Of a DNA stretch of 64,000 bases, positions 1 through 64,000 are shown in pieces. The notes under the pieces are model-generated. The model made no database searches. It was given only the letters and a program-made list of their open reading frames with translations, and was not told the origin of the DNA. Origin of the DNA: an uncultured Candidatus Saccharibacteria bacterium (GTDB lineage Bacteria; Patescibacteriota; Minisyncoccia; Phycocordibacterales; PALSA-1337). Every line of letters starts with the position of its first letter. Positions within the stretch are counted from its first letter, which is position 1. The DNA is taken from contig CAZGUZ010000003.1 of the NCBI GenBank assembly GCA_964529025.1, positions 22,368 to 86,367 of the forward strand, written 5' to 3'. A program made the translations under genes and the position numbers.

Positions 1-1457
1 GCCGCCTCAAAATTGCAGCTCGCGAGCCTGAAAATGAAAAGCTTATTGAAATCCTCGGCACCCTTAAAAAGAAAGGCTACGATCCTGAGCTCTATATGGC
101 ATCGACAGCAAGCCTTGAAAAAGCTTGGAAAGCCTACAAGGATCTTTCATTTGCTTTCGAAACAAAAGCTGGCAGCCTTGATATTGCCAATGAAGAAATT
201 GCAAAAATTGTTGATGAACACCAAACTCTTGAGCAGATAAAAGAAACTCTTACTACAATGCTTGCAAATCGAGCAAGCTACCACGTGTCTCGAATACTCG
301 AAATTATTTTGGCTGGCGCACTTGCAACGAATGCTTCTGATATTCACCTAGAACCAGAGCAAGAATACGTTCGCCTTCGCTATCGACTCGACGGCATTCT
401 TACCGATGTACTCAATTTTGACACTCAAACATACACACTGATCCTGTCGCGTATCAAGCTTATTTCTGGCCTCAAGCTCAATATTAAAAAAGACTCTCAG
501 GATGGGCGCTTTAGCGTTAAGCTCGCTTCTAATGATATAGAAATTCGAACCTCAATACTTCCTGGAGCATACAATGAATCTATTGTGCTTCGTATTCTTA
601 ATCCAAAATCTATTGATGTGCCTATGGAAGCACTTGGTATACCAAAAAAACTTCTTTCAATTATTATGGATCAGATCCGTAAGCCAAATGGAATGATACT
701 GACAACTGGTCCAACAGGATCAGGAAAGACAACAACACTCTACGCTTTCCTTAAAAAGGTTCACGATCCTCAGATTAAGATTATTACAATTGAAGACCCT
801 ATCGAATATCACCTTGCAGGAATTGTCCAGACACAAACGAATGATAAGGGGTATACCTTTCTTGAAGGTTTGCGCTCCGCTCTGCGCCAAGACCCTGACA
901 TTATTATGGTAGGAGAAATCCGCGACAGCGAAACTGCTCAAATTGCAATTAACTCTGCTCTTACAGGTCACTTGGTGTTTTCAACACTCCACACAAACTC
1001 TGCTGCTGGGGCCTTCCCTCGCCTTATTGACCTTGGGGTAAATTCGAAAATTATTGCTTCGGCTTTGAGTATCTCTTTGGCGCAGCGACTCGTGCGACAA
1101 TTGTGTCCTCATTGTAAAAAAGAAGTTCCCCTCGAAGGAAACCATCTTGAAAAAATTACTTCTATCGTTCAAGAAATTACTGACCCAGCAGAAAAGCCAT
1201 CAAAAGTAAGTAGTATGTGGTTACCTGTTGGTTGTGAGCACTGTAACGGCACCGGCTATAAGAGTCGCATAGGAATCTATGAAGGTATTCTTATTACTCC
1301 CGAAATTACTTCGGTTGTTGATATGAATGGTAGCGAACTCGAAATTCAAGCGGCAGCAAAATCGCAAGGAATACTCACTATGAAGCAAGATGGTGTATTG
1401 AAAGTGCTTTCTGGAATAACTTCTTTTGAAGAACTCACTCGCGTTATAGAAATTTAA
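1..1457 (+). CDS. GspE/PilB-family secretion/pilus ATPase, 5' end cut by window edge (frame open to position 3)
   Basis: Walker A GPTGSGKTTT and the GspE signature LRQDPDIIMVGEIRD are present. A C-terminal tetracysteine (CPHCK...CEHCNG) is typical of PilB/GspE. The frame has no stop back to nt 3, so the N-terminus lies upstream of the window. Confidence 0.85.
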   Translation, partial: RLKIAAREPENEKLIEILGTLKKKGYDPELYMASTASLEKAWKAYKDLSFAFETKAGSLDIANEEIAKIVDEHQTLEQIKETLTTMLANRASYHVSRILEIILAGALATNASDIHLEPEQEYVRLRYRLDGILTDVLNFDTQTYTLILSRIKLISGLKLNIKKDSQDGRFSVKLASNDIEIRTSILPGAYNESIVLRILNPKSIDVPMEALGIPKKLLSIIMDQIRKPNGMILTTGPTGSGKTTTLYAFLKKVHDPQIKIITIEDPIEYHLAGIVQTQTNDKGYTFLEGLRSALRQDPDIIMVGEIRDSETAQIAINSALTGHLVFSTLHTNSAAGAFPRLIDLGVNSKIIASALSISLAQRLVRQLCPHCKKEVPLEGNHLEKITSIVQEITDPAEKPSKVSSMWLPVGCEHCNGTGYKSRIGIYEGILITPEITSVVDMNGSELEIQAAAKSQGILTMKQDGVLKVLSGITSFEELTRVIEI

Positions 1458-1649
1458 AAGACTGCACGCAAAAAAAACACTTAGTTTAGTTTTTTTGTAT
1501 AGTTGTGCCACCCCTTCTTGTGTGTTCTTAACAAAAAACACAACCAATCGTTAAAATGTGGTCGTGTCAATTGTTTTTTTACTCCGAGAGGAGTACCATA
1601 TTTATAGCTTTACTGCAGTTTAAAAAAGTTCTTACGAAATCAAGTACAG

Positions 1650-1800
1650 AAATCTCTAGGCAATACTTTTAATGTGACCATCAAAAGCTAGAAACAGTTC
1701 CAAGGATAACCCCAGTATGCCAATCACGAGGATGACAACCAGAATGTCCTCGAAAAATGCATCCGCGACCTGAGTAAGCAGGCCGATTGCCTAGAGATTT
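1650..1800. repeat. Perfect 15-bp inverted repeat (AAATCTCTAGGCAAT / ATTGCCTAGAGATTT) flanking a 121-bp spacer in the pilB-ruvB intergenic region
   Basis: Arms read directly at 1650-1664 and 1786-1800. No credible ORF lies between them. Confidence 0.6.
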
Positions 1801-1905
1801 ATGAACTTGATCGTACACGCATGATCGAGTCGTTACTGTAATGTGCAAGAGGGCTCAAGTTGTGCGCTCTTGTGTTCATAAACAATATAGCAGAAAACAA
1901 ATTAT

Positions 1906-2952
1906 ATGTCAAGTACCCTGCCCCCACAACACGGAAAGCCTCATTTAGGCGACAGTGAGCCGCTTGGACTCAAAAAAGAGGCTCAGCATCTTGATACGAC
2001 CCTCAGACCTTCTCGTTGGACAGATTATATTGGCCAAAAAAGTATTAAAGACAATTTACACATACTTTTAACTGCTGCACAAAAGCGACAACACCCTCCT
2101 GAACACATACTTTTATACGGTCCTCCAGGACTTGGTAAAACTACCCTAGCTCACCTTGTAGCAAAAGAGCTCGGCGCACAAATGAAAGTTACTTCGGGCC
2201 CTGCAATTGTTAAAGTTGGTGACTTGGCAGCAATTCTTACTAACCTTGCCGAAGGCGACATTCTCTTTATCGACGAAATTCACCGCCTTAATAAAGCCAT
2301 TGAAGAAGTTTTGTATCCTGCCATGGAATCCGGCACCTTGGACATTATTATTGGTAAAGGCCCCTCGGCTCGAACAATCCAACTCGAACTACCACGCTTT
2401 ACCCTCATTGCTGCAACAACGCGTATTGCAATGATTTCTTCTCCGCTCCGATCGCGCTTCTCTGGTGGAGTGTTTAAGCTTGAGTTTTATTCGGTTTCCG
2501 AGATCGAGCAAATTATTGAGCGCTCAAGCACGATTCTTGGTATTAAAATCGAAGCCGAGGCTGCTCATGAAATTGCCCGCCGCAGCCGCTGCACACCACG
2601 AACAGCCAACTATTTTCTTAAGCGCTGCCGTGACTATGCCGAAGTTCATTCAAACAATTCAGAAGACCCTCAACTTACTAAAGCTGTTGTCGTGTCTACC
2701 CTTTCTATGCTCGGCATCGACACCCTGGGTCTTAATGCTGCAGACCGAGAGATTCTTAAAGTAATGATTGGCAAGTTTGCTGGCGGCCCTGTTGGACTTA
2801 ATACAATTGCTGCTGCCCTTTCCGAAGAACAAGCAACTATTGAAGAAGTGTACGAACCCTACCTTATTCAACTAGGCCTTCTTGAAAGAACCCCTCGCGG
2901 CCGAACAGTAACAGCAAAAGGTCATGATCACATTCAGCAATTTACTTCGTAG
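1906..2952 (+). CDS. ruvB: Holliday junction branch-migration helicase RuvB
   Basis: AAA+ Walker A LLYGPPGLGKTTLA, DEIHRL box, sensor TRIAMISSPLRSRF and the C-terminal winged-helix region; 348 aa. Confidence 0.95.
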   Translation: MSSTLPPQHGKPHLGDSEPLGLKKEAQHLDTTLRPSRWTDYIGQKSIKDNLHILLTAAQKRQHPPEHILLYGPPGLGKTTLAHLVAKELGAQMKVTSGPAIVKVGDLAAILTNLAEGDILFIDEIHRLNKAIEEVLYPAMESGTLDIIIGKGPSARTIQLELPRFTLIAATTRIAMISSPLRSRFSGGVFKLEFYSVSEIEQIIERSSTILGIKIEAEAAHEIARRSRCTPRTANYFLKRCRDYAEVHSNNSEDPQLTKAVVVSTLSMLGIDTLGLNAADREILKVMIGKFAGGPVGLNTIAAALSEEQATIEEVYEPYLIQLGLLERTPRGRTVTAKGHDHIQQFTS

Positions 2953-2990
2953 TAAAATCTGGTTTAATTGAATATATAATACAAAACGAT

Positions 2991-3521
2991 ATGGCAGGAC
3001 ATAATAAATGGTCAAAAATTAAACATCAGAAAGCAAAGACTGATGCGCAAAAGAGTAAAACCTTTACTAAAATGGTGCGTCTTATTAGTGCCGAAGCAAA
3101 AAAGGCTCAAGGAAACCTTTCTGCCCCAGGACTTGCTGCTGCAATTGAAAAAGCTAAAAAAGAAAATGTTCCGAACGATACAATTGATCGAGCAATTTCT
3201 AAAGCAACAACAGATACAAGTGCAGCAATGGAAACTGTTGTGTACGAAAGTTATGGCCCAGGCGGTTCTGCAATCGTAATTGTTGCCCTTACTGACAATC
3301 GCAACAAAACCGCACAAGAAGTTAAACACATTCTTTCAAATCATAGCTGTGAACTTGCAGGTATTGGTAGTGCTCTATGGGCTTTTACAAAAACTCACGA
3401 AGGTTATACAGCACAAACAACAGTACCTCTTGAAGATGCTGATGGCGAAAAACTATCTGCCCTTGTAGAAGAACTCGAAGAAAACGACGACGTGCAGGAT
3501 GTCTACACTAATGCCGAATAG
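2991..3521 (+). CDS. YebC/PmpR-family probable transcriptional regulator, compact 176-aa form
   Basis: N-terminal MAGHNKWSKIKHQKA and C-terminal DDVQDVYTN are hallmark YebC/TACO1 motifs. It sits between ruvB and ruvC as in many bacteria and appears to lack the middle domain. Confidence 0.8.
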   Translation: MAGHNKWSKIKHQKAKTDAQKSKTFTKMVRLISAEAKKAQGNLSAPGLAAAIEKAKKENVPNDTIDRAISKATTDTSAAMETVVYESYGPGGSAIVIVALTDNRNKTAQEVKHILSNHSCELAGIGSALWAFTKTHEGYTAQTTVPLEDADGEKLSALVEELEENDDVQDVYTNAE

Positions 3522-4026
3522 TATGCGAGTCATCGCTATTGATCCGGGATACGACAGAGTTGGAATTGCAGTATTAGAAAAAACTTCGGCACGTGAACGC
3601 GAGACCGTTATTCACTCCGAGTGTTTTACGACTTCAAAAAATGAGAGTATGGCAGTGCGCCTTAATGCTGTAGGTTCTCGAGTTGCACAAATAATCTTAG
3701 ATCATCACCCAGAATTTGCAGCCCTTGAAACTTTATATTTTAGCAAAAACCAAAAGACTGCCCTTTCAGTTGCCGAAGCGCGCGGTGTGCTTGTATATGA
3801 ATGTGCTCGAGCAGGACTTACTCTATTTGAATACCCGCCATCGCACATTAAAATTGCAATAACTGGTCATGGAGCAAGTACCAAGCACGAAATCATGGGA
3901 ATGATTCCTCGCTTAGTTACTATGAAAAAAATCGACATTTTTGACGATGAATTTGATGCTATTGCTGTCGGTATTACATGTATTGCGCACGAGTACTCGC
4001 GCTTGGCTAGAACTATGAAAAGTTAA
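3499..4026 (+). CDS. ruvC: Crossover junction endodeoxyribonuclease RuvC
   Basis: MRVIAIDPGYDRVGIAVLE N-terminus and the DAIAVGITC catalytic region; overlaps the yebC-like gene by 23 nt. Confidence 0.9.
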   Translation: MSTLMPNSMRVIAIDPGYDRVGIAVLEKTSARERETVIHSECFTTSKNESMAVRLNAVGSRVAQIILDHHPEFAALETLYFSKNQKTALSVAEARGVLVYECARAGLTLFEYPPSHIKIAITGHGASTKHEIMGMIPRLVTMKKIDIFDDEFDAIAVGITCIAHEYSRLARTMKS

Positions 4027-4138
4027 GAAAGTATCGTGGAATATTATTTTCCACAAAAAAATTATTGCAAATTTTTACAGCTTTTGTTACAACTATACAA
4101 ACCTACCGATTAAGTTTGATTAAATTGTATTTAAATCA

Positions 4139-4339
4139 ATGGACACAGAAGAAACAACACCAGCAGAAATAGACTTTGATCCTCGCAAAAAGAAGACTGA
4201 GGACGAAGAAGATGAAGCAGCTACTGATGCTCCCGAAATTGACCCTGAATTTTTTGAGGGCGATGACGGCGAAGATGAAGACGAAGAAACTCTTGATGAC
4301 GATGAAGTAGATCCTTTCAAGGATAAGTGGGAAGAATAA
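4139..4339 (+). CDS. Hyper-acidic small protein (66 aa, about half D/E), hypothetical
   Basis: The ORF ends 20 nt before a clean rho-independent terminator. The antisense ORF is a low-complexity Ser run. No SD is visible, so the call is tentative. Confidence 0.4.
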   Translation: MDTEETTPAEIDFDPRKKKTEDEEDEAATDAPEIDPEFFEGDDGEDEDEETLDDDEVDPFKDKWEE

Positions 4340-4356
4340 TACATAGTACTCATAAA

Positions 4357-4386
4357 CAAAAAAAGCGTATAACGCTTTTTTTTGTT
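4357..4386. terminator. Bidirectional rho-independent terminator (AAGCGT-ATAA-ACGCTT hairpin flanked by an A-run and a T-run)
   Basis: The hairpin at 4363-4378 has poly-A on one side and poly-T on the other. It serves the convergent acidic ORF (+) and tyrS (-). Confidence 0.6.
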
Positions 4387-4428
4387 TATGTGTGGACTTT
4401 AACTATTAGACTCTGCCCTTCTTATGTC

Positions 4429-5661
4429 TTATGCAAGAGTTATTTTTACAAACTTCTTTTTTCCAATGCGAAGATTAATATTTTTTGTAAGAACATAATC
4501 TGCACCAATTACTAGAGCTTCGTCATCAACATCATGAAAGGCTCCGCTTTCGGCAAGTCGGCGGAACTCCCCTTTTGAAGCAACAATCTTTTGTTCAATA
4601 AGACAATTAAGAAGAGTTGTGTTTGGAGCTACAATAATTTCTGTAGCATCTTCGGGCATTTCTTTTTTACTAAAAGTTTTTTCAAAAACCTGCTGAGCTC
4701 GTTCGGCATCTTGCTCTGAATGAATTCCTTTTACAATCTCAAAAGCAAGCTTAACTTTTGCATTGCGAGGATTTTCGCCATTCTTAAGCTGATCTTCTAC
4801 GACTTTAATTTGGTCGAGAGTCATATCGGTGCACAATTCCATTGCTTGAACAATAATTTCATCACCCCAACTCATAACTCGGCCAAAAATATCTTCGGGT
4901 GTTTGATTGAGTGCCACTGCATTGTTTTCGGTCTTACCCATCTTTTTACCTGTAGGGTCAGTAAGAAGTTTTACAGCAATTACAAACTTTTCTTTATTCT
5001 TAAGTGATTTGAGCAAATCACGACCCATGAGCATATTAAAAGTTTGGTCATTGCCACCAATCTCGGCATCGGTTTCAAGAGCAACAGAGTCGTACCCTTG
5101 CATAAGTGGGTACATGAATTCGTGGATATGAATTGGCTTATTGTCAGCTTGTCTTTGTGCAAACATATCTCGCTTAAGCATTTGATCTACCGTAACCAAA
5201 GAAGAAAGCTCGAGCACATCAGCAAAATTAAGCTTTGCTAGCCATTTTGAATTAAATACGAGTCGAGCTGGGTTTGATCCACCAAAATTCAAATAGTGTG
5301 ATGCTTGTTTTTTATATTCAGTGCAGTTTTTGAGCACTTCGGCACGTGTAAGCTTTTTTCGTGTTGTAGCTTTGTCGGTAGGGTCGCCAATTGTAGCTGT
5401 AAAGTCACCGATAAGGAGTGTTACTTTATGGCCCATTTTTTGAAACTCTCTGAGCTTTCGCAAAGTAACAGCGTGGCCAAGGTGAAGTGTTGGACCGGTA
5501 GGATCAATACCTAAATAGATAGAAACTGGCTTACCTTGGAGTAATTTTTGTGTAAAGGCTTCTCGATTAGGAAAAATGTTTTCTACTGATCGAGTAACAA
5601 ACTCGTTAACTACCTCTTTTTGAGTAATAACTTCTGGTTTTTTGGTGAAAAATCTCAACAT
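4429..5661 (-). CDS. tyrS: Tyrosine--tRNA ligase
   Basis: Class I HIGH motif (GIDPTGPTLHLGH), KMSKS variant KMGKT, 410 aa with a C-terminal S4-like tail. Confidence 0.9.
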   Translation of the reverse strand: MLRFFTKKPEVITQKEVVNEFVTRSVENIFPNREAFTQKLLQGKPVSIYLGIDPTGPTLHLGHAVTLRKLREFQKMGHKVTLLIGDFTATIGDPTDKATTRKKLTRAEVLKNCTEYKKQASHYLNFGGSNPARLVFNSKWLAKLNFADVLELSSLVTVDQMLKRDMFAQRQADNKPIHIHEFMYPLMQGYDSVALETDAEIGGNDQTFNMLMGRDLLKSLKNKEKFVIAVKLLTDPTGKKMGKTENNAVALNQTPEDIFGRVMSWGDEIIVQAMELCTDMTLDQIKVVEDQLKNGENPRNAKVKLAFEIVKGIHSEQDAERAQQVFEKTFSKKEMPEDATEIIVAPNTTLLNCLIEQKIVASKGEFRRLAESGAFHDVDDEALVIGADYVLTKNINLRIGKKKFVKITLA

Positions 5662-5716
5662 ATATCTACTCTATCACACGTGAGTTGCTTGTGCTACAAT
5701 CGTAGAAAAGGCACAT

Positions 5717-8266
5717 ATGCATACAAAAAATAAAGGTTTTTTTCGAAATATAAGAAATTTGTATTTTCACATACAGAAAGCAATTCTATTTTCTTTAACT
5801 CTCGGGTTTATCTTTGCCGGAATTATCATTCTATGGCTCTCTACCTTACAAATTCCTGATCTTAAGACATTTAGTGATCGCCAAATTGTTCAATCTACAA
5901 AAATTTACGATCGAACTGGCGAGGTTTTGCTCTACGATATTCATGAGAATGCAAAAAGAACGGTTGTTCCCCTTTCCGAAATATCGACACATATCAGAAA
6001 TGCAACAATAGCAATTGAGGATGCTGAATTTTATGAACACTTTGGAATTAAACCAAAAGCAATTGTTCGTGCTGTTCTTGCAAACCTTATTCCTGGAGGC
6101 TTAACACAAGGAGGATCAACCATAACACAACAAATTATCAAGAACTCTGTTCTTACTAAAGACAAAACGATCACTCGAAAGCTTAAAGAGTGGGTTTTGG
6201 CTGTAAAACTCGAGCGCGAGGTTACTAAAGACGAAATCTTGGCAATTTACCTCAATGAAACCACCTATGGCGGAAGCATCTTTGGTGTCGAAGAAGCTGC
6301 TCGTAACTTTTTTGGTAAACAAGCAAAAGATGTAACTTTAGCCGAAGCTGCGTATATTGCTGCGCTTCCTCAGGCTCCTTCTTTTTATTCTCCGTACGGA
6401 AAAAATATTGACCGACTTGATGCGCGACAGCGTTTAGTTCTTTCTAAAATGTATGAATATGGGTTTATTAGCAAAGAGGAGCGCGATACTGCCGTAGCTG
6501 AGCAAGTAACTTTTAAAGAACGAGGCTCAACAAGTATTAAGGCTCCTCACTTCTCTATGTATGTGCGTGACTATTTAACACAGAAATACGGCGAGGACAC
6601 TGTAGAAAGTGGCGGTTTGCGAGTTATTACAACTCTTGATTTTAACCTTCAAACTATTGCCGAAGAAAAAGTAACTGAGTTTGCTCCTGGTCTTGCTCAA
6701 AACTTTAATGCAAGCAATACAGCAATGGTGGCAATTGATCCTAAAACGGGCGATATATTAACCATGGTGGGTTCAAGAAATTACTTTGATACCGAAATCG
6801 AAGGTAATTTCAACATTGCAACAGCAAAGCGCCAGCCTGGTTCTACATTTAAGCCTTTCGTGTATGCGGCAGGACTTGAAAAAGGATATACACCAGAAAC
6901 AATTCTTTTCGATGTAAAAACGGAATTCTCTTCTGAATGTACTCCTGATAGCAAACCAAAAATCAAAGATTCAACGACGATTAAGTGTTACAACCCTGAA
7001 AACTACGATCTTTTGTACGAAGGACCAATTACCATGCGTCGTGCTTTAGCTCAATCAAGAAACATTCCTGCAGTTAAAATGCTCTACCTTGTAGGAATTC
7101 CTACAGCAATTGATTTGGCCGAGAAAATGGGCATTGAATCCTTGAATGATCCCGATCGTTACGGCCTTACCCTAACCCTTGGAGGTGGTGAAGTAAGCCT
7201 TCTTGAACTCACAAGTGCATATGGAGTTTTTGCAAATGATGGCTTACGAAATCCTCACCGAGCAATTCTTCGTGTTGAAGATTCCGAAGGAAACATTCTT
7301 GAGCAAGCACAAAACAACCCTGTTCAGGTACTCGATGCAAATGTTGCCCGAGATATTAGTGACATTCTTACCGATAAAACAGTGCGGTCATCGAGTGTGG
7401 CACAGATCGTAAACCCAATTGGGCGATCAATTGCAGCAAAAACTGGTACAACAAATGACTATCGCGACGTTTGGATAATGGGATACACTCCAAACCTTGT
7501 TGTTGGTGCTTGGGCAGGTAAAAACGACAATACACCTATGGAAAGAAAGGTTGCCGGTCTTATCATTACCCCTCTCTGGGGAGCATTCTTGAGTGATGCC
7601 CTTAAAACCCTTCCCCGCGAGGAGTTCAAGACAAATGACACCATTGTTGACCCTCGAACAATTAAACCCGTAATGCGCAACATATGGCTCGGAGGAGAAT
7701 CTTATTTCATCGACTCAGTATCTAAAAAACTTGCCACTGAACTTACTCCACAAGAAACTCTTCAAGAAATAACAATTCCTGGAGTACATTCAATTCTTCA
7801 TTGGGTAGACAAACGAGATCCCCTTGGAGCAATTCCAGAAGAGCCTCAAAAGGATTCTCAGTATGAAAACTGGGAGTATGGAGTTCAAAAGTGGTTTGAG
7901 GATTGGAAAAAGAAAAATCCAACATTCAAAGAAACTGTTGCGGCAGCCCCTGCGGAAAAAGATGATGTTCACACAGCAGAAAACTCACCTAAGGTTGCCT
8001 TCAAGATCGATATCGATGCCCGCCTTGCCCCTAAAAAAGCCTTTCCTTTAGAGATTCAAACTTCATCAAGGTATCCAATTAAAAAAGTTGAATACTTCTT
8101 GAACGGAAGAATTATCGGAACTAGTCAACAAAGTCCTTATTCAATAACTTTTACACCAACAAAGGATGAAGTCTTTGCAAAGAATGAAATTGGCGTAGTG
8201 GTAACCGATTCAGTATTCAACAGAACCGAAGCAAGAGTTACGATAGACGGAACACAAAGAGAATAA
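5717..8266 (+). CDS. Class A penicillin-binding protein (bifunctional glycosyltransferase/transpeptidase, PBP1A-like)
   Basis: N-terminal TM; GT51 motifs IEDAEFYEHFG and TQQIIKN; transpeptidase SxxK (GSTFKP), SxN and KTGTT; plus a roughly 150-aa C-terminal extension. Confidence 0.9.
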   Translation: MHTKNKGFFRNIRNLYFHIQKAILFSLTLGFIFAGIIILWLSTLQIPDLKTFSDRQIVQSTKIYDRTGEVLLYDIHENAKRTVVPLSEISTHIRNATIAIEDAEFYEHFGIKPKAIVRAVLANLIPGGLTQGGSTITQQIIKNSVLTKDKTITRKLKEWVLAVKLEREVTKDEILAIYLNETTYGGSIFGVEEAARNFFGKQAKDVTLAEAAYIAALPQAPSFYSPYGKNIDRLDARQRLVLSKMYEYGFISKEERDTAVAEQVTFKERGSTSIKAPHFSMYVRDYLTQKYGEDTVESGGLRVITTLDFNLQTIAEEKVTEFAPGLAQNFNASNTAMVAIDPKTGDILTMVGSRNYFDTEIEGNFNIATAKRQPGSTFKPFVYAAGLEKGYTPETILFDVKTEFSSECTPDSKPKIKDSTTIKCYNPENYDLLYEGPITMRRALAQSRNIPAVKMLYLVGIPTAIDLAEKMGIESLNDPDRYGLTLTLGGGEVSLLELTSAYGVFANDGLRNPHRAILRVEDSEGNILEQAQNNPVQVLDANVARDISDILTDKTVRSSSVAQIVNPIGRSIAAKTGTTNDYRDVWIMGYTPNLVVGAWAGKNDNTPMERKVAGLIITPLWGAFLSDALKTLPREEFKTNDTIVDPRTIKPVMRNIWLGGESYFIDSVSKKLATELTPQETLQEITIPGVHSILHWVDKRDPLGAIPEEPQKDSQYENWEYGVQKWFEDWKKKNPTFKETVAAAPAEKDDVHTAENSPKVAFKIDIDARLAPKKAFPLEIQTSSRYPIKKVEYFLNGRIIGTSQQSPYSITFTPTKDEVFAKNEIGVVVTDSVFNRTEARVTIDGTQRE

Positions 8267-8278
8267 TAAATCGCGTAA

Positions 8279-8536
8279 TTACTCGATAGAAACAATACGT
8301 AAAGAAGGCACGTTCTCTCTGACTCGCTCAAGGAGGGTGTGTTTTTTTATATAAATCTGGCTTTTAACAATGGGGCTCGCATTTATTTTAAGTATTGCTC
8401 CTTTCCACTCAATATCCTCAATTGGAACATGAATGTTGTAATCACTCTTGAGAATCTTAGAAAGCGATGTTCGGGCAACATACCCTTCTGCGCCAATACC
8501 CTTGAATTTCTCAAGAAAATTACTGATGTTGAGCAT
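8279..8536 (-). CDS. Small protein, possibly a DUF721/DciA-like helicase-loader homologue
   Basis: 85 aa lying 35 nt downstream of dnaN. The pattern (W-x-G-x-L-K-I-N-A-S-P ... LLERVRENVP...IVSI) resembles DciA proteins that commonly follow dnaN. The competing plus-strand ORF looks non-protein-like. Confidence 0.4.
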   Translation of the reverse strand: MLNISNFLEKFKGIGAEGYVARTSLSKILKSDYNIHVPIEDIEWKGAILKINASPIVKSQIYIKKHTLLERVRENVPSLRIVSIE

Positions 8537-8571
8537 TGAATTGCCAGGGTTTTATCGTAATAATACTTAAA

Positions 8572-9675
8572 CTATTTATTCATTGGCATAACAAGATACA
8601 TAAATGTTGTATCGCCAATTGGCCGCATAATCATAGGGCGATTTTTACCTGTAAATTGCAAGCATAAACTATCTGTAGCAATTACCTGAAAAACATCATA
8701 CATGTACTTATGATTAAAGTTCACTTCTATGTCCTCGCCTTCTACTACTGCATTGAGCATGTTTTCATTTTCTCCGATGTCGCTATTCTTTGTTGTAACA
8801 CTCACTTGCGCATCTTTTGATACAACCCTCACATTCACCTGATTAAACTTGTCTGAGAAGATTGTAGAGAGTTTGAGAGCATCTACAATGTCTTGTTTGA
8901 GGAGTGTAACCTCGGTTGTAAATTCTTTTGGAATAATTTGTTTGTAATCAGGAAATACTCCATCAATAACTCTTGAAACAAGAAAAACGCTACCGTATTC
9001 AAATGAAACCTGGTTTTTATTGAGTGAAACCTGAACATCTCCCCCTTCAGCAGCTTCGAGTACGCGAATAATCTCGGGAATATTCTTATGTGGAATCAGA
9101 ATATGACCAAAATCTGCAACTTGTGGAGCTGGTATGCGTTTTTCAGCAAGTCTAAACGAGTCTGTAGCAACAAAGACTATTTGACCTCCTGTTGTATAAA
9201 TATAAACACTTGATAATTCTTGTTTAATACTTGAAATAGAAGCGCAGAACCATACCGATTTAAGCCCTTGAACAAGAATATGAGCTGGCAACGTAAACTG
9301 AATACCCTCAACAACTCTTGGAATTGTCGGAAAAGCATCGTGAGGCTGAGCTTTAATCAAAGTTGAATTCTTTTTTGTATTTACTGAAAGGTTTCCGTTA
9401 TTAAGTTTAATTTTTACAGGAGCATCAACTTTAATACCTGTAACAAACATAGTGAGAATATTTCCTTGCACGGCAACTGTCCCTTTTTGAGTAACAGTAG
9501 CAGGAATTGATATTTCCATACCAAGATCAAGATTTGTTGATCGGAGTGTTACCATGTCATCCCCCGCATCAATGAGGATAGTACTCAAAACCGGTTGAGC
9601 AACATTCTTACCAGTTATTTTTTCTGCAAGAGAAACTCCTCGTACCAGAGCATCCTTCTTTATTTCGAATTCCAT
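8572..9675 (-). CDS. dnaN: DNA polymerase III beta sliding clamp
   Basis: 367 aa with three-domain clamp architecture, a typical MEFEIKKDAL N-terminus and a position immediately downstream of dnaA. Confidence 0.9.
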   Translation of the reverse strand: MEFEIKKDALVRGVSLAEKITGKNVAQPVLSTILIDAGDDMVTLRSTNLDLGMEISIPATVTQKGTVAVQGNILTMFVTGIKVDAPVKIKLNNGNLSVNTKKNSTLIKAQPHDAFPTIPRVVEGIQFTLPAHILVQGLKSVWFCASISSIKQELSSVYIYTTGGQIVFVATDSFRLAEKRIPAPQVADFGHILIPHKNIPEIIRVLEAAEGGDVQVSLNKNQVSFEYGSVFLVSRVIDGVFPDYKQIIPKEFTTEVTLLKQDIVDALKLSTIFSDKFNQVNVRVVSKDAQVSVTTKNSDIGENENMLNAVVEGEDIEVNFNHKYMYDVFQVIATDSLCLQFTGKNRPMIMRPIGDTTFMYLVMPMNK

Positions 9676-9914
9676 GTGTATTAATTATATTATTTAGTTA
9701 AATACAAGATACTACTACTATTAGGGGTGTGGATTTGTTGAAAACTTTTTATAGAGCTTAACAAAGCGATGTTCTGGTTTTTGCTCATCCACAACCTCTG
9801 CACAAAGTGTGGTAGTAACTCGAACAACTTTTTGAGCACTTGTTACTTATCTACGAATCCTCCCCAGTTGCTCCTACTTAATTCACAGGCTTATCCACAA
9901 ACTTATCCCCTGTT
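9676..9914. promoter_or_regulatory. Candidate oriC segment in the dnaA-dnaN spacer: DnaA boxes plus an AT-rich unwinding tract
   Basis: A perfect TTATCCACA lies at 9891-9899 with near-matches TCATCCACA (9783-9791) and TTATCTACG (9847-9855). An AT-rich run sits at 9680-9720. Confidence 0.5.
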
Positions 9915-11321
9915 TTACGTCATCATAGAACGGATTTGTGAGATTTCTTGAGCTAAAGCAGAGTCGTCTTTAACGTTATTTTTAATCTTTTCACATGAGT
10001 GAATAATGGTTGTATGGTCTCGACCACCAAGCTTTTCTCCGATTGAAGGATATGAAATATTAAAGTCCTCTCGAAGAATATACATAATGATTTGTCGAGG
10101 TTTAACCACTTCTTTTTTACGAGTTTTATCAAAAATACTTGCTTCATCTACTCCGTAGAATTCAGAGATAATCTTAATAACCTCTTTTACTGAAACATTC
10201 TTCTTTGGTTTCGCTGTGTTCTTAATGAGATTCTTGATTTCATTAATATTAGGAGCCCTTCCCTTAAGCTGAACGTGCATAATAATGGAATTGAGTATGC
10301 CCTCAAGTTCTCGAATACTGGTTTCAACATTTGAAGCCAAAAACTCAAGTACTTCATTTTCAAGAATTACATTGTGAAAATTAGCCTTAGCTCGCAAAAT
10401 TGACATTCGAGACTCTAAATCAGGGGCTGGAATATCAACAATCATACCCGCACCAAAACGTGATCTGAGGCGTTCCTCAAGCTCGGGAATATGATGAGGA
10501 TGCTTATCAGAAGAAAATACGAATTGCTTATTGTTATCGTGAAAAATGTTAAATAAATGGAAGAGTTCTTCTTGAAACTTCTCTTTGCTCGAGAAAAACT
10601 GAATGTCGTCCATGATTAAAACATCGTATGCACGGTACTTTTGCTTAAAATCATTAGCTTTTCCTTGGGTAAGGGCTGTTGAATAATCAAGACCAAACTT
10701 TTCTGAGGTTAAATAATGAATCTTTTTCTGTGGAAAGTTCTTTTTGATCTGATTTCCAATGGCTTGCATAAGATGAGTTTTGCCGAGACCTGTGTTTCCA
10801 TAGACAAAGAAAGGGTTATATACACGACCAGGGTTCTTTACGACAGCTTGAGCCGCTGCATGAGCAAGTTCATTGAATGATCCAACAACAAAAGAATCAA
10901 AGGTATAGCGAGGATTAAGGCCGTCTTCTTTAGTTACGTATAAATCCTGAAGCGGGAGTATGTTATTAGGTGCAGGCTGAGGTTTCTGGTTTTCGTGCTT
11001 TTTAAGTGTGCCCTCTTTTACGACAATGTATTCAATGGCGCGTATGTCGCTTGAAATTTCGCGCATATTGCGAAGAAGAGTCGGGTGGAACTTTGTAGAA
11101 ATCCAATCGAGTATGAAGTTATTAGGAACTCCAACGTACACAGTGCCCTCCTCTCTACGGATAATACGAGCTTCGCGGAACCACGTAGACAAACTCGCTT
11201 GAGAAATTGTAGTTGCAATGTTTGAAAGAACAGTTTCCCAAAGGCGAGTGTTATCCATACGGTAAAAAGTTATTGCTCTACTAAGTGACTCTAGTATATC
11301 GCGTATGAAAGTAGTGCACAC
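9915..11321 (-). CDS. dnaA: Chromosomal replication initiator DnaA
   Basis: AAA+ Walker A GNTGLGKTHLMQAIGN, Walker B LIMDDIQF, and the C-terminal DNA-binding domain with the DnaA signature; 468 aa. Confidence 0.95.
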   Translation of the reverse strand: MCTTFIRDILESLSRAITFYRMDNTRLWETVLSNIATTISQASLSTWFREARIIRREEGTVYVGVPNNFILDWISTKFHPTLLRNMREISSDIRAIEYIVVKEGTLKKHENQKPQPAPNNILPLQDLYVTKEDGLNPRYTFDSFVVGSFNELAHAAAQAVVKNPGRVYNPFFVYGNTGLGKTHLMQAIGNQIKKNFPQKKIHYLTSEKFGLDYSTALTQGKANDFKQKYRAYDVLIMDDIQFFSSKEKFQEELFHLFNIFHDNNKQFVFSSDKHPHHIPELEERLRSRFGAGMIVDIPAPDLESRMSILRAKANFHNVILENEVLEFLASNVETSIRELEGILNSIIMHVQLKGRAPNINEIKNLIKNTAKPKKNVSVKEVIKIISEFYGVDEASIFDKTRKKEVVKPRQIIMYILREDFNISYPSIGEKLGGRDHTTIIHSCEKIKNNVKDDSALAQEISQIRSMMT

Positions 11322-11469
11322 TTGTGGCGTTTATATAATTATGTTGAGAAGTTGTGGAAAACCTGTTAATAAAAATTTTTTGAGATATTTTTGGTAGATC
11401 ACTTCCCTTTTTTAAAATGTAGTATGAAGAGTTGATATTTCTACGGTTTTAATGTACATTAGTATCACT

Positions 11470-11604
11470 ATGTCATTTACGTATTCCCCAAAGACACGAA
11501 AGCGAGCAAAGACACACGGCTTTCGAGTACGCATGAAGTCTAAGACAGGTCGCCGAGTTATTTCTCGACGCCGAGCACTTGGCCGAAAGCGCCTCGCTGT
11601 TTAG
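11470..11604 (+). CDS. rpmH: 50S ribosomal protein L34
   Basis: Hand-translated as [44 protein letters not shown] (44 aa, too short for the ORF track). It has the classical position divergent from dnaA and upstream of rnpA. Confidence 0.9.
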
Positions 11605-11616
11605 TCTATTTATTAT

Positions 11617-11934
11617 ATGTTTAGCCGACGCGCACGAGTAACAACGTCGCTCTTTACTGAAGCATTGGCTTCAAGGAACGTTGTTTCTACGCCGTATGCA
11701 ACACTACGAGTACTTCCCCATGGGAGTACTCGTTGTGCTATTGTGGTATCTAAAAAGGTGGCAAAAAGCGCTGTAGTTCGCAATAGAATTAAGCGACAGG
11801 TTTCCCATATACTTAAAAAAATAAAGCTTCCTACTGCAATTATTCTGGTTTTCATTAAACCTTCATATATTGGTGCGGATAGAAATCAGATTATTACAAC
11901 TTTTACCGAGATAGTGCCTAAAATTAAGGTTTAG
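11617..11934 (+). CDS. rnpA: RNase P protein component
   Basis: 105 aa, basic, with the RNR motif region VVRNRIKRQV, directly after rpmH. Confidence 0.85.
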   Translation: MFSRRARVTTSLFTEALASRNVVSTPYATLRVLPHGSTRCAIVVSKKVAKSAVVRNRIKRQVSHILKKIKLPTAIILVFIKPSYIGADRNQIITTFTEIVPKIKV

Positions 11935-11948
11935 CGTACAATACACAC

Positions 11949-12722
11949 ATGTCATACTTATATACCAATTTTATATTTAATCCGCTCTACAACGCGCTTA
12001 TTTATTTACTCGACCTCTTCCCTTTCCTTGATATTGGTATCGCCGTTATTGTTTTTACCTGTCTCGTAAAGTTTGTTTTATACCCTCTTTCAAAGAAAGC
12101 GCTTGTTACGCAGGTTCGCATGAAAGAAATTGAGCCGAAAATGAAAGAGATCCGCATAAAGTATGCGAACGATCAAAAGAAGCAAGCAGAAGAAACATTT
12201 GCTTTATATCGAAATGCAAAAGTTAACCCTTTTTCAAGTATCATTGTTTTAGTTATACAGCTCCCTATTATTTTCGCACTCTATGCCGTTTTTGCCCGAT
12301 CAGGATTGCCTGTAATTAATGAAGCGATTCTGTATTCATTTATTCAGCCTCCAGTTATTGATATGAATTTCCTTGGACTGTTTGATGTTGGTTCAAAAAG
12401 TATTGTTTTGGCTCTTATTGCAGGAGCAACACAGTATTTTCAGCTCAAATACTCACTTTCAAATGTCGGTACACCGGTTTCTAGCACACAAGAGAATAAG
12501 AGCTCAAACCAAAGTAAGCCCGATTTTCAAGAAGAGTTTGCAAAGAGCATGTCACTTTCAATGAAATACGTATTTCCTATTCTTATGGTAGGTATTTCTT
12601 ACTCAGTCTCAGCAGCTATTGCCCTTTATTTTATTACAAGCAGTCTTTTTACACTGGTTCAAGAAATAGTAATTCGCCGACATATTAAAGCGTTGCAGCA
12701 AGAAGCTGCTACTATCAGTTAA
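11949..12722 (+). CDS. yidC: Membrane protein insertase YidC (short Gram-positive/CPR type)
   Basis: 257 aa with about 5 TM segments, a conserved YSFIQPP-like segment, and the rpmH-rnpA-yidC synteny. Confidence 0.9.
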   Translation: MSYLYTNFIFNPLYNALIYLLDLFPFLDIGIAVIVFTCLVKFVLYPLSKKALVTQVRMKEIEPKMKEIRIKYANDQKKQAEETFALYRNAKVNPFSSIIVLVIQLPIIFALYAVFARSGLPVINEAILYSFIQPPVIDMNFLGLFDVGSKSIVLALIAGATQYFQLKYSLSNVGTPVSSTQENKSSNQSKPDFQEEFAKSMSLSMKYVFPILMVGISYSVSAAIALYFITSSLFTLVQEIVIRRHIKALQQEAATIS

Positions 12723-12757
12723 CGACAAGTTCTGTAGGTCAATATAAGTTCTATAAA

Positions 12758-14161
12758 CTAATCATTAAGATCAAGAGCCCAAAGAGTGAGGTCTTGTTTA
12801 TTCATGAATACAAGGTAGTTTTCACGAGGATCAAATACAGGGTCGAGCACATCGATCTCTTGCTTCGCTTCGTCGTATAAATCGCTCAGGAGAACAGTTT
12901 CCCCTGTTTGAGTGTTGAGGTACCAAAGCTTATCATCAAAGCTTACAGTGCCCTTATACCAATCGTCAGGCATAAGGTTTCCAAGAGGTGTGCTTGGCAC
13001 TGCACAGATTACTTCGTATAAACGAACTCTACTCCATGCGCACTTATCGGCAACTGTTCCAAGAACAGTATCAAGAACGTTTCCATCTTTTAATGAATAC
13101 ACTTTAGTTTGAACAATGCGACCGCGTGATTCAGAAAAGAGTATTTTTGCTCCATCTTTACTCATTTTTGTAGTAAGGCCTAAAACATTTGATATTACCT
13201 TATCAAATACACGTGTACGAGTGTTGAGTGTATAAGCATATCCCCCGCTTCTACCAGATGCTTTTGTGGTGAGTACAAGAAACTCTTCAGTTGGCCAATC
13301 AATATTCCATAAAGGAAGTGGCGACTGAAAGATTTGCTGAGAAATAAGAGGGTTTGAAAGGCTTCCAAGCGATAGGGTGATTCCAGAGTTAATGGTACGC
13401 ACAGCAACAAAACGCTCACTTTGAGGTGCTGTTATATACGAAAGAATATCGCGACTCGAAATAGTTGGTTTAACAGTATATGTAGTTTCAGCTGTACGAG
13501 GTAAACCAAGACCCGGTGTTGATGTTGCGGTTGTCGTCGCTGTTGTTCTTACGGGCACAACCGAAGGGTTAGCACGACTAGTAATAGGCTTAATTGTTTG
13601 AATATTGAGTATTGTATGGGTCGGGTTGGTGTCGTTATCACGCAAAAATCCTAAAACAGCATTGTTTCCTGAGGGTGAGAATATTGTTGTGTACACCTTT
13701 GGCAGGGTTGTGTTTGATATTTTAACTACAGCACCAGTTTGAAGATTGGTTTCGTAAATGTGACCGTTTCCACGATCCACAAAACGAACTGTTGAAGATG
13801 TTGCCGATGTGCTTGAAGCATAAAAACCACTCACTGGCTTATCATATACCTGAAAAAGTCGAGGGCGCTTTACTTGCTGAGGAATCTGCTGGTTTGGCTC
13901 CTGACGAGTAGTTGTAGCTATCGGTGCTGGTGCATCAACCCCAGGTGTTAAGCGATTAAACGGAAAGAACCATGGCGATTGATTATTGCCTGTCGTTTGA
14001 GCAGGAATAATGGTTGAAAGTAGTTCTGGTCTAAAAAAGAAAATATACAACCCTACCCCGAAGGCTATGCAGAACACTATAAGAAGAGCGAGGAGTATTT
14101 TTCTTAACATGTTATTTGTAAGTTGCTTTAATATTTTCGAGGCGCTGTCGATACAAATCAA
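12758..14161 (-). CDS. Membrane-anchored secreted protein, Thr-rich linker plus possible beta-propeller C-terminal domain (last gene of the T4SS-like operon)
   Basis: N-terminal TM (ILLALLIVFCIAFGVGLYIFFF) and a Thr-rich stretch. Overlaps the upstream gene by 50 nt. No recognisable catalytic motif. Confidence 0.5.
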   Translation of the reverse strand: MICIDSASKILKQLTNNMLRKILLALLIVFCIAFGVGLYIFFFRPELLSTIIPAQTTGNNQSPWFFPFNRLTPGVDAPAPIATTTRQEPNQQIPQQVKRPRLFQVYDKPVSGFYASSTSATSSTVRFVDRGNGHIYETNLQTGAVVKISNTTLPKVYTTIFSPSGNNAVLGFLRDNDTNPTHTILNIQTIKPITSRANPSVVPVRTTATTTATSTPGLGLPRTAETTYTVKPTISSRDILSYITAPQSERFVAVRTINSGITLSLGSLSNPLISQQIFQSPLPLWNIDWPTEEFLVLTTKASGRSGGYAYTLNTRTRVFDKVISNVLGLTTKMSKDGAKILFSESRGRIVQTKVYSLKDGNVLDTVLGTVADKCAWSRVRLYEVICAVPSTPLGNLMPDDWYKGTVSFDDKLWYLNTQTGETVLLSDLYDEAKQEIDVLDPVFDPRENYLVFMNKQDLTLWALDLND

Positions 14162-15470
14162 GATTCTTTTTATAGAACTGAGCTGTTATGTCGTTTTCGT
14201 ATCCCTCACCAAAAGTTGTTTTAAGTGCTGTCCCTGTTGTTCTTGCGAGCATTCCATTGATAAGCCCTTGGAGCTTAGGTAGATTAGCTGTTGCAAAAAC
14301 TGTTGGTTGAGCTCCTTGTGTAACAACACGAACTGCATACTTTTCATACCGCTTTTCAAGATCAGCGGTGTCGCGAGCAAAGTCAGCCAAACTTGTAATT
14401 GCTTGTCGCCTGTCGTGTACTGCCTTACTCCCTTCTACATCATTCTGTTCAGCCATACTACTAAAAGCGGTATCATAAGGGGCGGTAATCTTGGCTTTTA
14501 TCTCGGGTATTTTTAAGTTTCGGTACCATATGTTTCTGTCGTCAAAAATAGCATCATTTGGATTCCATGGGGTATTTGAATACTCAATATATTCGGGTAC
14601 CACAACAACCTTGAGTGTGTCGTAGTAATCACTAAATCTTTCTATAACAACACTTTCACTTTTTGCTAAAATGAATTTTCTTTGAGGTTCTTTAAGTTTT
14701 TCTTGTATCTTTTTAATACCCTCATCGTCTTCTGGGTCACTCAGTCTGTATGCAGCTGCTTCTTCCTTAATTTTATCCACCTGGTTTTTATATGTTGCAG
14801 ATACATCGTCAAGACCCTCGCTCGCTTTTTCATTGTCTTCCGCTTGCTGAATAGCAGCTTTTTGAAGGTTTTGAATTCTTTTTTCTTCATTCTTAAGGAG
14901 TTGATCGAGTGTCAGAGGATCAAAAACATTATTTTTATCAACTCCAATAGGTGACAGGGGTTCCTGGGCAAGCTCAGTGATTTTGGGATCAATTGTTTGA
15001 AGGAATAAGAAAGAGCCCAGGGTCATAAAAAGACCAATAACTGCATTTTTAATAGTTTCTTTTGCTTCTGACTTCCCTGTAAATGCCTCAGTTGTCATGT
15101 ACTGAACACCTCCATACATAATCATTACAACAGCCAAGATGGATGCTAATGCCAAAAGAAGTCGGTAAGTATAGCCAAGAATTGCATAAAGGTTTACTTT
15201 CTTTACATAACCATCTTCACAGGTAATACCCTCTGTTACTGTTCCTTCTGGTCCATTGACACAAGGGAGTGGCTCAAGGAGTGTGTATTCTCGGCGCTTT
15301 GCATCGCCCGAAACAACATTGTTTGGATTTGATGCAACAGGAGTTTGTGCAGGTGTTGGCGTTGGTGTTTGGGCAAATGCTTCTGAAGTAAATAGAGAAT
15401 AATCACTACCAAGTGTGATGGCTGCAAAAAATATACAAGCAACAATGTGTGATTTAAAAGCTGGTTTCAT
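14112..15470 (-). CDS. Signal peptide + TrbC/VirB2-like two-helix pilin-type domain fused to a roughly 280-aa coiled-coil/charged C-terminal region
   Basis: Signal peptide, PTPTP linker and a Cys pair precede two hydrophobic helices separated by a short loop (LLLALASILAVVMIMYGGVQYM ... AVIGLFMTLGSFLFLQTI). That is the topology of conjugative pilin-like proteins. The gene lies inside the VirB4 cluster. Confidence 0.4.
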   Translation of the reverse strand: MKPAFKSHIVACIFFAAITLGSDYSLFTSEAFAQTPTPTPAQTPVASNPNNVVSGDAKRREYTLLEPLPCVNGPEGTVTEGITCEDGYVKKVNLYAILGYTYRLLLALASILAVVMIMYGGVQYMTTEAFTGKSEAKETIKNAVIGLFMTLGSFLFLQTIDPKITELAQEPLSPIGVDKNNVFDPLTLDQLLKNEEKRIQNLQKAAIQQAEDNEKASEGLDDVSATYKNQVDKIKEEAAAYRLSDPEDDEGIKKIQEKLKEPQRKFILAKSESVVIERFSDYYDTLKVVVVPEYIEYSNTPWNPNDAIFDDRNIWYRNLKIPEIKAKITAPYDTAFSSMAEQNDVEGSKAVHDRRQAITSLADFARDTADLEKRYEKYAVRVVTQGAQPTVFATANLPKLQGLINGMLARTTGTALKTTFGEGYENDITAQFYKKNLDLYRQRLENIKATYK

Positions 15471-16527
15471 TGGAGTTTTGAGCTGTATAGTTAATGGTAA
15501 ATTGTGAGAATACTCTTTGAAGAATATATTCAGGGTTCGTAATTACAAGCCCAACAAGCGCCGTTCCGTTTTCTTTCTGTTCAATACGAAGGGTTGTGGT
15601 ATCTTTCCCTGCTAGCTCGGGGCGCTCTCTATTGTTGAGGCTCCATTCATAGCTAATGTCTGAGTTTTTTGGTCGAGAGAATGAAAACGGTATAACTTTG
15701 TAAGTAACTTCGCTTGATGTTAAAGAAAAGTCTGATGTTACTGCTTTATTATACAATACCCCATACAAAGGACTTTCTTCGTATATCAATACTTCAGGTT
15801 GTGTTGCTTCAATCTCGATAACGGCCTCACCTTGAATTGTTTGGTCTTGTGAAATTACTACGACTTTAATTGAAAAAGGTCGCTGTATAGGTGATCCTGC
15901 AACAGTCAGGGTTTGTTTTCCATAACCAGACTCTGATCCAAGAACAGTTGAATTTTTTGTCCATGTGTAAATAAGGCTCGCTGGGTCAATGCGTTCCCCT
16001 GCACTTGTATACATATGAGGAATTGCAACAAATGTTATGTTTCCTTGGTAAGGAAAACTAGCTTTTCCTTTGTAGAATGGTGGTGTGATACCATCCGAAT
16101 ACCATGTAAGATCAACATCTCCTGGGCGAAGGGTTATTGATCTCTGGTATTTTGTGTTTTCTATGGTCGAAACCGAAACAGTAAGGACATTTGTTTTACC
16201 ACTTGTAGGAGCAATTCCTTCATAAGTTACTTTACCTATCCCACTCGCTACAACTTTGCCATCAATGGTCCAAACAATAGTTGCACCAGAAAGGTTAGTG
16301 TTAAAGCTTTGTATTTTTGCTGTGTAACTCTTATTCGGTCGAACTATTGTTGGGTTAATGGTGAGCTCAAGAGGGTTAAGATTGCCCGAACCAGGTGCAA
16401 TTTGAGCCTGTACTGTAGTTTGTTCAAAAAAACCACCTACATTAATGAATGGAATGAGCAATAAAACCCCTGCAATCGTGAGAATTGCCGGAATTTTCTT
16501 AAGGTGTGAAAAAGTAACACCAAACAT
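15454..16527 (-). CDS. N-terminally anchored secreted protein (beta-rich, Ig-like?), hypothetical
   Basis: N-terminal TM/signal, 357 aa, co-oriented with and overlapping its neighbours in the operon. Confidence 0.5.
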   Translation of the reverse strand: MFGVTFSHLKKIPAILTIAGVLLLIPFINVGGFFEQTTVQAQIAPGSGNLNPLELTINPTIVRPNKSYTAKIQSFNTNLSGATIVWTIDGKVVASGIGKVTYEGIAPTSGKTNVLTVSVSTIENTKYQRSITLRPGDVDLTWYSDGITPPFYKGKASFPYQGNITFVAIPHMYTSAGERIDPASLIYTWTKNSTVLGSESGYGKQTLTVAGSPIQRPFSIKVVVISQDQTIQGEAVIEIEATQPEVLIYEESPLYGVLYNKAVTSDFSLTSSEVTYKVIPFSFSRPKNSDISYEWSLNNRERPELAGKDTTTLRIEQKENGTALVGLVITNPEYILQRVFSQFTINYTAQNSNETSF

Positions 16528-16575
16528 ATATATAGTATAGCACTTGAGACTGCGAACATTTATCCCCTTGAGTCG

Positions 16576-17136
16576 CTATGGTCGGGGTGATTGAGGTCGG
16601 CGAATCCCCCCGCTATTGAGTGGTGGTGGTCGCAAATTACCATTATTAATACCAGATGCTCCGGCACCTACCATACTCGCAGTGCCCGCACCAGTTGCAA
16701 CATTTGCTGTGCGAGCAACATTAGCCGCCCCCTCGGCAGAATTGGCAATTTTACTTGCCCCAGCCTTTTTGCCAAATACATTAACAAGTTTAACTGCTTT
16801 ACCTGCTTTACCAGCAAAAGAATTAGGATCACTATCTGCCTTTACTGTTAACCACGACAAGATTACAGATATTGTCCAAATAGGTATGGTATCTGCAATC
16901 GGAATCATTTCGCCCGTTGCTGTTGCTAAAGAATTGGCTAATTGTTTTGCGGTTACTAAGGATACCCCTCTCCACCATAGATAACCGTTCAAGACAAAAG
17001 TCATTATTAAAGAAATAATGCGATTGACTGCTATACCACTGCCAAAGAAAATATTGAGCAAAATTTGCGCAATATCAACAATGAGTGCAAACACTAAGAT
17101 TGCAAACCACTCACCTTTCGAAATTGGTTTATGCAT
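16576..17136 (-). CDS. Small polytopic membrane protein (3 TM) with Gly/Ala-rich tail, hypothetical T4SS-associated
   Basis: 186 aa, hydrophobic helices, and a stop 2 nt before the VirB4 start. Confidence 0.5.
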   Translation of the reverse strand: MHKPISKGEWFAILVFALIVDIAQILLNIFFGSGIAVNRIISLIMTFVLNGYLWWRGVSLVTAKQLANSLATATGEMIPIADTIPIWTISVILSWLTVKADSDPNSFAGKAGKAVKLVNVFGKKAGASKIANSAEGAANVARTANVATGAGTASMVGAGASGINNGNLRPPPLNSGGIRRPQSPRP

Positions 17137-17137
17137 A

Positions 17138-18955
17138 CTAATTGCCCGCAGCCTTCAATTCTTCTTTTGCCTTTTTAATTGCAAGTACTGCAGATGGATT
17201 GGTGGTAATAATTTGGTCTTCAGTATACGATGCAATTACTTTAATTGCCACATGCTTCATTCCTACGAAGAATATTCCCTCTCCTACATCTGATTCAAGC
17301 AAAAGATACTTTTCTTCATCGGTAAGATTGAATGTTTGCTGAACCGTATCAATTGACGACGGGGATTGCTTAAGAAGAATCTGAATTGATGAGTTGGTAA
17401 TGATAGGCAAACCATACGGAGATTTAAGGAAGTCTTCTACGTCTTGAGTAATTGTTGCTAGACCAAGATAGTATTTTCGACCACGCTTTGCCAAACCAAG
17501 AAGGAATGAAGCTGTATCCTCGGATTTCATCATCCACCAAGCCTCGTCAATAACAAGGAGTCTCTTGCGGAGTTCTCGGCGAATTGCATTCCAAATATAG
17601 TGAGTAACAATGTACATTGCTACAGGCTTGAGCTCATCTTCCATGTCGCGCAAAGAAAACACGACAAACTTTTTATTAATATCTACGTTTGTTGGGCGGT
17701 TAATAAAGCCTGACCATGTTCCACGAGTGTATTTTGTGAGTCTTTGTACTAAAGAGTCTCCCCCTTCCATTCCGGCAAGAACAAGCTCAAAGTCTGACAT
17801 GAGGGGCGGTTCTACACTTCTGAAATCAGAATCAGCCGTAATATCCTTAAGGGCATACGTTTCGGTAATTGCTCTATCAATGATCGAATCTTCTTCTTGA
17901 GAAAGTCCACCAAGCATGATGCGGAAAAGCCCCACAAGGTTAACGATATGTGAGCGCAAAACGTCAGAAGATGCTTCGTCTTCGCGTGGTACGGGTAGGT
18001 CAAATGGGTTAATGTGGTGCTCTGAAGTAAGAGAAATATTAAAATATTTGCCCCCTGTTGCTTCGGCCATGTACTCGTATTCTCGTTCCGGGTCAATAAC
18101 AATTACCTCGGTATCAAACATGAGGGTTCGCAAAATTTCGAGTTTTGTTGCATATGATTTACCTGAACCGGCTTTAGCAAAGGTTACCGAGTTATAGTTT
18201 TCAAGCAAGAAGCGATCAAACAATACAAGCGAAGAGTTGTGGCGGTTAATTCCATACAAAATACCCTTGTCAGATGTAAGGTCAAAAGAAACAAAAGGAA
18301 AGAGACTCGAAAGAGGCGAAGAATTGAGCTTTGAGTGCACATTAAGCTCGTCGTTTGCTGCTGGTAAAACACTGCGATACCCTGCTTCTTGTTGGAATAG
18401 TGCTGGCTTAAGATAAATAAGCTTAGATTCGAGGAGTGACTTTACTTCGGATTCAACCTTATCAAGTTCCTGTGGAGAATCAGCAAAAATTGTAATGTAT
18501 ACTCCAACATCAAAAAGCTTTTCTTGAGCCTGAAGAAGATTGTCTCGAAGACTTTCAAGGTTTTGATATGCGGCATCAAGCTCGGGGTCACGAACAAGAC
18601 CCTTTTCTTCGCGAATATTGATTTGGCTTTGTACTTCAGCCACCTTTTTTTGGAATTGCCGCAAAATCTTTGATGTATCAAGGGGATGAACGTAGATAGA
18701 AATATTAAAAACCTTATCAAGGTTAATAATTGGAGCAAACCAGCTATCAGAAAGGTAGCGGGGATATGAAATTACGTAAAAAGTTCGGGCTATCTTTTCA
18801 CCAAGGTTAAGCTCCTTGGGGCTAATTTTAAGGGCAGAAGGAGCAATAACATCGCGAAGTTCGAGCATTCCAGCTTCATATACCTGCTCAGGCAATACTG
18901 ATGATATTTGAGGTTCTTTTGATTTTTTTGTAAAAAGTGAGTCGAAGATACCCAT
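17138..18955 (-). CDS. VirB4/TrbE/PrgJ-family type IV secretion ATPase (ATPase portion)
   Basis: CagE/TrbE/VirB region (FYVISYPRYLSDSWFAPI), Walker A FAKAGSGKSY and Walker B LLVIDEAWWMM (DEAW is typical of VirB4); 605 aa. Confidence 0.85.
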   Translation of the reverse strand: MGIFDSLFTKKSKEPQISSVLPEQVYEAGMLELRDVIAPSALKISPKELNLGEKIARTFYVISYPRYLSDSWFAPIINLDKVFNISIYVHPLDTSKILRQFQKKVAEVQSQINIREEKGLVRDPELDAAYQNLESLRDNLLQAQEKLFDVGVYITIFADSPQELDKVESEVKSLLESKLIYLKPALFQQEAGYRSVLPAANDELNVHSKLNSSPLSSLFPFVSFDLTSDKGILYGINRHNSSLVLFDRFLLENYNSVTFAKAGSGKSYATKLEILRTLMFDTEVIVIDPEREYEYMAEATGGKYFNISLTSEHHINPFDLPVPREDEASSDVLRSHIVNLVGLFRIMLGGLSQEEDSIIDRAITETYALKDITADSDFRSVEPPLMSDFELVLAGMEGGDSLVQRLTKYTRGTWSGFINRPTNVDINKKFVVFSLRDMEDELKPVAMYIVTHYIWNAIRRELRKRLLVIDEAWWMMKSEDTASFLLGLAKRGRKYYLGLATITQDVEDFLKSPYGLPIITNSSIQILLKQSPSSIDTVQQTFNLTDEEKYLLLESDVGEGIFFVGMKHVAIKVIASYTEDQIITTNPSAVLAIKKAKEELKAAGN

Positions 18956-18956
18956 A

Positions 18957-19589
18957 TTAGTTTGTTTTGATAGGCTTCTCAGTATCTCCAGGATTGAATA
19001 TTCTATAGAACAATTCTACCACCTCTTCGGTGCCAAGCGATGCAACACGAATTCCACAGCGTGTAAGCCCCTGCTCTACTACGGATACTCGCTGTTCTAA
19101 CTGGCTTTTATGTTCTTCAAACTCTGCTGTATTCATTGACTTAATCTTTTTCGGAGCAGCAAGAAGCCCAACAAGGCCTTTTCCTTGAGTCTGAATAATT
19201 GCAGGACTATAAGGAACAACAACAAAGAAACCTTTTGTCATGATATTTGAGGCTTCTACGAAGGTTTTGATAAATTCAATATATTCGCGAGTTTGAATTT
19301 TCATGAGTTCAGTACCCTGTTCTTTGTAACGATCCTCAAGAAGTCCGAGGTATGGCCTAATATCAAGCTCTTTTGATTGAATAAAAAACTGTATTGAGAA
19401 ATCAAGAGAGTTAATGAGATTTTGAAACTGAAAAATAATAGAGTTTTGCTCATCAGTTGATTTAAGAGCAAAGTTCAAAGAAGAAGCCATGATAATAGCC
19501 CGCATTGAGCCATCTTTAAGAATGACGATTCCATCACGAATCTCTTGAATAGGTACAAAATCTTGGGTTGTTTTTGATAATTCAGCCAT
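18957..19589 (-). CDS. VirB4-family N-terminal domain encoded as a separate 210-aa ORF (split VirB4 or frameshift)
   Basis: FVPIQEIRDGIVILKDGSMRAIIMASSLNFALKSTDEQNSIIFQFQNLINSL resembles the N-termini of Gram-positive VirB4 homologues (PrgJ/TcpF type). Its stop TAA is 1 nt from the ATG of the ATPase ORF in a different frame. 210 + 605 aa adds up to the normal VirB4 length. Confidence 0.45.
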   Translation of the reverse strand: MAELSKTTQDFVPIQEIRDGIVILKDGSMRAIIMASSLNFALKSTDEQNSIIFQFQNLINSLDFSIQFFIQSKELDIRPYLGLLEDRYKEQGTELMKIQTREYIEFIKTFVEASNIMTKGFFVVVPYSPAIIQTQGKGLVGLLAAPKKIKSMNTAEFEEHKSQLEQRVSVVEQGLTRCGIRVASLGTEEVVELFYRIFNPGDTEKPIKTN

Positions 19590-20026
19590 TATTTTTGATT
19601 CATGTTTGAATAAATACTCTCTTTAATATCCAGACTCCATGTCATATCTTTAAGTTTGCTATTAGAAATCTTTGGAACCAGTAGCTGGGCAGCTTCGGCA
19701 GCTTCGGGATTTTTTACCATTGCTTCGGGGTTGCGAGGATTCTTTTTCCAAAGATAGAGCTTTGGTGACATATAGTATTTTACCGCAGACTCGAGAATAA
19801 AGATAAAAGGCTTGTTGTTTATGCGATAAAAAGCTAGTACGAGTGAAAAAACAAGAACTGGAGCCATAATAATAACGAGTATGGCAAAAGGGAGTAATCC
19901 TTCGAGTCGAGTATAGATTAAAAATGACAAACCAGCCCCTCCGGCAAGATAAATAAATTGCTTAAGAGTGAGGGGGCCAAAGATTTTGTCTTCAACGTCA
20001 ATAAATTGAGGAACTTGAAAACGCAT
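19589..20026 (-). CDS. PrgI/VirB3-like small two-TM T4SS protein
   Basis: VPQFIDVEDKIFGPLTLKQFIYLAGGAGLSFLIY matches the PrgI-family N-terminal pattern (VPxxL..IK.K..FGLT.RQL) and is followed by two TM helices. It lies immediately upstream of VirB4, as PrgI does for PrgJ. Confidence 0.55.
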   Translation of the reverse strand: MRFQVPQFIDVEDKIFGPLTLKQFIYLAGGAGLSFLIYTRLEGLLPFAILVIIMAPVLVFSLVLAFYRINNKPFIFILESAVKYYMSPKLYLWKKNPRNPEAMVKNPEAAEAAQLLVPKISNSKLKDMTWSLDIKESIYSNMNQK

Positions 20027-20074
20027 ACATATAGTATACCACCAACTATTACGGTCGGTGGTATAACTAGTTCA

Positions 20075-20866
20075 CTATTCTTCTGTGTAAAGCTTTTTGA
20101 GGAAAGCTGGTTTGGTATCGCCTAATTCTATCGGTTCCCTGTATGGATCAGTACTACTTGGGCGGCTTTTTGGTGGAGTCTGTTTAAGAAGGTTTGCTAT
20201 ATCGGTTTGTGGCTGTGTTTGAGGTTGGGGTTGAGGTTTTTGCTCAGTTTCTTTGCGCTCTGCACCTGAATTGACTGGAATCTTATTTGTTGGTGTATAA
20301 TCCATAGTTTTTTGCTGTGTCTGTATGGTTATTGGTTCAGTTGAGCTAATTACGGTAGTTGATAGGGTGTCGTTTTCTTCTATTGCTCGTAAGAGCTCAT
20401 TGCGCACTTCGGGGTGTTCATGTTCTGGAATATGATCGTGGTCTTCTGAGCTATTGTTTACCCCTTTTATCCTAATTGCATCACCCTCGCCTACTATGTA
20501 TTCATGCGGATCAGCGTTTTGGGTAGCCTCTTCGTTTACGTATTCATCTTTCGAAGAGTCTCTTAAAGCATCGCGAACGGCTTCAAATACTATAGAATCA
20601 ATGTCTTTGCCAAGCTCAAGAGCTTGCGAGTGTGGTATGCGCACGTTTGCTTCGAGTCTCTCTACAAATTCATCAGCTTTGGTGAGTCCAGCAAGAGCAA
20701 AAGCTACTTCTTGAATAAGGGTATCAATTTGATCAATATGAAGATCGTTTTTTTCTCCAAGCATTGCCGCTGCATGGGTAAGTTCGGGCGAACCAAGAGC
20801 AGCCTGAATATGCTCTGGTAAGTTGTCGTATACTCGCTCAATGTCTTGTTGGGTAAAATTCTTCAT
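20075..20866 (-). CDS. Acidic cytoplasmic protein with PQ-repeat tail (QKPQPQPQTQPQT), hypothetical T4SS-associated
   Basis: 263 aa with no TM, co-oriented between the VirB6-like and PrgI-like genes. Confidence 0.45.
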   Translation of the reverse strand: MKNFTQQDIERVYDNLPEHIQAALGSPELTHAAAMLGEKNDLHIDQIDTLIQEVAFALAGLTKADEFVERLEANVRIPHSQALELGKDIDSIVFEAVRDALRDSSKDEYVNEEATQNADPHEYIVGEGDAIRIKGVNNSSEDHDHIPEHEHPEVRNELLRAIEENDTLSTTVISSTEPITIQTQQKTMDYTPTNKIPVNSGAERKETEQKPQPQPQTQPQTDIANLLKQTPPKSRPSSTDPYREPIELGDTKPAFLKKLYTEE

Positions 20867-20869
20867 GGT

Positions 20870-22933
20870 TTATAAGTTATCTCGCTCGAGTTTCGCTAGG
20901 TTCTGAGCAGCCACTTTGTAGTCGTCACGCAATTTTAGGAGCTTTGCTTCTTCTGATGATGTTATACCGTTCGAATCTCGCTTGCGTTTTTCAAGCTCAG
21001 CTATTTCCTTTTTAAGATCAGCAACCGCTTCTTTTGCATCAGCTAGATCGAGTTGACGCTGCTTCTTTGCAAGCTCTTTTGCAGCTTTTGCTTCGGCGGA
21101 ATCAAATTTATCAATAAATCTTCCAATGAATGGAATGTCTTTATGCTTGTCAGCAAAATTTCGAAGAAATGTATTTCGATGAACGTCTGCAACGTTTGAT
21201 TGACGCTCAATTTTCTTTTCTGCAATTTCTTTGTCTTTTGCGTCGAGTTCTGTTTCGGCAGTATCCAGGGCAATTTTTGCGGCGTCTTCAATACCAACTG
21301 CACTATCATATCTAAGTTTTGTATCATTGAGCTCTCTGTCAACGGCGTCGAATATATTTTGCTCTGCTCTTTGGCGATTTTGATCCCCAGCTGCACGTGC
21401 AGCATTAACCTTTTTACGTGCCTCCTCCCTTTTCTTCTCCAGGTCTTTTAGTTTTGATTTGAGACTCGATGAGTTTATTCTTGCTTCAGTTAGCGCTGTG
21501 CGAGCAGGCTCAACATTATTTATTCTATGAGCATCTCTATCCTCCATAAGCTTTTTTACTGCTGCCTCATCAAAACCTAGGCTTTCTGCAAATGCTACAC
21601 GAGTCTCTGCACGTTTCTTAGCAGCTTCTTCATAAGGCTTTGCTACACCCTTGATTGCATTTGTTGCAATTCTACCGAGCAAAGGATTGTTCTGAGAAAA
21701 TCTGTTAAGAGTTCCTGACTCAGCGAGTGCCGACGCTCCGCGCCCAACCGATTGGCGAAATATAAAACTATTTGTGCCTCGCATACCGCTCTTAATCTTT
21801 CCCTGACCCCATTTTGAAAAGTCCTCGAACCACTTATTTGCCATTGCACCACCGTAACCTCCTGATTTCTGTGATATTCCAAGAGCTGCACCAAGAACAA
21901 TGATAATGAGCGCGTAATTAAAGAAAGCTGCTATTGTTCCTGAACCTCCAATTGCAAAGTTTGCAAAATCACCCACTGTTTTATTAACAGCACCACTACC
22001 CTGAAAGATGTTGGCAAATTGAGTATTCTGACCAAATGACATTGAGTCTACAATCTTTAGTCCTACATACAAAACCATGAGCATGGTTGGTCCAGCAAAA
22101 AGTTGCTTGTAGAAAGTGTCTTCAAGTTGTTTGCGCGCATCTGCAGTTTGTGGAAGTACAATCGCAATAAAATAGAGTGGAGAAAATGCCATACAAAGAA
22201 GCAGGATTACAAGTCGATACACCATGGTAATTGCTGCCCCTAAGAATAAGAAGCCAATCATAGTCATAACTGTCACTGCTCCCATGCCTGTAACAAGGGC
22301 TTTTGCGGTAAAGCTTTCATTTCCTGCAAGGCTATTACCTACACTTGTCAAAGTCGCTAAGCTGAAGAAAGACTGAATTTTTACTTTCTGCATGATGGTA
22401 TCGCTGATGCTGTAATCATCGTACGGCTTAATTGCATCATAGAAAGTGAGTGCAACAAGGTTACTTCCATCAATCATGACTCGTGTCGCAAATAGACTAA
22501 AGTTGATAAAGAGTCCGCAGATAATTACGTTCTTAATTGTATTAGACAGATCCTTTCCTGTTAGCCCAAGAATAGTTCGAATCGAGGCGAATAACATAAC
22601 ACCAATAAGAGCAATGTTCGAGAGGTCGCGAATTGATCGCCACATGATTCCAATACTTGGCGTATTGTTAACCAAATCAGCCATATTGAGAGTTGCAGAT
22701 ATAGAAACATCAAGAAGTCCTGCTGTTATTTTTACCCACCATCCAGCAAGTACAAGTAGTACGTGTGAAAGCGCGGCAATAAGTGTGCCTTGGAGAAAGT
22801 CACCAGAAAGAGTTCCGAGTATTGCATTCGTCCAATCCATAGCGTGTGCTTGGTTTGGCAACAATGACACAAGCACCCCGAGGAGGGTTGCTCCCAACAG
22901 TATTATTCTTTTGTTGTTGGTTAGTTTTCTCAT
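20870..22933 (-). CDS. VirB6/TrbL-like polytopic membrane protein with about 250-aa C-terminal coiled-coil extension
   Basis: Signal/TM N-terminus, six or more hydrophobic helices in the first 400 aa, then a long K/E/R/A-rich coiled coil. Position and topology match VirB6-like channel subunits of Gram-positive T4SSs. No sequence-motif proof. Confidence 0.5.
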   Translation of the reverse strand: MRKLTNNKRIILLGATLLGVLVSLLPNQAHAMDWTNAILGTLSGDFLQGTLIAALSHVLLVLAGWWVKITAGLLDVSISATLNMADLVNNTPSIGIMWRSIRDLSNIALIGVMLFASIRTILGLTGKDLSNTIKNVIICGLFINFSLFATRVMIDGSNLVALTFYDAIKPYDDYSISDTIMQKVKIQSFFSLATLTSVGNSLAGNESFTAKALVTGMGAVTVMTMIGFLFLGAAITMVYRLVILLLCMAFSPLYFIAIVLPQTADARKQLEDTFYKQLFAGPTMLMVLYVGLKIVDSMSFGQNTQFANIFQGSGAVNKTVGDFANFAIGGSGTIAAFFNYALIIIVLGAALGISQKSGGYGGAMANKWFEDFSKWGQGKIKSGMRGTNSFIFRQSVGRGASALAESGTLNRFSQNNPLLGRIATNAIKGVAKPYEEAAKKRAETRVAFAESLGFDEAAVKKLMEDRDAHRINNVEPARTALTEARINSSSLKSKLKDLEKKREEARKKVNAARAAGDQNRQRAEQNIFDAVDRELNDTKLRYDSAVGIEDAAKIALDTAETELDAKDKEIAEKKIERQSNVADVHRNTFLRNFADKHKDIPFIGRFIDKFDSAEAKAAKELAKKQRQLDLADAKEAVADLKKEIAELEKRKRDSNGITSSEEAKLLKLRDDYKVAAQNLAKLERDNL

Positions 22934-22939
22934 TGTCTA

Positions 22940-24601
22940 TTATGGGAAGTATTTGCAGGCATTAGCTTCGTCACGCGCCCTTCGTTCAAGGTCGCGCAAG
23001 GTTCCGTTGTTGCTATCTGTATAACTATTATACTCGTCTGTCGCTTCATTTGCTCTAACTTTGTAAAGACTAATGCTTGGAAGTAAGTTGTTATACTCTG
23101 TTGCTGCTTTTTGTATATCACCCACCTGACTTGCACTTTCCGCTGTTGCTTTGATTCGAGACAGGTCAGAGATGTTTCTTTCAATAGATTGAACATCAAG
23201 GGTGAGGGTTGTAATTTTAGGAACCAATTGCCCTTCTATAATTGCATCCATATCTTTAATTTTATCAAGACCTCGAGAAATTGCATTTTGTGTGAGCCTC
23301 CGTGAGTTGCCTTGAAGTGCTGTATTGTAACAAGTCTTTACATCAACAAATTTAATTCTAAGTGCCGAGATATACTTAAGACTTTCATTTTTTGCATCAC
23401 GGTATTTCCAAGCATCAGTAGTGTAAGTATCGATAGTATCAAGAATGTTACTCTTTGAAGCTTGTAGTTGCTCATAGTTGAATGCTTGCTCTTGCTGGAG
23501 CTGTTGTGCAATTCCCTCTGTATCACTTGCCCCTGTTCCACTCACGCCCTTAAGTCCACCCACAAGAACCTTTTGTACTAATTGTGCAAAGAGGGCGTTA
23601 ATAATTTCATTAAATTCGTCTGCAAGTTCGAGTTCGCGAACTGGTGAGCCAAGAGATGTCTCAAGTGTTCCTGCAATTACAGAACCTGGAGTTTGAGTTT
23701 CGCACTTTTTACGAGTTGTTTCATTCGAAGCAGATTCATAGTAGCCCTGAAGCTGCGAGACGTTGTTTGTAAATTCTTGTGAATCTGATTGTCCGCTATT
23801 AGCGAGCTCACTATTACGTGCAGCAAGTTTATTTGCTTCAGATTCAGTAATAACTCGCTCATCTTTACAGGTCTTAAATGAAAGGAATCCTTTACCTTGA
23901 GAAAGCTCCTGATTTGCTCGGGCATTTGCATTAGCAATTCGTAGAGTTGCTTCGGTATCGGCAGTGACATATGCACCGATAAAGTTATTTTGAGGCTCAG
24001 TGGTCATCGAAACGAAAGCTGGCATTTTACCCTGTCTAAAGTCTCCAGCTGTGAAACCGTTAATCGAAGCCCCTTGAGCAGCGTTTGTTGTATTGTTAAT
24101 TATATCCGTTAGCGTACAGGCTGCTTTACCTTTCTGCTGGAATGGTCGATATCTAAAAGCTAGTTGCAGACGAATATCGATAGAAAAGTTACTACAGAGA
24201 AATGCTAGGTCACTGCCCAATATCATTCCGCCGAGAATTTCATCGCCAATGTCGGTAAAGAACTGTCCAGGATCACTAAGGAATGCTGGGCTACCCTCAA
24301 AACCATTATTGATCCAGTTTACAACACTTGATGTAATACCACGCAAAATTTGTTTAGCAATACCATATGCAATTGCGTCAAAAGTAAGTTCCTTTATCTG
24401 AAGACTCGTCATAAGTCCGGTTTGGATTGATGAGTTGGCAGCTGTAATAGTATTTTGCGCAATGTTTCCTGCATCGACTACGGGTATTGCGTGAGCAGTT
24501 TTTGGAGCAATTAAAAGCGTTGAAAGTGGAAAAAATATTTGCACACTTAAAGTACTTACGATGAGAATTGTTGAGACAAATTGTTTTAAAATAGTTCTCA
24601 T
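22940..24601 (-). CDS. Secreted protein (signal peptide, Asn/Thr-rich, coiled-coil segments), hypothetical T4SS-associated
   Basis: 553 aa, N-terminal signal ending ..TAHA, no enzymatic motif recognised, and a stop 7 nt before the VirB6-like start. Confidence 0.5.
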   Translation of the reverse strand: MRTILKQFVSTILIVSTLSVQIFFPLSTLLIAPKTAHAIPVVDAGNIAQNTITAANSSIQTGLMTSLQIKELTFDAIAYGIAKQILRGITSSVVNWINNGFEGSPAFLSDPGQFFTDIGDEILGGMILGSDLAFLCSNFSIDIRLQLAFRYRPFQQKGKAACTLTDIINNTTNAAQGASINGFTAGDFRQGKMPAFVSMTTEPQNNFIGAYVTADTEATLRIANANARANQELSQGKGFLSFKTCKDERVITESEANKLAARNSELANSGQSDSQEFTNNVSQLQGYYESASNETTRKKCETQTPGSVIAGTLETSLGSPVRELELADEFNEIINALFAQLVQKVLVGGLKGVSGTGASDTEGIAQQLQQEQAFNYEQLQASKSNILDTIDTYTTDAWKYRDAKNESLKYISALRIKFVDVKTCYNTALQGNSRRLTQNAISRGLDKIKDMDAIIEGQLVPKITTLTLDVQSIERNISDLSRIKATAESASQVGDIQKAATEYNNLLPSISLYKVRANEATDEYNSYTDSNNGTLRDLERRARDEANACKYFP

Positions 24602-24602
24602 A

Positions 24603-25580
24603 TTATTCTAGTACTAAGCCAAAAAAGTAACCGCCTTCTGTTGGTTCAAAGCTAATTCCCGCAGCATGAAATTGTCTTTTAATTACAAGGTTACTTTCTG
24701 TAAAGTTTTCAAATGCTTTCGGGTATCTGCCAATCGCTTGTAAAGCAATAAGAGGGTTTGTAAAGACATTTTTAAATGCTTCAGAAATAAAGAGGAGCTC
24801 ACTTACGGTATTAATCATAAGAATATGATTGGCGCCAAGTTTTTGTGGAACAGGAGTTTTGAGAAGGGCTTCAATAATTTTTTTGTAGCTTGCAATGAGT
24901 GGATCGAGCTCATTAAGAATTGCGGGATTTTCTTTATCGAGCGCATCTTTAACAATGAGTGTTTCATTACGCACCTTAGTTTCATTTGCTAAAAATATTC
25001 CACCAACAGCATTTGTATAGTTGCGAAGTGTTAAGGTATCGTTCGCTTCGATTCCGCTAATAACGATAATATCTTTTAATGTATATGTCTTTGGAATCTC
25101 TGTATACGCACTCGAAGTAATAAGTTCATTGATTACTGCGGCGCGGCTATCGGCATCATCTATGAGCCCTGTTTGTTTAAGCTCGATATACTTAGCGAAA
25201 ATATCTCGACCAAACTTTTCTGTTTGATTGAGTTTTGCATACTCTTCTTGTGCTGTTACAACTTTAGGACCTGCTCCGGCAATGCTTGGGTTGCGGCCCT
25301 GCTCAACTTCTACTCCATCAAGGATTCCATCACCATCACTATCTTTTGTTTGCGGATTTGTATTCCAAATTACCTCTTCCCAATCTTTAAGACCGTCGCT
25401 GTCCGAATCAATAAGTTGTATGTCTTCAACAAGTTGCTTATTTGCAGGATTCGCTACTATTTCTGGTGTATATACACCAACATTTTTTGGAGAAGTAATT
25501 TCTGCAAAGAAAAAAACGCCACCAACAAGGATTAGTGACCCTGCGATAAGAATTAAATTGTTTTTTCCAGGGTAGATCAC
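24603..25580 (-). CDS. N-terminally anchored protein with thrombospondin-type-3-like Ca-binding repeats (DSDSDGLKDWEE / DSDGDGILDGVE), first gene of the T4SS-like operon
   Basis: N-terminal TM and DxDxDG Ca-binding loops; the stop overlaps the start of the next gene by 1 nt. Confidence 0.5.
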   Translation of the reverse strand: MIYPGKNNLILIAGSLILVGGVFFFAEITSPKNVGVYTPEIVANPANKQLVEDIQLIDSDSDGLKDWEEVIWNTNPQTKDSDGDGILDGVEVEQGRNPSIAGAGPKVVTAQEEYAKLNQTEKFGRDIFAKYIELKQTGLIDDADSRAAVINELITSSAYTEIPKTYTLKDIIVISGIEANDTLTLRNYTNAVGGIFLANETKVRNETLIVKDALDKENPAILNELDPLIASYKKIIEALLKTPVPQKLGANHILMINTVSELLFISEAFKNVFTNPLIALQAIGRYPKAFENFTESNLVIKRQFHAAGISFEPTEGGYFFGLVLE

Positions 25581-25659
25581 GGGGTGTAAGTTACTCGTTT
25601 AATTATAGCAGAGTATCCCCTGTCAATTCTTTAAAAACCCTTAATTCTGTGGACAATTA

Positions 25660-26514
25660 TTACTTTTGCTGAGCGTCCTCTGTCAGTGTCGGTGGTATTT
25701 TCTTGTGGAGCAAAAACCAAACGGTGGGTTCAATGTCTTCGGCGCGTATATCGAGCGGCAAATTGAGTTCAGAAAGTACTTTTTGCGCTTCGGAAATATC
25801 GTAGTGACCACGAAGGTTGGCAATGAGCGTTTTTCTTCGGCTATGGAAAGAGATTTTAATAAATTCAGTGAGTTTTTTGAATTCTTGTGTGGAAATCGTG
25901 TTTAAATCTGAATTTGTGTGAGGAACAAGCTCAAGAATTGCCGAATCAACATTGGGTTGTGGCGAAAAGTTATGTCGTCCAACCACAGCAATAACCTTAG
26001 GCTTGGCCAAAATATGGGTAATTGTCGACAAAATAGTGTGTTTTTCACGGGCCATGATGCGATCCGCCACTTCTTTTTGAACAAGAAGTATTAAAGCCTT
26101 TGGTTTGGGGTCAATCTCAAGGAATTTCTTGAGTATTTCGCCAGTTATGTAGTATGGAATGTTAGCAATTACTGCATAATCACTTGTTTGTGTCGGCAAG
26201 GTGCCAATTCCTATCTCTGAAAGCGATAAATCTAAAATATCCTTATGGATTAAGGTTAGTTTGTCGCTCTTGATTTCTTGTGCAAAAGTCTCATTTAAAA
26301 TGGGAATTAACCTGTCATCCTTCTCTACAGCAAAAACACGGCTTGAATCAGGGGTTTTTTCAGTAAGTACACGTGTCAAAACGCCCATTCCAGGGCCTAT
26401 TTCGAGTATTGTTTGCGGTTGATGACTAAGGCCTGCCTGTGCAATTTTCTCAACAATTGCATTATTGTGAAGAAAATTTTGGCCGAGAGACTTTTTGGCA
26501 TTAATTTGAGCCAT
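25660..26514 (-). CDS. rsmA: 16S rRNA (adenine1518/1519-N6)-dimethyltransferase
   Basis: GQNFL motif, SAM-binding LEIGPGMGVLT, 284 aa. Confidence 0.9.
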   Translation of the reverse strand: MAQINAKKSLGQNFLHNNAIVEKIAQAGLSHQPQTILEIGPGMGVLTRVLTEKTPDSSRVFAVEKDDRLIPILNETFAQEIKSDKLTLIHKDILDLSLSEIGIGTLPTQTSDYAVIANIPYYITGEILKKFLEIDPKPKALILLVQKEVADRIMAREKHTILSTITHILAKPKVIAVVGRHNFSPQPNVDSAILELVPHTNSDLNTISTQEFKKLTEFIKISFHSRRKTLIANLRGHYDISEAQKVLSELNLPLDIRAEDIEPTVWFLLHKKIPPTLTEDAQQK

Positions 26515-26541
26515 ATATAGACCAGAGTACGTGTTTTTTAC

Positions 26542-28488
26542 TTAAAAATCAATAAAAATTGCCTTTACTCCACGAGGAGTTTCGCGAACCGATGTTTCGA
26601 TAAGGCTGGAATCAATGTCCTCAATAAATTCTGAGGCTTGGTTGACACGTTGTGATCCAAAAATGGTTCGGATTTGTGCCCAGCACAGATATAACTTTTT
26701 TCGTGCACGGGTTAAGGCTACATAGAAAAGGCGGCGCTCTTCTTCGGCGGCAGATTCGGATATTTCGCCCTCACCAAAGCGCGCATGAGGAAAAAGATCT
26801 TGTTCGAGGCCAGAAATAAAGACATATTCAAATTCAAGGCCTTTCGAAGCGTGTACCGTCATGAGTCGCACGCCTTCTCTTTCTTCGGTGAGCTCATCTT
26901 GATCTGATGCTAGGGCTGCATCGCTTAAAAATAGCTCAATACCTTCACCATTTGGCAAACCATCGTATTTTGTGGCAAGAGTTACGAGTTCGCGCACGTT
27001 TTCGAGCTTTTCAACATCGTCAGGACTACCGTCACGTAGCATAAACTCAATACCAGTTTCTTTAATAACATATTTTACGGCTTCACTCGGCTCAAGAGTT
27101 GTACATGAATTACCAATTCTACCCAAAAGTTGCCTAAAAGATTGGATTTTCTCTCGAACTGATCCAGAAAGTGTCTCTTCTTCTCCGGCTGCAATTTTAG
27201 CTAAGGTTACTTTACCAATACCGCGTGGTGGAATATTGATGATTCGAGCCACATCACCCACCGCTTCTGGATTTAAACCTGCACGAATAAATGAAAGAAC
27301 ATCTTTAACCTCTTTTCTTTCAAAGAATCGTGTACCAAGGATTTGATAAGGCACATTTTTATGCAAAAAAGCTTCTTCAAGTACGCGAGATTGATAATTG
27401 GCGCGATAAAGCACGGCAATTTCGCCAGGTTTAACACCCTTTTTTATAAGTTCACGCGCGGCCTCGGCTATTTCGCGAGCCTCATCGTTTTCGTCATAGG
27501 CTTCAATAAGGGCAATTCTCTCGCCTTCTCCGTTATTGGTAAATAAAGTTTTTTTACGACGAACGATATTTTTTTCAATAACAGCATTTGCTGCTTTAAG
27601 AATCGTTTGCGTTGAGCGATAGTTTTCTTCAAGAAGAATTACTTGTGCACTTGGATAGTCTTTTTCAAAATTGAGGATATTCTCAATATTTGCGCCTCGC
27701 CAGCTATAAATATTCTGATCAATATCGCCCACTACACAAATATTCTGACTTTCACCTGTTAAAAGCTTTGAAATAACATACTGAACACGGTTGGTGTCCT
27801 GGTATTCATCAATATGAATATATTTCCAGCGTGCTGTATATTGAGCACGTATATCTTCCCTCTTTTCGAGTAAGCGAGCCGTAACATAGAGCAAATCGTC
27901 AAAATCGAGCGCTTGTTCTTTGCGAAGAATTGCAGTGTATTCTTCCCAAACTCTGCCAACCATTGTAGAAAAGAAGTCTTTACTCTTTGCTACATACTGT
28001 TCATGCGACACATAGTCACCCTTTTCTCGAGATATAGCCCCTAGAATTTTCATGGGATCAAATTGTTTTGCATCAAAACCGAGCTTTTCAAGGGCATCTT
28101 TGACTGCTCGCTTTGAATCATTGCGGTCATAGATAGTAAAGTGTCGAGGAATACCTAGTGCAACATGTTGCTCCTTAAGAATATAAACACCGAGTGAGTG
28201 AAAAGTGCTCACAAAAGGGCGGTCCGGCATTGAGACAGGAGTATTTAGTCCCTTGTGGTTTTCAAGGAGGCTGTGGACACGCTCGCGCATTTCTTTAGCG
28301 GCTTTGTTGGTAAAGGTAATTGCTAGTATAGAATCTGGCTTAACACCATTTATAACCAAGTTGAGTATTCGATGCGTAAGTGTTTTAGTTTTTCCCGCAC
28401 CTGCCCCAGCCAAGATAAGTAAAGGTCCTTGAATAGAATTAACTGCCTGTGCTTGTGCGGCATTAAGACCGTGGGTTATTGAACTCAT
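26542..28488 (-). CDS. pcrA: UvrD/PcrA-family ATP-dependent DNA helicase
   Basis: Motif I ILAGAGAGKTKTLTHR, motif II DEYQDTN and further helicase motifs down to VALTRARKKL; 648 aa. Confidence 0.9.
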   Translation of the reverse strand: MSSITHGLNAAQAQAVNSIQGPLLILAGAGAGKTKTLTHRILNLVINGVKPDSILAITFTNKAAKEMRERVHSLLENHKGLNTPVSMPDRPFVSTFHSLGVYILKEQHVALGIPRHFTIYDRNDSKRAVKDALEKLGFDAKQFDPMKILGAISREKGDYVSHEQYVAKSKDFFSTMVGRVWEEYTAILRKEQALDFDDLLYVTARLLEKREDIRAQYTARWKYIHIDEYQDTNRVQYVISKLLTGESQNICVVGDIDQNIYSWRGANIENILNFEKDYPSAQVILLEENYRSTQTILKAANAVIEKNIVRRKKTLFTNNGEGERIALIEAYDENDEAREIAEAARELIKKGVKPGEIAVLYRANYQSRVLEEAFLHKNVPYQILGTRFFERKEVKDVLSFIRAGLNPEAVGDVARIINIPPRGIGKVTLAKIAAGEEETLSGSVREKIQSFRQLLGRIGNSCTTLEPSEAVKYVIKETGIEFMLRDGSPDDVEKLENVRELVTLATKYDGLPNGEGIELFLSDAALASDQDELTEEREGVRLMTVHASKGLEFEYVFISGLEQDLFPHARFGEGEISESAAEEERRLFYVALTRARKKLYLCWAQIRTIFGSQRVNQASEFIEDIDSSLIETSVRETPRGVKAIFIDF

Positions 28489-28751
28489 AGTGTAACTATA
28501 TCATTCATATTTGTATGAACGATAAATTTAAAAATAAAATAAAGATGCACGCAATACCTCTTTTGACATCTGCCACATAATATTGCCTTAAAATTGACCC
28601 TTAAAAAGCCTATTGACTCTTTGCTCTGACTCGCGTATCCTATCCGGGTACCTTTAAGGCAAGGTATAAATTAAGTGGCTTAACAGAGCCATTTAAAAGC
28701 CGAAATTCTTTGATTCTGATTGCGGTAATTATTGACAAACCGCCACACTGA

Positions 28752-29861
28752 TTGAGCCTTAATTTCATGGATTTTAATTTCAAACAATTTCGAAAAGTTT
28801 CTGCTAAAATTTTAACCTTGTTACTACGAGGTTCAATTGTCTGTGCCCTCTTTGGATCACCCATTGCAGCTCATGCAGGGGTGTTTTCATTTGTAGAAAA
28901 CATACTTGTCGGAGATTCAGTTACACAAGCAAGTGCATATCAAGTTCCCGTGCCTGAAGGGGTGAATACTCAGAACATGAGTCTTTTAAAAGCAGCGGCA
29001 CACTTCGATCCTAACCCCACTAAGGGAAAGACATCACCTACTATTGTTTCAAACACCGCCCTACTTGCTTTTGTGGGTCCAACAGGGACAATTGCCGACA
29101 TTGAAGGTATCGAGTCGCACCACATTCATGTGTACGAGGTTCAAGAGGGAGACACTTTGAATGAAGTGGCCGCAATGTTTGATGTTTCGGTCGAAACAGT
29201 TGCTTGGACAAATAATCTTAGGGTAACGAGTCAGCTCCGCGAAGGTCAAAACCTTGTTATTTTGCCGGTATCAGGAATTTTGCATACGGTTTCAAAAGGT
29301 GAGACTTTGTCAGGGTTGGCAGAAAAGTTTGATGTTTCAGTTGATGATCTTGTTGCATATAATGCCGAAATAAGCCCAGATTCTGAACTTATGATTGGCG
29401 ATGAGCTTATTATTCCAGAGAAAGCTGATGAAGAATCTTCTGTTGACCTGCAGAATGAAACACCAAAGAAATCACCATCAGGAGCCCTCATTGCAAGCTC
29501 TAAAGTTCCTGAATACTACGGATATTATATTCGCCCCGTTGTTGATGGTGTAAGAACTCAAGGTCTCCACGGCTACAATGCGGTTGATTTGGCTAGTAAA
29601 GAAGGAACCCAAATTCTTGCTGCTGCTGCCGGAAAGGTTCTTATTGCAGCATCATCAGGCTGGAACTATGGTTACGGAAACTATGTAGTAATATCGCACG
29701 ATAATGGAACTCAAACCCTGTATGCTCATTTGAATAAGGTATACGTTTCACCTGGTGACACTGTAGAACAGTCAGAAACTATCGGTACTATGGGTTCAAC
29801 AGGGCGATCTACAGGTCCTCATGTGCATTTTGAAATACGTGGTGCAAAAAACCCGTTTTAA
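28752..29861 (+). CDS. Secreted LysM-domain M23 peptidoglycan endopeptidase
   Basis: Signal peptide, two LysM repeats (DTLNEVAAMFDVSVETVAWTNNL; GETLSGLAEKFDVSVDDLVAYN) and a C-terminal M23 HxxxD...HxH region (YAHLNKV...GPHVHFEIR). Confidence 0.85.
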   Translation: MSLNFMDFNFKQFRKVSAKILTLLLRGSIVCALFGSPIAAHAGVFSFVENILVGDSVTQASAYQVPVPEGVNTQNMSLLKAAAHFDPNPTKGKTSPTIVSNTALLAFVGPTGTIADIEGIESHHIHVYEVQEGDTLNEVAAMFDVSVETVAWTNNLRVTSQLREGQNLVILPVSGILHTVSKGETLSGLAEKFDVSVDDLVAYNAEISPDSELMIGDELIIPEKADEESSVDLQNETPKKSPSGALIASSKVPEYYGYYIRPVVDGVRTQGLHGYNAVDLASKEGTQILAAAAGKVLIAASSGWNYGYGNYVVISHDNGTQTLYAHLNKVYVSPGDTVEQSETIGTMGSTGRSTGPHVHFEIRGAKNPF

Positions 29862-31373
29862 TTAGCTATCGCGCGGAAGCGATGTTCTATAGCTCAAAGC
29901 TTCAATTACGTGGTTGCGCAAAACTTTTGTGCTTTGATCAATATCTGCAATAGTTCGAGCCACACACATAAGGTTGCGTGTAATTCTATGTGAAACATTT
30001 ATTTTTTGTGTGTATGAAACAAAGATTTGTTGAGCTTGTGTATCAAATTCAAGTAAACTTATGGTCGGCTGCCGTAGATAACCATTAGAAACTCGAAATC
30101 CAAATACTTTGAAATTTCTATCAAGCATGTATTGCTGTGCCTCGTAAGCAGATTTCTGAGAATATGTTGTATGTGAAGGTGCTTTCAGTCGCTCGACATT
30201 TTTGGCGTAGGTATCTACTCGGCAGCAAATACTAAAGCGTTCAAAAAGTGGTTCAGAAATCTTTTGTATATGTTTAGAGCGAGTACTCGGTAAACAAGAG
30301 CATGATTTAATCTGAGAGCCAAAGTAACCACAAGCACACGGGTTCATTGTGGCAATTACATAACACTGCGTTATGTCGGTACGAGCAATACCGTGACGCG
30401 TTATATGTACCCAACCTTCTTCAAGTGGTTCACGCAAAGCCTCGAGGCACTTTTTATCAAATTCCCCAAGCTCATTGAGAATCAATATGCCTTTATATGC
30501 CTTACTTAATTCTCCGGGGAGCTTTCCACCAATGAGCGAAGCCGCACCAATACTATGGTGGGGTCGCCGTATGCGGGTAGTATCTTTTTTTGCATTACTG
30601 CCATGTTCTTGTATGCAAGAAAATATCAGCTCTTCTTGTTGTGTTAATGGGGGTAGTAATTGTGCAGTTGCGTCAGCGAGTAGTGTTTTACCTGAACCTG
30701 GCGGCCCAAATAAAATTGTGTGGTGTTGCCCAATTAATCCAATAAAAAGGGCGCGTTTAACTTTTTCATGATGAATAATATCCTTAAATACGCACTCATT
30801 ACGGAGTGGCGCTTTTGGCTCATCGACCGTACTTTTGGTAAAAACGATTTTACCTGAAATTTTATTAATACATTCACCGAGATGAGTAACAGAGAGTGTG
30901 GCGAATCCAAATTTTTCAAAGATAGAGGCTGACTCCGGGTGGCAGACAATAGAGTATTCAGAAAACTGAGAATATTGAGTGAGGGTTTTTCCGCACGTAT
31001 AGGGTTGCTCAATGGGCAGGATAGTTCCATCAAGGTTAATTTCACCAAGAAAAATAAAATTATGAGTAGAAGGCTTGATTTGCCGAGATGCACATAAAAA
31101 AGCATATGCTATACCGAGGTCATAGTGCGAACCCTCTTTTTTGAGAGTGCTTGGTGACAACAATACCGTGGTCTTCATGTTGGAATGCCGGGGCGAAGTA
31201 AGGCCACATGCTTGTATTGCTGCACCAACCCTTTCGCGAGCCTCATTGAGTGATGTGTCACCAAGTCCAGCAATAGTAAAAGAGTAAAGGCCGGGTCGAG
31301 TGTCTACCTCAATGGTTACGATTGAGCCATGAGGGTAATCGGGCTGAATAGAATGTGTGCGGGCGTATCCCAT
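29862..31373 (-). CDS. comM: YifB/ComM-family Mg-chelatase-like AAA+ ATPase
   Basis: N-terminal Lon-protease-like domain, Walker A GPPGSGKTLLA and Mg-chelatase ChlI motifs; 503 aa. Confidence 0.85.
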   Translation of the reverse strand: MGYARTHSIQPDYPHGSIVTIEVDTRPGLYSFTIAGLGDTSLNEARERVGAAIQACGLTSPRHSNMKTTVLLSPSTLKKEGSHYDLGIAYAFLCASRQIKPSTHNFIFLGEINLDGTILPIEQPYTCGKTLTQYSQFSEYSIVCHPESASIFEKFGFATLSVTHLGECINKISGKIVFTKSTVDEPKAPLRNECVFKDIIHHEKVKRALFIGLIGQHHTILFGPPGSGKTLLADATAQLLPPLTQQEELIFSCIQEHGSNAKKDTTRIRRPHHSIGAASLIGGKLPGELSKAYKGILILNELGEFDKKCLEALREPLEEGWVHITRHGIARTDITQCYVIATMNPCACGYFGSQIKSCSCLPSTRSKHIQKISEPLFERFSICCRVDTYAKNVERLKAPSHTTYSQKSAYEAQQYMLDRNFKVFGFRVSNGYLRQPTISLLEFDTQAQQIFVSYTQKINVSHRITRNLMCVARTIADIDQSTKVLRNHVIEALSYRTSLPRDS

Positions 31374-31456
31374 GGGTAAAGTCTACCCACTAAACATAAA
31401 ATAAAAATAAAAAGCGATTCAATAATCGTTTAATATTTTGAGAACAAATTTATAAT

Positions 31457-31813
31457 TTACTTTACAATTGCTGTTCGAGCAGAAGGATTAGCCTCAAGTC
31501 GAGCCCTATCAATTGGTTTACCCGTATTCTCGCAGATTCCGTAAGTACCCTTTTCAATTTTCTCAAGAGCATTTTCAACATCTTTGAGTTGAACTTGAAG
31601 CTGTTCGGTTACAACCTCATTTTCATCAAGCTCTTCCATAAGATCGGCTACTTCGTTTTCATCGGCATTATCTACTTCCATTCCCCCTGTTGTTGCTTGC
31701 CAATCTGAAGGATTGTCAGGATTTTGTCGAGCAATGCCCGAAAGTTCTTCTTGTAGGAGCGCTTTTTCTTTAAGAAGCTTTTCTTTAAAGAAAGCTAGGT
31801 CTTTTTCATTCAT
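31457..31813 (-). CDS. DksA/TraR-family protein (degenerate zinc finger)
   Basis: Coiled-coil N-terminus and a C-terminal YGICENTGKPIDRARLEANPSARTAIV resembling the DksA C4 region, with only one Cys retained. Confidence 0.55.
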   Translation of the reverse strand: MNEKDLAFFKEKLLKEKALLQEELSGIARQNPDNPSDWQATTGGMEVDNADENEVADLMEELDENEVVTEQLQVQLKDVENALEKIEKGTYGICENTGKPIDRARLEANPSARTAIVK

Positions 31814-31840
31814 ATTGGTTATAGCTATTACTCTTTAATG

Positions 31841-33103
31841 TTATCGCGTATATACCGTATTGTCGAGCGTTTCGAGCACTCTTTGAAGCGCCGTCTCATT
31901 CTGAGTAATAATTATTGTGTCATTGTCAATAAAAGTATAGATGAGGATAGGGTTTTCGCCGGTTCTGGCAAGCACTCTAACATCAAGATTTTTGTACACT
32001 TTATCACTGAAAGAAGGTAGTGCTCTAAAGAGTACTGGATTTGCAACCTGCAATGGAACAACCGGGGCAACAACAGTAGTTGCGGCCGTTGTCGTCGCCA
32101 GCTTTGTTGTTGTGGCTGTCGTACTGCGCGTACTTGTTGCGTTGCTGGTACTAGTTGCAGCACGTGTACTTGTAGTTGTTGAACTTGTAGAGGTTGTAGC
32201 TGGTGGCAGGTTTGTATTTCGTGGAATTTGAGCCGGAGCTGATCCTTCAAAAAAAGATCCAATATCGCGGTACATAGTTCTTTCCCAAGCTAACATTCCC
32301 GCATATGCATTTTGGAAAAAATTATTTTTAAGAATAATTACAGGGCTATTTTTTTGATTAACCGTGGTGTATCCAATAAAATATTGTGGTAATAAGTTTC
32401 TCACAACATTTTCGGGTATATCAAGCTCGAGACTTACAAGGAGTTCTTTGATGGGAATTCGTGTTAAGGTTTCATTTTGTCCACGAGTAGGTATTATTTC
32501 TACAATTTTTGTTGTTTGGGGTGCACTTTGTACGGTCGAGACCAGAGTAGGTCGTAATTGTCCGGCTGAAATCGAATTAGTAGCAAAAGAACGCTGCTCA
32601 GCATTTGGTAGGATACTTGCAAACTTAAATGTAGTTGTTTGTGTAGATTGTATAACTTTATTACTCTCAAGAAACTTTGACCCATACATATAAAGTACAT
32701 AGCCCCCTCCACCAAGAAGAGCAAAAACAAGTACTACCTTAAGAATTGTGCCCAAGATATTTGTCGAACGATTTACTTGTTGCGTTGCGCTCTCACCTTG
32801 CCCTGTTACTGTTTGTCCAACGAAGTTAGGTTGCTTTTCTGTCTGGCCAGTTGGGTTAGTTGGCTTTTCTACACGATTCTCTGCTTGTTTTTTTACCGTC
32901 TCAGCAATTGCAATAGTTGCAACAGAAGTTTTCTTGCGCTTAAGGCTTTCAGCCATATCGAGTTCGTATGTTCGCAGAGCCTTCTGAAACATAAAAGGAT
33001 CTACAGATTTTTGCTGTAGTCCAGGATTAGTCCCACCAGCCATACCCGATGGAATTTGATTATTTACGCTGTTTTGCAGATCGTTGTTCATGCTTTTGAT
33101 CAA
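31841..33103 (-). CDS. Bitopic membrane protein with Thr/Ser-rich extracellular region, hypothetical
   Basis: A central TM (ILGTILKVVLVFALLGGGGYVLYMY) and a roughly 40-aa T/S low-complexity segment; overlaps the pnp 3' end by 44 nt. Confidence 0.45.
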   Translation of the reverse strand: MIKSMNNDLQNSVNNQIPSGMAGGTNPGLQQKSVDPFMFQKALRTYELDMAESLKRKKTSVATIAIAETVKKQAENRVEKPTNPTGQTEKQPNFVGQTVTGQGESATQQVNRSTNILGTILKVVLVFALLGGGGYVLYMYGSKFLESNKVIQSTQTTTFKFASILPNAEQRSFATNSISAGQLRPTLVSTVQSAPQTTKIVEIIPTRGQNETLTRIPIKELLVSLELDIPENVVRNLLPQYFIGYTTVNQKNSPVIILKNNFFQNAYAGMLAWERTMYRDIGSFFEGSAPAQIPRNTNLPPATTSTSSTTTSTRAATSTSNATSTRSTTATTTKLATTTAATTVVAPVVPLQVANPVLFRALPSFSDKVYKNLDVRVLARTGENPILIYTFIDNDTIIITQNETALQRVLETLDNTVYTR

Positions 33104-35198
33104 AGAACTCAGGGTGAACTGCTTTTATAGATAGGTTAAGACGCTTTCGCACATCGATCTCTTTAATTATAACAGGTACTCGGTCGCCAACACTCACATA
33201 GTCGGAGATAGAGTCAATTTGAAATGGTGCAATTTCTGACACATGTACCAAACCTTCTGTTTTTGGATCAAGCCGTACGAACATGCCAAAAGTTGTGATT
33301 TTTGTAACCTCACCTTCAAGACTATCGCCAACTGCAAAAACTCGAGTCATCTCTTTAACAGTTTCAAGAGCTTTTTCTGTTGTACCGCTCTTTCCTGTGA
33401 TAAACACTTTTCCGTCGTCGTCGATATCAATAGAAAGACAGCCAGTATCAGCAATTATTTTTTTAATAGTTTTTCCGCTAGGGCCAATGAGTAAGCCAAT
33501 TTTATCTTGTGGAATTGTCGTTGTAACAATGTGTGGAGCGTGCTCGGATACAGTTTTTCTTGGAGAACCAATTGCTTTTGACATTGTTCCAAGTATTGAC
33601 TCACGGGCCGAACGAGCGCGCTCTAGGGCTTCTTTAAGAATAGAAACACTAATACCCGACACTTTAATATCAAGTTGAATAGCAGTGATTCCCTTCTCTG
33701 TTCCGGCAACCTTAAAATCCATGTCACCGTAATGATCCTCTGGACCTTGAATATCTGTTAAAAGTTCGTACGAATCACCTTGCATAACTAGACCAATAGA
33801 AATTCCTGCAACTGGGGCCGCAATCGGAACGCCACCATCCATAAGTGCAAGTGTTGATCCGCAGACAGAAGCCATTGATGTAGAACCATTCGAAGAAAGT
33901 GCTTCAGAAACTACGCGAATAGTATAAGGAAAGATTGTTTGTGACGGCAAAACTGGCAAAAGCGCTTTTTCAGCAAGGGCACCATGACCAACCATGCGAC
34001 GGTTAATTCCACCAACTCGGCCTGTGCTTCCCGTAGAAAATGGCGGAAAGTTGTAGTGGTGCATATAGCGCTTTTCTGCAGAAAGCTCTATTTCGTCAAT
34101 TATCTGAGACTCTTTCGGTCCACCAAGAGTTAATACAGAGAGGATGTGGGTTTTTCCTCGGTAAAAAGTTCCAGTACCATGAAGTACAGGCGAAATGCCA
34201 CCAACTGATGCAAAGATGGGGCGTATTTCATCAAGTCTTCTGCCATCAACACGTCGTTTATGGTTGAGTGCTTGGTCTGTAATAAACTCTTCAAGTTTCT
34301 TCTCTATAAAATTACTTGAAATTGTTGGATGGGGCGTTTCATCAAGATCATCGATAGCGTCCGTCCACAACGATCGAATAGTACTGAGGGCCTCATCCCC
34401 TTCTTGTGTTGTAAGGAGGGTTTTCTCGAGTGATGGAGCTATTTTTTGACCCCACAACGTTTCGAGCTCTTCTGGAATTGCAATTTTTTCTGTTTCAGCC
34501 TTTTCTATACCAACTTTCTTTATGATGCCTACTTGGAATTTATTGAGAGCATTAATTTCTTTTTGTGCAGATTCAAGGGCTGAAGCAACAACATCCTCGG
34601 CAATTTGATTACCTGCAAATTCAATCATTGAAATACGATCTTGGATTCCGCATGCCAAAATCTCAAAGTTTGGTGCTGTCTCTTTTTGTTCAGTGATAAG
34701 GGGGTTAACAATAAGCTTATTCTTGCCGTCAAAATTACTGAGTCTCACAGCCGAAACAGGCCCATTCCATGGAATTTTCGAAGTACCTAAAGCTAAAGAG
34801 GCTCCAAGAACAGCCAAATAATCAGGATCAGTATTGCCAAGAGCAAGTACCGTAATAATTACCTGCACCTCATTGCGGAGGTTTGAATCAAACAATGGCC
34901 TAATGGTGCGATCTATAATTCTTCCCGAAAGAATTGCACCTTCAGATGGTCTACCCTCGCGGCGAATATAGCGACTACCAAGTAATTGGCCCGATGCATA
35001 AAACTTTTCTTCGTATTCAACACTGAGAGGCACAAAATCTATCCCTTCTTTTATAGACTCAGACATGACTGCAGTAGCAAGTACTACAGTATTTTCGCAT
35101 TTAATTAAACAAGAGCCATGAGCTTGTTCGGCAAGATCGGTAAACTGAACGGTAATTTCTTTGCCTCCAAGGGTAGTAGAGAATTCTTGAAGTTTCAT
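33060..35198 (-). CDS. pnp: Polynucleotide phosphorylase
   Basis: Two RNase PH domains plus KH (LIGPSGKTIKKI) and S1 C-terminal domains; 712 aa. Confidence 0.95.
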   Translation of the reverse strand: MKLQEFSTTLGGKEITVQFTDLAEQAHGSCLIKCENTVVLATAVMSESIKEGIDFVPLSVEYEEKFYASGQLLGSRYIRREGRPSEGAILSGRIIDRTIRPLFDSNLRNEVQVIITVLALGNTDPDYLAVLGASLALGTSKIPWNGPVSAVRLSNFDGKNKLIVNPLITEQKETAPNFEILACGIQDRISMIEFAGNQIAEDVVASALESAQKEINALNKFQVGIIKKVGIEKAETEKIAIPEELETLWGQKIAPSLEKTLLTTQEGDEALSTIRSLWTDAIDDLDETPHPTISSNFIEKKLEEFITDQALNHKRRVDGRRLDEIRPIFASVGGISPVLHGTGTFYRGKTHILSVLTLGGPKESQIIDEIELSAEKRYMHHYNFPPFSTGSTGRVGGINRRMVGHGALAEKALLPVLPSQTIFPYTIRVVSEALSSNGSTSMASVCGSTLALMDGGVPIAAPVAGISIGLVMQGDSYELLTDIQGPEDHYGDMDFKVAGTEKGITAIQLDIKVSGISVSILKEALERARSARESILGTMSKAIGSPRKTVSEHAPHIVTTTIPQDKIGLLIGPSGKTIKKIIADTGCLSIDIDDDGKVFITGKSGTTEKALETVKEMTRVFAVGDSLEGEVTKITTFGMFVRLDPKTEGLVHVSEIAPFQIDSISDYVSVGDRVPVIIKEIDVRKRLNLSIKAVHPEFFDQKHEQRSAKQRK

Positions 35199-35299
35199 AC
35201 ATATAGTTTACCACCTTGCGAGTGCTTTTTTGTACAAGTTTCCCCCAGAATAGCAAAATATTCTACGTAATTAGAGCACGATATTGTGAGAACCGTATG

Positions 35300-35848
35300 C
35301 TACTGTCGGTCTTGGTGTGAATGTCCACCTCGGCGCATTTTATTGCGAATGAGATAAGGATTGATATTGTCATCAAGATTCATAAAGTCATCAGCGGATT
35401 CAATGAGTTTGCTTGAGGTTGATTTCCCGAATGAAACAACTTCTACTTGGCAGCCTTCATTGGTTCTAAGGTATTCTACAAGTGGAATAAAATCACCATC
35501 TCCTGTTAAAAGAATTACAGCGTCGAGCTTTGGGGCTAGCTTAATTGCATCTACTGCCATACCAACATCCCAATCAGCCTTTTTATTGCCTCCTGCAAAG
35601 ATTTGCAAATCTTTTGTTTTAGTCTCAATGCCCATTTTTGTAAGAGCGTCAAAAAATGCTTTTTCATCACCTGCTTCGGTGGTGATTACGTAGGCTACGG
35701 CTCGAATAAGGTTGCGGTCTGCTACTGCATCTTTAACGATCTGTCCAAAATTTACCTTTGCGTGATAAAGGTTTTTTGCACTATGATACAGATTTTGTGC
35801 ATCAATAAATACACCAACACGCTGGTTTCTATGTTTAATAATTGCCAT
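35300..35848 (-). CDS. NYN/LabA-like (DUF88) PIN-fold protein
   Basis: VGVFIDAQNLYHSA and LLTGDGDFIPLV match NYN-domain acidic-residue positions; inserted between rpsO and pnp. Confidence 0.7.
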   Translation of the reverse strand: MAIIKHRNQRVGVFIDAQNLYHSAKNLYHAKVNFGQIVKDAVADRNLIRAVAYVITTEAGDEKAFFDALTKMGIETKTKDLQIFAGGNKKADWDVGMAVDAIKLAPKLDAVILLTGDGDFIPLVEYLRTNEGCQVEVVSFGKSTSSKLIESADDFMNLDDNINPYLIRNKMRRGGHSHQDRQ

Positions 35849-35993
35849 ATAATAAATTTATATAAAAATACGAACGTTATAAAAAACTCAACAAACTAAC
35901 GATAAAGCTCACAGTAAACAAATAATAAGAACTAAAACTGTTAATATAAAAACAGACTCACTCTATATACATAATAAGTATACACCATATTAA

Positions 35994-36018
35994 ACAAAAA
36001 ACCGCTGAGCGGTCTTTT
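35994..36018. terminator. Hairpin ACCGC-TGAG-CGGT with flanking A/T runs downstream of rpsO (minus strand)
   Basis: Read directly from the sequence; lies in the classical rpsO-pnp intercistronic position. Confidence 0.5.
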
Positions 36019-36025
36019 GATGAAA

Positions 36026-36292
36026 CTACTTCTTGAGCTCGAGTTTCTTTGCAATAGCTGCGAATCGCTTTGGATTCTTCTTCTTAAGGTAGTTAAGGTG
36101 AGTTTGACGGTCTGCCACCATTGCTAGAAGGCCACGTCGTGAGTGATTATCCTTCTTGTGCTTTTTAAGGTGAGACGCCAATTCATCAATCTTCTTTGTA
36201 AGAAGTGAAACCTGAACCTCAGGAGAACCTGTGTCCGTATCATGAATCGCTGCTGTCTTTATGATTTTTTGCTTCTGCTTTGTCGTTAGCAT
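36026..36292 (-). CDS. rpsO: 30S ribosomal protein S15
   Basis: GSPEVQVSLLTKKI...HLKKHKKDNHSRRGLL is the S15 signature. The start is placed at the internal MLTTKQ ATG (89 aa); the ORF track's 105-aa version has a non-conserved 16-aa leader. Confidence 0.9.
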   Translation of the reverse strand: MLTTKQKQKIIKTAAIHDTDTGSPEVQVSLLTKKIDELASHLKKHKKDNHSRRGLLAMVADRQTHLNYLKKKNPKRFAAIAKKLELKK

Positions 36293-36368
36293 GTTGGCAC
36301 TACAATAGCACATATGTTTTTTATTTGCAACTAAATTCCCCAACTGAACCTAATGGTATACTAATACT

Positions 36369-37382
36369 ATGTCGCACAATCTAGAGGCACTCAAAAGACA
36401 GTTTCTTGAATATGTAGAAATTGAAAAGGGGCGCAGCCTCAGTACAGTTATGAATTATGAGCACTATTTATCACGTTTTATCGACTTTTCAGGGGCAAAA
36501 AACGTAGAAGATATAACAGATTCAGGTATACGAGAGTACCGTTTATGGCTCAACCGCCAAGAAGCAAGGACATTGCGTACTGGAATCAAAGAAACACTTA
36601 AGCGACGCACTCAAAACTATTATCTTATTGCTTTGCGTTCTTTTCTTAAGTATTTGGCTCGCCAAGGCATAAAAGCTGTGCCTCCAGAGCGCATTGAGCT
36701 CGCAAAAGTGCCCGAACGCTCGCTTGATCTGATTTCTAACGAAGATCTTGAAGCTTTGATGAAAGCGCCAGGAACATCAACATTGAAAGGATTACGCGAT
36801 ACTGCCCTTTTAGAGCTATTATTCTCAACGGGTTTGCGCGTATCTGAGCTTTGTGGCCTACATAGAGATATAAATTTGTCACGCGATGAATTCCCTGTTC
36901 GAGGAAAAGGCGAAAAAGTTCGAGTAGTCTTTCTTTCTGATGCAGCAAAGAGGTCAGTAAGGCTGTATTTAGATGCTCGAAAAGATATGGACGATGCTCT
37001 GTTTGTGCAATTGCCCGTACATGAAAGAAGAAAGAATAGTAATGGGGCAAAGAATGGAGTAAAGAGTGGAGCAAAGACACAAAAATCTTCAGTAAAATCA
37101 CGGAATTCGGGATCAATGCGACTTACTCCACGGTCCGTCGAAAGAATAATCAAATTTTATGCAATTAAAGCCGGAATATCAAAAAAAGTGACGCCTCACG
37201 TTATTCGTCACTCTTTTGCTACTGATTTATTGAGAAATGGCGCAGATATTCGCTCAGTACAAATGCTTTTGGGCCATGCAAATATCGGAACCACACAGAT
37301 TTATACCCATATTACTGACAGCGAACTCCGAAATGTTCACAAGAAGTTTCACAGTAAGAGCCGAGAAAATAACTCAAAATAG
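36369..37382 (+). CDS. Tyrosine recombinase XerC/XerD-like with a roughly 45-aa Lys/Ser-rich insertion
   Basis: Catalytic R...HxxR...Y set (RHSFATDLL, LLGHANIGTTQIYTHI) and the insertion KNSNGAKNGVKSGAKTQKSSVKSRNSGS. Confidence 0.85.
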   Translation: MSHNLEALKRQFLEYVEIEKGRSLSTVMNYEHYLSRFIDFSGAKNVEDITDSGIREYRLWLNRQEARTLRTGIKETLKRRTQNYYLIALRSFLKYLARQGIKAVPPERIELAKVPERSLDLISNEDLEALMKAPGTSTLKGLRDTALLELLFSTGLRVSELCGLHRDINLSRDEFPVRGKGEKVRVVFLSDAAKRSVRLYLDARKDMDDALFVQLPVHERRKNSNGAKNGVKSGAKTQKSSVKSRNSGSMRLTPRSVERIIKFYAIKAGISKKVTPHVIRHSFATDLLRNGADIRSVQMLLGHANIGTTQIYTHITDSELRNVHKKFHSKSRENNSK

Positions 37383-37982
37383 CTATTTGTTGAGAGCGAT
37401 TTGCTGCAAATCCCCTGTTATACCCGTTACATCACCTTCAATTCCTGTTGCATTACCAGTAGCACCGCTTGCATCCCCTTCAAGATTGGTTACATTCCCA
37501 AAAATATTGGTAACATCACCTTTAAGATTTGTAATATTTCCCTCTATGTGAGAAACATCTCCCTTAAGGTTTGAAATATCACCAATTAAATCACTCACAT
37601 CGCCCCGAACGTTCGTAACGTCGCCACGAAGTGTGGTTACATTTCCTGAAATATTGGTAACTTCGCCGCGAATTCCACTTAAATCACCCGAAAGATCACT
37701 AATGTCACCAGCAACAAAAGTCGTATCGCCTCTTACGTGAGTCACTTCCCCGCTAATATTCGATACATCGCCCGAAAGGCCAGAAATATCACCCTTTATT
37801 TTTGTGGCATCACCCCGAATTTTGTGAATTGTAATATCGCCATAAATATTTGAAACATCACCAACGAGATCACTAAAATCACCCCAAACTTCGGGATGAA
37901 GGCCCGTCACCTTTTCTGTATTAATCTGTCTGCGCGTAGTTGTGTGGTGGATCATACGTTTAAATATATTAGAAGTATACAA
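37383..37982 (-). CDS. Protein built from about 22 tandem heptapeptide repeats G-D-[VI]-[ST]-[ND]-[IL]-x, hypothetical
   Basis: The translation shows near-perfect 7-aa periodicity (GDVSNIS GEVTHVR GDTTFVA GDISDLS ...) on a 21-nt DNA periodicity. Its stop abuts the xerC stop (convergent). Confidence 0.55.
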   Translation of the reverse strand: MYTSNIFKRMIHHTTTRRQINTEKVTGLHPEVWGDFSDLVGDVSNIYGDITIHKIRGDATKIKGDISGLSGDVSNISGEVTHVRGDTTFVAGDISDLSGDLSGIRGEVTNISGNVTTLRGDVTNVRGDVSDLIGDISNLKGDVSHIEGNITNLKGDVTNIFGNVTNLEGDASGATGNATGIEGDVTGITGDLQQIALNK

Positions 37983-38012
37983 GGACTTCGTAAGATGTGC
38001 TATGATGCCAGC

Positions 38013-38789
38013 ATGAAAATTATCTCATGGAACGTTAATGGCTTGCGCGCAAACGCAAAGAAAGGTGGTTTTGATTGGATACTTGCGCAAAATGCTGACG
38101 TCTTCTGTTTTCAAGAAACAAAAGCTCATCCAGATCAGCTTCCAGAAAATGTTCGAAATCCGCAAGGCTACCATTCGTTTTTTGATCACTCCAAGGTTCG
38201 TAAGGGATATAGTGGTGTTGCAATATATAGCAAAGTAGAGCCAGATTCTGTTGATTATGGCATGGGTATTGAAGAGTTTGACCAAGAAGGTCGCATGCTC
38301 GCTGCTTTTTTTGGAAAAATAGTAGTAATTACAGCATATTTCCCTAATGGTGGCGGTGGCCAACATAGATTAGAGTATAAGCTTCGATTTTACGATGCTT
38401 TTTTACTGTATATTGATAAGCTCAAGAAAAAAGGCTATGGAATTGTGTTCTGTGGCGATGTTAATACTGCACATACAGAAATTGATTTGGCGCGACCAAA
38501 AGAGAATAAAGAGAATACCGGTTTCTTGCCAATTGAAAGAGAGTGGATCGATCAGGTTATTGACCATGGGTATGTGGATATTTTTAGAGAAAAGAATCCT
38601 CGAGCACTCGATGTGTATACATATTGGGATATGAAAACAGCTGCGCGTGAAAGAAATGTTGGTTGGAGAATCGATTATTTTTTCATTTCGCGTTCTTTAG
38701 TTGAGTCTGTAAAAAACGTTGTAATACATAGTGATATCTTTGGTTCTGACCACTGTCCTATTGCAATTGAAATAAAAAAAGTTGGTTAG
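38013..38789 (+). CDS. xth: Exodeoxyribonuclease III (AP endonuclease)
   Basis: MKIISWNVNGLRA, QETK, and a C-terminal SDHCP catalytic-His region. The start is set at the conserved MKIISWN ATG; the 39-codon upstream extension in the ORF track is non-homologous. Confidence 0.9.
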   Translation: MKIISWNVNGLRANAKKGGFDWILAQNADVFCFQETKAHPDQLPENVRNPQGYHSFFDHSKVRKGYSGVAIYSKVEPDSVDYGMGIEEFDQEGRMLAAFFGKIVVITAYFPNGGGGQHRLEYKLRFYDAFLLYIDKLKKKGYGIVFCGDVNTAHTEIDLARPKENKENTGFLPIEREWIDQVIDHGYVDIFREKNPRALDVYTYWDMKTAARERNVGWRIDYFFISRSLVESVKNVVIHSDIFGSDHCPIAIEIKKVG

Positions 38790-38846
38790 TTTTTACTAAA
38801 TAAAAGACATAACTTTTTTATATAAGACAAATGCATGAGTTATCCA

Positions 38847-38874
38847 CATTATGTCCTTTACATGTCTTTTATGC
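38847..38874 (+). promoter_or_regulatory. Strong sigma70-type promoter TTTACA-N16-TGcTATAAT (extended -10) preceded by a perfect DnaA box
   Basis: -35 at 38847-38852, extended -10 TGcTATAAT at 38866-38874, and the DnaA box TTATCCACA at 38830-38838. No CDS follows on this strand. Confidence 0.45.
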
Positions 38875-38880
38875 TTGCTA

Positions 38881-39196
38881 TAATGATTTCAGACCAAGGT
38901 AACACGAACCGAGAATGTGTAACCTTAAGGTGCGGAAAGTCATTGTTCTTTTATAAAACGAGGGGTAGTTTCTCATAAGTTAGTTAGGAACACCTTTCAA
39001 TTGGGTGCATTGCACCTTGCGTTCGCTTACAAGCATATTTTTTTAGGGAGTACGTCTCCCATTAGTTCTTAAAGCAACAGCAAGGGCCTCGCCACAAATG
39101 ATTGGGTGATTCCATCTCAAACCGCGTATTTCACGTGCAGCTCGACTTAACCTCGGCCGCAAATGAAAACGCGGTTTATTGTTGGTTGTTTTTTCA
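38881..39196 (+). ncRNA. Candidate structured non-coding RNA of about 315 nt, possibly RNase P RNA (rnpB); identity unproven
   Basis: Made from the promoter above. The 5' CAGACCAA can pair with the 3' TTGGTTG just before a T6 run (P1-like). An imperfect 10-bp hairpin (38886-38916) is immediately followed by A-GGAAAGUC (38924-38931, CR-I-like). GACUUAA at 39143-39149 could form a P4-like pairing with it. A GGUGCAUUGCACC hairpin is also present. Confidence 0.25.
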
Positions 39197-39255
39197 ATTA
39201 GCCGTATGTTTCATGACAAACAAAGAGCAAAAAAACCCTTATTCTAGGGCTTTTG

Positions 39256-40758
39256 CTAGGAAACGTGATATTTTGAACGTATTTTATCTATTTCTTGTTT
39301 TTCAACCTCCTCTTTTTTAGTTCTACCCCTATCTGCAAGTTCCTTAAGTTGCTCAGGTTTCATGTTTAACATCTCTTGTGAGCGTTTCATGAGAAACTCT
39401 TTTGTATTTAACTGAGGGTCTTCAATGACTTCTTCAAGCAAAGCATTAAGAATAAGGCCAATTGTGGGTCCTGCAGGTATATTAAGCTCTTTAATGAGTG
39501 TTGTGCCATCAATTTTAAGCATTCCTACGGTAACGGGGTCATGCAAGGCTTCCTCGATCATAGCCTTATATTTGCGAAGGCGATATGGGTCTTCCTTGGG
39601 TCTTCCCGTCCCTATTCGATCGCAAATGCGAAGATTCATAAGGTCCCAAATGTTTTCACGACCCACATTTACTATCATTCTGCGTACGGCTGATAGAGTG
39701 ATTGACTCTGTGTCTGTGAAAAACATGTGCCAGCGCACCAATTTTACTATCTTTTCAATAGTTTTCTTCGGATAATGCATCCTTTCAAGGATTCTCTGTG
39801 TTACACGTGAACCAACTACTTCATGGCCGTAAAACGTGTATGTGCCTGTTTCATGCGAAACACGACGGGTTTCAGGCTTTGAAATGTCGTGTAATAGAGC
39901 TGCTAAGCGAATATCGAGCGGCCAACCCTTACCTGCTGCACCTTCAAGACTATAAAGAAGGTGGTTATATACGTCATATTCATGCGTTCCGCGCTGTTCT
40001 ATGCCTATACCCTGCTCGAGTTCCGGTATGATATAACGCAAAATACCAAGCTTTTGACAGCGGATAATGCCTTCTCGCGGAGAGCTACTCATAAGAATCT
40101 TATTAAATTCATCACGAATGCGCTCTATAGCAATGTGTTTGAGTAATTCAGAATGCTCTAAAATGGCCTTTTCTGCTTCAGCGTTAATCGTGAAACCTAG
40201 TTCGGCAGCCAATCTCACGGCTCTAACCATGCGCAAAGCATCTTCTTTAAAACGGTCTTCGGGCTTCCCTACGGTACGTAATACTTTGTCCTTTATATCA
40301 TCTTGTCCTTTATAAAAGTCAATGATTTCGGTGATTTTTCCATCTTTTATGCCCATTGCTACAGCATTTACGGTAAAGTCTCGCCTTTCAATATCGTCAC
40401 TGAGTTTTGTGCTAAAACTTACACTGTCTGGCCTACGATAATCGCTATAGGTAGTTTCGGTGCGGTATGGAGTAACCTCAATGATCTTAAGTGTTTCATC
40501 TTGGGTATTTTCATCAACTACTCCAACTGTACCAAAGGTGTTTTCGTAGAATGTCTTTGGAAATAGAGAAATAATCTGTTCTGGCGTGGCATTTGTTGTA
40601 ATATCCCAGTCTTTTGGCTTTCTGCCGAGTATGAGGTCACGTGTACAGCCACCAATGAGATAAGCCTCATACCCTGCTCCAATAAGGATCTGGGCCGTAA
40701 TTGCAACTTCGCGAGGTATAGAGAATGCGTATTGATCAAGGTTCGCCGAGAGTTTCAT
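39256..40758 (-). CDS. cca: CCA-adding tRNA nucleotidyltransferase with HD domain
   Basis: PolyA-polymerase head GGCTRDLILGRKPKDWDITTNATPEQ, an HD motif LLHDISKP, and a start at the MKLSANLDQY ATG (40758). The longer ORF-track version runs antisense across two tRNA genes. Confidence 0.85.
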   Translation of the reverse strand: MKLSANLDQYAFSIPREVAITAQILIGAGYEAYLIGGCTRDLILGRKPKDWDITTNATPEQIISLFPKTFYENTFGTVGVVDENTQDETLKIIEVTPYRTETTYSDYRRPDSVSFSTKLSDDIERRDFTVNAVAMGIKDGKITEIIDFYKGQDDIKDKVLRTVGKPEDRFKEDALRMVRAVRLAAELGFTINAEAEKAILEHSELLKHIAIERIRDEFNKILMSSSPREGIIRCQKLGILRYIIPELEQGIGIEQRGTHEYDVYNHLLYSLEGAAGKGWPLDIRLAALLHDISKPETRRVSHETGTYTFYGHEVVGSRVTQRILERMHYPKKTIEKIVKLVRWHMFFTDTESITLSAVRRMIVNVGRENIWDLMNLRICDRIGTGRPKEDPYRLRKYKAMIEEALHDPVTVGMLKIDGTTLIKELNIPAGPTIGLILNALLEEVIEDPQLNTKEFLMKRSQEMLNMKPEQLKELADRGRTKKEEVEKQEIDKIRSKYHVS

Positions 40759-40825
40759 GTGTAAATTATAGAATAACTTTGGACTTTTACCTAGTTTTGG
40801 AGTAGTATACGTATGTTCGCAGTTT

Positions 40826-40897
40826 GCTCTCGTGGTGAAATGGATATCATACCGGTCTTCGGAACCGTTGTTGGGGGTTCGAATCCCTCCGGGAGCA
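40826..40897 (+). tRNA. tRNA-Arg (anticodon TCG), 72 nt, no encoded CCA
   Basis: Hand fold: acceptor GCUCUCG/CGGGAGC (one G-U), D-stem GUGA/UCAU with a GG loop, anticodon loop CU-UCG-GA, T-arm GGGGG-UUCGAAU-CCCUC. One mismatch at the top of the anticodon stem. Confidence 0.6.
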
Positions 40898-40976
40898 CAA
40901 GATGTATACATTACTTGGCTTTTTAGCAGAGTATTGTATACTCTTAAGCAAGTGAAAAGGTGTTCTGTTTGATAAT

Positions 40977-41047
40977 GCGGGTATGGTTTAGTGGTAGAAC
41001 ACGTCCTTGCCAAGGACGAGATGGGAGTTCGATTCTCCCTACCCGCA
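40977..41047 (+). tRNA. tRNA-Gly (anticodon GCC), 71 nt, no encoded CCA
   Basis: Perfect 7-bp acceptor GCGGGUA/UACCCGC, anticodon stem CGUCC/GGACG with loop UU-GCC-AA, and T-arm GGGAG-UUCGAUU-CUCCC. Confidence 0.75.
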
Positions 41048-41440
41048 CATACGACCCCTCGATAGTTACTATTGTTAGTGTGCTACATGGTGTGTAACGG
41101 TAATTTGTGCACGTTTAAGTTATACGACACTTGCGGTAAAGGCTAAAGACATATTGCACATTATCGACAAAAGCCTTTTATGGCCGAAGACTTTTACACA
41201 GTTATCCCCTTAAATTGTGGATAACTCAGGGGAAAAGTGTATATCTAAGTCAAAGACTTTGGCTTATACAGATCTTAAACGACAAAGTGTGGCTTATTTA
41301 CGTTGTTCGTTAAACATGTAACGTTTCACGTGAAAACAAATGACTGTATCTATTGAGCTCATTAAAGCGCCATAAAGTAATTAAAGAAAAATTGAAGATC
41401 ATTTCATCTTTTCTTAATGTAGGTTTGTCATGCTGTATGC

Positions 41441-41869
41441 ATGAATACAATTCAAAAACAGAATAAAAAATTAGATTCACGGGTATCTATTAAGAAAATT
41501 GGTCAAATTGGTGAGAATATAGCAACTCGCTTAATAAAAGAGCAGGGGTACACCATCCTTGATCGCAACTATCGTAAGAAGGTTGGTGAAATTGATATTA
41601 TTGCTGAAAAGAACGGAATAATCCTTTTCTTTGAAGTAAAGACTGCATATTTAAGGGAAGGGGAACCTAAGTCTTTTCAGTGGGTCTTTCTTGAAGAAAA
41701 GATAACACCTCGAAAACAAGGTAAAATTCGCAAGGTTGCAATGCACTATCTCAGCGAAAAGCGTATTGATGCATCAAAAATTTCAATGAGCGTAGGAACT
41801 ATTTGCATTGCAATTCGTAGGGATTTTGAGGTTTTTAGCTTCAAAATCTTAAAAGATGTTGTGGTATAA
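41441..41869 (+). CDS. YraN/UPF0102-family endonuclease-like protein
   Basis: GQIGENIATRLIKEQGYTILDRNYR...GEIDIIAEKNGIILFFEVKT matches the UPF0102 (Holliday-junction-resolvase-like) core. Confidence 0.7.
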   Translation: MNTIQKQNKKLDSRVSIKKIGQIGENIATRLIKEQGYTILDRNYRKKVGEIDIIAEKNGIILFFEVKTAYLREGEPKSFQWVFLEEKITPRKQGKIRKVAMHYLSEKRIDASKISMSVGTICIAIRRDFEVFSFKILKDVVV

Positions 41870-41897
41870 GGATATATATGGTACATTGGTCTCGTTA

Positions 41898-41973
41898 CGG
41901 AGCGTAGTGTAACGGCTAACATTCCTGTTTTGGGAACAGGCGACTCCGGGTTCGAATCCCGGCGCTCCGACCA
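41898..41973 (+). tRNA. tRNA-Pro (anticodon TGG), 76 nt with encoded CCA
   Basis: C1:G72 acceptor CGGAGCG/CGCUCCG (typical for tRNA-Pro), anticodon stem CCUGU/ACAGG with loop UU-UGG-GA (G37), T-arm CCGGG-UUCGAAU-CCCGG and a 3' ACCA. Confidence 0.8.
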
Positions 41974-41975
41974 TA

Positions 41976-42308
41976 ATGCAGACTAAAGGTTTTCAAAGAA
42001 ATGTTGAGGATTTTGAATGTGAGTATTGTCATACTCCAATAAAGGGTAATGGTTACACAAACCATTGTTCAATGTGTTTGTGGAGTAAGCATGTAGACAT
42101 CCAGCCTGGTGATAGAAAAGCCACCTGTGGCGGTTTAATGAAGCCTATACGCATTGAATTTAGAAATGGCGACTACTATATCACCCACGAGTGTCAAACG
42201 TGTCATTTTACGCGAAATAACAGGGTAGGGAACAATGACAATTTTGACAATGTGGTTAAAATAGCAAAAGATACTGCTGATAAATTGGTAAAAGAGGGTA
42301 GGATCTAG
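41976..42308 (+). CDS. Zinc-ribbon protein, probably an RNHCP-domain protein
   Basis: Four CxxC-type pairs (CEYCH, NHCSMC, ATCGG, CQTCH), with TNHCS matching the RNHCP motif; starts 2 nt after tRNA-Pro. Confidence 0.45.
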   Translation: MQTKGFQRNVEDFECEYCHTPIKGNGYTNHCSMCLWSKHVDIQPGDRKATCGGLMKPIRIEFRNGDYYITHECQTCHFTRNNRVGNNDNFDNVVKIAKDTADKLVKEGRI

Positions 42309-42350
42309 CCAATTTTTTCAGATATGCTATATTTTATGGTGTGAGTATTT

Positions 42351-42421
42351 GCGGGATTAGTTTAATGGTAAAACTACAGTTTTCCAAACTGTTGTCGGGA
42401 GTTCGATTCCCCCATCCCGCA
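42351..42421 (+). tRNA. tRNA-Gly (anticodon TCC), 71 nt, no encoded CCA
   Basis: Acceptor GCGGGAU/AUCCCGC, D-stem GUUU/AAAC, anticodon stem ACAGU/ACUGU with loop UU-UCC-AA, and T-arm GGGAG-UUCGAUU-CCCCC with one A-C mismatch. Confidence 0.7.
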
Positions 42422-42448
42422 CAAAGATTAAATGTTATTGTAAACAAG

Positions 42449-42476
42449 CAAAAAACCGCCATTTGGCGGTTTTTTG
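42449..42476. terminator. Bidirectional rho-independent terminator (ACCGCC-AUUU-GGCGGU with A5 and T6 flanks) between tRNA-Gly (+) and hup (-)
   Basis: Read directly from the sequence at 42455-42470, plus the T-run at 42471-42476. Confidence 0.6.
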
Positions 42477-42493
42477 TAGTTCAAACGCTCGTA

Positions 42494-42766
42494 TTATTTT
42501 ACAGCGTCCTTGAGAGCCTTAGCTGCTCGGAACTTAGGAACCTTCATAGCAGGAACCTTAATAGCTTCTCCTGTTCGAGGATTTCGAGCTTCTCGTGCTG
42601 CTCGTGTCTTTACTGAAAAGATACCAATACCAGCGATTGATACTTCTTCTCCTTTCTTAAGAGTTTCAACGATTGAGTTGATAACTGCTTCTACAGCCTG
42701 TTCTGCTTGCACCTTTGTGCTACCAAGAACCTGATGTACTGCATCTACAATTGCCTGCTTATTCAT
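42494..42766 (-). CDS. hup: Nucleoid protein HU
   Basis: 90 aa with HU arm motifs GIGIFSVKTRAAREARNPRTGEAIKVPA. Confidence 0.9.
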   Translation of the reverse strand: MNKQAIVDAVHQVLGSTKVQAEQAVEAVINSIVETLKKGEEVSIAGIGIFSVKTRAAREARNPRTGEAIKVPAMKVPKFRAAKALKDAVK

Positions 42767-42902
42767 ACTTTGTATGTGCGGCGCGTCTCCCGCATGCTAT
42801 TTGTAATGTCGCTCGCGACGCACGAGCCTACTTAACCTCTCGCGTGTAATTATAATATAGCTAGCGAGTAAAGCAATAGGGCTTTATTCAGCCACAAATC
42901 AT

Positions 42903-42948
42903 AAAACAAAATTGACCAACACTACAAATTTGTGTTGGTCAATTTTTC
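42903..42948. terminator. Bidirectional terminator hairpin TTGACCAACAC...GTGTTGGTCAA downstream of rny
   Basis: An 11-bp perfect stem with A-run and T-run flanks. Confidence 0.5.
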
Positions 42949-42968
42949 GGCTACTTTTTTAATTGCTA

Positions 42969-44498
42969 TTAACGAGCAAATTCAATTGCACGAGTTTCGC
43001 GAATCACATTCACTTTTATCTCTCCAGGGAACTTTAACTCTTTTTCTACTCGCAGAGCAATATTGCGTGCTAGATTTTTAGCTTCAATATCGGTAACAGT
43101 TTCTGGGGTAACAAAGATACGGATTTCGCGACCAGCTTGAAGCGCATATGCTTTTTCGACACCCTTGAATGAATTGGCAATGTTTTCAAGATCGGTAAGG
43201 CGCTTAATGTAGTTTTCTATACTATCGCGGCGAGCACCTGGGCGTGAACCTGAAATTGCATCGGCAGTCTGTACGATTCTTGATTCAACAGTTTCATAAG
43301 GATATTCCTCATGGTGTGCTTGCATTGCTTTAACAATATCTTCAGCAACACCAAATTTTTGCAGAATCTTGCGGCCAATTTCTACGTGAGTTCCTGTCAC
43401 TTCATGGTCGAGTGCTTTTCCAATATCGTGGAGCAGGGCACCAGTCTTTGCAACCATGACATTTGCACCGATTTCTGCTGCAATCATGCCAGCAATGTGA
43501 GCCATTTCAATAGAGTGTTGCAAAACATTTTGCCCATAACTTGTTCGAAAATGTAATCGGCCAAGAATGAGCACTAAGCGTGGATCAAGTCCTATAATAC
43601 CCGCTTCATATATAGCTTGTTCGCCCTTTTCTTTAATAATGCGATTGATGTCTTGAGTTGCTTTTTCAACAACCTTTTCAATCTTCGCTGGTTGTATGCG
43701 ACCATCTTTTACGAGCTCTTCGAGTGCTTCACGAGCAATTTGTCGACGAACTGGATCAAATGAAGAAATGGTTACAGCACCTGGCGTATCATCAACAAGA
43801 ACTTCGGTACCCGTTGCGCGTTCAAATGCTTTAATGTTACGACCTTCTTTGCCAATAATTTTGCCCTTAATATCGTCGTTAGGAATACTTACCACCGTCG
43901 ACATTAAGTCTTGAGCGACCGAATTTGCAAGGCGCTGAATCGAAACAGCTAGAATATCTTGCGCTTTGCGTTCGAGTCTGTCTTCACCTTCAATATCGAG
44001 CTTTTGCATGCGAACAAGCAAGTCATCGGCAGCATTCTTTTCTATGGTTTTAATGAGCTCAGCTCGAGCCTCAGCTTGCGAAAGGGAAGCGATCTTTTCG
44101 AGTGTTTGCGTTTGTTCAGCAATTAATTTTTGAGCAGACTCTTTGAGCTGTTTAACCTCTTCGATCTTTGCTTTTACCTGAGCTACTTCTGCATCAAGCC
44201 CTTTGCTTCGAGCTTCAAGAGCATCTTCTTTTTTGAGAAGGCGAGCTTCGGAATTTTTAAGGATCTCCTCTTTTTCACGGATTTCGGCACGGGCACTCTC
44301 GAGCACACTTCGAGCTTTCTCTTCGGCAGTTGCGGTGATGTTCTTTGCTTCTTCCTTTGCACCAAGAAGAAGTTCTTTAATTTCAAGCTCCACAGAACCC
44401 TTTTTTCCGAGGGAAATGATGTAGCGTAAAAAATAACCAAGAATTACACCAAGTATGCCTGAAAGCCCTAATAATAAGGCAATAAGTTTCAGTGACAT
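42969..44498 (-). CDS. rny: Ribonuclease Y
   Basis: N-terminal TM, a coiled coil, a KH domain (GKIIGKEGRNIKAFE) and an HD domain (LLHDIGKA); 509 aa. Confidence 0.9.
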   Translation of the reverse strand: MSLKLIALLLGLSGILGVILGYFLRYIISLGKKGSVELEIKELLLGAKEEAKNITATAEEKARSVLESARAEIREKEEILKNSEARLLKKEDALEARSKGLDAEVAQVKAKIEEVKQLKESAQKLIAEQTQTLEKIASLSQAEARAELIKTIEKNAADDLLVRMQKLDIEGEDRLERKAQDILAVSIQRLANSVAQDLMSTVVSIPNDDIKGKIIGKEGRNIKAFERATGTEVLVDDTPGAVTISSFDPVRRQIAREALEELVKDGRIQPAKIEKVVEKATQDINRIIKEKGEQAIYEAGIIGLDPRLVLILGRLHFRTSYGQNVLQHSIEMAHIAGMIAAEIGANVMVAKTGALLHDIGKALDHEVTGTHVEIGRKILQKFGVAEDIVKAMQAHHEEYPYETVESRIVQTADAISGSRPGARRDSIENYIKRLTDLENIANSFKGVEKAYALQAGREIRIFVTPETVTDIEAKNLARNIALRVEKELKFPGEIKVNVIRETRAIEFAR

Positions 44499-44659
44499 AT
44501 AATTGGTGCTTTTTCGTACTTTGTCGTGTTGGGAGTTGGCCTACAGTTTGTGTTTTGGATATTCAGACCGTCAGGAGGTAAGCCAGGATTACAGAATTAC
44601 AGAGTTAAGCAACGAAAAAAGCGTTTTTTCTAATGAATAACGCTTTTATCGTATAACAC

Positions 44660-45235
44660 TTATATGATTTTGTCTACAATTCCGTACTTTTTGGCATCTT
44701 CGGCTCCCATAAAGAAGTCTCGGTCGACATCCTTTTCAATCTGAGCTAGGCTCTGACCGGTATTTTTTGCCAAGATTTTATTAATTCGAGAACGAGTATT
44801 AATGATGTGCTTTGCAGTAATTTCAATATCAGAAGCCTGACCTTCGATTCCGCCGAGTGGCTGGTGAATCATTACCTCGGCATTTGGTAGGATAAAGCGT
44901 TTTCCTGGTGTTCCTGCTGATAAAATAACAGCTCCCATAGATGCAGCCATACCGACGCAGACTGTAGAAACATCGTTTTTAATGTGATTCATCGTGTCGA
45001 TGATGGCCAAACCTGCTGTAACTGAGCCACCTGGCGAGTTAACATAGAGTGAAATCTCTCGTTTTGGGTCTTCTGACTGCAAGAAAAGTAGCTGGGCTAT
45101 GATGATATTTGCTGTATGGTCATCAATCACTCCGCCCAAAAAGACCACGTTATCCTTAAGTAATCGTGAATAAATATCGAAAGCGCGCTCCCCTTGAGGC
45201 GATTTTTCAATAACTGTTGGTATAAGAATAGACAT
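44660..45235 (-). CDS. clpP: ATP-dependent Clp protease proteolytic subunit
   Basis: Catalytic Ser ([11 protein letters not shown]), His (MIHQPLGG) and Asp context; 191 aa. Confidence 0.95.
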
Positions 45236-45288
45236 AGCTACATTATAGACACATTGTTGAAACAGTAAAGTCCTCGTATACTAAGAGC

Positions 45289-45996
45289 ATGCGTCTTCAC
45301 CGTTTCTATATTCCCGAACCTTTACCTCAAGCTCCTGTACTTGTTGTTAATTATCCTGAGCATTTACACCAATGGAAAAAAGTTTTTCGTTTTATTCCAG
45401 GGGATACCATCATTATTTTTGATGGATCGGGCTTTGAGTGTACAGCACAGTTCTCTTATTTAGATTCAAAAGAGGCTCGTTTAGTTCTTCAGGATAGACA
45501 AAGCCCTGACAGGGAAGCTGCGCGAGAAATCCATATGTATGTTGCAATAACCAAAAAAGATACTTTTGAGGTTATTGCTCAAAAGGCAACCGAGCTTGGA
45601 GTTGCACGAATAATTCCAGTCATTAGTGCGCGCTCAGAAAAGAAAGACATTAATATGTTGCGTTTTAAAAAGATCGTTATTGAAGCAACAGAACAATCTG
45701 GGCGAACAGTTGTTCCGCGAATTTATGAGCCAATTGAATTCGAGAAAATCTTTGATGGTATAACTGCTCCATGTATTGTTTGGGAGCCTCGGGGTGTGCC
45801 TTTCGTTGAGCAAAATGATGCTTCATTGTCACAAAAAGTACTATGTATGGCAATTGGCCCAGAAGGTGGCTGGACACCTGATGAGCTTGAAATGTTCCAA
45901 GAGAAAGGAGCGCTTGTGCGCTCCTCAGGAAAAACTGTATTGCGAACCGAAACGGCTGCAATTGCTTTTCTTTCTCTACTTATTCTCGCTCAATAG
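45289..45996 (+). CDS. rsmE: 16S rRNA (uracil1498-N3)-methyltransferase RsmE
   Basis: MRLHRFYIP N-terminus (PUA-like), and a SPOUT-knot C-terminus including GPEGGWT. Confidence 0.85.
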   Translation: MRLHRFYIPEPLPQAPVLVVNYPEHLHQWKKVFRFIPGDTIIIFDGSGFECTAQFSYLDSKEARLVLQDRQSPDREAAREIHMYVAITKKDTFEVIAQKATELGVARIIPVISARSEKKDINMLRFKKIVIEATEQSGRTVVPRIYEPIEFEKIFDGITAPCIVWEPRGVPFVEQNDASLSQKVLCMAIGPEGGWTPDELEMFQEKGALVRSSGKTVLRTETAAIAFLSLLILAQ

Positions 45997-47058
45997 TTCG
46001 AATACCTTTTCGTTAGTAAGATATGTTTCTGCAAAGATCCAAGCTCGTTCTTTGTCGGCGTCTTTATATGTTTTTGTGATTCGTTCTACATGCTCAGCAA
46101 TTGTTGCTTCAGGAATCTTAACTTTTTCTGCGTTAGCAATATTGTTAAGGATAATTTGTAGCTTTGCTTTTTTCTCGGCTGAAGGTTTCCAGTCTTTGCG
46201 CAAATCCTCGAGAGTTTTATTGATGTGCTCAAGATATTCATCCATTGTTGCACCAATGCGTGCAATATCATCTGTAAATTGCATTTCAATTCGTGATATT
46301 TCGCTTTCAACAAGAACCTCTGGAATATCGATGGTTGTTGCTTCAAGTAGAGCGTCAGCAATTTCAATGCGGCGCTTTTCCTCGGCCTTTTCTACTTTTT
46401 CTTTTGCAAGATTCTCTCGGAGCTTATCGGTAAAATCCTTTGTTGACTCGAATTTGCCAAGTGACTTTACGAATTCATCATTAAATTCTGGCATTGCACC
46501 ATCAATTGCTTTTTCGTGAGACTCTTGATTTTCATGACTATGATCCTCATCGCCATGCTCATGAACATGTGAGTGAGCAACTTCTCGTCGGAGTGAGTTA
46601 ATTACCTTTTCAACTTCTGCATCGGTAACTTCTTCTGGGGTAATTGGTTTTTCAGTAATAGCTTTAGCTATTTTCTTGTAGTCGGGAAGGGTGACCTCGG
46701 GAACAACAGCAGTTGTTATGGTAAATTCAAAGTCATTACCTTCGGCAAGCTTGGTAATTGTGATTTTTGGGCGGCCGAGAGCATCAATTTTTTCTGTAAT
46801 AAGAATTTCTGGATATGCTTTGCTCAAAGCAATTTCTGCCATTTCTTCAAGAATTGTTCCCATACCAATCTTTGAAATGAGCATTTTTTCAGGAACAGCA
46901 CCTTTTCGGAATCCAGGAATAGAAATTTCTTTGCCGATTGATGTGAGCGCTGCTTTTTTATAGGTATCAAAAATTGAAGCGGCAATTACTCCTTTAATTT
47001 CAACTTGTGAACCAGGAATTTTTGTCACTGTTGCTGTTGTGTATTGGCGTTGTGTCAT
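45976..47058 (-). CDS. tig: Trigger factor
   Basis: Ribosome-binding signature GFRKGAVP, no obvious PPIase domain, and a long C-terminal arm domain. The start is placed at the MTQRQY ATG; the ORF track's 24-aa longer version (to 47130) is non-conserved. Confidence 0.8.
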   Translation of the reverse strand: MTQRQYTTATVTKIPGSQVEIKGVIAASIFDTYKKAALTSIGKEISIPGFRKGAVPEKMLISKIGMGTILEEMAEIALSKAYPEILITEKIDALGRPKITITKLAEGNDFEFTITTAVVPEVTLPDYKKIAKAITEKPITPEEVTDAEVEKVINSLRREVAHSHVHEHGDEDHSHENQESHEKAIDGAMPEFNDEFVKSLGKFESTKDFTDKLRENLAKEKVEKAEEKRRIEIADALLEATTIDIPEVLVESEISRIEMQFTDDIARIGATMDEYLEHINKTLEDLRKDWKPSAEKKAKLQIILNNIANAEKVKIPEATIAEHVERITKTYKDADKERAWIFAETYLTNEKVFELLSENK

Positions 47059-47156
47059 ATTGTCGCAGTCTACAAGGACATGGCCAATATTGCAAGTTTT
47101 ATGCAACAAAAAAGCGCTTGAGAGCGCCATTCTGTTTTTTTTTGAAACTAACTTAG

Positions 47157-47474
47157 TTAGAAGTTGAGGTCTTCAAGCTCGTCTACTTGGATATCAAGAC
47201 CAGTTTCTTGTACTGCAGTTGTTTGTTCTGGAGATAGTTTTTCTTCAACAACTACAGATGCGGCTGGAGCCTCGGGTGTTACTTCTTCATCTGACACTTT
47301 CTGTGCCCAGATATAGAGAGCTGCAACGATGAGGAGGATGACAATAATGAGTGATCCTACAATTGGCCCGATTGATTCGTGAGAGTGCGTTGTTGTGCCA
47401 GCTGTATTTTCAAGAGGCTTTTGTGCAACAGGCTCTTGTTTTTGTACAGGTGGAATTGTTGTGTTTGGTTCCAT
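47157..47474 (-). CDS. Small single-TM protein, hypothetical
   Basis: 105 aa with a TM segment IVGSLIIVILLIVAALYIWA. Confidence 0.4.
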   Translation of the reverse strand: MEPNTTIPPVQKQEPVAQKPLENTAGTTTHSHESIGPIVGSLIIVILLIVAALYIWAQKVSDEEVTPEAPAASVVVEEKLSPEQTTAVQETGLDIQVDELEDLNF

Positions 47475-47492
47475 AATTTTAGAAAATTTTAT

Positions 47493-48419
47493 TTAGTTTG
47501 TACTTTCTGCACTTACTGCTGATGGAGCAGCTGTTGCTGGTGCCGCTACCGGTGCACTAGGAGTAGTTGGTGCCGGTGCCTTTGCTTTTACAAGAGAAAC
47601 AAGAGTTGTAATAGCTTTTTTGAGGGCAGCATGAGCGTCTTTAACTGCTGCAATCGCATTCTCTCCAACCTCGCGAGCCTTTTCAGCATTGATGTCTGTT
47701 GAGGATGTTGTTTCGTCTGAACTTGGAGTGTAATTTGTGAGTTCGGTTACGGCAACTTTTGCAGCATCGATCTTGTCTGCCGCTTCATCGAGGAGTGCTG
47801 GTACATAACCTACATCTTTACCAGCTTTTTCTGCTTCGTCTACTCGAGCTGATACTTTTGTATATGCAGCAACGAGTTGACTAAGAACCTGGTTAAGTCG
47901 AGCTATGAGAGCTGTCTTTCGAGCTGCAAACTCCTCTTTTTTATAGGTTGCACGAACTTCTTGTCGAGCATCCTTCTGTTTTTCTCTGAGTTCCTTAATT
48001 GCTTCACCTCGCTCACGTGAAGATGTTGGTATATCACGACGAATTTCGGCTATACCATCCTTTCGGTCAAGTCTTATTGCTTCGAGAGCACCCTTTCGAG
48101 CATCTTTTGCTTGTTCTTCAGCAAGTTTTCTATCTTCAAGGATTTTATTTCGAATATCCTTGTTGATTTCACGGCGTTCTTCGATATTTGAGCGCAATTC
48201 TTTAATTGGGCCACGTGCATCACGCTCAGGTTTAGCCGTTGAGTTTTCGTTACTACTTGATGTGTTTGTTGGCGTTTCTTCGATTAAGAGGGTTGGCTCT
48301 GTATCAGTTTGTGCTTCTGCGCGAGAAAAGGTGGTAAGACTTAATGCTGCAACGAAAACCATTGTGCAGGCAATGGCCAAACTTGTTGCACGGTGATGTT
48401 TTTGTAATGAAATTGACAT
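47493..48419 (-). CDS. Secreted coiled-coil protein with Ala/Pro-rich tail, hypothetical
   Basis: Signal peptide, a heptad-rich K/E/R region, and a C-terminal PAPTTPSAPVAAPATAAP. Confidence 0.5.
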   Translation of the reverse strand: MSISLQKHHRATSLAIACTMVFVAALSLTTFSRAEAQTDTEPTLLIEETPTNTSSSNENSTAKPERDARGPIKELRSNIEERREINKDIRNKILEDRKLAEEQAKDARKGALEAIRLDRKDGIAEIRRDIPTSSRERGEAIKELREKQKDARQEVRATYKKEEFAARKTALIARLNQVLSQLVAAYTKVSARVDEAEKAGKDVGYVPALLDEAADKIDAAKVAVTELTNYTPSSDETTSSTDINAEKAREVGENAIAAVKDAHAALKKAITTLVSLVKAKAPAPTTPSAPVAAPATAAPSAVSAESTN

Positions 48420-48467
48420 ATCTTATATAGTAAATGGATAACACAATAAGTATACCGTGTTTTGTAC

Positions 48468-48496
48468 ATGCAAAAAGCGCCAAACGGCGCCTTTTG
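48468..48496. terminator. Rho-independent terminator (GCGCC-AAAC-GGCGC with A/T flanks) downstream of ppa
   Basis: Read directly from the sequence. Confidence 0.5.
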
Positions 48497-48521
48497 TGAA
48501 TAACTTTTAATAGAGAAACGT

Positions 48522-49049
48522 TTACTTTGCAGCTTTTGCTTCTTTGTAAAGTTTCTGACCTCGTTCAAAAGCTTCTACTGCCTCTTTCTGACCCTTAAAA
48601 CCTGTAACTTCTACAACTTTATTCTGAAGTTTCTTATATGTTGAGTAGAAATGCTCGATTTCTTTGAGGGTATGAGCGTTAATATCCTTTAAATCCTTAG
48701 TATCTGCCCAGCGAGGATCATCTTTTGGTACAGCAATGATTTTATCGTCGCGATCGCCTGAATCAATCATGCTCATGATGGCAATTGGTCGTGCTCGAAC
48801 AAGGATTCCAGGAATAAGGGGGTATGTTGTTAAAAGAACAACGTCCACCGCATCACCATCATCCCAAAGTGTCTGAGGAATAAAGCCGTAATCGAAAGGG
48901 AAGTCCTGAGCTGTGTGAGCTACACGGTCAAGGGCAATAATACCTGTTTCTTTGTCGATTTCGTACTTATTCTTTGCACCTTTATTGATTTCAATAATTA
49001 CATTGATTGCTTCTGGCTTTCCTGGAGCAATATCATGAAGTAAATTCAT
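48522..49049 (-). CDS. ppa: Family I inorganic pyrophosphatase
   Basis: DGDAVDVVLL and DDKIIAV signature segments; 175 aa. Confidence 0.9.
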   Translation of the reverse strand: MNLLHDIAPGKPEAINVIIEINKGAKNKYEIDKETGIIALDRVAHTAQDFPFDYGFIPQTLWDDGDAVDVVLLTTYPLIPGILVRARPIAIMSMIDSGDRDDKIIAVPKDDPRWADTKDLKDINAHTLKEIEHFYSTYKKLQNKVVEVTGFKGQKEAVEAFERGQKLYKEAKAAK

Positions 49050-49082
49050 ATTATTTGGCTATAAATAAGGTTTTTAATACTA

Positions 49083-50237
49083 CTATTCTACCTCAGAATC
49101 ACTGTCTGCACCCTTTGTTTGAGAGTCACCTTCTGCGTGAATATCGATTTTCCAACCTGTAAGCTTTGCTGCAAGGCGAACATTTTGGCCACCTTTTCCA
49201 ATTGCAAGTGACTGTTGATCCTGATCCACAACGACTGTTGCTTTGTTCTCTTCTTTATCAAGCTTAATTGATACGATTTTTGCTGGGGAAAGGGCTTCCT
49301 CGATGAATTTTGCTGGATCAGCATTCCATTCAATAATATCGATCTTTTCGCCACCGAGTTCACTCATAACTGTTGAAACTCGTACGCCGCGCTGTCCAAT
49401 AAGTGAACCTGTTGGATCAATATGGCTATCTGTTGTAGCAACAGCGATTTTTGATCGTGAACCAGCTTCGCGAGCAATTGCCTTGATTTCTACGATACCC
49501 TGAGCAATTTCTGGAGCTTCAACTTCGAAGAGCTTATGAAGGAATTGCGGGTGTGATCGCGAAAGACGAAGCATAATACCCTTAGGACTTTCCTCAACAG
49601 AGTAAAGATATGCCCGAATTCGTTCCCCTTGCTTGTAGCGCTCACCAGGAATTTGTTCTTCATAAGGAAGAATTCCTACTGCACGGCCCAAATCAACGAA
49701 TATATTGCCACGCTCTGTTCTTTGTACTGTTCCCGATATAATATCGCCTTCTTTTTCGCCAAATTCGCTCAAAACTGATGTTTTTTCAGCTTCACGGATC
49801 TTCTGAATGATTACTTGCTTAGCTGTTTGAGCAGCAATTCGGCCATAATTATCCTTTTGCTCAAGAGGGAATACGATTTCATCGTCAACATTGGCATCTT
49901 TCTTAATAATGCGAGCGTCTTCAATAAGAATATGATGTTCTGGGTTAAATCGAACCTTAATATCCTCTTCGGCTGTTGTGCTGAGGTCTTGCTCGGCTTC
50001 TTCATCGCCTTCCATAATGACCTTTGAGCGGTCAACGACGATTTTTACTTGGTAAAACTCAGTTTTTCCTGAATCAAGGTCAAAAACACAGCGAACAATC
50101 TGGCCTTTTTTGCCAAATTCTTTTTTGTACGCTGTTGCAAGGGCCATTTGAATAGCCTCGAGCATTTTTTCACGGGGAATACCGCGCTCCTCTTGGAGTT
50201 GATCAAGAACTGAATTTATTACTTTAAGGTCAAACAT
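49083..50237 (-). CDS. nusA: Transcription termination/antitermination factor NusA
   Basis: N-terminal RNAP-binding domain, S1 and two KH domains (GxxG loops); 384 aa. Confidence 0.9.
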   Translation of the reverse strand: MFDLKVINSVLDQLQEERGIPREKMLEAIQMALATAYKKEFGKKGQIVRCVFDLDSGKTEFYQVKIVVDRSKVIMEGDEEAEQDLSTTAEEDIKVRFNPEHHILIEDARIIKKDANVDDEIVFPLEQKDNYGRIAAQTAKQVIIQKIREAEKTSVLSEFGEKEGDIISGTVQRTERGNIFVDLGRAVGILPYEEQIPGERYKQGERIRAYLYSVEESPKGIMLRLSRSHPQFLHKLFEVEAPEIAQGIVEIKAIAREAGSRSKIAVATTDSHIDPTGSLIGQRGVRVSTVMSELGGEKIDIIEWNADPAKFIEEALSPAKIVSIKLDKEENKATVVVDQDQQSLAIGKGGQNVRLAAKLTGWKIDIHAEGDSQTKGADSDSEVE

Positions 50238-50370
50238 ATTTAGTTGTGAGTTATGCTCTTGCCACTATATGGCTTTGTTGAGCTATTTTGTAAATTTTCC
50301 TAAAAAATAAGCTCGCCGTTAAGCGAACCATTACGTAGTAGAGTATGTATCAAGAAGGGGGAGATGTCAA

Positions 50371-50680
50371 ATGCAATGTGGTGTGTATTTTGAGGGTGAC
50401 CATACTCGCTCTGTGCTCAGAGCGGTATTATATCTCGGGCGCCTACGCGCCCTCCGATAATTCCCCCTCAAAATACACACCACATTGCATGAGGTACACC
50501 CAACACTGCAAAGAGTCACTTTTGCCACCTACGCGCCCTCCGATAATTCCCCCTCAAAATACACACCACATTGCATGAGGTACACCCAACACTGCAAAGA
50601 GTCACTTTTGCCACCTACGCGCCCTCCGATAATTCCCCTACAAAATACACACCACATTGCAGGTACAGTGCTGTTGTGAG
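50371..50680. repeat. Composite repeat: a 26-bp inverted repeat (ATGCAATGTGGTGTGTATTTTGAGGG, 50371-50396) whose partner lies inside an 86-bp unit repeated about 2.65 times in tandem (copies starting 50442, 50528, 50614)
   Basis: Copies 1 and 2 are identical and copy 3 diverges at its end. Inner palindromes include CGCTCTG-TGCT-CAGAGCG (50406-50423) and GTTGTG-AGCA-CACAAC. Lies between the divergent nusA and pilB. Confidence 0.8.
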
Positions 50681-50790
50681 CACACAACAAGCACGGTCCA
50701 CCCAAAGCATAAGGCGATGTATTAGTTATACCCACTTTTATACTACTTTTGCTGAATTATCGCGGTATAATTAAGTAAATATTCCTCGCT

Positions 50791-52542
50791 ATGTTCATCG
50801 AAGATACCCAACTAAAAAAGTTCATTCTAGACTCGAACCTGGTCTCAAAGGCAGATTTGGATGCCGCTGCTAAAGAGGCAGAAAAAAAGAATGTAAGAAT
50901 TGGTGAAATTCTTGTAAACAACGGCAAAATTACCGAGGATAATCTTCGTCGAATGCAAGCGTATGTGCTCGGCATTCCTTTTGTTGACCTCAAGAATAAA
51001 AAGATTCCATTTGAAACACTTTCAATGATTCCTGAGCCTGTTGCTCGAAATCATAATATTGTGGCTTTTAAAAAGTCTGAAGACACTCTCGAAGTTGCAA
51101 TGCTCGATGTTGACGACTTGTCAGCAATTGATTTCGTAAAGAAAAAGGTTCACCTTAAAATTGTTGCGCGACTTACTGATACTGAGTCAGTTAAGAGTGC
51201 TATTGTTCAATACCAAAAGAGTCTTAAGGCTGAATTCGGCGACTTGATTCAGAAAGAAACTGCTTCACTTAAAATGATTGCTGAAAGTGAAGGGCAGGAA
51301 AATGTTTCTGGTGAAGACCTTAAGAAAATTGCAGAAGATCTTCCCGTGGTTCGCATTGTCGACACACTTCTTAAGCATGCAATTTTGCAAAATGCTTCGG
51401 ATATTCATATTGAACCAATGGAAGATCAGCTTTTGGTTCGCTATCGTATTGACGGCTTGCTTCGCGATGCCATGGTTTTACCCCGCAGTGCTGAGCCATC
51501 GATTACTGCTCGTATTAAAGTTTTGTCGAATCTTAAACTCGATGAAAAGCGTTTGCCACAGGACGGTCGTTTTAAGGTGGACATGACGAATGAAAAGGTT
51601 TCATTCCGTGTGTCGATTTTGCCAACATACTATGGTGAAAAAACTGTAATGCGTTTGCTCCGCGAAAACGTTTCTGGTTTTACACTCGAAGGTTTAGGTT
51701 TTCATGGGGAAGGGTTAGAAAGACTCCACCACGCTACAACTCTTTCAACGGGAATGATTCTTACGACAGGTCCAACTGGATCAGGAAAGACAACAACCCT
51801 CTATACTGTGCTCGATATTCTTAATACTCCCGATGTAAACATTTCTACCATCGAAGACCCTGTTGAATATCAAATGAAGCGAATTAATCAAACGCAAGTA
51901 AAACCTGAAATTGGTTTCTCTTTTGCAGTTGGATTGCGAACGCTTGTGCGTCAGGATCCTGACATTATTATGGTAGGAGAAATTCGCGACAATGAAACCG
52001 CTTCTCTTGCTGTTAACGCTGCTCTTACGGGTCACCTTGTGCTTTCTACTTTGCACACAAACTCTGCTGCGGGTGCTATTCCTCGTTTGATGGATATGAA
52101 GATTGAGCCATTTTTGCTCGTGTCAACACTTAACATTGTTGTTGCTCAAAGACTTGTGCGAAAGCTCACTGATGCAAAAGAAAAGTATTTTCTTTCTAAA
52201 GCTGAATTATCACAGCTAGAAAAAACCATTGATCTTGAATCGGTGCTCAAGACTCTTAAAGAAGAAAAAATTGTAGAGAAAAATGCCACATGGGAAAAGA
52301 TTCCATTCTGGAAACCAGCCAAAAAAGAAGGTAGTGATGGATTCTCGGGACGAATTGGAATTCACGAAGTGCTTAAAATGAGTCCTACAATCAAAGATCT
52401 CATTATGAAGGGTGCAACGACTGCCGAAATCGAAGCTCAAGCAAAAAAAGAAGGAATGATAACAATGTTTGAAGATGGAATATTCCAAGCAGTGCAAGGT
52501 TTAACAACGATTGAAGAAGTTCTCCGCGTAATATCAGAATAA
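50791..52542 (+). CDS. pilB: Type IV pilus assembly ATPase PilB
   Basis: N-terminal GspII/T2SSE_N domain, Walker A GPTGSGKTTTL, GspE box LRQDPDIIMVGEIRD; 583 aa. Confidence 0.9.
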   Translation: MFIEDTQLKKFILDSNLVSKADLDAAAKEAEKKNVRIGEILVNNGKITEDNLRRMQAYVLGIPFVDLKNKKIPFETLSMIPEPVARNHNIVAFKKSEDTLEVAMLDVDDLSAIDFVKKKVHLKIVARLTDTESVKSAIVQYQKSLKAEFGDLIQKETASLKMIAESEGQENVSGEDLKKIAEDLPVVRIVDTLLKHAILQNASDIHIEPMEDQLLVRYRIDGLLRDAMVLPRSAEPSITARIKVLSNLKLDEKRLPQDGRFKVDMTNEKVSFRVSILPTYYGEKTVMRLLRENVSGFTLEGLGFHGEGLERLHHATTLSTGMILTTGPTGSGKTTTLYTVLDILNTPDVNISTIEDPVEYQMKRINQTQVKPEIGFSFAVGLRTLVRQDPDIIMVGEIRDNETASLAVNAALTGHLVLSTLHTNSAAGAIPRLMDMKIEPFLLVSTLNIVVAQRLVRKLTDAKEKYFLSKAELSQLEKTIDLESVLKTLKEEKIVEKNATWEKIPFWKPAKKEGSDGFSGRIGIHEVLKMSPTIKDLIMKGATTAEIEAQAKKEGMITMFEDGIFQAVQGLTTIEEVLRVISE

Positions 52543-52551
52543 GTAAAAAAT

Positions 52552-53766
52552 ATGCCCCTCTACACATATAAAGCACGAAATATCGAAACCAAAGCCGAGG
52601 TTGCAGGTGAGCGTGAAGCTCATGATAAATTCGAGATTTATAAAGTTCTCAAAGAGGAAGGGCTTGAAGTGATTTTGGTTAAAGAAAAAAAGTCTTCAAA
52701 TTTTTCAATGAGTCTACCTTCATTTCTTAATAATGTTAAGACTCCTGAAAAAATTGCTTTTGCTCGAAATCTAGGATCAATGATTGAGGCCGGACTATCA
52801 GTTTCTCGCGCATTGTCCGTGCTCGAACGCCAGACATCAAATAAAAAGCTCCAGGTAGTTATTACCGATCTCATTACCCGTATTAGTCAGGGTACAACTT
52901 TTTCTGATGCAATGGCTGCTCACCCAAAAGTGTTTTCACATTTGTTTATTTCGATGGTCAAAGCTGGGGAGCAAAGTGGTACTTTAGCACAAGCATTTAA
53001 ATTAGTTGCTTTGCAAATGGACCGCATGTACACACTACAAAGAAAAGTTCGTGGTGCACTTATGTACCCAGGAATTATTTTCTCGGTAATGATTATCATT
53101 GGAGTTTTGATGTTGACGTACATTGTGCCAACACTTACAAAAACATTTATTGAACTTAAAGTTGAGCTTCCAGCTTCGACAAAGTTTATTATTTTTGTGA
53201 GTGATCTATTCCGCAATCACGGAATCCTAACACTGTTTGTATTCATTGTTTTTGCTGGGCTTGTATATTCTTGGACACGAACATTACAAGGAAAAAAGTT
53301 TTTTGACTGGGTATTCCTTAAAATCCCTGTTATCGGTGAAATTGTTCGCGAAGTAAATACAGCTCGAACAGCCCGAACTCTTTCTTCACTTTTAACTTCT
53401 GGTGTTGATGTTGTTGAATCTGTTCGCATCACGGGCGACGTGCTGCAAAATTACCACTATAAAAAGGTGCTCGAAGAAACAGGAGAGAAGATTAAAAAAG
53501 GTTCGCCAATGTCTGAGTTTTTTATTTCACACAAAGAAATCTACCCAGTCTTTCTTGGAGAAATGATGAGTGTGGGTGAAGAAACTGGAAAGATGGGGGA
53601 AATGCTTTTGGGAGTAGCAAAATATTACGAAGAAGATGTTGAGCAAAGGACAAAAGATATGTCGACAATTATCGAACCTTTCCTCATGGTGATTATTGGT
53701 GCCGCTGTAGGATTCTTTGCTCTATCAATGATATCGCCAATGTATTCACTTACAAGTGCAATTTAA
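52552..53766 (+). CDS. pilC: Type IV pilus inner-membrane platform protein PilC (GspF family)
   Basis: Two GspF repeats and three TM blocks; 404 aa, 9 nt after pilB. Confidence 0.9.
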   Translation: MPLYTYKARNIETKAEVAGEREAHDKFEIYKVLKEEGLEVILVKEKKSSNFSMSLPSFLNNVKTPEKIAFARNLGSMIEAGLSVSRALSVLERQTSNKKLQVVITDLITRISQGTTFSDAMAAHPKVFSHLFISMVKAGEQSGTLAQAFKLVALQMDRMYTLQRKVRGALMYPGIIFSVMIIIGVLMLTYIVPTLTKTFIELKVELPASTKFIIFVSDLFRNHGILTLFVFIVFAGLVYSWTRTLQGKKFFDWVFLKIPVIGEIVREVNTARTARTLSSLLTSGVDVVESVRITGDVLQNYHYKKVLEETGEKIKKGSPMSEFFISHKEIYPVFLGEMMSVGEETGKMGEMLLGVAKYYEEDVEQRTKDMSTIIEPFLMVIIGAAVGFFALSMISPMYSLTSAI

Positions 53767-53799
53767 TATACGGCAGTAACGGCATCACTAATAATATTT

Positions 53800-55605
53800 A
53801 TGTTGAAATTACCAACTAAAGTACAAAAAGGATCACAAGGATTTTCTTCAATAGAAGTTCTTGTCGGTACTGCTGTATTTTTGGTTATTTCTCTTGCTGC
53901 ATACAATGCTTACCTTGGAGTTTTTAAAATGGTTGCATATGCTCAGCAAAAGACTGCTGCGCTCAACTTGGTGAATGAGCAGTTTGAAATTATTCGCAAT
54001 CTGCCATATTCGCGCGTGGGTGTGGTAGGCAGTGTTCCTGCAGGTGATATTCCATATACACAAACTCTTGTGCGCGGAGGTATGACATTTAATGTTATAA
54101 CCACGGTTCGAAATATTGATCAGGCTTTTGATGGAACGATTGGCGGAATACCAAATGATACCTCACCAGCTGACAATAAGGTTGTTGAAGTTCGCATTGA
54201 ATGTCCTTCATGTGAGAAGTTTGCACCAATTGAATTAACAACTCATGTCGCTCCTAAGAGTTTGGAAACAGCTTCAACTAATGGTGCTCTTTTTATTAGA
54301 GTTTTTGATGCTAATGGCCAGCCCGTTTCCGGAGCTAACGTTCAGGTGGTGAATAGACAAGGAACTTCTACGATTACTATTAATGACACAACTGGTGTAA
54401 ACGGCATGCTTCAGCTTGTTGATGTTCCTCCAGGTAATAGTGCCTATGAAATTACTGTTTCAAAGAGTGGATATTCTACCGATAGAACATATACTCCAGG
54501 AGCAGTAGGGAATCCAAGTCCTTCAAAACCTCATGCAACGGTAGCTCTTCAGCAAGTGACTCAAGTAAGTTTTGTTATTGATCGCTTAAGTTCTTTGGCT
54601 ATATCAACAATGAATAATGCTTGCTCACCAATTTCGGGAGTACCACTTACTCTCACAGGCGATAAGCTTATTGGTGCAGGGGTAGTTAAGAATGTTCATT
54701 CATTAACTACTAATGGTAGCGGGGCATACACATTATCCGATATTGAGTGGGATGCTTATTCATTTACAACATCTTCAGGTTCATATCAAATTGCTGGAGT
54801 GAGTCCACTAAATGCTGTCGCCGTTAACCCTAATACTACACAGAACGTCTCGGTTGTTTTGCAAACAAAGAATACACCATCGCTACTTGTGTCTGTTCGC
54901 GATTCAAATACATTATTACCTCTTGCTGATGCAGAGGTAACTCTTAGTGGTGGTTCATATGATTCAACTAAAATTACTGGTCGTGGTTCATATTCACAAA
55001 CTGATTGGAGCGGGGGAGGTGGCCAACTTAATTTGCTTGATGAAACAGAATTTTATTCTTCAGATGGAAATATAGATTATAGTTCTCAGGGAGAAATTAA
55101 ACTAAAATCAACTTTAGGAACGTATGCAAGTAGTGGATCTATTGAATCGTCAGTGTTTGATCTAGGTTCAGCAAGTGTATTTAATCAGCTTGTGTGGACA
55201 CCGGCGGATCAGCAGCCAAGTACTGGTCCTAATGCAATTATGTTTCAGATTGCTTCTGCCACAAGTTCAACAGCAACTACTACGTGGACATACCGCGGTC
55301 CTGATGGAGCAACTGGTTCGTACTACAGTGTTTCCGACACTCCAATTAATGCAGTACACACTAATGATAGATACTTTAGGTATAAGCTCATTATGAATAC
55401 GGCAAGTACTACTGTTACTCCATTAATTTCAGACGTTTCATTTACGGCCACCTCATCATGTATTCCTCCGGGACAAGTTATTTTCTCAAGTATTCCAGCA
55501 GGAACATATACACTTACGGTATCAAAACCTGGGTTTACTGATTATGTTACAAGTGTAACTGTGGGTACTGGTTGGAGTGAAACTAAGGTAATTCTCGGCC
55601 CATAA
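53800..55605 (+). CDS. Prepilin-type protein with unusually large (about 560 aa) beta-rich globular region (major pilin or pilus adhesin)
   Basis: Class III signal (leader MLKLPTKVQKGSQG, then FSSIEVLVGTAVFLVISLAAY with Glu at +5) and CarboxypepD_reg-like segments. Confidence 0.7.
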   Translation: MLKLPTKVQKGSQGFSSIEVLVGTAVFLVISLAAYNAYLGVFKMVAYAQQKTAALNLVNEQFEIIRNLPYSRVGVVGSVPAGDIPYTQTLVRGGMTFNVITTVRNIDQAFDGTIGGIPNDTSPADNKVVEVRIECPSCEKFAPIELTTHVAPKSLETASTNGALFIRVFDANGQPVSGANVQVVNRQGTSTITINDTTGVNGMLQLVDVPPGNSAYEITVSKSGYSTDRTYTPGAVGNPSPSKPHATVALQQVTQVSFVIDRLSSLAISTMNNACSPISGVPLTLTGDKLIGAGVVKNVHSLTTNGSGAYTLSDIEWDAYSFTTSSGSYQIAGVSPLNAVAVNPNTTQNVSVVLQTKNTPSLLVSVRDSNTLLPLADAEVTLSGGSYDSTKITGRGSYSQTDWSGGGGQLNLLDETEFYSSDGNIDYSSQGEIKLKSTLGTYASSGSIESSVFDLGSASVFNQLVWTPADQQPSTGPNAIMFQIASATSSTATTTWTYRGPDGATGSYYSVSDTPINAVHTNDRYFRYKLIMNTASTTVTPLISDVSFTATSSCIPPGQVIFSSIPAGTYTLTVSKPGFTDYVTSVTVGTGWSETKVILGP

Positions 55606-55614
55606 TTAACCTCG

Positions 55615-56265
55615 ATGAAAATACAATATGCAAATGAAAGGAAAATAAGAGTACAGAAAAAGTCTTTAACAAAGCAAGGTTTTTCTTTGGTTGAAATCTT
55701 AGTTGCAGTTGCGGTATTGTCGATCCTTGTTATTGTTGTCGGTTCTTTTCAAAGGGATGTTTTTTTCTTAGGTTCAGTACTCAGAGGTTCTGCAACTGCT
55801 GCGCAAGATGCCCGCTCCATTATGCGCACTATGACAAAAGAGCTGCGTGAAGCTGCACCAAGTAGTAATGGCTCATATGTTATTGAAAGTGCAGCAACCT
55901 CTTCAATTGTTTTTTATGCTGACATTGATACCGATGTTCAGCGCGAGCGCGTGCGATATTTTATTGTAGGCAAAGAATTGCGAAAGGGGGTTATTCAGCC
56001 AACGGGGAACCCGGTTACATACCCTACAAATACAGAAACCTTTACTATTCTTGCTTCGACAATTTCTCCAACAACGTCACCAGCTTTTCGTTATTATGAT
56101 TCTTCATACGCTGGAACAAGTACATCAATGACCTATCCAATTGATACTGCTCGAATTCGTTTGGTACGTTTTGATTTATTACTCGACCTCGATGCTAATC
56201 GTTCACCTGTACCACGTTCATATACTACACAGGTTTCCATTAGGAATTTGAAAGATAACTTGTAA
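55615..56265 (+). CDS. Prepilin-type (pseudo)pilin
   Basis: Leader ...KSLTKQG followed by FSLVEILVAVAVLSILVIVV (Glu+5); 216 aa. Confidence 0.65.
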   Translation: MKIQYANERKIRVQKKSLTKQGFSLVEILVAVAVLSILVIVVGSFQRDVFFLGSVLRGSATAAQDARSIMRTMTKELREAAPSSNGSYVIESAATSSIVFYADIDTDVQRERVRYFIVGKELRKGVIQPTGNPVTYPTNTETFTILASTISPTTSPAFRYYDSSYAGTSTSMTYPIDTARIRLVRFDLLLDLDANRSPVPRSYTTQVSIRNLKDNL

Positions 56266-56274
56266 AATATATTT

Positions 56275-57714
56275 ATGAACTTTAAAAAAGGTTTAATACT
56301 CGTGAATGTGCTCGTATTCGGAACAATTGCAATTATTATTACAGTTGCTTTGGTTCGCTGGGTTGGCACTGTTATTGCAGCAACGCGACAACTATCTGCT
56401 CGTGAACAAGCGTTCCATATTGCAGAAGCCGGTATAGATTATTATCGCTGGCATTTAGCGCACGCCCCAACTGATTATACGAATGGAACAACAACACCGG
56501 GGCCATACAATTTTCCTTTTACTGATAAAGATGGAAATCGAATTGGGCAGTACTCGCTTTCAATTACACCTCCACCAACAGGATCAACCGTGGTAACCAT
56601 CGTTGCTACGGGTACCGTTGATGCATACCCAGGCGTCGCTCGTGCAATTCGAGCACAGCTTGCTATTCCTTCGCTTGCGAAATTTGCTGTAGTTGCTAAT
56701 GACGTTATGCGTTTTGGAGCAGGTACCGAAGTCTTTGGGCCAATTCACTCCAATGACGGAATTCGTTTTGATGGTATTGCACACAATTTAATTACAAGTT
56801 CGGTTGCTTCGTACAGTGATCCAGATAATCCTGGCCCCCTCAGATTTGGAGTGTATACAACAGATAGTCCTACTGATCCATCGCCACCTGCTGCTGTACC
56901 AAATCGCCCCGATGTTTTTATGGCAGGTAGACAGTTCCCATTACCTGAATCTGATTTCGTAGGTCTTACGACTGATCTTGCACAAATGAAAGCAGATGCT
57001 CAAGCAAATGGTAGGTACTTTGCTTCTTCAGGTTCGCAAGGGTATAGAGTGGTTCTTAAAACAAATGATACGTTTGATTTGTATCGAGTAAACACTCTTG
57101 TATCAATGGGTAGTAATTGCACAAAGCAATCAAGTGAGCCCTCAGGATCGGGGTGGGGTAGTTGGTCAGTAAATACCCAGACACTTTTAGGAAACTATGC
57201 TTTTCCTGCAAATGGAATCATCTTTCTTGAAGATCATGTGTGGGTCGAAGGTCAAATTAATACAGCACGTGTGACAATTGTCGCAGCTCGATTCCCGATT
57301 AATTCATCGACATATCGATCAATTACAATTAATAATGATTTGCTCTATACCAATTACGATGGGCGAGATGTGGTCGCACTAGTCGCACAAAACAATATTA
57401 ATGCAGGCCTACGCAGTGAAGATGATTTACGCGTAGACGCAGCCCTTATTGCTCAAAATGGTCGAGTCGGCCGATATTACTATCAAAATTCAGGATCAGG
57501 AAATTCAAGTTGCCAAGGGTATCATGACAGAGATGTCATTACTCTCTACGGAATGATAGCAAGTAATAAGCGATACGGTTTCTCGTATACTGATGGAACT
57601 GGCTATGATATTCGAAACATTATATATGATGCAAACCTATTGTATGCCCCACCACCAAGCTTCCCGCTAACAACCGACCAGTACAGTATTATCTCCTGGG
57701 AAGAGGTTAAGTAA
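56275..57714 (+). CDS. PilX-like minor pilin / pilus-associated protein
   Basis: Hydrophobic N-terminus followed by EQAFHIAEAGIDYY, which matches the PilX N-domain motif (AFyaAEaG); 479 aa. Confidence 0.5.
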   Translation: MNFKKGLILVNVLVFGTIAIIITVALVRWVGTVIAATRQLSAREQAFHIAEAGIDYYRWHLAHAPTDYTNGTTTPGPYNFPFTDKDGNRIGQYSLSITPPPTGSTVVTIVATGTVDAYPGVARAIRAQLAIPSLAKFAVVANDVMRFGAGTEVFGPIHSNDGIRFDGIAHNLITSSVASYSDPDNPGPLRFGVYTTDSPTDPSPPAAVPNRPDVFMAGRQFPLPESDFVGLTTDLAQMKADAQANGRYFASSGSQGYRVVLKTNDTFDLYRVNTLVSMGSNCTKQSSEPSGSGWGSWSVNTQTLLGNYAFPANGIIFLEDHVWVEGQINTARVTIVAARFPINSSTYRSITINNDLLYTNYDGRDVVALVAQNNINAGLRSEDDLRVDAALIAQNGRVGRYYYQNSGSGNSSCQGYHDRDVITLYGMIASNKRYGFSYTDGTGYDIRNIIYDANLLYAPPPSFPLTTDQYSIISWEEVK

Positions 57715-57760
57715 GTTAATGTGGATAACTCAACTTGTGTGAAGTAAGGAGGGGAGTATA

Positions 57761-57883
57761 ATGATGACTAAGAGAAAACTACCAAATGGGACGCGAAGGC
57801 GTTCCATTTGTTTTTGTTTGGTGTTGTGCGGTTTGATGTTGTGTTTGTGCTTTATTAACCACATAAGTTTTATTTTTTTATGA
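57761..57883 (+). CDS. 40-aa Cys-rich hydrophobic micro-protein MMTKRKLPNGTRRRSICFCLVLCGLMLCLCFINHISFIFL
   Basis: A strong SD AAGGAGGGGAG sits 8 nt upstream. The TGA stop overlaps the ATG of the next gene (ATGA). The protein has a basic N-terminus and a TM helix with 6 Cys. It is absent from the ORF track because it is under 60 aa. Confidence 0.4.
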   Translation: MMTKRKLPNGTRRRSICFCLVLCGLMLCLCFINHISFIFL

Positions 57884-59079
57884 ATCACGATCATCCAGTT
57901 GTTAAAAAGATGTTAGAAGGATGGGCGCTCTCTGTTGCGCTTATTCTTGTTTTCTATGCAGGTTACGGAATTGGTGCCTATGAAAGAGAGATTGAAGCTG
58001 AAGCAGCTCAAACCGCCGCTTCATACAATGCTATCTTTCGTTTAATGGGAGCAGGGGTTCCAGCAACAACAACTGCTACATCAACCGGCTCAGCCACAAC
58101 AACTCCAACAGCTACAACAACAAAAGCTGTGTCTCAGGCTATTCTTTCTGTTAAGACAGATAAGAGTGAGTATCCTCGCAATGCCGACGTTAAAGTGGAG
58201 TGGAAAACAAAGGTTGCTCCACAAAAGGGAATGATTGCTGAGCTCATTGATATGAAAGATCGATCAGTGGTTCAGTTTGAAAGAATTGATTCAAAAACAA
58301 ATTCAGGAAGCTTTGGTTTTATTCTTGATCCAAAGAAGACCGATGAAGATGTTTTTAGAATTCGAATAAAGGATATTGCTTCAGGTGTTACAGCAATATC
58401 AAATAAGTTCTTGATGACAGCTCAGTCTTTAGTAAGTACACGTGTTATTGGTAAGCCGACGTTCTACTATGGATATGAAGGTCAAACAACAGGACCAGAA
58501 ACAGTTTCTGTTTCATACAAAGTAAATTTTACTAACAATGATAGTGTGCCTGTATATTTCTCAAAGGTATACAAAGATTTCTCAAATATTAAAGTAAGTC
58601 GAAGTAGTAATGAAGGTGATATAAAGACTTTCAATCCAGCAGACTTTAAGGGTGGATTTGTAAGTGTGCGACATGAGTGCGAAGGGGATACTCTTTATTC
58701 AACAAAATTTGATGTACTTAAGCCGGGCAAGACAATGACTTGTTATATTACTGTGGCAGCAGCGGGTTCACAGTTAACTATGAACGGTCACTACTTCATG
58801 CGCTTAGCTATTGAAGGTTTCAACTTTCAGAAGAGTATGACAAGTGTGTCACCAGTTATTGTAGTTAAGCCAACAGCTCCAATGACTCTTGATGTAACTC
58901 AAGATAAAATATTGAGTAAGACTACTTCACAAGAAAAGGTTGCACAAGTTGCAATTGATCGTGTTGCTGTAGAACAAACTGCAAACAGCCTCTCTGCTGC
59001 GCAGTCATTACTTACAGCAAGTGTTTTGCCAGGGTTGTCAGTCATTGCAGAAGGGGTGCTCGCAATGCTTAAGAAATAA
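57880..59079 (+). CDS. Membrane-anchored protein with Thr-rich linker and beta-rich ectodomain, hypothetical (pilus-operon-linked)
   Basis: N-terminal TM and a TTTATSTGSATTTPTATTT linker; 399 aa. Confidence 0.5.
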   Translation: MNHDHPVVKKMLEGWALSVALILVFYAGYGIGAYEREIEAEAAQTAASYNAIFRLMGAGVPATTTATSTGSATTTPTATTTKAVSQAILSVKTDKSEYPRNADVKVEWKTKVAPQKGMIAELIDMKDRSVVQFERIDSKTNSGSFGFILDPKKTDEDVFRIRIKDIASGVTAISNKFLMTAQSLVSTRVIGKPTFYYGYEGQTTGPETVSVSYKVNFTNNDSVPVYFSKVYKDFSNIKVSRSSNEGDIKTFNPADFKGGFVSVRHECEGDTLYSTKFDVLKPGKTMTCYITVAAAGSQLTMNGHYFMRLAIEGFNFQKSMTSVSPVIVVKPTAPMTLDVTQDKILSKTTSQEKVAQVAIDRVAVEQTANSLSAAQSLLTASVLPGLSVIAEGVLAMLKK

Positions 59080-59107
59080 TAAAGTATTAATGTGAGTAAA
59101 TTCTGAT

Positions 59108-59866
59108 ATGAAAAAACTGATCATCGGTAATTGGAAAATGAATCCTGATACGAAAGTTGAAGCACAGCGAATTATTGCTGCAGTTAAAAAAGCAGCAACA
59201 AAGCTTGCTCGTACGTCCGTGGTGTTGTGCCCTCCATTCGTCTATATGCCTTTGGTGGCGGGAAAGGGTACATCACTGGTAGCGCTTGGTGCGCAGGACG
59301 TAGCACCAGAGGTTCAGGGTTCATACACCGGTGAGGTAAGTGCCAATATGTTGCGCGATAGTGGTGCTGCGTATGTCATTATTGGCCATTCAGAACGTCG
59401 AGCAATGGGCGAGACAGATGAGTCAATCTCTCGAAAAGTTGCTCGTGCACTCGAAGCAGGTGTGTCACCAGTCCTTTGTGTGGGTGAGAAAACCCACGAT
59501 TCAGAAGGATTGTATATGGAGGAGTTACGCCTCCAGATTCGACATTCTCTTTCGGGAATTGAGCGAAAAGACGCTCATAAGATTATTGTTGCGTATGAAC
59601 CAGTATGGGCAATTGGAGCCAAAGAAGCAATGACTCCAGCAAACATATTGGAAACAACAATATTTGTGCGCAAAACTTTGTCTGATATTTTTGGACAAGA
59701 TAAAGCGCTTAAGATTCCAGTTCTCTACGGCGGTTCTGTGAACTTTAAAAATGCCGGCGAGATTGTGGATCTTGGAAAAGTCGATGGACTCCTTGTAGGA
59801 AGGGAGAGTATAAATCCACCTGGGTTTGTAGAATTGCTTAAGGTGGTAGAAGCATTATCAAAATAA
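59108..59866 (+). CDS. tpiA: Triosephosphate isomerase
   Basis: IIGNWKMN, catalytic AYEPVWAIG and GGSV motifs. Confidence 0.95.
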   Translation: MKKLIIGNWKMNPDTKVEAQRIIAAVKKAATKLARTSVVLCPPFVYMPLVAGKGTSLVALGAQDVAPEVQGSYTGEVSANMLRDSGAAYVIIGHSERRAMGETDESISRKVARALEAGVSPVLCVGEKTHDSEGLYMEELRLQIRHSLSGIERKDAHKIIVAYEPVWAIGAKEAMTPANILETTIFVRKTLSDIFGQDKALKIPVLYGGSVNFKNAGEIVDLGKVDGLLVGRESINPPGFVELLKVVEALSK

Positions 59867-59888
59867 TAATAGCGCGTACGGTAACGAT

Positions 59889-61022
59889 ATGAAAACCATT
59901 CGAGACATAGCACATATAGATGGGGTAAAGGTATTACTTCGCCTTGATCTTAACGTGCCTATCGAACACGGAGCTGTTGCGGACGATTTCCGCATCAGAA
60001 AATCTTTGCCGACGCTTAAGTGGCTTCGTACACGCGGTGCAAAAACAATCATCGTGAGCCATATAGAAGGGCCAGGGAACAGTGAGGATTCACTCGAACC
60101 TATTGCTCGCTATTTAGAAAAACAAGGTCACCCTGTAGTGTTTATAAAAAATTATCGTACAGCAATGGAGCATATTGCACGTATGAATAATGGTGACGTT
60201 GTGCTTCTTGAGAACCTTCGCTTACACGAAGGAGAAAAGAAGAATTCTGCTGAATTTGCACAAGAGTTAGCGTCATTAGCCGACATCTATGTAAATGAAG
60301 CGTTTTCTGTATCTCATCGAAAACATGCATCAGTCGCGGCAATTACTGGTTTCTTGCCAAGCTATGCAGGCCTCTTATTCGACGAAGAGGTTAAAAATCT
60401 GAGTGTTGCTTTTCACCCTCAGAGACCGTTCCTATTTATTTTAGGGGGCGCTAAGTTTGAGACCAAGATCCCGCTTATTGAAAAGTTTATGGAGTCTGCA
60501 GACACAGTGTTTGTAGGTGGTGCGCTCTCAAATAATTTTTTCAAAGAGCAGGGTAAGGAAATTGGACTCTCAACAGTCTCTCAACAAGACTACAATTTAA
60601 AGCGCTATTTTAATTCTCCGAAGCTCATGCTTCCTATCGATGTGGTGGTAGTGAAGGATGGCATTCGTAGCGTTAAGCGTGTCGATGATTTGAGTCCAGA
60701 AGATTCAATCATGGATGCAGGCCCCGAAACAATGGCTGCATTAAAAAAGAAAATTAATGCTTCTCGTTCTGTGTTATGGAATGGCCCACTTGGACTCTAT
60801 CAAGATGGGTATAAACAACCAACGCTCGATCTTGCAACAATGATTGCAGATAGTGGAGCTCAATCAGTGGTAGGTGGTGGGGATACCCTGGCTGCAATAG
60901 CAGAACTGGGTATTGAAGATAAGCTAAGCTTTGTATCTACTGGTGGTGGTGCAACGCTCGATTTCTTGGCAAATGAAACATTGCCTGGAATAGAAGCCTT
61001 AAAATCAAATTCAATCTCTTAA
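59889..61022 (+). CDS. pgk: Phosphoglycerate kinase
   Basis: VLLRLDLNVP N-terminus, GGGDT and further PGK signatures; 377 aa. Confidence 0.95.
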   Translation: MKTIRDIAHIDGVKVLLRLDLNVPIEHGAVADDFRIRKSLPTLKWLRTRGAKTIIVSHIEGPGNSEDSLEPIARYLEKQGHPVVFIKNYRTAMEHIARMNNGDVVLLENLRLHEGEKKNSAEFAQELASLADIYVNEAFSVSHRKHASVAAITGFLPSYAGLLFDEEVKNLSVAFHPQRPFLFILGGAKFETKIPLIEKFMESADTVFVGGALSNNFFKEQGKEIGLSTVSQQDYNLKRYFNSPKLMLPIDVVVVKDGIRSVKRVDDLSPEDSIMDAGPETMAALKKKINASRSVLWNGPLGLYQDGYKQPTLDLATMIADSGAQSVVGGGDTLAAIAELGIEDKLSFVSTGGGATLDFLANETLPGIEALKSNSIS

Positions 61023-61040
61023 CCAATGTAATTTATTATC

Positions 61041-61068
61041 AAAACAAAAACCGCGAAAGCGGTTTTTG
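61041..61068. terminator. Bidirectional rho-independent terminator (AACCGCG-AAA-GCGGTT with A/T flanks) between pgk (+) and the HIT gene (-)
   Basis: Read directly from the sequence. Confidence 0.6.
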
Positions 61069-61079
61069 TATGTCTGTTT

Positions 61080-61445
61080 TTATTTAAGCTCAGCGAGTAT
61101 CTTTTGTTTATTTCCTTCAAAGTCTTGAGGATCTCCGTGTGGTGAGTGTGGGTTAGGGTATATCCAAACATGGGCATGATGAACTTCTTCGCCAACTATT
61201 TTAGAATGTATTGCTTCAATACCAAAAGCTTTTTGTTGAGCAAGGGCAATTTTTTGAACCACTTCAAAATACTTTCCGATATTCGGTGTATCCCATACCC
61301 AGCGCAAATGTTGTTTAGGAATCACAAGCGTATGCCCAGGTGACAGCGGTCGAATATCAAGAAAAGCAATAAAATCATTATCCTCATAGATAATGTGACT
61401 CGGTATTGTTCGTGCAATTATTTTACAGAAAACACAATCGTTCAT
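61080..61445 (-). CDS. HIT-family (histidine triad) nucleotide hydrolase
   Basis: MNDCVFCKI N-terminus and the histidine triad HHAHVWIYP. The start is set at the MND ATG; the ORF-track start is 6 codons further upstream. Confidence 0.85.
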   Translation of the reverse strand: MNDCVFCKIIARTIPSHIIYEDNDFIAFLDIRPLSPGHTLVIPKQHLRWVWDTPNIGKYFEVVQKIALAQQKAFGIEAIHSKIVGEEVHHAHVWIYPNPHSPHGDPQDFEGNKQKILAELK

Positions 61446-61488
61446 AATGCTAGTATATCGCATTCATAGAGAGTGGTATACTCGTTCC

Positions 61489-63252
61489 ATGAAGTTTAAC
61501 TACGAGCTCCACCCTCAACTTTCACCTGACGATCTTAAGGCATATGGGTCACTACATCCACTCTCGGCGCAGCTTCTTGCTAACCGTGGAGTGCCAGCAG
61601 AAAAAGCTCGCGCTTTTATTGAGCCTCACTATGAAATGCATACGCATGATCCACTCTTGCTCAAAGATGCAGTTAAAGCTGCTGAGCGTATAATTCGTGC
61701 AATTGAAAATAAAGAAAAAATAGTTATCTATACCGACTATGATACCGACGGAATTCCTGGTGGAGCGATGTTTGCAGATTTCTTTTCTCGTATTGGATAT
61801 ACAAATTTTATTAATTATATTCCGCACCGACACAATGAAGGTTTTGGTTTCCACGCACATACCATAGAAGAGTTTGCAAAAAATAGTGTGAGTCTCATCA
61901 TAACTGTTGATTGCGGCATCACTGATGTTGATGCAACTGCAGCAGCTCAAGCTCAGGGTATTGATGTAATTATTACCGATCACCATTTACCTCACGGAGA
62001 AATTCCTCAAGCATATGCAATTGTAAATCCGCAGCAAGATTCTTGTTCGTATCCCGAAAAGATTTTATGCGGAACAGGAGTCGCTTTTAAACTCATTCAA
62101 GCAATTATTAAAGTAAGAACTGATAAAAAACTTGAGCACGTTTTTGCGTGGAAAGAGGGTCATGAAAAATGGCTCCTTGATTTAGTTGCAATTGCAACAC
62201 TTTCAGATATGGTTCCGCTTGTCGGAGAGAATCGTGTTCTTGCAAAATACGGTCTTAAGGTTTTAAGAAAAAGTCCTCGACTTGGTTTGCGTAGTCTTTT
62301 TACAAAAGCTGGCACGCCGCTCGCACATGCAACTGAGGATGATATTGGTTTTACTCTTGGGCCACGCATTAATGCTGCTTCACGCATGGGTGTGCCCATG
62401 GATGCTTTTACCATGCTCCGCGCAACTGAACAGGATGAAGCAAATAATGCAGTTGCACATTTAGAGAAAATTAATAGTGAGCGTAAGGTTGCCGTTGCGC
62501 ACATTGCTCGCGAGCTTAAAAAAGTTTTAGCTGATCGTGGTGTCGACTTGAATAATCCACCAAAAGTTATTGTTGCGGGCAATCCACACTGGCGTCCTTC
62601 TTTACTTGGTCTTGTTGCAAACTCACTTGTCGATGAAACAGGTTCCGCAGTGTTTTTGTGGGGCCGCGATGGAGAAGGTTTCATAAAGGGTTCGTGTCGC
62701 GGAAACGGGGAAATGAGCATTGTGGAACTCATGGAAAATGCCATACCTACTCCCTTCCTCGGCTTCGGGGGACATGCGGTATCTGGCGGTTTTACAGTTG
62801 ATCTTGAGCATGTTCACTTGCTCGAAGTGCTCCTCAAAGAGTCGTACGAAAAGATTAATGCAAGGAATCAAGCCGTAGATTCTCATGCCGGCATTGTTCG
62901 AGTTAAAAATGTTGATACGGTTTTACCCATTGAAACAATTTCGTGGAACACATTTGCAGCTGTCGATGCACTGTCCCCCTTCGGCATGGGTAATTCGAAA
63001 CCAATTTTTAGAATACCCAATGTTTCACCAATAGAGGTGCGAGCCTTTGGAAAAGAAAAGAACCATACAGAACTTAAGTTTTCTCATGGTAGGGGTAGTC
63101 TTGCAGCAATTGCCTTTTTTGTGAAACCAGAAGATTGGGAAAAGAGCCTTGGCCGTACGTTACACAGCAATTTAGATCTAATTGCCCACCTTGAGAAATC
63201 AGTTTTTAGAGGCAGGCCAGAGCTAAGGCTGAGAATAATTGATATACTATAG
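61489..63252 (+). CDS. recJ: Single-stranded-DNA-specific exonuclease RecJ
   Basis: DHH motifs (DYDTDG, ITDHH) and a DHHA1 region with GGH. The start is set at MKFNYEL; an alternative ATG at 61447 would leave no divergent promoter space. Confidence 0.85.
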   Translation: MKFNYELHPQLSPDDLKAYGSLHPLSAQLLANRGVPAEKARAFIEPHYEMHTHDPLLLKDAVKAAERIIRAIENKEKIVIYTDYDTDGIPGGAMFADFFSRIGYTNFINYIPHRHNEGFGFHAHTIEEFAKNSVSLIITVDCGITDVDATAAAQAQGIDVIITDHHLPHGEIPQAYAIVNPQQDSCSYPEKILCGTGVAFKLIQAIIKVRTDKKLEHVFAWKEGHEKWLLDLVAIATLSDMVPLVGENRVLAKYGLKVLRKSPRLGLRSLFTKAGTPLAHATEDDIGFTLGPRINAASRMGVPMDAFTMLRATEQDEANNAVAHLEKINSERKVAVAHIARELKKVLADRGVDLNNPPKVIVAGNPHWRPSLLGLVANSLVDETGSAVFLWGRDGEGFIKGSCRGNGEMSIVELMENAIPTPFLGFGGHAVSGGFTVDLEHVHLLEVLLKESYEKINARNQAVDSHAGIVRVKNVDTVLPIETISWNTFAAVDALSPFGMGNSKPIFRIPNVSPIEVRAFGKEKNHTELKFSHGRGSLAAIAFFVKPEDWEKSLGRTLHSNLDLIAHLEKSVFRGRPELRLRIIDIL

Positions 63253-63254
63253 AA

Positions 63255-63968
63255 ATGAAATTTCGAATATTTTCTGATGGTTCTTCACGGGGTAATCCTG
63301 GACCAGGTGGTTGGGCAGCAATAGTGTGCGGTGATACATCTATACAAGAGCTCGGTGGCTATGATGTGCACACAACAAATAATCGAATGGAGCTTAGTGC
63401 TGCCATACACGGTTTGCATGCAACTCCGCGGGCAAGTTCTGTAGAAATAATTACAGACTCATCATATGTTCTTAAGGGAATGAAAGAGTGGCTTTCAGGA
63501 TGGGAAGAGCGTAATTGGAAGACTCGAACAGGTGAAGATGTTGTTAATCGTGATTTATGGGAAACGCTTGCATCTCTCGTGCGAGCACGAACGGTAAGCT
63601 GGGTTCAAGTTAAAGGTCATGCTGGAAACCCTGGCAATGAACGCTGTGATGAAATTGCGACAGGGTATGCACTACAAAAAAAAGTTGAGCTTTATTCAGG
63701 ACCTCGAGAGGGTTATTCTATCGATGTTGTGACGGTTGTAACAGAGGGTTCACGGGCCTCGAGTTCATCTTCAAAGTCTTCATCTAAATCACGACCAGCA
63801 TATTCGTATGTAAGTATGGTGAATGGTGACATTCAAACCCATGCAACTTGGGCTGAGTGTGAGCGTAGGGTAAAGGGAGTCTCTGGTGCACGATTCAAAA
63901 AAGCAATTTCTGAGTCCGAAGAAACCCTTATAATTTCTGAGTATAAAAAAGTTATGAAGAAATTATGA
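63255..63968 (+). CDS. rnhA: Ribonuclease HI with C-terminal hybrid-binding (HBD/viroplasmin-like) domain
   Basis: RNase H core (SDGSSRGNPGPGGWAAIV, DSSYV, GHAGNPGNERCDE). After a Ser-rich linker, the C-terminus YSYVSMVNGDIQTHATWAECERRVKGVSGARFKKAIS fits the HBD consensus (Y.V..G...Gi...W.ec...v.G..ga.fKkF). Confidence 0.85.
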   Translation: MKFRIFSDGSSRGNPGPGGWAAIVCGDTSIQELGGYDVHTTNNRMELSAAIHGLHATPRASSVEIITDSSYVLKGMKEWLSGWEERNWKTRTGEDVVNRDLWETLASLVRARTVSWVQVKGHAGNPGNERCDEIATGYALQKKVELYSGPREGYSIDVVTVVTEGSRASSSSSKSSSKSRPAYSYVSMVNGDIQTHATWAECERRVKGVSGARFKKAISESEETLIISEYKKVMKKL

Positions 63969-64000
63969 ATTTTTTGAAGATTTTCTTATTTCCTTTTGAG

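Follow-up and report, generated by a model that had tools for sequence, protein, structure and literature searches.

A conserved eleven-gene cluster resembling the non-conjugative type IV secretion system on the chromosome of Patescibacteria

Organization of the cluster and its core components

The DNA analysed here (the window) is a stretch of 64 kb. Eleven open reading frames (ORFs) were found on its minus strand between positions 12758 and 25580, all of them where they had been placed beforehand. With gene 11 starting at the ATG at 14110, the successive gaps from gene 1 to gene 11 are 1, 6, 3, 48, −1, 1, 1, 48, −17 and 1 nt; the longest ORF for gene 11, which starts at a TTG (14161), would overlap gene 10 by 50 nt. 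The end of rsmA, on the upstream side, lies 79 nt from gene 1. This arrangement, with no gap exceeding 48 nt, agrees with an earlier note on this DNA that described eleven co-directional, tightly packed genes. The note also proposed that they form one operon. However, extended −10 boxes are present in the two 48-nt gaps and in the gap before gene 1, and we consider that the eleven genes probably constitute about three transcription units.

The box TGCTATAAT (25602–25610, minus strand), read from the sequence, precedes the GTG of gene 1 by 21 nt and is a candidate promoter for genes 1–4. TGGTATACT (20033–20041, minus strand) ends 6 nt ahead of the ATG of gene 5 and could drive a leaderless transcript of genes 5–8. 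TGCTATACT (16534–16542, minus strand) ends at the same distance, 6 nt, from the ATG of gene 9 and may likewise produce a leaderless transcript of genes 9–11. For comparison we used 80 related genome loci that were picked by VirB4 similarity, many of which end early at contig ends. A −10-like box ending 4–9 nt ahead of the start was found for gene 5 (ATG) in 50 of 74 loci and for the called start of the gene 1 orthologue in 24 of 50, and the gene 9 box is kept in 34 of 69. The corresponding values for two comparison starts were 13 of 62 (gene 3) and 21 of 80 (gene 7).

Gene 7 (17138–18955, minus strand) encodes a VirB4 ATPase of 605 aa that carries both Walker motifs (A, AKAGSGKS; B, LLVIDE). 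Profile-HMM search placed this ORF in the VirB4 family, as had been claimed, with a match above cutoff to the NCBIfam model conju_CD1110 (3.9e-111, 372.6 bits; cutoff 325). Further matches were obtained with Pfam P-loop_TraG (1.4e-26) and the VirB4 structure PDB 4ag5 (2.8e-43), and the protein aligned with residues 206–797 of CD1110 VirB4 at 4e-90. Judged by these similarities, gene 7 is the motor of the system, a VirB4 of the CD1110/MPF-FATA type. Gene 6 (18957–19589, minus strand; 210 aa) is TrsD-like and carries the VirB4 N-terminal domain as a gene of its own. Its description as a VirB4 N-domain was upheld by BLASTP alignment with residues 24–197 of the full-length, 797-aa CD1110 VirB4 (3e-7) and by NCBIfam matches to TrsD (5.5e-8) and VirB4_plasma (6.1e-11, model positions 101–233), both below their cutoffs; in the precomputed Pfam annotation it is listed as TraC-like (PF26593). 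Together, the products of genes 6 and 7 tile the full-length CD1110 VirB4, and the split into an N-domain gene and an ATPase gene is present in 79 loci.

Gene 5 (19589–20026, minus strand; 145 aa) belongs to the PrgI family, the monoderm VirB3 equivalent that anchors VirB4 to the membrane (Pfam PrgI, 1.3e-11, 45.3 bits; cutoff 27). In the 452-aa product of gene 10 (14112–15470, minus strand), a signal peptide and a YTxLxPLP-type motif are accompanied by a pilin domain of the VirB2/TrbC type with two TM segments (Pfam T4SS_pilin PF18895, residues 102–150, 1.6e-6, 28.5 bits; cutoff 26.6). This domain is fused to a charged, non-conserved C-terminal extension of about 290 aa; in the orthologue alignment, conservation is confined to the N-terminal 165 aa or so. 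The above-cutoff matches bear out the earlier descriptions of gene 5 as PrgI/VirB3-like and of gene 10 as a TrbC-like pilin-domain fusion.

Gene 3 (20870–22933, minus strand) encodes a polytopic protein of 687 aa with about eight TM-like segments in residues 1–352 and a charged tail of about 250 aa. The tail is poor in Pro and Gly, consists to 61% of E/K/R/D/Q/A and is probably a coiled coil. By position and topology the protein is VirB6-like, with weak support from sequence: Pfam TrbL/VirB6 matched 7 of 56 orthologues, at an E value of 1.6e-4 in the best case, but not the copy in the window, and hhalign comparison with CD1112 VirB6 or R751 TrbL was not significant in either case.

Secreted and accessory proteins

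Seven partner proteins of the cluster are poorly characterised. A large secreted protein is encoded by gene 2 (22940–24601, minus strand; 553 aa). It has a signal peptide with a cleavage-type site between AHA and IPVVD, a TrbJ/VirB5-type motif near the N-terminus, a central domain that is conserved, and a C-terminal part that forms a long helical bundle; six Cys residues spread over the protein are invariant. Its family comprises about 5,700 clusters; homologues match DUF4141 over the same stretch as the N-terminal motif, and orthologues have gained lectin-like or Ig-like domains. Like TrbJ, the protein carries IPV[VI]DxxNxxQN..TA directly after the signal peptide, and its gene is the one just ahead of that for the VirB6-like protein, as in trbJ(-trbK)-trbL of R751 and in the DUF4141-traJ arrangement of Bacteroides conjugative transposons. 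However, it is more than twice as long as TrbJ/VirB5 (553 versus 254 aa), its central domain and six invariant Cys residues have no counterpart in that family, and the sequence match to TrbJ extends over only about 49 residues, signal peptide included. The fold match to TrbJ/VirB5 (pKM101 TraC, PDB 1r8i) was no better than to generic helical bundles, and a Foldseek search with the gene 2 model found no TrbJ/VirB5 fold match. The gene 2 product looks like TrbJ/VirB5, a pilus-associated protein, and is a candidate pilus-associated or adhesin subunit. Most partner proteins had previously been left without a family; this stands for genes 4 and 8, neither of which has a Pfam match, but not for gene 2 with its TrbJ/VirB5-type N-terminus.

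The 357-aa product of gene 9 (15454–16527, minus strand) begins with a membrane helix, behind which three Ig/FN3-like domains, all-beta sandwiches, are arranged in tandem (residues 53–133, 137–239 and 245–347). It is a membrane-anchored extracytoplasmic stalk or adhesion module, in keeping with its earlier description as an Ig-like protein. The protein, with its three Ig-like domains, is not VirB8-like; no VirB8-like protein was found, the structure models covering genes 2 and 9. The 450-aa product of gene 11 (12758–14110, minus strand) also has an N-terminal membrane helix, here followed by an extracytoplasmic domain that weakly resembles a TolB/DPP-IV beta-propeller. The family profile matched TolB chains in the PDB with E values of 0.0045–0.14, and faint DPPIV_N or PD40 matches were seen in a few orthologues, so that the propeller-like assignment made before stands on weak evidence.

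Gene 1 (24603–25580, minus strand; 325 aa) encodes an N-terminal membrane helix, the one TM-like segment (residues 10–28), and two bacterial TSP3 (Ca-binding) repeats. The repeats noted earlier were recovered with Pfam TSP3_bac (1.7e-8), which also matches 14 of the orthologues scanned; no family was found for the C-terminal domain of about 220 aa. The protein is predicted to be a surface or wall-associated accessory protein. Gene 4 (20075–20866, minus strand) encodes a 263-aa acidic protein (pI 4.7) with a PQ repeat and no TM segment, as described before, and is predicted to be a cytoplasmic accessory protein. Neither the window copy nor its orthologues matched Pfam or NCBIfam, and most of ten loci mapped have a non-membrane ORF of about 170–255 aa at this place. 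Gene 8 (16576–17136, minus strand) specifies a small, basic protein of 186 aa. TM-segment prediction confirmed its three TM segments, and its Gly/Ala-rich tail terminates in a G-[IV]-R-x-P motif. A 2–4-TM ORF sharing the C-terminal motif occupies the slot in 49 of 67 loci.

Genomic setting and conservation

The gene order dnaN-dnaA-rnpA-yidC-[11 genes]-rsmA-pcrA is preserved in 79 of the 80 related genomes, all from Paceibacteria, which argues for vertical inheritance and against a mobile element. The GC content of the cluster (0.39–0.42) equals that of the rest of the window, and no flanking repeats were found around it. The cluster thus sits among core genes (rsmA, pcrA) and outside any mobile element, as the earlier note had it. 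A ComM-like helicase gene (29862–31373) and pcrA are cluster neighbours.

Pfam search of all window ORFs of at least 100 aa (64 kb) identified no relaxase, VirD4 or VirB8/9/10/11 family member, consistent with what had been reported, and the search for a relaxase, VirD4 and integrase flanking the cluster in the 64-kb window found none. The sole tyrosine recombinase in the window is Xer-like (36369–37382), 11 kb off and beside rpsO. A VirB1 hydrolase had likewise been called absent; this is correct inside the eleven genes, but a LysM-LysM-M23 peptidase gene (28752–29861, plus strand; Pfam Peptidase_M23 1.6e-31, LysM 9.3e-22) lies 3.2 kb upstream, divergent from pcrA, and is syntenic in 9 of about 10 loci that reach upstream of pcrA. 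VirB1-type M23/LysM proteins are associated with virB4 in Paceibacteria (PMC12102498). The peptidase may take over the function of the VirB1 cell-wall hydrolase, its membership of the system being uncertain. T4CP homologues are located far from virB4 in many Patescibacteria (PMC12102498), and a coupling protein or relaxase may be encoded beyond the 64 kb analysed.

In tblastn searches, gene 7 was detected in all 80 loci and genes 5 and 6 in 79 of them. The counts for the other genes were 75 (gene 9), 62 (genes 3 and 10), 57 (gene 2), 56 (gene 11), 41 (gene 1) and 25 (gene 4), and the ORFs are accordingly taken to be real genes. Gene 8, a short and hydrophobic sequence, is not suited to this method. 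Median identity of the cytoplasmic parts was 81% for VirB4 (inflated in part by the selection of loci on VirB4 similarity), 65% for TrsD and 54% for PrgI, compared with 59% for DnaA; gene 7 identity ranged from 78 to 87% over 79 species. Exposed parts were only 27–37% identical, with ranges of 22–54% for gene 1 (41 loci) and 25–36% for gene 11 (56 loci). We read this combination of a conserved cytoplasmic core with divergent exposed parts, together with the lectin-like or Ig-like domains gained by gene 2 orthologues, as a host-interface signature.

The best 120 of 8,000 scored VirB4 homologues were all 598–614 aa long, and those among the 120 that carry an organism name all came from Patescibacteria, Paceibacteria or Parcubacteria metagenome-assembled genomes. 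The 80 loci are labelled Parcubacteria, Paceibacterota, Taylorbacteria or Zambryskibacteria, and many others 'uncultured Candidatus Saccharibacteria', which we took as a generic label. The putative clade placement of gene 7 is based on its nearest neighbours and the CD1110 model.

Relationship to known systems and possible function

We conclude, with a probability of about 0.75, that the region is the published chromosomal, non-conjugative T4SS of the ultra-small Patescibacteria (CPR) in its typical Paceibacteria form, beside the replication origin, vertically inherited and MPF-FATA-derived. The Patescibacteria-clade T4SS (Quinonero-Coronel et al. 2025, PMC12102498) has TrsD, PrgI, VirB6 and VirB2 near virB4, lacks a relaxase and adjoins dnaA/dnaN/rnpA/ksgA in Paceibacteria. 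The present cluster shares with it the MPF-FATA ancestry of VirB4 and a TrsD-like protein encoded by a gene of its own; next to virB4, both have PrgI, a VirB6-like protein and a pilin of family PF18895. Both lack a relaxase or coupling protein nearby and adjoin dnaA, dnaN, rnpA and ksgA (rsmA). HMM matches, synteny in 79 genomes and the literature therefore agree with the earlier reading of a minimal Gram-positive-type T4SS with VirB3, VirB4, VirB6-like and pilin components in a lineage of reduced-genome episymbionts. Its novelty did not hold up, as the system, its origin-near position and relaxase absence included, was published in 2023–2025 (PMC10633639, PMC12102498, PMC12857230).

In Southlakia epibionticum (Saccharimonadia; SEML1_0006-0019), a lysozyme and a peptidase adjoin virB4, and the cluster includes an NTF2-like (VirB8-like) protein and a six-pilin array (Wang et al. 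2023, PMC10633639). In contrast, the present cluster has one pilin with a long fused tail and no internal hydrolase; an NTF2-like protein has not been found so far, and TSP3, TrbJ-like 553-aa, three-Ig and TolB-like propeller proteins are present instead. The Southlakia T4SS is essential for epibiotic growth, whereas comEC is dispensable (PMC10633639, PMC12857230). In a cultured relative, tubules that may be T4SS pili are reported where the cell meets its host, as is the uptake of host RNA (bioRxiv 10.64898/2026.06.21.733656).

The gene order VirB6>PrgI>VirB4 is common to the cluster and the Clostridium botulinum conjugative plasmid pCDC3875 (CTn2/CD1110 type, MPF-FATA), with whose VirB4 protein gene 7 is 31% identical. 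A further MPF-FATA-class monoderm conjugative T4SS is pGO1 TrsC-TrsD-TrsE. pCDC3875 additionally encodes a VirD4 of the CD1115 family and an SLT transglycosylase and shows MOBP relaxase typing, none of which was found in the window, whereas the VirB2-type pilin of the cluster has no annotated equivalent on the plasmid.

We infer that the machine serves contact-dependent exchange with a host rather than conjugation. VirB4/TrsD would dock on PrgI and the polytopic gene 3 product and power the assembly of a channel through the membrane and of a VirB2-type filament. The products of genes 2, 9, 11 and 1 would reach across the cell wall or be displayed on it and contact the host cell. T4SS-derived uptake systems without T4CP or relaxase are exemplified by Helicobacter pylori ComB and archaeal Ced, whose minimal set consists of a VirB4-like ATPase, a polytopic VirB6-like protein and small VirB2/VirB3-like membrane proteins. 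The cluster has this same set, and a parts list without coupling protein or relaxase is closest to such systems. For this reason we lean towards import of host macromolecules, tentatively and at less than even odds, over effector export or adhesion alone. Ced is a DNA importer relying on type IV pili (cited in PMC12102498); no Patescibacteria T4SS is known to perform uptake.

Alternatively, the cluster could be an effector-export or purely adhesive surface organelle that delivers proteins into or onto the host, or simply tethers the cell, without import, a possible reading that again has less than even odds. Non-conjugative T4SSs mostly export proteins, those without a coupling protein including Bordetella Ptl and Brucella VirB; the many Sec-signal or anchored surface proteins of the cluster and the lectin-like or Ig-like domains of gene 2 orthologues fit adhesion, and protein export has been suggested as possible for this system (Wang et al., PMC10633639). 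On the other hand, ORF annotation revealed no effector or toxin candidate in or beside the cluster. Export is judged only slightly less likely than import, and adhesion alone clearly less so; the extreme conservation of the motor favours active translocation over tethering alone.

A ComB/Ced-type competence machine taking up environmental or host DNA for transformation or nucleotides has a still slimmer chance. The lack of T4CP and relaxase, the adjoining ComM-like helicase gene and pcrA, and the proximity of class ABY1 T4SS loci to comF, recG and radA fit such a machine. However, the NCBIfam CedB match of gene 7 is negligible (7e-8, 31.5 bits; cutoff 700), and ComB has outer-membrane VirB7/9/10 parts whereas the cluster has no VirB9/10 family match. 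In Southlakia, transformation requires comEC, but comEC can be dispensed with and the T4SS cannot, so that what makes the T4SS essential is not classical competence. Moreover, the window contains a separate type IV pilus cluster (50791–59079), and natural competence of Saccharibacteria has been attributed to type IV pili (PMC12857230).

An ordinary integrative conjugative element or remnant, with relaxase, coupling protein and integrase outside the eleven genes, would account for the CD1110-family VirB4 typical of Firmicutes conjugative elements, the Clostridium-like core gene order and the tyrosine recombinase, but it is already largely refuted by the missing relaxase and T4CP, the Xer-like nature and distance of that recombinase, the constant core-gene position and unremarkable GC and flanks described above, and the rarity of relaxases in Patescibacteria (103 of 3,035 genomes, with only 15 of 109 relaxase genes close to virB4; PMC12102498).

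In the literature searched, we found no mention of a TrbJ/VirB5-like member of Patescibacteria-clade T4SSs. Relative to the published system, with which we identify the cluster, the sole new detail is what looks like a TrbJ/VirB5 resemblance in the large secreted product of gene 2.

Organization and transcription of the cluster

All eleven minus-strand ORFs reported in the earlier note were found exactly as listed there, between positions 12758 and 25580. From gene 1, at the highest coordinates, to gene 11, the intergenic gaps are 1, 6, 3, 48, −1, 1, 1, 48, −17 and 1 nt when the ATG at 14110 is taken as the gene 11 start; the longest gene 11 ORF begins with a TTG at 14161 and overlaps gene 10 by 50 nt. 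The end of rsmA lies 79 nt upstream of gene 1. The GC content of the block, 0.39–0.42, is the same as that of the remainder of the window. For comparison with related genomes, species-representative genomes were scanned for VirB4; of the 573 confirmed matches, the best 80 loci (given handles such as L001) were analysed. As the products of the eleven ORFs were recovered by tblastn in the same order in related genomes, we conclude that the ORFs are real genes.

A scan for promoter and terminator consensus sequences across the region gave matches at or below shuffle expectation and hence no usable signal. The gaps were also read directly and conservation was then checked. Each of the three longer gaps contains an extended −10 box on the minus strand: TGCTATAAT lies 21 nt before gene 1, TGGTATACT ends 6 nt before the gene 5 ATG and TGCTATACT ends 6 nt before the gene 9 ATG. 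A −10-like box recurs at that position ahead of gene 5 (50 of 74 loci) and gene 9 (34 of 69), and less often ahead of genes 3 and 7, which are tightly coupled (13 of 62 and 21 of 80 loci, respectively). We infer about three transcription units, comprising genes 1–4, 5–8 and 9–11, of which at least two are probably leaderless. The tight spacing that had been read as the mark of one operon is confirmed; judging by the conserved −10 boxes, the genes are probably not a single unit.

TATACT- or TATAAT-type −10 boxes, often TGn-extended and about 6 nt before the ATG, are common throughout the window, for example upstream of 20026, 16527, 28488, 35198, 36369, 45235, 45289 and 63255. A Shine-Dalgarno-like motif was found for only one of 55 window genes. 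This −10 layout, combined with the near absence of Shine-Dalgarno motifs, suggests that leaderless translation is widespread in this genome.

Motor, putative channel, pilin and accessory proteins

The earlier note had staked its interpretation on gene 7 (17138–18955) belonging to the VirB4 family. Gene 7 matches the NCBIfam model for VirB4-like conjugal transfer ATPases of the CD1110 family (3.9e-111, 372.6 bits, cutoff 325), Pfam P-loop_TraG (1.4e-26) and the VirB4 structure PDB 4ag5 (2.8e-43), and it contains Walker A (AKAGSGKS) and Walker B (LLVIDE) motifs; the assignment therefore stands. The best 120 VirB4 homologues are 84–100% identical to gene 7 and 598–614 aa long, and those among them that carry an organism name all come from Patescibacteria or Paceibacteria genomes. 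By these comparisons gene 7 appears to be a VirB4 of MPF-FATA ancestry with its nearest relatives in Patescibacteria, as expected of the Patescibacteria-clade T4SS.

Gene 6 gave sub-cutoff matches to NCBIfam TrsD (5.5e-8) and to the N-terminal part of a mycoplasma VirB4 model (6.1e-11). When compared with the 797-aa CD1110 VirB4 of Clostridium plasmid pCDC3875, gene 6 aligns to residues 24–197 and gene 7 to residues 206–797. The TrsD match and the alignment to the N-terminal residues of a full-length VirB4 bear out the proposal that gene 6 is a detached VirB4 N-domain. The possibility that the split VirB4 is an assembly artefact was ruled out, as 79 loci carry both ORFs with stable lengths. 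Gene 5 matches Pfam PrgI, the VirB3 equivalent, at 45.3 bits (cutoff 27). Thus, a TrsD-like gene and a PrgI/VirB3 gene adjoin virB4, which is the arrangement of the Patescibacteria-clade T4SS.

In gene 3, about eight TM-like segments precede a charged tail (about 250 aa), in which 61% of the residues are charged or alanine. This is a VirB6-type architecture, i.e. a polytopic protein (at least five TM segments) encoded next to VirB3/VirB4 and bearing a large hydrophilic extension, and the position of gene 3 relative to its neighbours is that of the CD1112 VirB6 gene in pCDC3875. 'Extended VirB6' proteins have been described previously (PMC12857230). The window copy matched no family, and 7 of 56 orthologues matched Pfam TrbL/VirB6 (PF04610; best E 1.6e-4). 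Comparison of the gene 3 family with CD1112 VirB6 (E 0.45) and R751 TrbL (E 0.077) by hhalign was not significant in either case, and a search of PDB with the family profile returned chance or coiled-coil matches only. The topology given in the earlier note is upheld, and the description of gene 3 as VirB6-like is based on topology, position and a weak sequence signal.

In gene 10, a signal peptide precedes a Pfam T4SS_pilin domain (PF18895; residues 102–150, 28.5 bits, cutoff 26.6). Orthologues share the pilin domain but not the roughly 290-aa C-terminal extension. A VirB2-type pilin is thus encoded near virB4, again as in the Patescibacteria-clade T4SS.

The remaining genes appear to be accessory. 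Gene 1 contains TSP3 repeats (Pfam). Genes 4 and 8 matched no Pfam or NCBIfam family in the window and none in Pfam scans of individual orthologues; in 49 of 67 loci the gene 8 slot encodes a small protein with 2–4 TM segments and a C-terminal G-[IV]-R-x-P motif, and these proteins form a family defined by position. Gene 9 was the best VirB8 candidate by size and topology, and structure prediction gave three all-beta Ig-like domains. No VirB8-like NTF2 fold was seen in the modelled genes 2 and 9. The gene 11 family profile matches TolB beta-propellers (E 0.0045–0.14), and faint DPPIV_N or PD40 matches occur in a small number of orthologues; these matches weakly support the earlier description of gene 11 as propeller-like.

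Median identity to the window protein across loci differed greatly among the components. VirB4 had a value of 81%, which is inflated because the loci were selected by VirB4 similarity, followed by TrsD (65%) and PrgI (54%). The values for DnaA, PcrA and DnaN were 59%, 58% and 48%, and those for genes 1–4 and 8–11 were 27–37%. The cytoplasmic motor has clearly hardly changed, unlike the exposed parts, which evolve quickly, and this difference holds despite the VirB4 selection. At locus L001, a 4.1-kb contig (CAZWGR010000049.1), VirB4 is 100% identical to the window protein, gene 5 is 94% identical and genes 4, 8 and 9 are 77–79% identical. This pattern points to strain-level divergence or recombination that may be concentrated in exposed components.

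Gene 2 as a candidate VirB5/TrbJ relative

Gene 2 encodes a signal peptide followed by a conserved IPVxDxxNxxQ N-terminal motif. At its mature N-terminus, gene 2 (AHA|IPVVDAGNIAQNTITAANSS) is similar to R751 TrbJ (QAG|IPVIDGTNLSQNIMTAIES). When a 111-member gene 2 profile was compared with R751 TrbJ using hhalign, the match had an E of 7.8e-5 with 37% identity over 49 columns; control comparisons with three other secreted R751 Trb proteins gave E values of 0.26–0.51. Many gene 2 homologues also match Pfam DUF4141 at about residues 15–59 with 28–31.8 bits, one of them above the cutoff of 30, and DUF4141 proteins of Bacteroides conjugative transposons are encoded beside traJ and near traG. Gene 2 is directly upstream of the VirB6-like gene, and R751 trbJ stands likewise relative to trbL. 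The protein is predicted to be helical, and its six cysteines are all invariant in the family. The family is large, with 5,707 clusters at E ≤ 1e-3 and 2,692 at E ≤ 1e-30. Arguing against the link are the shortness of the match, the length of the protein (553 aa versus about 220–250 aa for the three-helix-bundle TraC/VirB5 proteins) and the non-specific nature of the fold evidence. The family profile had only chance or coiled-coil matches in PDB. Weighing these results, we put the probability that gene 2 is related to VirB5/TrbJ at roughly 0.4. A VirB5/TrbJ-like member of the Patescibacteria-clade systems is not reported in the two papers searched that mention both Patescibacteria and VirB5.

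Gene 2 orthologues vary in their modules (L010, L016, L019, L028, L029, L060 and others), and some are at least 800 aa long. Extra domains were found in several orthologues, six having F5/8-type-C domains (discoidin, carbohydrate-binding) and two having bacterial surface Ig-like domains. These additions fit the modular variation expected of an exposed adhesive protein, which gene 2 may be, that binds a host.

Genomic setting and proposed function

The block is flanked by dnaN (8572–9675), dnaA (9915–11321), rnpA (11617–11934) and yidC on one side, and by rsmA (ksgA; 25660–26514), pcrA, a LysM-M23 peptidase gene and a ComM-like ATPase gene on the other. Of the 80 loci, 79 keep the collinear order pcrA-rsmA-genes 1 to 11-yidC-rnpA-dnaA-dnaN. 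The titles of the genomes that supplied the 80 loci name Parcubacteria, Paceibacterota, Taylorbacteria or Zambryskibacteria, or bear a seemingly generic 'Saccharibacteria' label. At the one non-collinear locus (L042, Parcubacteria bacterium C7867-005), the gene 9 orthologue (5238–6266) lies between genes 2 and 3 rather than following gene 8. Five loci (L010, L020, L064, L070 and L075) have an extra 1.5–2.5 kb between rsmA and gene 1; in L020 (1757–3376) it carries an ORF of 539 aa with 12 TM-like segments, and the window lacks such an insertion.

When the ORFs of the 64-kb window (all those of 100 aa or more) were scanned against Pfam, no relaxase, VirD4/TcpA or VirB8–11 was found. The sole tyrosine recombinase in the window (36369–37382) is Xer-like and 11 kb away, no att-like repeats flank the block, and no Rfam families or tRNAs were found inside it. 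An ICE or plasmid T4SS was judged very unlikely: the window contains neither relaxase nor VirD4/TcpA, flanking repeats are absent, GC is uniform and 79 of 80 loci are collinear. The non-conjugative interpretation thus survives the search of the window for a flanking relaxase, VirD4 and integrase. The dnaA/dnaN/rnpA/ksgA setting without a relaxase or coupling protein in the window is that described for the Patescibacteria-clade T4SS. Similarly, no VirB1-type peptidoglycan hydrolase was found among the eleven genes, as previously claimed, although a LysM-LysM-M23 peptidase (28752–29861, plus strand) is encoded outside the cluster, just upstream of pcrA together with the ComM-like Mg-chelatase-family ATPase (29862–31373, minus strand). 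The peptidase gene keeps this position relative to the T4SS block in 9 of about 10 loci that extend that far; such enzymes are also housekeeping proteins.

The system itself has already been published. In Southlakia, the T4SS (SEML1_0006–0019) lies next to dnaA, is essential for epibiotic growth and has pilins but no recognisable coupling protein or relaxase (Wang et al. 2023, PMC10633639). Patescibacteria T4SSs matter because this essentiality was found in the only lineage open to genetics. In a survey of 3,035 Patescibacteria genomes, a monophyletic clade of VirB4 proteins was recovered within MPF-FATA; TrsD, PrgI, VirB6 and VirB2 were widespread beside virB4, relaxases were rare, and the systems lay near dnaA, dnaN, rnpA and ksgA, most notably in Paceibacteria (Quinonero-Coronel et al. 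2025, PMC12102498). The canonical monoderm core consists of VirB1, B3, B4, B6, B8 and D4, whereas the window has no D4, and no VirB8-like protein was found by the Pfam scan or in the models of genes 2 and 9. The cluster also differs from the Saccharimonadia prototype, in having one pilin fusion rather than six pilins, in that no internal hydrolase or NTF2-like protein was found, and in its accessory set of TSP3, TrbJ-like, three-Ig and propeller proteins.

The window is thus a new example only, nothing new at the system level, though a clean and fully syntenic one from Paceibacteria; its modest fresh lead is the TrbJ/VirB5-like gene 2 family. It also offers annotations for 'grey' genes that could guide experiments (the TrbJ/VirB5-like protein, three-Ig stalk, TolB-like propeller, conserved small membrane protein and probable leaderless sub-operons).

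Sequence comparison identifies the motor, the anchor and the pilin, and shows that the window lacks conjugation-specific genes. In the mechanism that we propose, VirB4/TrsD, docked on PrgI and on a channel formed by gene 3, would assemble a VirB2-type filament, with which gene 2 would be associated as an adhesin. Genes 1, 9 and 11 would provide wall-spanning or host-binding parts, and the whole machine would mediate contact-dependent exchange with the host. With neither a coupling protein nor a relaxase among the parts, we lean towards import rather than export, but the present evidence does not discriminate between the two. A cultured relative is reported to have tubular structures, possibly T4SS pili, and to take up host RNA (2026 preprint, bioRxiv 10.64898/2026.06.21.733656). 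A more specific model, which we consider unlikely as a whole, is a monoderm VirB2/VirB5-type pilus with gene 10 as shaft and gene 2 as host-recognition tip, joined to a T4CP-less VirB4/VirB6 channel that imports host polymers. According to this pilus-import model, host cytoplasmic polymers such as RNA would feed a nucleotide-auxotrophic cell through the tube, and the fast-evolving ectodomains of genes 2, 9, 10 and 11 would determine host range. If the TrbJ/VirB5 link is true, VirB2 and VirB5 pilus-associated subunits would be common to these monoderm systems and Gram-negative T4SSs, which bears on how the former reach their hosts.

Several other features of the window were recorded. Two minus-strand ORFs, 31841–33103 (420 aa) and 47493–48419 (308 aa), matched no Pfam family. 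RNA-processing genes are dense at 33060–44498 and 63255–63968, and include those for PNPase, an NYN-domain RNase, an RNHCP protein, RNase Y, RNase H and a CCA-adding or poly(A) polymerase-type enzyme with an HD domain. This run is of interest since PNPase and VirB4 have been linked to host-RNA feeding (bioRxiv 10.64898/2026.06.21.733656). A separate type IV pilus/T2SS-like cluster on the plus strand (50791–59079) encodes a PilB-type ATPase (T2SSE and MshEN), a PilC-type platform protein (T2SSF), an N-methyl prepilin, a 601-aa CarboxypepD_reg/PEGA protein, and 479-aa and 399-aa ORFs without an assigned family. A second T2SSE ATPase is encoded at 96–1457, also on the plus strand.

Follow-up and report, generated by a model that had tools for sequence, protein, structure and literature searches.

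The window analysed here, a stretch of 64 kb, carries on its minus strand a gene for a protein that is almost entirely made of tandem heptapeptide repeats (Table 1). The gene is convergent with xerC and divergent from xth, and its stop codon abuts that of xerC (37380-37382), as a preliminary description of this DNA had it in giving the pair zero spacing. The ORF listing contains a minus-strand frame at 37383..37982 that reads as 199 aa from TTG 37982; the likely start is instead ATG 37955, since both orthologues described below are 190 aa long and their N-termini align to MIHHTTT. The upstream extension would encode the peptide MYTSNIFKR, of which no conserved counterpart was seen, and its nine codons are probably untranslated. 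Within the divergent intergenic region, TAATATATTTAAA sits immediately upstream of the ATG of the repeat gene; direct reading of this region found no Shine-Dalgarno-like sequence and a consensus promoter scan of it gave no significant match. The start of xth was taken as ATG 38013 (MKIISWNVNG). A prophage location was considered and found no support in the neighbouring genes (rpsO, an NYN-domain gene, xerC, xth and the gene for a CCA-adding enzyme). Neither a signal peptide, in agreement with the preliminary description, nor any hydrophobic stretch is visible at the N-terminus of the repeat protein, which is acidic (pI 4.6).

Table 1. Genes and repeat-protein segments at the locus (window coordinates).
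Feature	Position	Strand	Basis or remark
XerC/D-type tyrosine recombinase (xerC)	36369..37382	+	Pfam Phage_integrase 5.9e-40 and SAM-like N-terminal domain
Heptapeptide-repeat protein, CDS	37383..37955	-	190 aa from ATG 37955; stop codon 37383-37385
C-terminal tail LNK, aa 188-190	37386..37394	-
Units 4-23, twenty unbroken heptads, aa 48-187, the last being GDLQQIA	37395..37814	-	Gapless alignment with both orthologues
Unit 3, the lone 9-residue unit GDITIHKIR, aa 39-47	37815..37841	-
Units 1-2, GDFSDLV and GDVSNIY, aa 25-38	37842..37883	-
Degenerate first unit GLHPEVW, aa 18-24	37884..37904	-	His at the core-Val position
N-terminal segment, aa 1-17, MIHHTTTRRQINTEKVT, with subfamily motif NTExV	37905..37955	-	Common to P0003, P0004, P0185 and orthologues L006 and L007
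In-frame extension up to TTG, 9 codons	37956..37982	-	Mechanical ORF call; orthologues begin at the ATG position
Divergent intergenic region between repeat gene and xth, 57 bp, AT-rich	37956..38012	.	Direct sequence reading
Exodeoxyribonuclease III-type nuclease (xth), divergent	38013..38789	+	Pfam Exo_endo_phos 1.5e-31, coverage from residue 4

Twenty-three repeat units conserved among orthologues

The repeat protein is built from 22 heptads and a single conserved nonamer, 23 units arranged in tandem, with the consensus G-[D/N]-[V/I]-[S/T]-x-[I/L/V]-x. Position 1 is Gly and position 2 is Asp, Asn or Glu in every unit (23/23 each), with aliphatic residues at positions 3 and 6 and Ser or Thr at position 4. 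Matches to the strict motif G[DNE][VILCA][ST]x[ILVM]x number 18 in the ORF versus three in the remaining six-frame translation of the window. The preliminary description had thus been right about the period of seven and about an array filling nearly the whole protein, for which it had counted about 22 units. The N-terminal segment that it had placed ahead of the array is also present; its length from ATG 37955 is 24 aa including the degenerate unit, not about 30 aa. This unit, GLHPEVW, is a candidate N-terminal cap, and a G-x-H-x-x-[IV]-x unit precedes the array in the orthologues and in a small capped family as well (GVHSNIR, GIHDGIR and others). The C-terminal cap module of the phage subfamily, DxCEITxEERxxGIxIxDLI, is absent from the 190-aa protein.

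At the DNA level the repeat is old, as TRF detects just 3.3 copies at 60% match and the Gly codons of the gene are mixed (GGT 12, GGC 8, GGA 5, GGG 4). We rejected a slippage-prone or contingency repeat given these diverged copies and mixed codons and a count of 23 units in every orthologue, so that the variation in repeat number between related genomes, which the preliminary description had proposed to look for, was not seen. Unit similarity was slightly higher at lag 2 (0.444) than at lag 1 (0.438) or lag 3 (0.418); this excess is very small and unit number shows no preference for multiples of 2 or 3, and a super-period of 14 or 21 residues was likewise rejected.

Two Parcubacteria genomes (L006 and L007) encode 190-aa orthologues with 23 units each, and the three proteins are about 48-56% identical. 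Across them Gly is kept in 69 of 69 unit positions. Identity between the orthologous genes is 0.62-0.63, 0.74-0.82 and 0.31-0.36 at codon positions 1, 2 and 3, respectively, with third positions near saturation, and no frame other than the minus-strand one stays open across the three genomes. Judged from this codon-position pattern, the gene is real, lies on the minus strand and is under purifying selection in its frame; a gene on the opposite strand, the finding that the preliminary description had said would overturn it, was rejected on the same two grounds. The 9-residue unit is retained as GDVTLHRIN in L006, GDINLHRIT in L007 and GDIYLYRII in the relative P0185, and its counterpart in P0004 is the 8-residue GPIPPGFT. 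No proline occurs within units 1-21 of the window protein and its two orthologues. A comparison of neighbours across the window, L006, L007 and a further locus (L009) revealed no conserved operon or synteny: the repeat gene is flanked by uppP and a gene for a putative YdjM-like membrane protein in L006, by an unannotated 427-aa ORF and a putative rsmE in L007, and by peptidase and YdjM genes in L009.

A family of heptapeptide-repeat proteins

The heptapeptide-repeat family has 188 profile matches and is represented in reduced CPR genomes, a Micrarchaeaceae (DPANN) archaeon and phage-like contigs. We found no curated family that covers it. Its members, at least 188 proteins, form a coherent group that keeps strictly to the 7-residue unit, has fixed caps and is clearly under purifying selection. 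A literature search found the motif strings in no relevant context and no description of a heptapeptide beta-helix of this kind. The family includes stand-alone capped proteins of about 100 aa on phage-like contigs, encoded among small unannotated genes and DNA-metabolism genes, and its arrays are also fused to kinase-like, ATPase-like and zinc-finger/membrane-like segments. Capped relatives carry conserved N- and C-terminal cap-like modules around 5-17 units, and these numbers are not biased towards multiples of 2 or 3. A single-protein scan of viral contigs gave no match.

The unit is constrained throughout the family. Position 1 is Gly in 100% of units, position 2 Asp or Asn in 86%, position 3 the beta-branched Val in 76% and position 6 Ile or Leu in 91%, and position 4 is Ser or Thr in 100% of anchored units. 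More broadly, the window protein and over 90% of 831 family units have V/I/L/A/C at position 3 and I/L/V at position 6. Position 5 is turn-prone, with Gly in 33%, Asn in 26% and Asp in 6% (65% together) of the 831 heptads. The composition of the array is rich in Val, Ile and Thr and not in disorder-promoting residues, and no charge coupling was found between unit positions (g-e' and others; observed/expected opposite charges 1.01 for g-e'). Cys substitutes for the core Val along the whole array in P0125 and P0164.

The main length variant is an 8-residue unit (69 of 1234 family units), whose additional residue is in every case placed between positions 4 and 6 (GNVSPNLH, GDISDGLY, GKVHPTLT and others). 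In 37 of 124 relatives, in-phase units contain proline at positions 2-5. P0004, a 194-aa relative that shares the N-terminal motif of the window protein, has five proline-containing units beyond its cap, including GPIPPGFT, GRPEGLI and GYPGRLY, with Pro in place of core Val.

The repeat unit compared with the T4 gp5 needle and with coiled coils

The repeat of the T4 gp5 needle is VxGxxxxx, with a hydrogen-bonded ladder of Asn/Asp at the second position and Glu/Lys at the last (PMC4576200). A T4-type gp5 sequence reads GDETKTVE GNGTILVK GNVTIVVE GNADITVK GDATTLVE, so that its unit, G-[D/N]-x-T-x-x-V-[E/K], is the window motif plus one residue. As in gp5 (Gp5_C, PF06715; Gp5_trimer_C, PF22178), the window unit has an invariant Gly followed by Asp/Asn, Thr/Ser in fourth place, a penultimate aliphatic and a charged or variable last residue (GNVTIVVE and GDATTLVE in gp5, GNVTNLE and GDATKIK in the window). 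We inserted one unknown residue in every heptad of the window protein and searched Pfam with the result. Insertion after position 4 gave a match to Gp5_trimer_C (E=2.6e-6, 28.0 bits for the edited sequence, below the cutoff of 30.9) with loss of all coiled-coil matches, insertion after position 5 gave 22.4 bits, and insertion after positions 1, 6 or 7 gave no match. The extra residue of the family's natural 8-residue units falls at the same place as the matching insertion. The native sequence has no Gp5 match in Pfam at E<=10, compared with 39.7 and 85.9 bits for real gp5.

Treated in the same way, P0005 reached 27.5 bits, and the orthologues and P0016 reached 15-19 bits; neither of the coiled-coil controls, SlaB and gp26, matched Gp5_trimer_C. 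G[DN]VTTLQ heptads of a trimeric autotransporter also matched Gp5_trimer_C, at 18 bits, and for GD-type heptads the insertion therefore does not separate the two folds. In the reverse direction, gp5 octads stripped of position 5 or 6 scored 33 bits against a family heptad HMM, versus 5.9 bits for native gp5, and these two were the best of the eight single deletions; the permutation control was only moderately selective, the natural-order deletions ranking 126-129 of 5040 position permutations. The window protein thus has the invariant kink Gly and the Asn/Asp ladder residue of gp5-type repeats, without the eight-residue VxGxxxxx unit (22 of the 23 units are heptads) and without a profile score at the gathering cutoff (28.0 versus 30.9 bits, edited sequence). 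Unlike gp5, it has a period of 7, so that strand alternation must break once per unit, and it is a stand-alone chromosomal product of a CPR bacterium with no lysozyme, OB-fold, PAAR partner or baseplate context.

In contrast to the edited sequence, all native matches of the repeat protein are to coiled-coil families or solved coiled-coil-type proteins. The 199-aa ORF matches Pfam Baculo_PEP_C (PF04513) at 40.6 bits, above the cutoff of 38, in three stretches; P0039 (31.6) and P0048 (26) fall below the cutoff, and P0004, P0051 and P0086 do not match. We read this match as periodicity rather than homology, since several unrelated coiled-coil families match the same residues. Further matches are to Pfam LPP, DUF1664, NPV_P10, FlaC_arch and Laminin_II, NCBIfam SlaB (1e-6), a PHROG tail needle protein (2e-9) and, in the PDB, P22 gp26 (4LIN, E=5e-6), SlaB (8QOX, E=8e-6) and fragments of sigma-1, cavin, fibritin and SadA. 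We take these solved proteins to be trimeric coiled coils.

The repeat may accordingly be an unusual alpha-helical coiled coil, probably trimeric, with a = Val/Ile, b = Ser/Thr, d = Ile/Leu, f = Gly and g = Asp/Asn, an arrangement like that in stalks rich in Ser, Thr and Asn, such as those of phage needles, archaeal S-layer anchors and trimeric autotransporters. We regard this as possible and rather doubtful. Positions 3 and 6 have the exact classical 3-4 spacing of a and d over many heptads, and their Val and Ile/Leu frequencies resemble trimer preferences. Stalks of gp26 (4LIN, 2POH), SlaB (8QOX), Hia and SadA (3EMO, 2YO2) share the seven-residue period, [IV]-[ST]-x-[LI] at a-d and an occasional Gly at f, and no other native matches score better. 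A trimeric autotransporter, P0124, has GDVTTLQ/GNVTTLQ heptads that align to the Hia 3EMO segment GVTNLAGQVNNLEGKV, presumably a coiled-coil stalk; their helix propensity is likewise poor (0.57), and in the solved Hia 3EMO sequence VTNLAGQVNNLEGKV Gly recurs every seventh residue. The preliminary description had taken the fixed Gly-Asp positions to preclude a coiled coil. That argument does not hold against this spacing, these native matches and the autotransporter heptads: a Gly at f does not by itself exclude any fold.

What speaks against a coiled coil is other evidence: a Gly that stays invariant despite deep divergence, another turn-prone site in the unit, the tolerance of prolines and the behaviour of AlphaFold. 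An exposed f position would be expected to drift, yet Gly is kept at 69 of 69 positions, whereas in the solved stalks Gly is occasional and f variable. Gly, Asn or Asp fills position 5 in most family units, and both 8-residue units and prolines at positions 2-5 are found in homologues, P0004 among them, whereas aligned segments of the solved matches lack prolines and second glycines. The window protein has 1.2 Gly per heptad versus 0.2-0.5 in those segments, a mean Pace-Scholtz helix cost of 0.58 versus 0.42-0.46 kcal/mol per residue, and 20% helix formers (A, E, K, L, Q, M, R) versus 38-56% in gp26/SlaB/Hia/SadA-type stalks. Neither AlphaFold run placed a helix in the repeats, although the usual prediction for a coiled coil is helical even from a single chain. 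On all these counts the sequence is poorly compatible with a continuous helix. Positions f and b, which would be exposed, do not vary freely, and g-e' charge pairing is absent. A helix N-cap box, T-E-E-x-R, opens the C-terminal module of capped relatives, which suggests that a helix starts there and does not continue from the array. Finally, the solved stalks are extracellular fibres with heads or anchors, and P0124 is a 1157-aa adhesin with an anchor-like C-terminal end and neck-like segments that align to solved autotransporters; the 190-aa protein has only an N-terminal cap and repeats, with no signal peptide, anchor or other domain. Were it a coiled coil, it would be among the most helix-unfavourable known.

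An AlphaFold2 monomer model of the window protein (pLDDT 55) has 5-residue strands at positions 3-7 joined by GD connectors. For the 108-aa capped P0086, the best model (pLDDT 79) has an N-terminal hairpin and short C-terminal helices, with neither helix nor strand in the repeats. Confidence is low or uneven for both (pTM 0.36 and 0.39; pLDDT 47 to 79 across five P0086 models). The P0086 pattern fits a chain taken out of an intertwined oligomer, with which it is compatible and for which it is not diagnostic. Foldseek searches with the two models gave no significant match, the weak matches of the window model being to parallel beta-helices and pentapeptide-repeat proteins.

A single-chain beta-solenoid, namely a beta-roll or beta-helix of a new heptapeptide kind that packs two or three units into each coil by analogy with pentapeptide, hexapeptide or ryegrass antifreeze (7+7) repeats, would accommodate the stacked strands and weakly beta-helical matches of the window model, the cap-like modules of relatives, the slight lag-2 excess and the runs of Cys for core Val. 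We consider it unlikely: the window model is poorly scored and its matches not significant, the better-scored P0086 model lacks intrachain strands, hydrophobics three apart cannot share one core in a straight strand, and unit counts favour multiples of neither 2 nor 3. Known solenoid families are also unmatched by sequence. Hexapeptide, pentapeptide, bactofilin and YadA-head families did not appear in the Pfam scan at E<=10, and the match to LbR_Ice_bind (PF21300), the family of the ryegrass antifreeze beta-roll, was insignificant (E=5.2, 7.7 bits versus a cutoff of 30). Pentapeptide (MfpA/Qnr) and hexapeptide (LpxA-type) repeats share short tandem units, a fixed aliphatic core and Gly/Asp/Asn turns; unlike them, and as the preliminary description had recognised, the window repeat has a period of 7 rather than 5 or 6, and its hydrophobic spacing is 3-4 rather than alternating. 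The ryegrass antifreeze beta-roll, xxNxVxG, with two 7-residue half-coils per turn and a V-S-G tripeptide, is to our knowledge the only solenoid on a 7-residue motif ending in Gly; unlike the window protein, it has one hydrophobic position per unit, not two, and is secreted and ice-binding.

An array with no fixed structure (a low-complexity or disordered spacer), or an ORF that arises only as a side effect of an opposite-strand repeat, would agree with the low AlphaFold confidence and with the lack of known function or conserved neighbourhood, and is very improbable given constraint at five of seven unit positions, retention of the glycines, the unit number and the odd 9-residue unit at about 48-56% identity in three genomes, the codon pattern of purifying selection with every other frame closed, and the Val/Ile/Thr-rich composition.

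A proposed kinked beta-helical rod

The repeat protein resembles a shortened form of the T4 needle's beta-helix repeat more closely than it does an ordinary coiled coil, and a non-helical solenoid or beta-helix, close to the new solenoid that the preliminary description had suggested, remains the more likely kind of fold. We infer, short of an even chance, that it is a kinked beta-helical rod, probably oligomeric, that serves as a cytoplasmic, acidic, non-enzymatic scaffold. In each of the 23 units, a short beta-strand segment would lead into a Gly-Asp/Asn kink, and the likeliest predicted form is an intertwined oligomer, a trimer resembling the C-terminal needle of gp5. The invariant Gly would provide the kink, Asp/Asn at position 2 a hydrogen-bonded surface ladder, and Val/Ile at position 3 with Ile/Leu at position 6 the core, leaving the variable positions 5 and 7 exposed; turn-prone position 5 (G/N/D) is assumed to take up the missing residue as a bulge. 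Such a rigid, self-assembling rod may act as an oligomerisation or scaffold module, a proposal that we set beside the fusions of the same array to kinase-, ATPase- and zinc-finger/membrane-like segments and the small capped proteins of phage-like contigs.

Support for the kinked rod comes from the retention of all 69 glycines at 31-36% identity in third codon positions, and the range of 5-17 units with no mod-2 or mod-3 preference suits a fibre of self-contained units. Against it, the native 7-residue phase matches only coiled-coil families and solved proteins, all Gp5 scores lie below the Pfam cutoff and come from an artificially edited sequence, and a 7-residue unit cannot hold simple in/out strand alternation.

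The pentapeptide, hexapeptide and gp5 octapeptide folds are each a distinct designable architecture, used for DNA mimicry, acyltransferase scaffolds and membrane-piercing needles. If the heptapeptide unit is a gp5-type beta-helix shorter by one residue, it would extend the rules of triple beta-helices and add a new rod of tunable length, and it would show that such proteins can be mislabelled by 'coiled-coil' profile matches. The family may even, though we hold this to be doubtful, be an undescribed class of heptapeptide-repeat beta-helix proteins with a geometry of its own (two kinks per unit), seen as a fixed 23-unit rod in Parcubacteria and as capped mini-rods of 5-17 units on phage-like contigs. 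Acidic heptapeptide rods of such a class could be nucleic-acid mimics or traps for host factors; DNA-mimicking pentapeptide proteins are acidic, as is the window protein.

The repeat gene, its orthologues and its surroundings

Read in register, the minus-strand frame carries a degenerate first unit followed by a 23-unit array (see table), in which position 1 is Gly in 23 of 23 units and position 2 is D, N or E in 23 of 23; aliphatic residues fill positions 3 and 6, and position 4 holds Ser or Thr. Matches to the strict motif number 18 in this ORF and 3 in the remaining frames of the whole 64-kb window, and the open frame of the preliminary description is real. Since Tandem Repeats Finder recovered only 3.3 copies at 60% match from the DNA and the glycine codons are mixed, the repeat is old at the DNA level.

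Scanning one genome per species for the pattern returned two relatives, each a 190-aa ORF, in a Candidatus Vogelbacteria MAG (locus L006) and a Candidatus Paceibacteria MAG (locus L007). The three proteins align without gaps over all 23 units (48-56% identity) and all keep the odd nine-residue third unit, so that repeat number, which had been proposed as a check between related genomes, does not vary among them. Identity among the three genomes was 0.62-0.63, 0.74-0.82 and 0.31-0.36 at codon positions 1, 2 and 3, and no frame other than the minus-strand one was open in all three; a true gene on the opposite strand is thereby rejected. These data mark the minus-strand frame as a protein-coding gene kept by purifying selection. 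As the N-termini of both orthologues align to the ATG at 37955, its product is most likely the 190 aa from that codon and not the 199 aa that the mechanical call gives from the TTG.

The stop codon abuts that of the XerC/D-type recombinase gene, confirming the convergence with zero spacing described earlier. Upstream, a 57-bp divergent intergenic region leads to an ExoIII-type nuclease gene (xth), whose nuclease domain begins MKIISWNVNG at ATG 38013; as listed, xth begins earlier, at ATG 37896, which would place about 60 nt of it within the repeat gene. Also nearby are rpsO, an NYN-domain gene and the gene for a CCA-adding enzyme. A prophage location is not supported, the surroundings being chromosomal housekeeping genes. 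The neighbourhood is not conserved across the chromosomal contexts compared, and therefore no pathway is assignable.

Several minor features were noted. The sole recurring neighbour seen was a small membrane protein gene, convergent with the repeat gene in two of four chromosomal contexts. The mechanical CCA-adding-enzyme ORF runs over two opposite-strand tRNA genes; its Pfam domain starts at residue 117, so the true start lies well downstream of the TTG. Within xerC, a 12-bp tandem repeat (AATGGAGCAAAG, 3.1 copies) sits in a Lys/Ser/Gly-rich stretch (…NSNGAKNGVKSGAKTQKSSVKSRNSGS…), an insertion of a kind that we do not know from typical XerC/D proteins.

Features of the repeat gene and of the loci around it and its relatives
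Feature	Location	Coordinates	Strand	Remark
Repeat ORF	window	37383-37982	-	open frame
Degenerate first unit	repeat gene		-	GLHPEVW; precedes 23-unit array
Units 1-2	repeat gene		-	heptads GDFSDLV, GDVSNIY
Unit 3	repeat gene		-	single nine-residue unit GDITIHKIR
Units 4-23	repeat gene		-	twenty heptads, last GDLQQIA
xerC	window	36369-37382	+	XerC/D-type recombinase
12-bp tandem repeat	window	37041-37077		inside xerC
Part of listed xth ORF before ATG 38013	window	37896-38012
CCA-adding enzyme	window	39256-41013	-	mechanical ORF, 585 aa, TTG start
tRNA-Arg(tcg)	window	40826-40898	+	beneath CCA-adding-enzyme ORF
tRNA-Gly(gcc)	window	40977-41048	+	beneath CCA-adding-enzyme ORF
Small membrane protein	L009	3078-3653	-	Pfam YdjM
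Small membrane protein	L006	6605-7111	-	YdjM-like, judged by eye from sequence

A family of GD-heptad proteins

A word-indexed search returned 38 relatives, the profile built from them 188 matches at E<=1e-5, and phmmer, run exhaustively against 1.84 billion cluster representatives, 4812 matches at E<=1e-3 (677 at E<=1e-10), many of them very long proteins with several arrays. Over 831 anchored heptads the consensus is G (100%), D (65%) or N (21%), V (76%), S (69%) or T (31%), G (33%) or N (26%), I (49%) or L (42%), and a variable seventh residue (R, S, T, E, K). The window's subfamily (the relatives P0003, P0004 and P0185 with both orthologues) has the N-terminal motif NTExVxGxHPxVWGDF in common, and chromosomal CPR-like members are present in the family.

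At least 45 relatives, mostly of 90-130 aa (P0014-P0120, 45 sequences), form a capped group in which an N-terminal YHxxDGxKVxGxH segment is followed by 5-17 GDVSxIx units and a C-terminal module, G(D/N)xDxCEITxEERxxGIxIxDLI, with a conserved Cys. All five contigs examined, with four capped proteins and the uncapped P0008, were phage-like (loci L004, L005, L008, L013 and L014), and the neighbours were many small unannotated genes together with DNA polymerase, ParB, HNH, DUF2800, SNF2 helicase and methyltransferase genes. No Pfam family covers the capped proteins, two relatives (P0051 and P0086) have no Pfam match at all, and neither the caps nor the array itself are modelled by any Pfam, NCBIfam or PHROG family. 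The family is sizeable and without curated description, and the window gene is a conserved member of it.

Fold of the repeat

The repeat falls between the heptad coiled coil and the octapeptide beta-helix of gp5, both of them known motifs of trimeric fibres. We tentatively favour a kinked beta-helical rod, probably an intertwined gp5-type oligomer with a unit one residue shorter; that the window protein defines a distinct heptapeptide beta-helix class is a more doubtful proposition. The T4-type gp5 C-terminal beta-helix reads GDETKTVE GNGTILVK GNVTIVVE GNADITVK GDATTLVE GNQTNTVN. Its published description is VxGxxxxx, in which N/D at the second position forms a hydrogen-bonded ladder and E and K alternate at the last (PMC4576200). 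Each gp5 unit equals a family heptad with an extra residue after the Thr and before the aliphatic residue, and the 8-residue units of the family itself have their additional residue at this very place.

We inserted one unknown residue at a given position in every heptad of the window protein and scored the product against profiles. With the residue after position 4, all coiled-coil matches disappeared and Gp5_trimer_C came up at 28.0 bits (E=2.6e-6; cutoff 30.9); after position 5 the score was 22.4 bits, after 2 or 3 the matches were weaker, and after 1, 6 or 7 there were none. The position-4 insertion brought the relative P0005 to 27.5 bits, and P0016 and the two orthologues to 15-19 bits. 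It gave no match for SlaB or gp26, the coiled-coil controls; GD-heptads of an autotransporter scored 18 bits, and the test therefore recognises the G-[DN]-V-[ST] motif, not the fold. Reciprocally, gp5 octads lacking position 5 or 6 scored 33 bits against the family heptad HMM (native gp5, 5.9), the best of eight single deletions but only rank 126-129 of 5040 position permutations. The relation to gp5 is motif resemblance, not membership: the periods are unequal (8 versus 7), and none of the scores attains a curated cutoff.

An unusual trimeric coiled coil seems to us a somewhat less likely alternative. Positions 3 and 6 carry a/d spacing, and in native phase the window protein matches coiled-coil families only (Baculo_PEP_C, 40.6 bits, cutoff 38; lesser Pfam matches to LPP, DUF1664, NPV_P10, FlaC_arch and Laminin_II; NCBIfam SlaB; PHROG tail needle protein); the claim that Gly-Asp rules out a coiled coil thus fails as stated. 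The best solved-structure matches were P22 gp26 (5e-6) and SlaB 8QOX (8e-6), followed by reovirus sigma-1, cavin, fibritin and SadA fragments, all of which we take to be trimeric coiled-coil fibres. A trimeric autotransporter among the relatives (P0124) has GDVTTLQ/GNVTTLQ heptads right after its neck motif, at a place that aligns with the solved Hia sequence GVTNLAGQVNNLEGKV.

Against a helix stands the conservation of 69 of 69 glycines across the three orthologues, with synonymous sites close to saturated, because drift would be expected at an f position if it were exposed. A second turn-prone site is position 5. Gly per heptad is 1.2 in the window protein versus 0.2-0.5 in the aligned coiled-coil segments, helix-favouring residues make up 20% versus 38-56%, and g-e' charge pairing is absent. 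The chief length variant, an 8-residue unit, always has its extra residue between positions 4 and 6, often Pro (GNVSPNLH, GEVSPGLE, GKVHPTLT); of 124 relatives, 37 have Pro somewhere in positions 2-5 and none has it at 6 or 7, and P0004 (194 aa, with the window-type N-terminal motif) has five Pro units beyond its cap, two with Pro for the core Val. AlphaFold2 placed no helix in the repeats of the window protein (pLDDT 55; GD connects 5-residue strands that span positions 3-7) or of the 108-aa capped P0086 (best model, pLDDT 79; an N-terminal hairpin, repeats neither helix nor strand, and short C-terminal helices starting at a T-E-E-x-R capping box); these models are weak and had no significant structural matches. 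No single one of these points is decisive alone.

The single-chain heptapeptide solenoid of the preliminary description appears less probable still than a coiled coil, and an array with no fixed structure is very improbable.

Putative role, fusions and unusual arrays

The window protein is acidic (pI 4.6), with no hydrophobic stretch at its N-terminus. Judged from anatomy and context only, its lack of catalytic motifs, its 23 units, a number fixed in the orthologues, the variable and presumably exposed positions 5 and 7, and the occurrence of arrays on phage-like contigs and joined to kinase-like, ATPase-like and zinc-finger-like segments point to a putative rigid self-assembling scaffold or oligomerisation module. 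A DNA mimic, also proposed previously, is a candidate that fits the acidity and the phage setting. The fusion partners include DUF7296, a protein-kinase-like domain encoded next to a PP2C-like gene, a CxxC-rich segment that leads into a hydrophobic C-terminus, and a C-terminal segment, presumably an ATPase, that contains the P-loop GANGTGKT.

Among individual relatives, the kinase-like P0066 has a C-terminal GD-heptad array, and immediately downstream of it lies a protein of 1248 aa whose PP2C matches are faint to weak (both in locus L011, 6001-11288, on a 210-kb contig); three kinase-repeat fusions are similar (P0052, P0057, P0072). P0067 (550 aa) joins a 125-aa array with a window-type N-terminus (INTNDVTCLHPGVWGNF) in frame to a secretin that keeps an apparent signal peptide of its own (MRLALFIALLTYGLMNGAHA); the gene call has probably merged two adjacent genes here. 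P0137, P0145 and P0148 (1200-1540 aa) carry arrays at both ends, with an Ala-rich region of roughly 900 aa between them, and have a cap-like C-terminus (…GDLSEIPIKRR…). In P0125 and P0164 almost all units have Cys instead of the core Val (GDCSNISGDCSNIQGN…), and in any regular fold these residues would stack continuously.

Follow-up and report, generated by a model that had tools for sequence, protein, structure and literature searches.

What is an 86-bp tandem repeat, faced by an inverted copy of part of its own unit, doing between the divergent nusA and pilB genes of a patescibacterial chromosome? To our knowledge, very little has been described of the non-coding elements of CPR/Patescibacteria, whose genomes are tiny and hold few mobile elements. 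The neighborhood adds to the question, as the type IV pilus is thought to be used by CPR episymbionts for attachment and DNA uptake. A sequence-only reading of this locus had listed as candidate roles a structured 5' leader or sRNA, a recombination or phase-variation switch for the pilus operon, and a MITE remnant. We examined the repeat within the whole 64-kb stretch of DNA that was analysed (64,000 nt; hereafter the window, to which coordinates refer unless another contig is named), among related strains and in other species.

Locus and host

The window comes from the chromosome of an uncultured bacterium of the Patescibacteria (Paceibacteria/Parcubacteria group): taking one genome per species, the best relatives of its NusA are 76-79% identical and are all MAGs of that group. 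The repeat occupies a 553-bp intergenic spacer between divergent genes, nusA on the minus strand to its left (49083-50237) and a PilB-type ATPase gene on the plus strand to its right (50791-52542). Downstream (3') of pilB come pilC, a gene for a pilus-associated protein and a prepilin-like gene.

Elsewhere the window bears dnaA/dnaN, a T4SS-like cluster and housekeeping genes. (i) The dnaN and dnaA genes are on the minus strand (8572-11948), and ~600 bp without coding sequence separate them from yidC; the region probably contains the replication origin and is ~40 kb off the repeat. (ii) A minus-strand cluster (12758-25580) encodes a VirB4/TraG-like ATPase, a PrgI-family protein, a T4SS-pilin-like protein and, besides these, several large proteins without a Pfam match, and has the look of a type IV secretion or conjugation-like apparatus. 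(iii) The sole recombinase of the window is an Xer-like tyrosine recombinase with an N-terminal SAM-like domain (36369-37382, plus strand), 13 kb from the repeat, and no link between the two was found. Among the gene products of the 64-kb window there is no transposase, RAYT-like gene, Cas domain or Nop-domain protein.

Tandem array and inverted arms

Tandem Repeats Finder places the array at 50442-50661 on the plus strand (period 86, 98% matches, score 426), by far the strongest tandem array of the 64-kb window. Its 2.6 copies, an assembly figure since the unitigs built from short reads of the same samples end within the repeat, agree with the ~2.65 copies given by the sequence-only reading, as does the identity of the first two: copies 1 (50442-50527) and 2 (50528-50613) do not differ, while copy 3 agrees over 48 nt (50614-50661) and is divergent afterwards. 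Each unit is made of the 3' half of P3 (a stem of the module described below), the junction TCCGATAAT, a right arm and a 37-nt filler. The three right arms (R1, 50462-50490; R2, 50548-50576; R3, 50634-50661; plus strand), one in each unit, are complementary to a left arm at 50371-50399, as had been claimed. The left arm is the reverse complement of R1 and R2 over 29 nt with one mismatch (26 nt exact), and is 89% complementary to R3. The 26-mer of the arm occurs exactly four times in the window, against zero expected from 100 shuffles.

The arms have few echoes elsewhere. A scan of 185,579 species genomes gave no match to the 21-nt arm core, and short-word BLAST with the spacer as query returned nothing from 80 related nusA loci or from elsewhere in the window. 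The right-arm core shares 23-24 identical bases with a phage dUTPase-like gene in human-associated assemblies (L001 6687-6712, L002 1115-1140 and L003 4596-4621), and the few arm-core matches in JGI metagenomes and IMG/VR all lie within one phage dUTPase-like gene; being one independent match in very large collections, this was judged to be chance. Exact look-ups of ORFs crossing the repeat gave nothing on record. A 29-codon ORF starting at the first base of the arm was rejected as coding, being frameshifted in two strains (L100 and L102).

A Y-shaped three-way-junction module

The left arm, an 18-nt palindrome (position corrected to 50407-50424), the hairpin GGGCGC-CTAC-GCGCCC (50437-50452), which the sequence-only reading had missed, and the first right arm are not separate features; together they are one module of ~120 nt (module 1, 50371-50490, plus strand), to which fold, covariation, RNAalifold and a covariance model all point. 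Its 120 nt run in the order left arm, CCATACT, palindrome, GTATTATATCTC, GGGCGC hairpin, TCCGATAAT and first right arm, and make up a complete Y-shaped three-way-junction hairpin. The closing stem P1 pairs 50371-50399 with 50462-50490, its 5' strand (the left arm) abutting the nusA -35 hexamer; P2 (50402-50428) includes the palindrome and a TGCT loop, and P3 (50432-50458) includes the GGGCGC hairpin. The inner palindrome and the GTTGTG-AGCA-CACAAC hairpin noted earlier are thus real structure, but belong to modules 1 and 2, respectively, rather than standing on their own.

Seen against this module, the 86-bp repeat is a strain-variable re-duplication of its 3' part (half of P3, junction, right arm and filler). 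The pairing of one left arm with three right arms is there to be seen, but as a by-product of the re-duplicated 3' half. The tandem repeat itself behaves as a variable-number tandem repeat (VNTR).

Folded as a single sequence, module 1 gives the three-way junction at -72.9 kcal/mol (z = -13.6), and five other family members each fold as the same Y on their own; the covariance model scores module 1 at 122-144 bits. Of 419 cells in 10 distinct strain variants, 97.4% are paired; 8 of the 42 pairs, six of them in the long stem and the other two in the palindrome, have changed on both sides. This covariation score was reached in none of 500 column shuffles, and sliding the pairing partners by 1-3 columns destroys the signal. 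When RNAalifold was applied to eight diverse members, including paralogues and copies from other species, 41 of 46 pairs held through double changes. Its consensus has a P1 of ~27 bp, a P2 of 4 bp, a bulge and 7 bp, a P3 of 3 bp, a UC/UCC loop and 6 bp, and junctions CC / URU / AAY. The layout common to the core is accordingly a 25-29-bp P1 enclosing two short hairpins, P2 with its UGCU loop and the GC-rich P3 with its small UC/UCC internal loop.

Rates of change were set against those of nusA in the same strains, where 44% of third-codon positions and 3% of first and second positions are variable. Among module 1 columns initially scored as unpaired, 1 of 36 is variable (Fisher p = 1e-7 versus nusA third-codon positions), and the core is therefore as constrained as positions that determine amino acids. 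In the paired class 24 of 84 columns vary, and the stem changes are mainly compensated pairs. A suspicion that the arms are hypervariable among near-identical strains was rejected: the strains differ by 7-27% at nusA third positions, so that the arms change more slowly than neutral sites do, and the core much more slowly still. By these comparisons, the module is under strong purifying selection on both its fold and its core sequence. The mismatches in module 1 are balanced between G-U and A-C (4 versus 6) and hence carry no RNA-strand signal; maintenance at the DNA level would fit too.

A second module on the minus strand

The covariance model of module 1 matched a more divergent strain (L096) on the opposite strand, and through this match a paralogue, module 2, was recognised. 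It lies on the minus strand next to the pilB promoter and repeats the layout of module 1, with an extended P2 (UGCU loop) and the P3 GGACAC-CTTC-GTGTCC, while its arms are of entirely different sequence. Complete copies are found in L089, L090, L092, L100-L102, L101, L104, L107 and L096. Their closing stem is less well kept than that of module 1 (85% paired) and is partly decayed in some strains, and their P3 covaries.

The window retains a remnant of module 2, the 5' half only (50662-50719, minus strand), detected as a partial covariance-model match (50631-50697, minus strand; model positions 29-92) and delimited by alignment with the complete copies, which places its 5' arm at ~50697-50719 and its P2, the GTTGTG-AGCA-CACAAC hairpin, at 50668-50694. 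The remnant is fused directly to right arm R3. Each module has its 5' arm facing the nearer promoter, and modules 1 and 2 converge on each other.

Variation among strains

The strain set consisted of the contigs of nine members of the 90%-identity NusA cluster, plus one PilB-derived contig. The spacer was recovered from 16 contigs with the element and two without. Third-codon divergence of nusA is 15% within lineage A, to which the window belongs, and ~26% between lineages A and B, and the strains compared are therefore not near-clones. Module 1 is present in the same orientation in all 16 element-bearing contigs; its right arm has decayed in L104 and L107.

Variation in copy number among strains, looked for as a check on the sequence-only reading, is indeed there, in counts that come from metagenome assemblies, which can collapse tandem repeats: 1, 2 or 3 right arms at the 86-bp period and 1, 2 or 4 at a period of 54 bp. 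In lineage A (86-bp period) the window has three right arms, L008 two, and L097/L099/L103, L100/L102 and L101 one; in lineage B (54-bp period) L091/L093 have one, L089/L092 two and L090 four. The more divergent L096 bears a related unit in the opposite orientation, with a tandem duplicate of its own at a period of ~38 nt. The same 3' part of the module has been duplicated in sister lineages by separate events, at periods of 54 and ~38 bp.

One member of the same NusA cluster (L105) has a spacer of 258 bp with both promoters and no module, an empty site. It and L008 both occur in GCA_013566075.1, which thus holds two strains of the lineage, one with the module and two right arms and one with the empty spacer. 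The divergent arrangement of nusA and pilB is often retained in species at 82% NusA identity or below, with spacers of 78-380 bp that show no similarity to the window spacer.

Promoter context

Two predicted core promoters, back to back, enclose the modules. That of nusA (TTGACA-17-CATACT, minus strand, 50342-50370), with its -35 at 50365-50370 and -10 at 50342-50347, was found by promoter scan and is supported by conservation: both hexamers are kept in all strains, including the module-less L105, and the TTGACA is recognisable in many related species. For pilB, a predicted -10 region TCGCGGTATAAT (plus strand, 50760-50771) near the ATG is conserved in all strains, reading TCGGGGTATAAT in L105; in relatives, too, a TATAAT-like box is found near the pilB start codon. 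Every strain, L105 included, likewise keeps a box AGTTATACCCA (50724-50734) some 30 nt before the pilB -10, which may bind a regulator or form part of a second promoter of pilB.

Lying between back-to-back promoters, as the conserved nusA -35/-10 and pilB -10 indicate, the repeat is unlikely to be the 5' leader that had been proposed for it. Modules 1 and 2 of the window have no U-run after P1, and with this and their position between divergent promoters they do not have the form of intrinsic terminators.

The nusA 5' leader does contain a structure of its own, outside the repeat: an attenuator-like hairpin with a U-run (50300-50329, minus strand), ~60-90 nt upstream of the nusA start in the window and closer to it in the short spacers of relatives. 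It is found in ~15 related species (at nusA-proximal spacer ends, L009-L085) with a covarying stem of GTTCGCC...GGCGAAC types. It looks like a conserved attenuator, possibly serving NusA autoregulation.

Relatives in other species

Covariance models of the module (model versions R2 and R3) found two copies in one other species (L042; 96.6 and 83.6 bits) and two diverged copies in another (L044), in each case within 7-9 kb. A further model alignment, A5, was left out, as it contained reverse-strand pseudo-hits. With filters off, no copy was found in the 64-kb window beyond the two modules of the spacer, and the models found none in the ~9-kb loci of 77 other relatives. An IMG/VR scan with the conserved P3 pattern gave 24 loci, none fitting the model, and a strict regex/stem search returned the known copies only. 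Against Rfam 15, only four tRNAs of the window reach the gathering threshold, and permissive scans of the spacer, L042, L089 and L096 gave chance-level matches only. On these searches, covering ~750 kb of related sequence, the module belongs to a small, undescribed family of 4-5 deep lineages, with diverged copies in two other Paceibacteria species.

The setting of these copies differs from that in the window. Those of L042 (L042a and L042b) bracket tig, one coming straight after the stop codon of a small ORF and the other straight after that of tig; A and T runs border their closing stems, and they have the features of an intrinsic terminator, a stable hairpin with a U-run 3' of a gene. In L039, the closest relative of L042 (89% NusA identity), the corresponding gene context around tig has ordinary GC-stem/T-run terminators on both sides. 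Their position 3' of stop codons, their A/T runs and the L039 terminators together argue that the module in L042 and L044 is a terminator or embedded in one, as far as sequence context can tell. In the tig-flanking pair, plain terminators at 6900-6940 and 8200-8250 of L039 stand against Y-shaped modules of 115-120 nt at 4072-4189 and 5181-5294 of L042, a clean comparison for how a module arises or inserts. A diverged module of L044 occupies the tig/rsmE convergent spacer, as in L042. In the window, tig and the convergent rsmE-like methyltransferase gene overlap by ~20 nt (45976-45996), leaving no spacer where L042 and L044 carry a module.

We note one peculiar hairpin besides the family: an 82-nt sequence beginning GGGAACTTCCGCGCGAGAGTTTTT lies inside a larger conserved block in two different Patescibacteria MAGs (L067 8743-8824 and L077 4172-4253), with a stem of 23-24 bp that is perfect in L067 and has one mismatch in L077.

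Interpretation

We hold, with moderate confidence, that the spacer is a cluster of a conserved structured element with a VNTR, which most likely acts as a folded single strand, probably RNA. The module would be a stable hairpin that ends, blocks or stabilises transcripts, and the two convergent modules would insulate the back-to-back nusA and pilB promoters from inward, divergent transcription. Array length most likely changes through replication slippage or unequal exchange around hairpin-prone sequence, the extra right arms being alternative but presumably dispensable pairing partners of the left arm. It is the relatives placed after stop codons with A/U runs, and the terminators at the matching positions of L039, that suggest a terminator-like RNA hairpin. 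Against this stands the window itself, where modules without a U-run are not canonical intrinsic terminators and there is no obvious transcript between the promoters.

A rather unlikely but substantial alternative is a non-autonomous mobile palindromic element of the REPIN, MITE or BOX kind, i.e. selfish DNA that spreads as a folded single strand by means of a transposase encoded elsewhere and lands in permissive spacers or terminator hairpins. The fold would then be kept for mobility, or by hairpin-templated repair and gene conversion, and the array would be functionless slippage. Copies at non-homologous loci in different species fit such mobility, as do the filled and empty sites (L105) and the module in L042 where L039 has a plain terminator; so do the two copies of opposite orientation in one spacer, the frequent indels and partial copies, the balance of G-U and A-C mismatches, and the precedent of BOX elements, which share terminal pairing and a variable tandem internal part (PMC3049150). 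The pattern of conservation is nonetheless the reverse of that in MITEs and REPINs, whose ends are conserved: here arms are unrelated and the core is kept, at the level of nusA first and second positions across ~26% synonymous divergence. Nor was a target-site duplication seen, a transposase or RAYT found in the 64 kb, another copy found in the window or in the ~9-kb loci of the 77 relatives, or the 21-nt arm core found among the 185,579 species genomes.

More ambitious, and in our view improbable, is that the Y module represents a new class of functional RNA or folded ssDNA in Patescibacteria, with a core bound by a specific factor, re-duplicated 3' arms that offer alternative closing helices in the nusA-pilB spacer, and an arm copy number that is thereby a heritable, strain-variable tuner of pilus or nusA expression. 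More doubtful still is a cis-regulatory or small RNA for the pilus operon or nusA, with arm copy number as a rheostat. Such a role would account for the strong selection on fold and core sequence, for the position next to both promoters in every module-bearing strain and for the three independent duplications of the 3' part at different periods. The P2-P3 junction moreover contains a -10-like box (TATTAT on the plus strand, TATAAT on the minus strand), and its GCGGTATTAT resembles the pilB GCGGTATAAT. The box, however, is not kept in module 2 or in the L042 and L044 copies, and the motif GCGGTATWAT is not enriched in the window. Further, both predicted core promoters have the module on their upstream side, related species in which nusA and pilB are arranged alike (78-380-bp spacers) do without it, its family members elsewhere flank tig and not pilus genes, and strains whose arm number ranges from 1 to 4 coexist without any other visible difference.

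The switch proposed earlier, an inverton whose 62-234-bp segment between inverted arms is flipped by a site-specific recombinase, has in its favour 26-29-bp inverted repeats around a short segment upstream of a pilus operon, one left arm facing several right arms, and arms kept identical, yet it is very improbable: all 16 assembled contigs with module 1 have the same orientation, the arms lack a dyad-symmetric core (their halves are not mutual reverse complements), no recombinase is adjacent (the only one being 13 kb away), recombination leaves the covariation that is also seen in the short inner hairpins unexplained, and 62 bp is very short for synapsis.

On any of these readings there is, beside a type IV pilus operon, a module that is supported by covariation, conserved like protein-coding positions and absent from Rfam. 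If it acts as RNA, it is a defined new motif with a covariance model usable for surveys; if it is selfish DNA, it persists in an unusual way, keeping its core while its arms are free to change. In metagenomes, the variable array could be used to tell strains of this lineage apart.

Comparison with known element classes

Several classes with repeated or paired units can be set aside. The array is no CRISPR, as had been stated: whole 86-bp units repeat, the first two are identical, and no Cas domain is encoded in the window; a tracrRNA reading was rejected along with it. TIGR arrays have units of ~36-40 nt with two 8-12-nt repeats, two 9-nt variable spacers and box C/D motifs, and they adjoin a Nop-domain Tas gene (PMC12045711). 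A TIGR-Tas array was likewise rejected here, with a period of 86 nt, no variable spacers and no Nop-domain protein in the window. Inspection by eye found no sigma-54 box, hammerhead core or box C/D motif.

The suggestion of a MITE remnant is only loosely supported. Relatives at other loci are MITE-like, but the terminal arms are unrelated between copies: instead of conserved terminal inverted repeats, the arms of module 1, module 2, L042a, L042b and L044 differ, only their innermost 5-8 bp being common to different copies, and the core is the conserved part. At the flanks of module 1, module 2 and L042a/b no target-site duplication was seen, one that later rearrangements could have erased. REPINs consist of two inverted arms in a hairpin of ~100 nt, are extragenic and have their hairpin preserved in evolution; the copies in a genome share arm sequences and number tens to hundreds. 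The module is like them in its inverted arms within a ~100-nt hairpin, its extragenic position and its preserved hairpin. It departs from them, and from REPs, in that arms are unrelated between copies, no RAYT-like gene is present within the 64 kb and no conserved GTAG-type 5' motif is seen. VNTRs of the MIRU type are tandem units of 50-100 bp in an intergenic spacer, with a copy number that varies among strains. The repeat matches them in unit size, in its place in a spacer and in strain-variable number, but its unit is a fragment of a larger conserved hairpin module and no free-standing minisatellite.

With RNA motifs of the Rfam type the module shares covarying stems, conserved junction and loop nucleotides, an architecture held across species and detectability by covariance model. 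It has no Rfam 15 match, however, and its near-perfect P1 of 25-29 bp is unusually long for a ligand- or protein-binding RNA.

The module is best filed among intergenic palindromic or structured elements, its closest analogues being the pneumococcal SPRITE and BOX elements. SPRITE elements are enriched at gene 3' ends (PMC3049150), and the L042 and L044 modules, each a long stem with a U-rich tail placed right behind a stop codon, resemble them in this. A SPRITE is nevertheless a simple 18-bp hairpin, versus a three-way junction with a conserved core, and the window copies are found between divergent promoters and have no U-run. BOX elements of Streptococcus pneumoniae have the form boxA-boxB(n)-boxC, in which the terminal parts pair and the internal part is tandem and strain-variable; they are intergenic, occur near competence or pilus-type genes and are predicted to fold if transcribed (PMC3049150). 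No resemblance to BOX in sequence was noticed, and the module differs from BOX in its CPR host, in an apparently low copy number per genome, in arms that are wholly different between copies, and in that its repeated part includes the 3' pairing arm, whereas BOX repeats a neutral internal box. The likeness is one of architecture: an intergenic, modular element near pilus-type genes that combines terminal pairing with a strain-variable tandem part.
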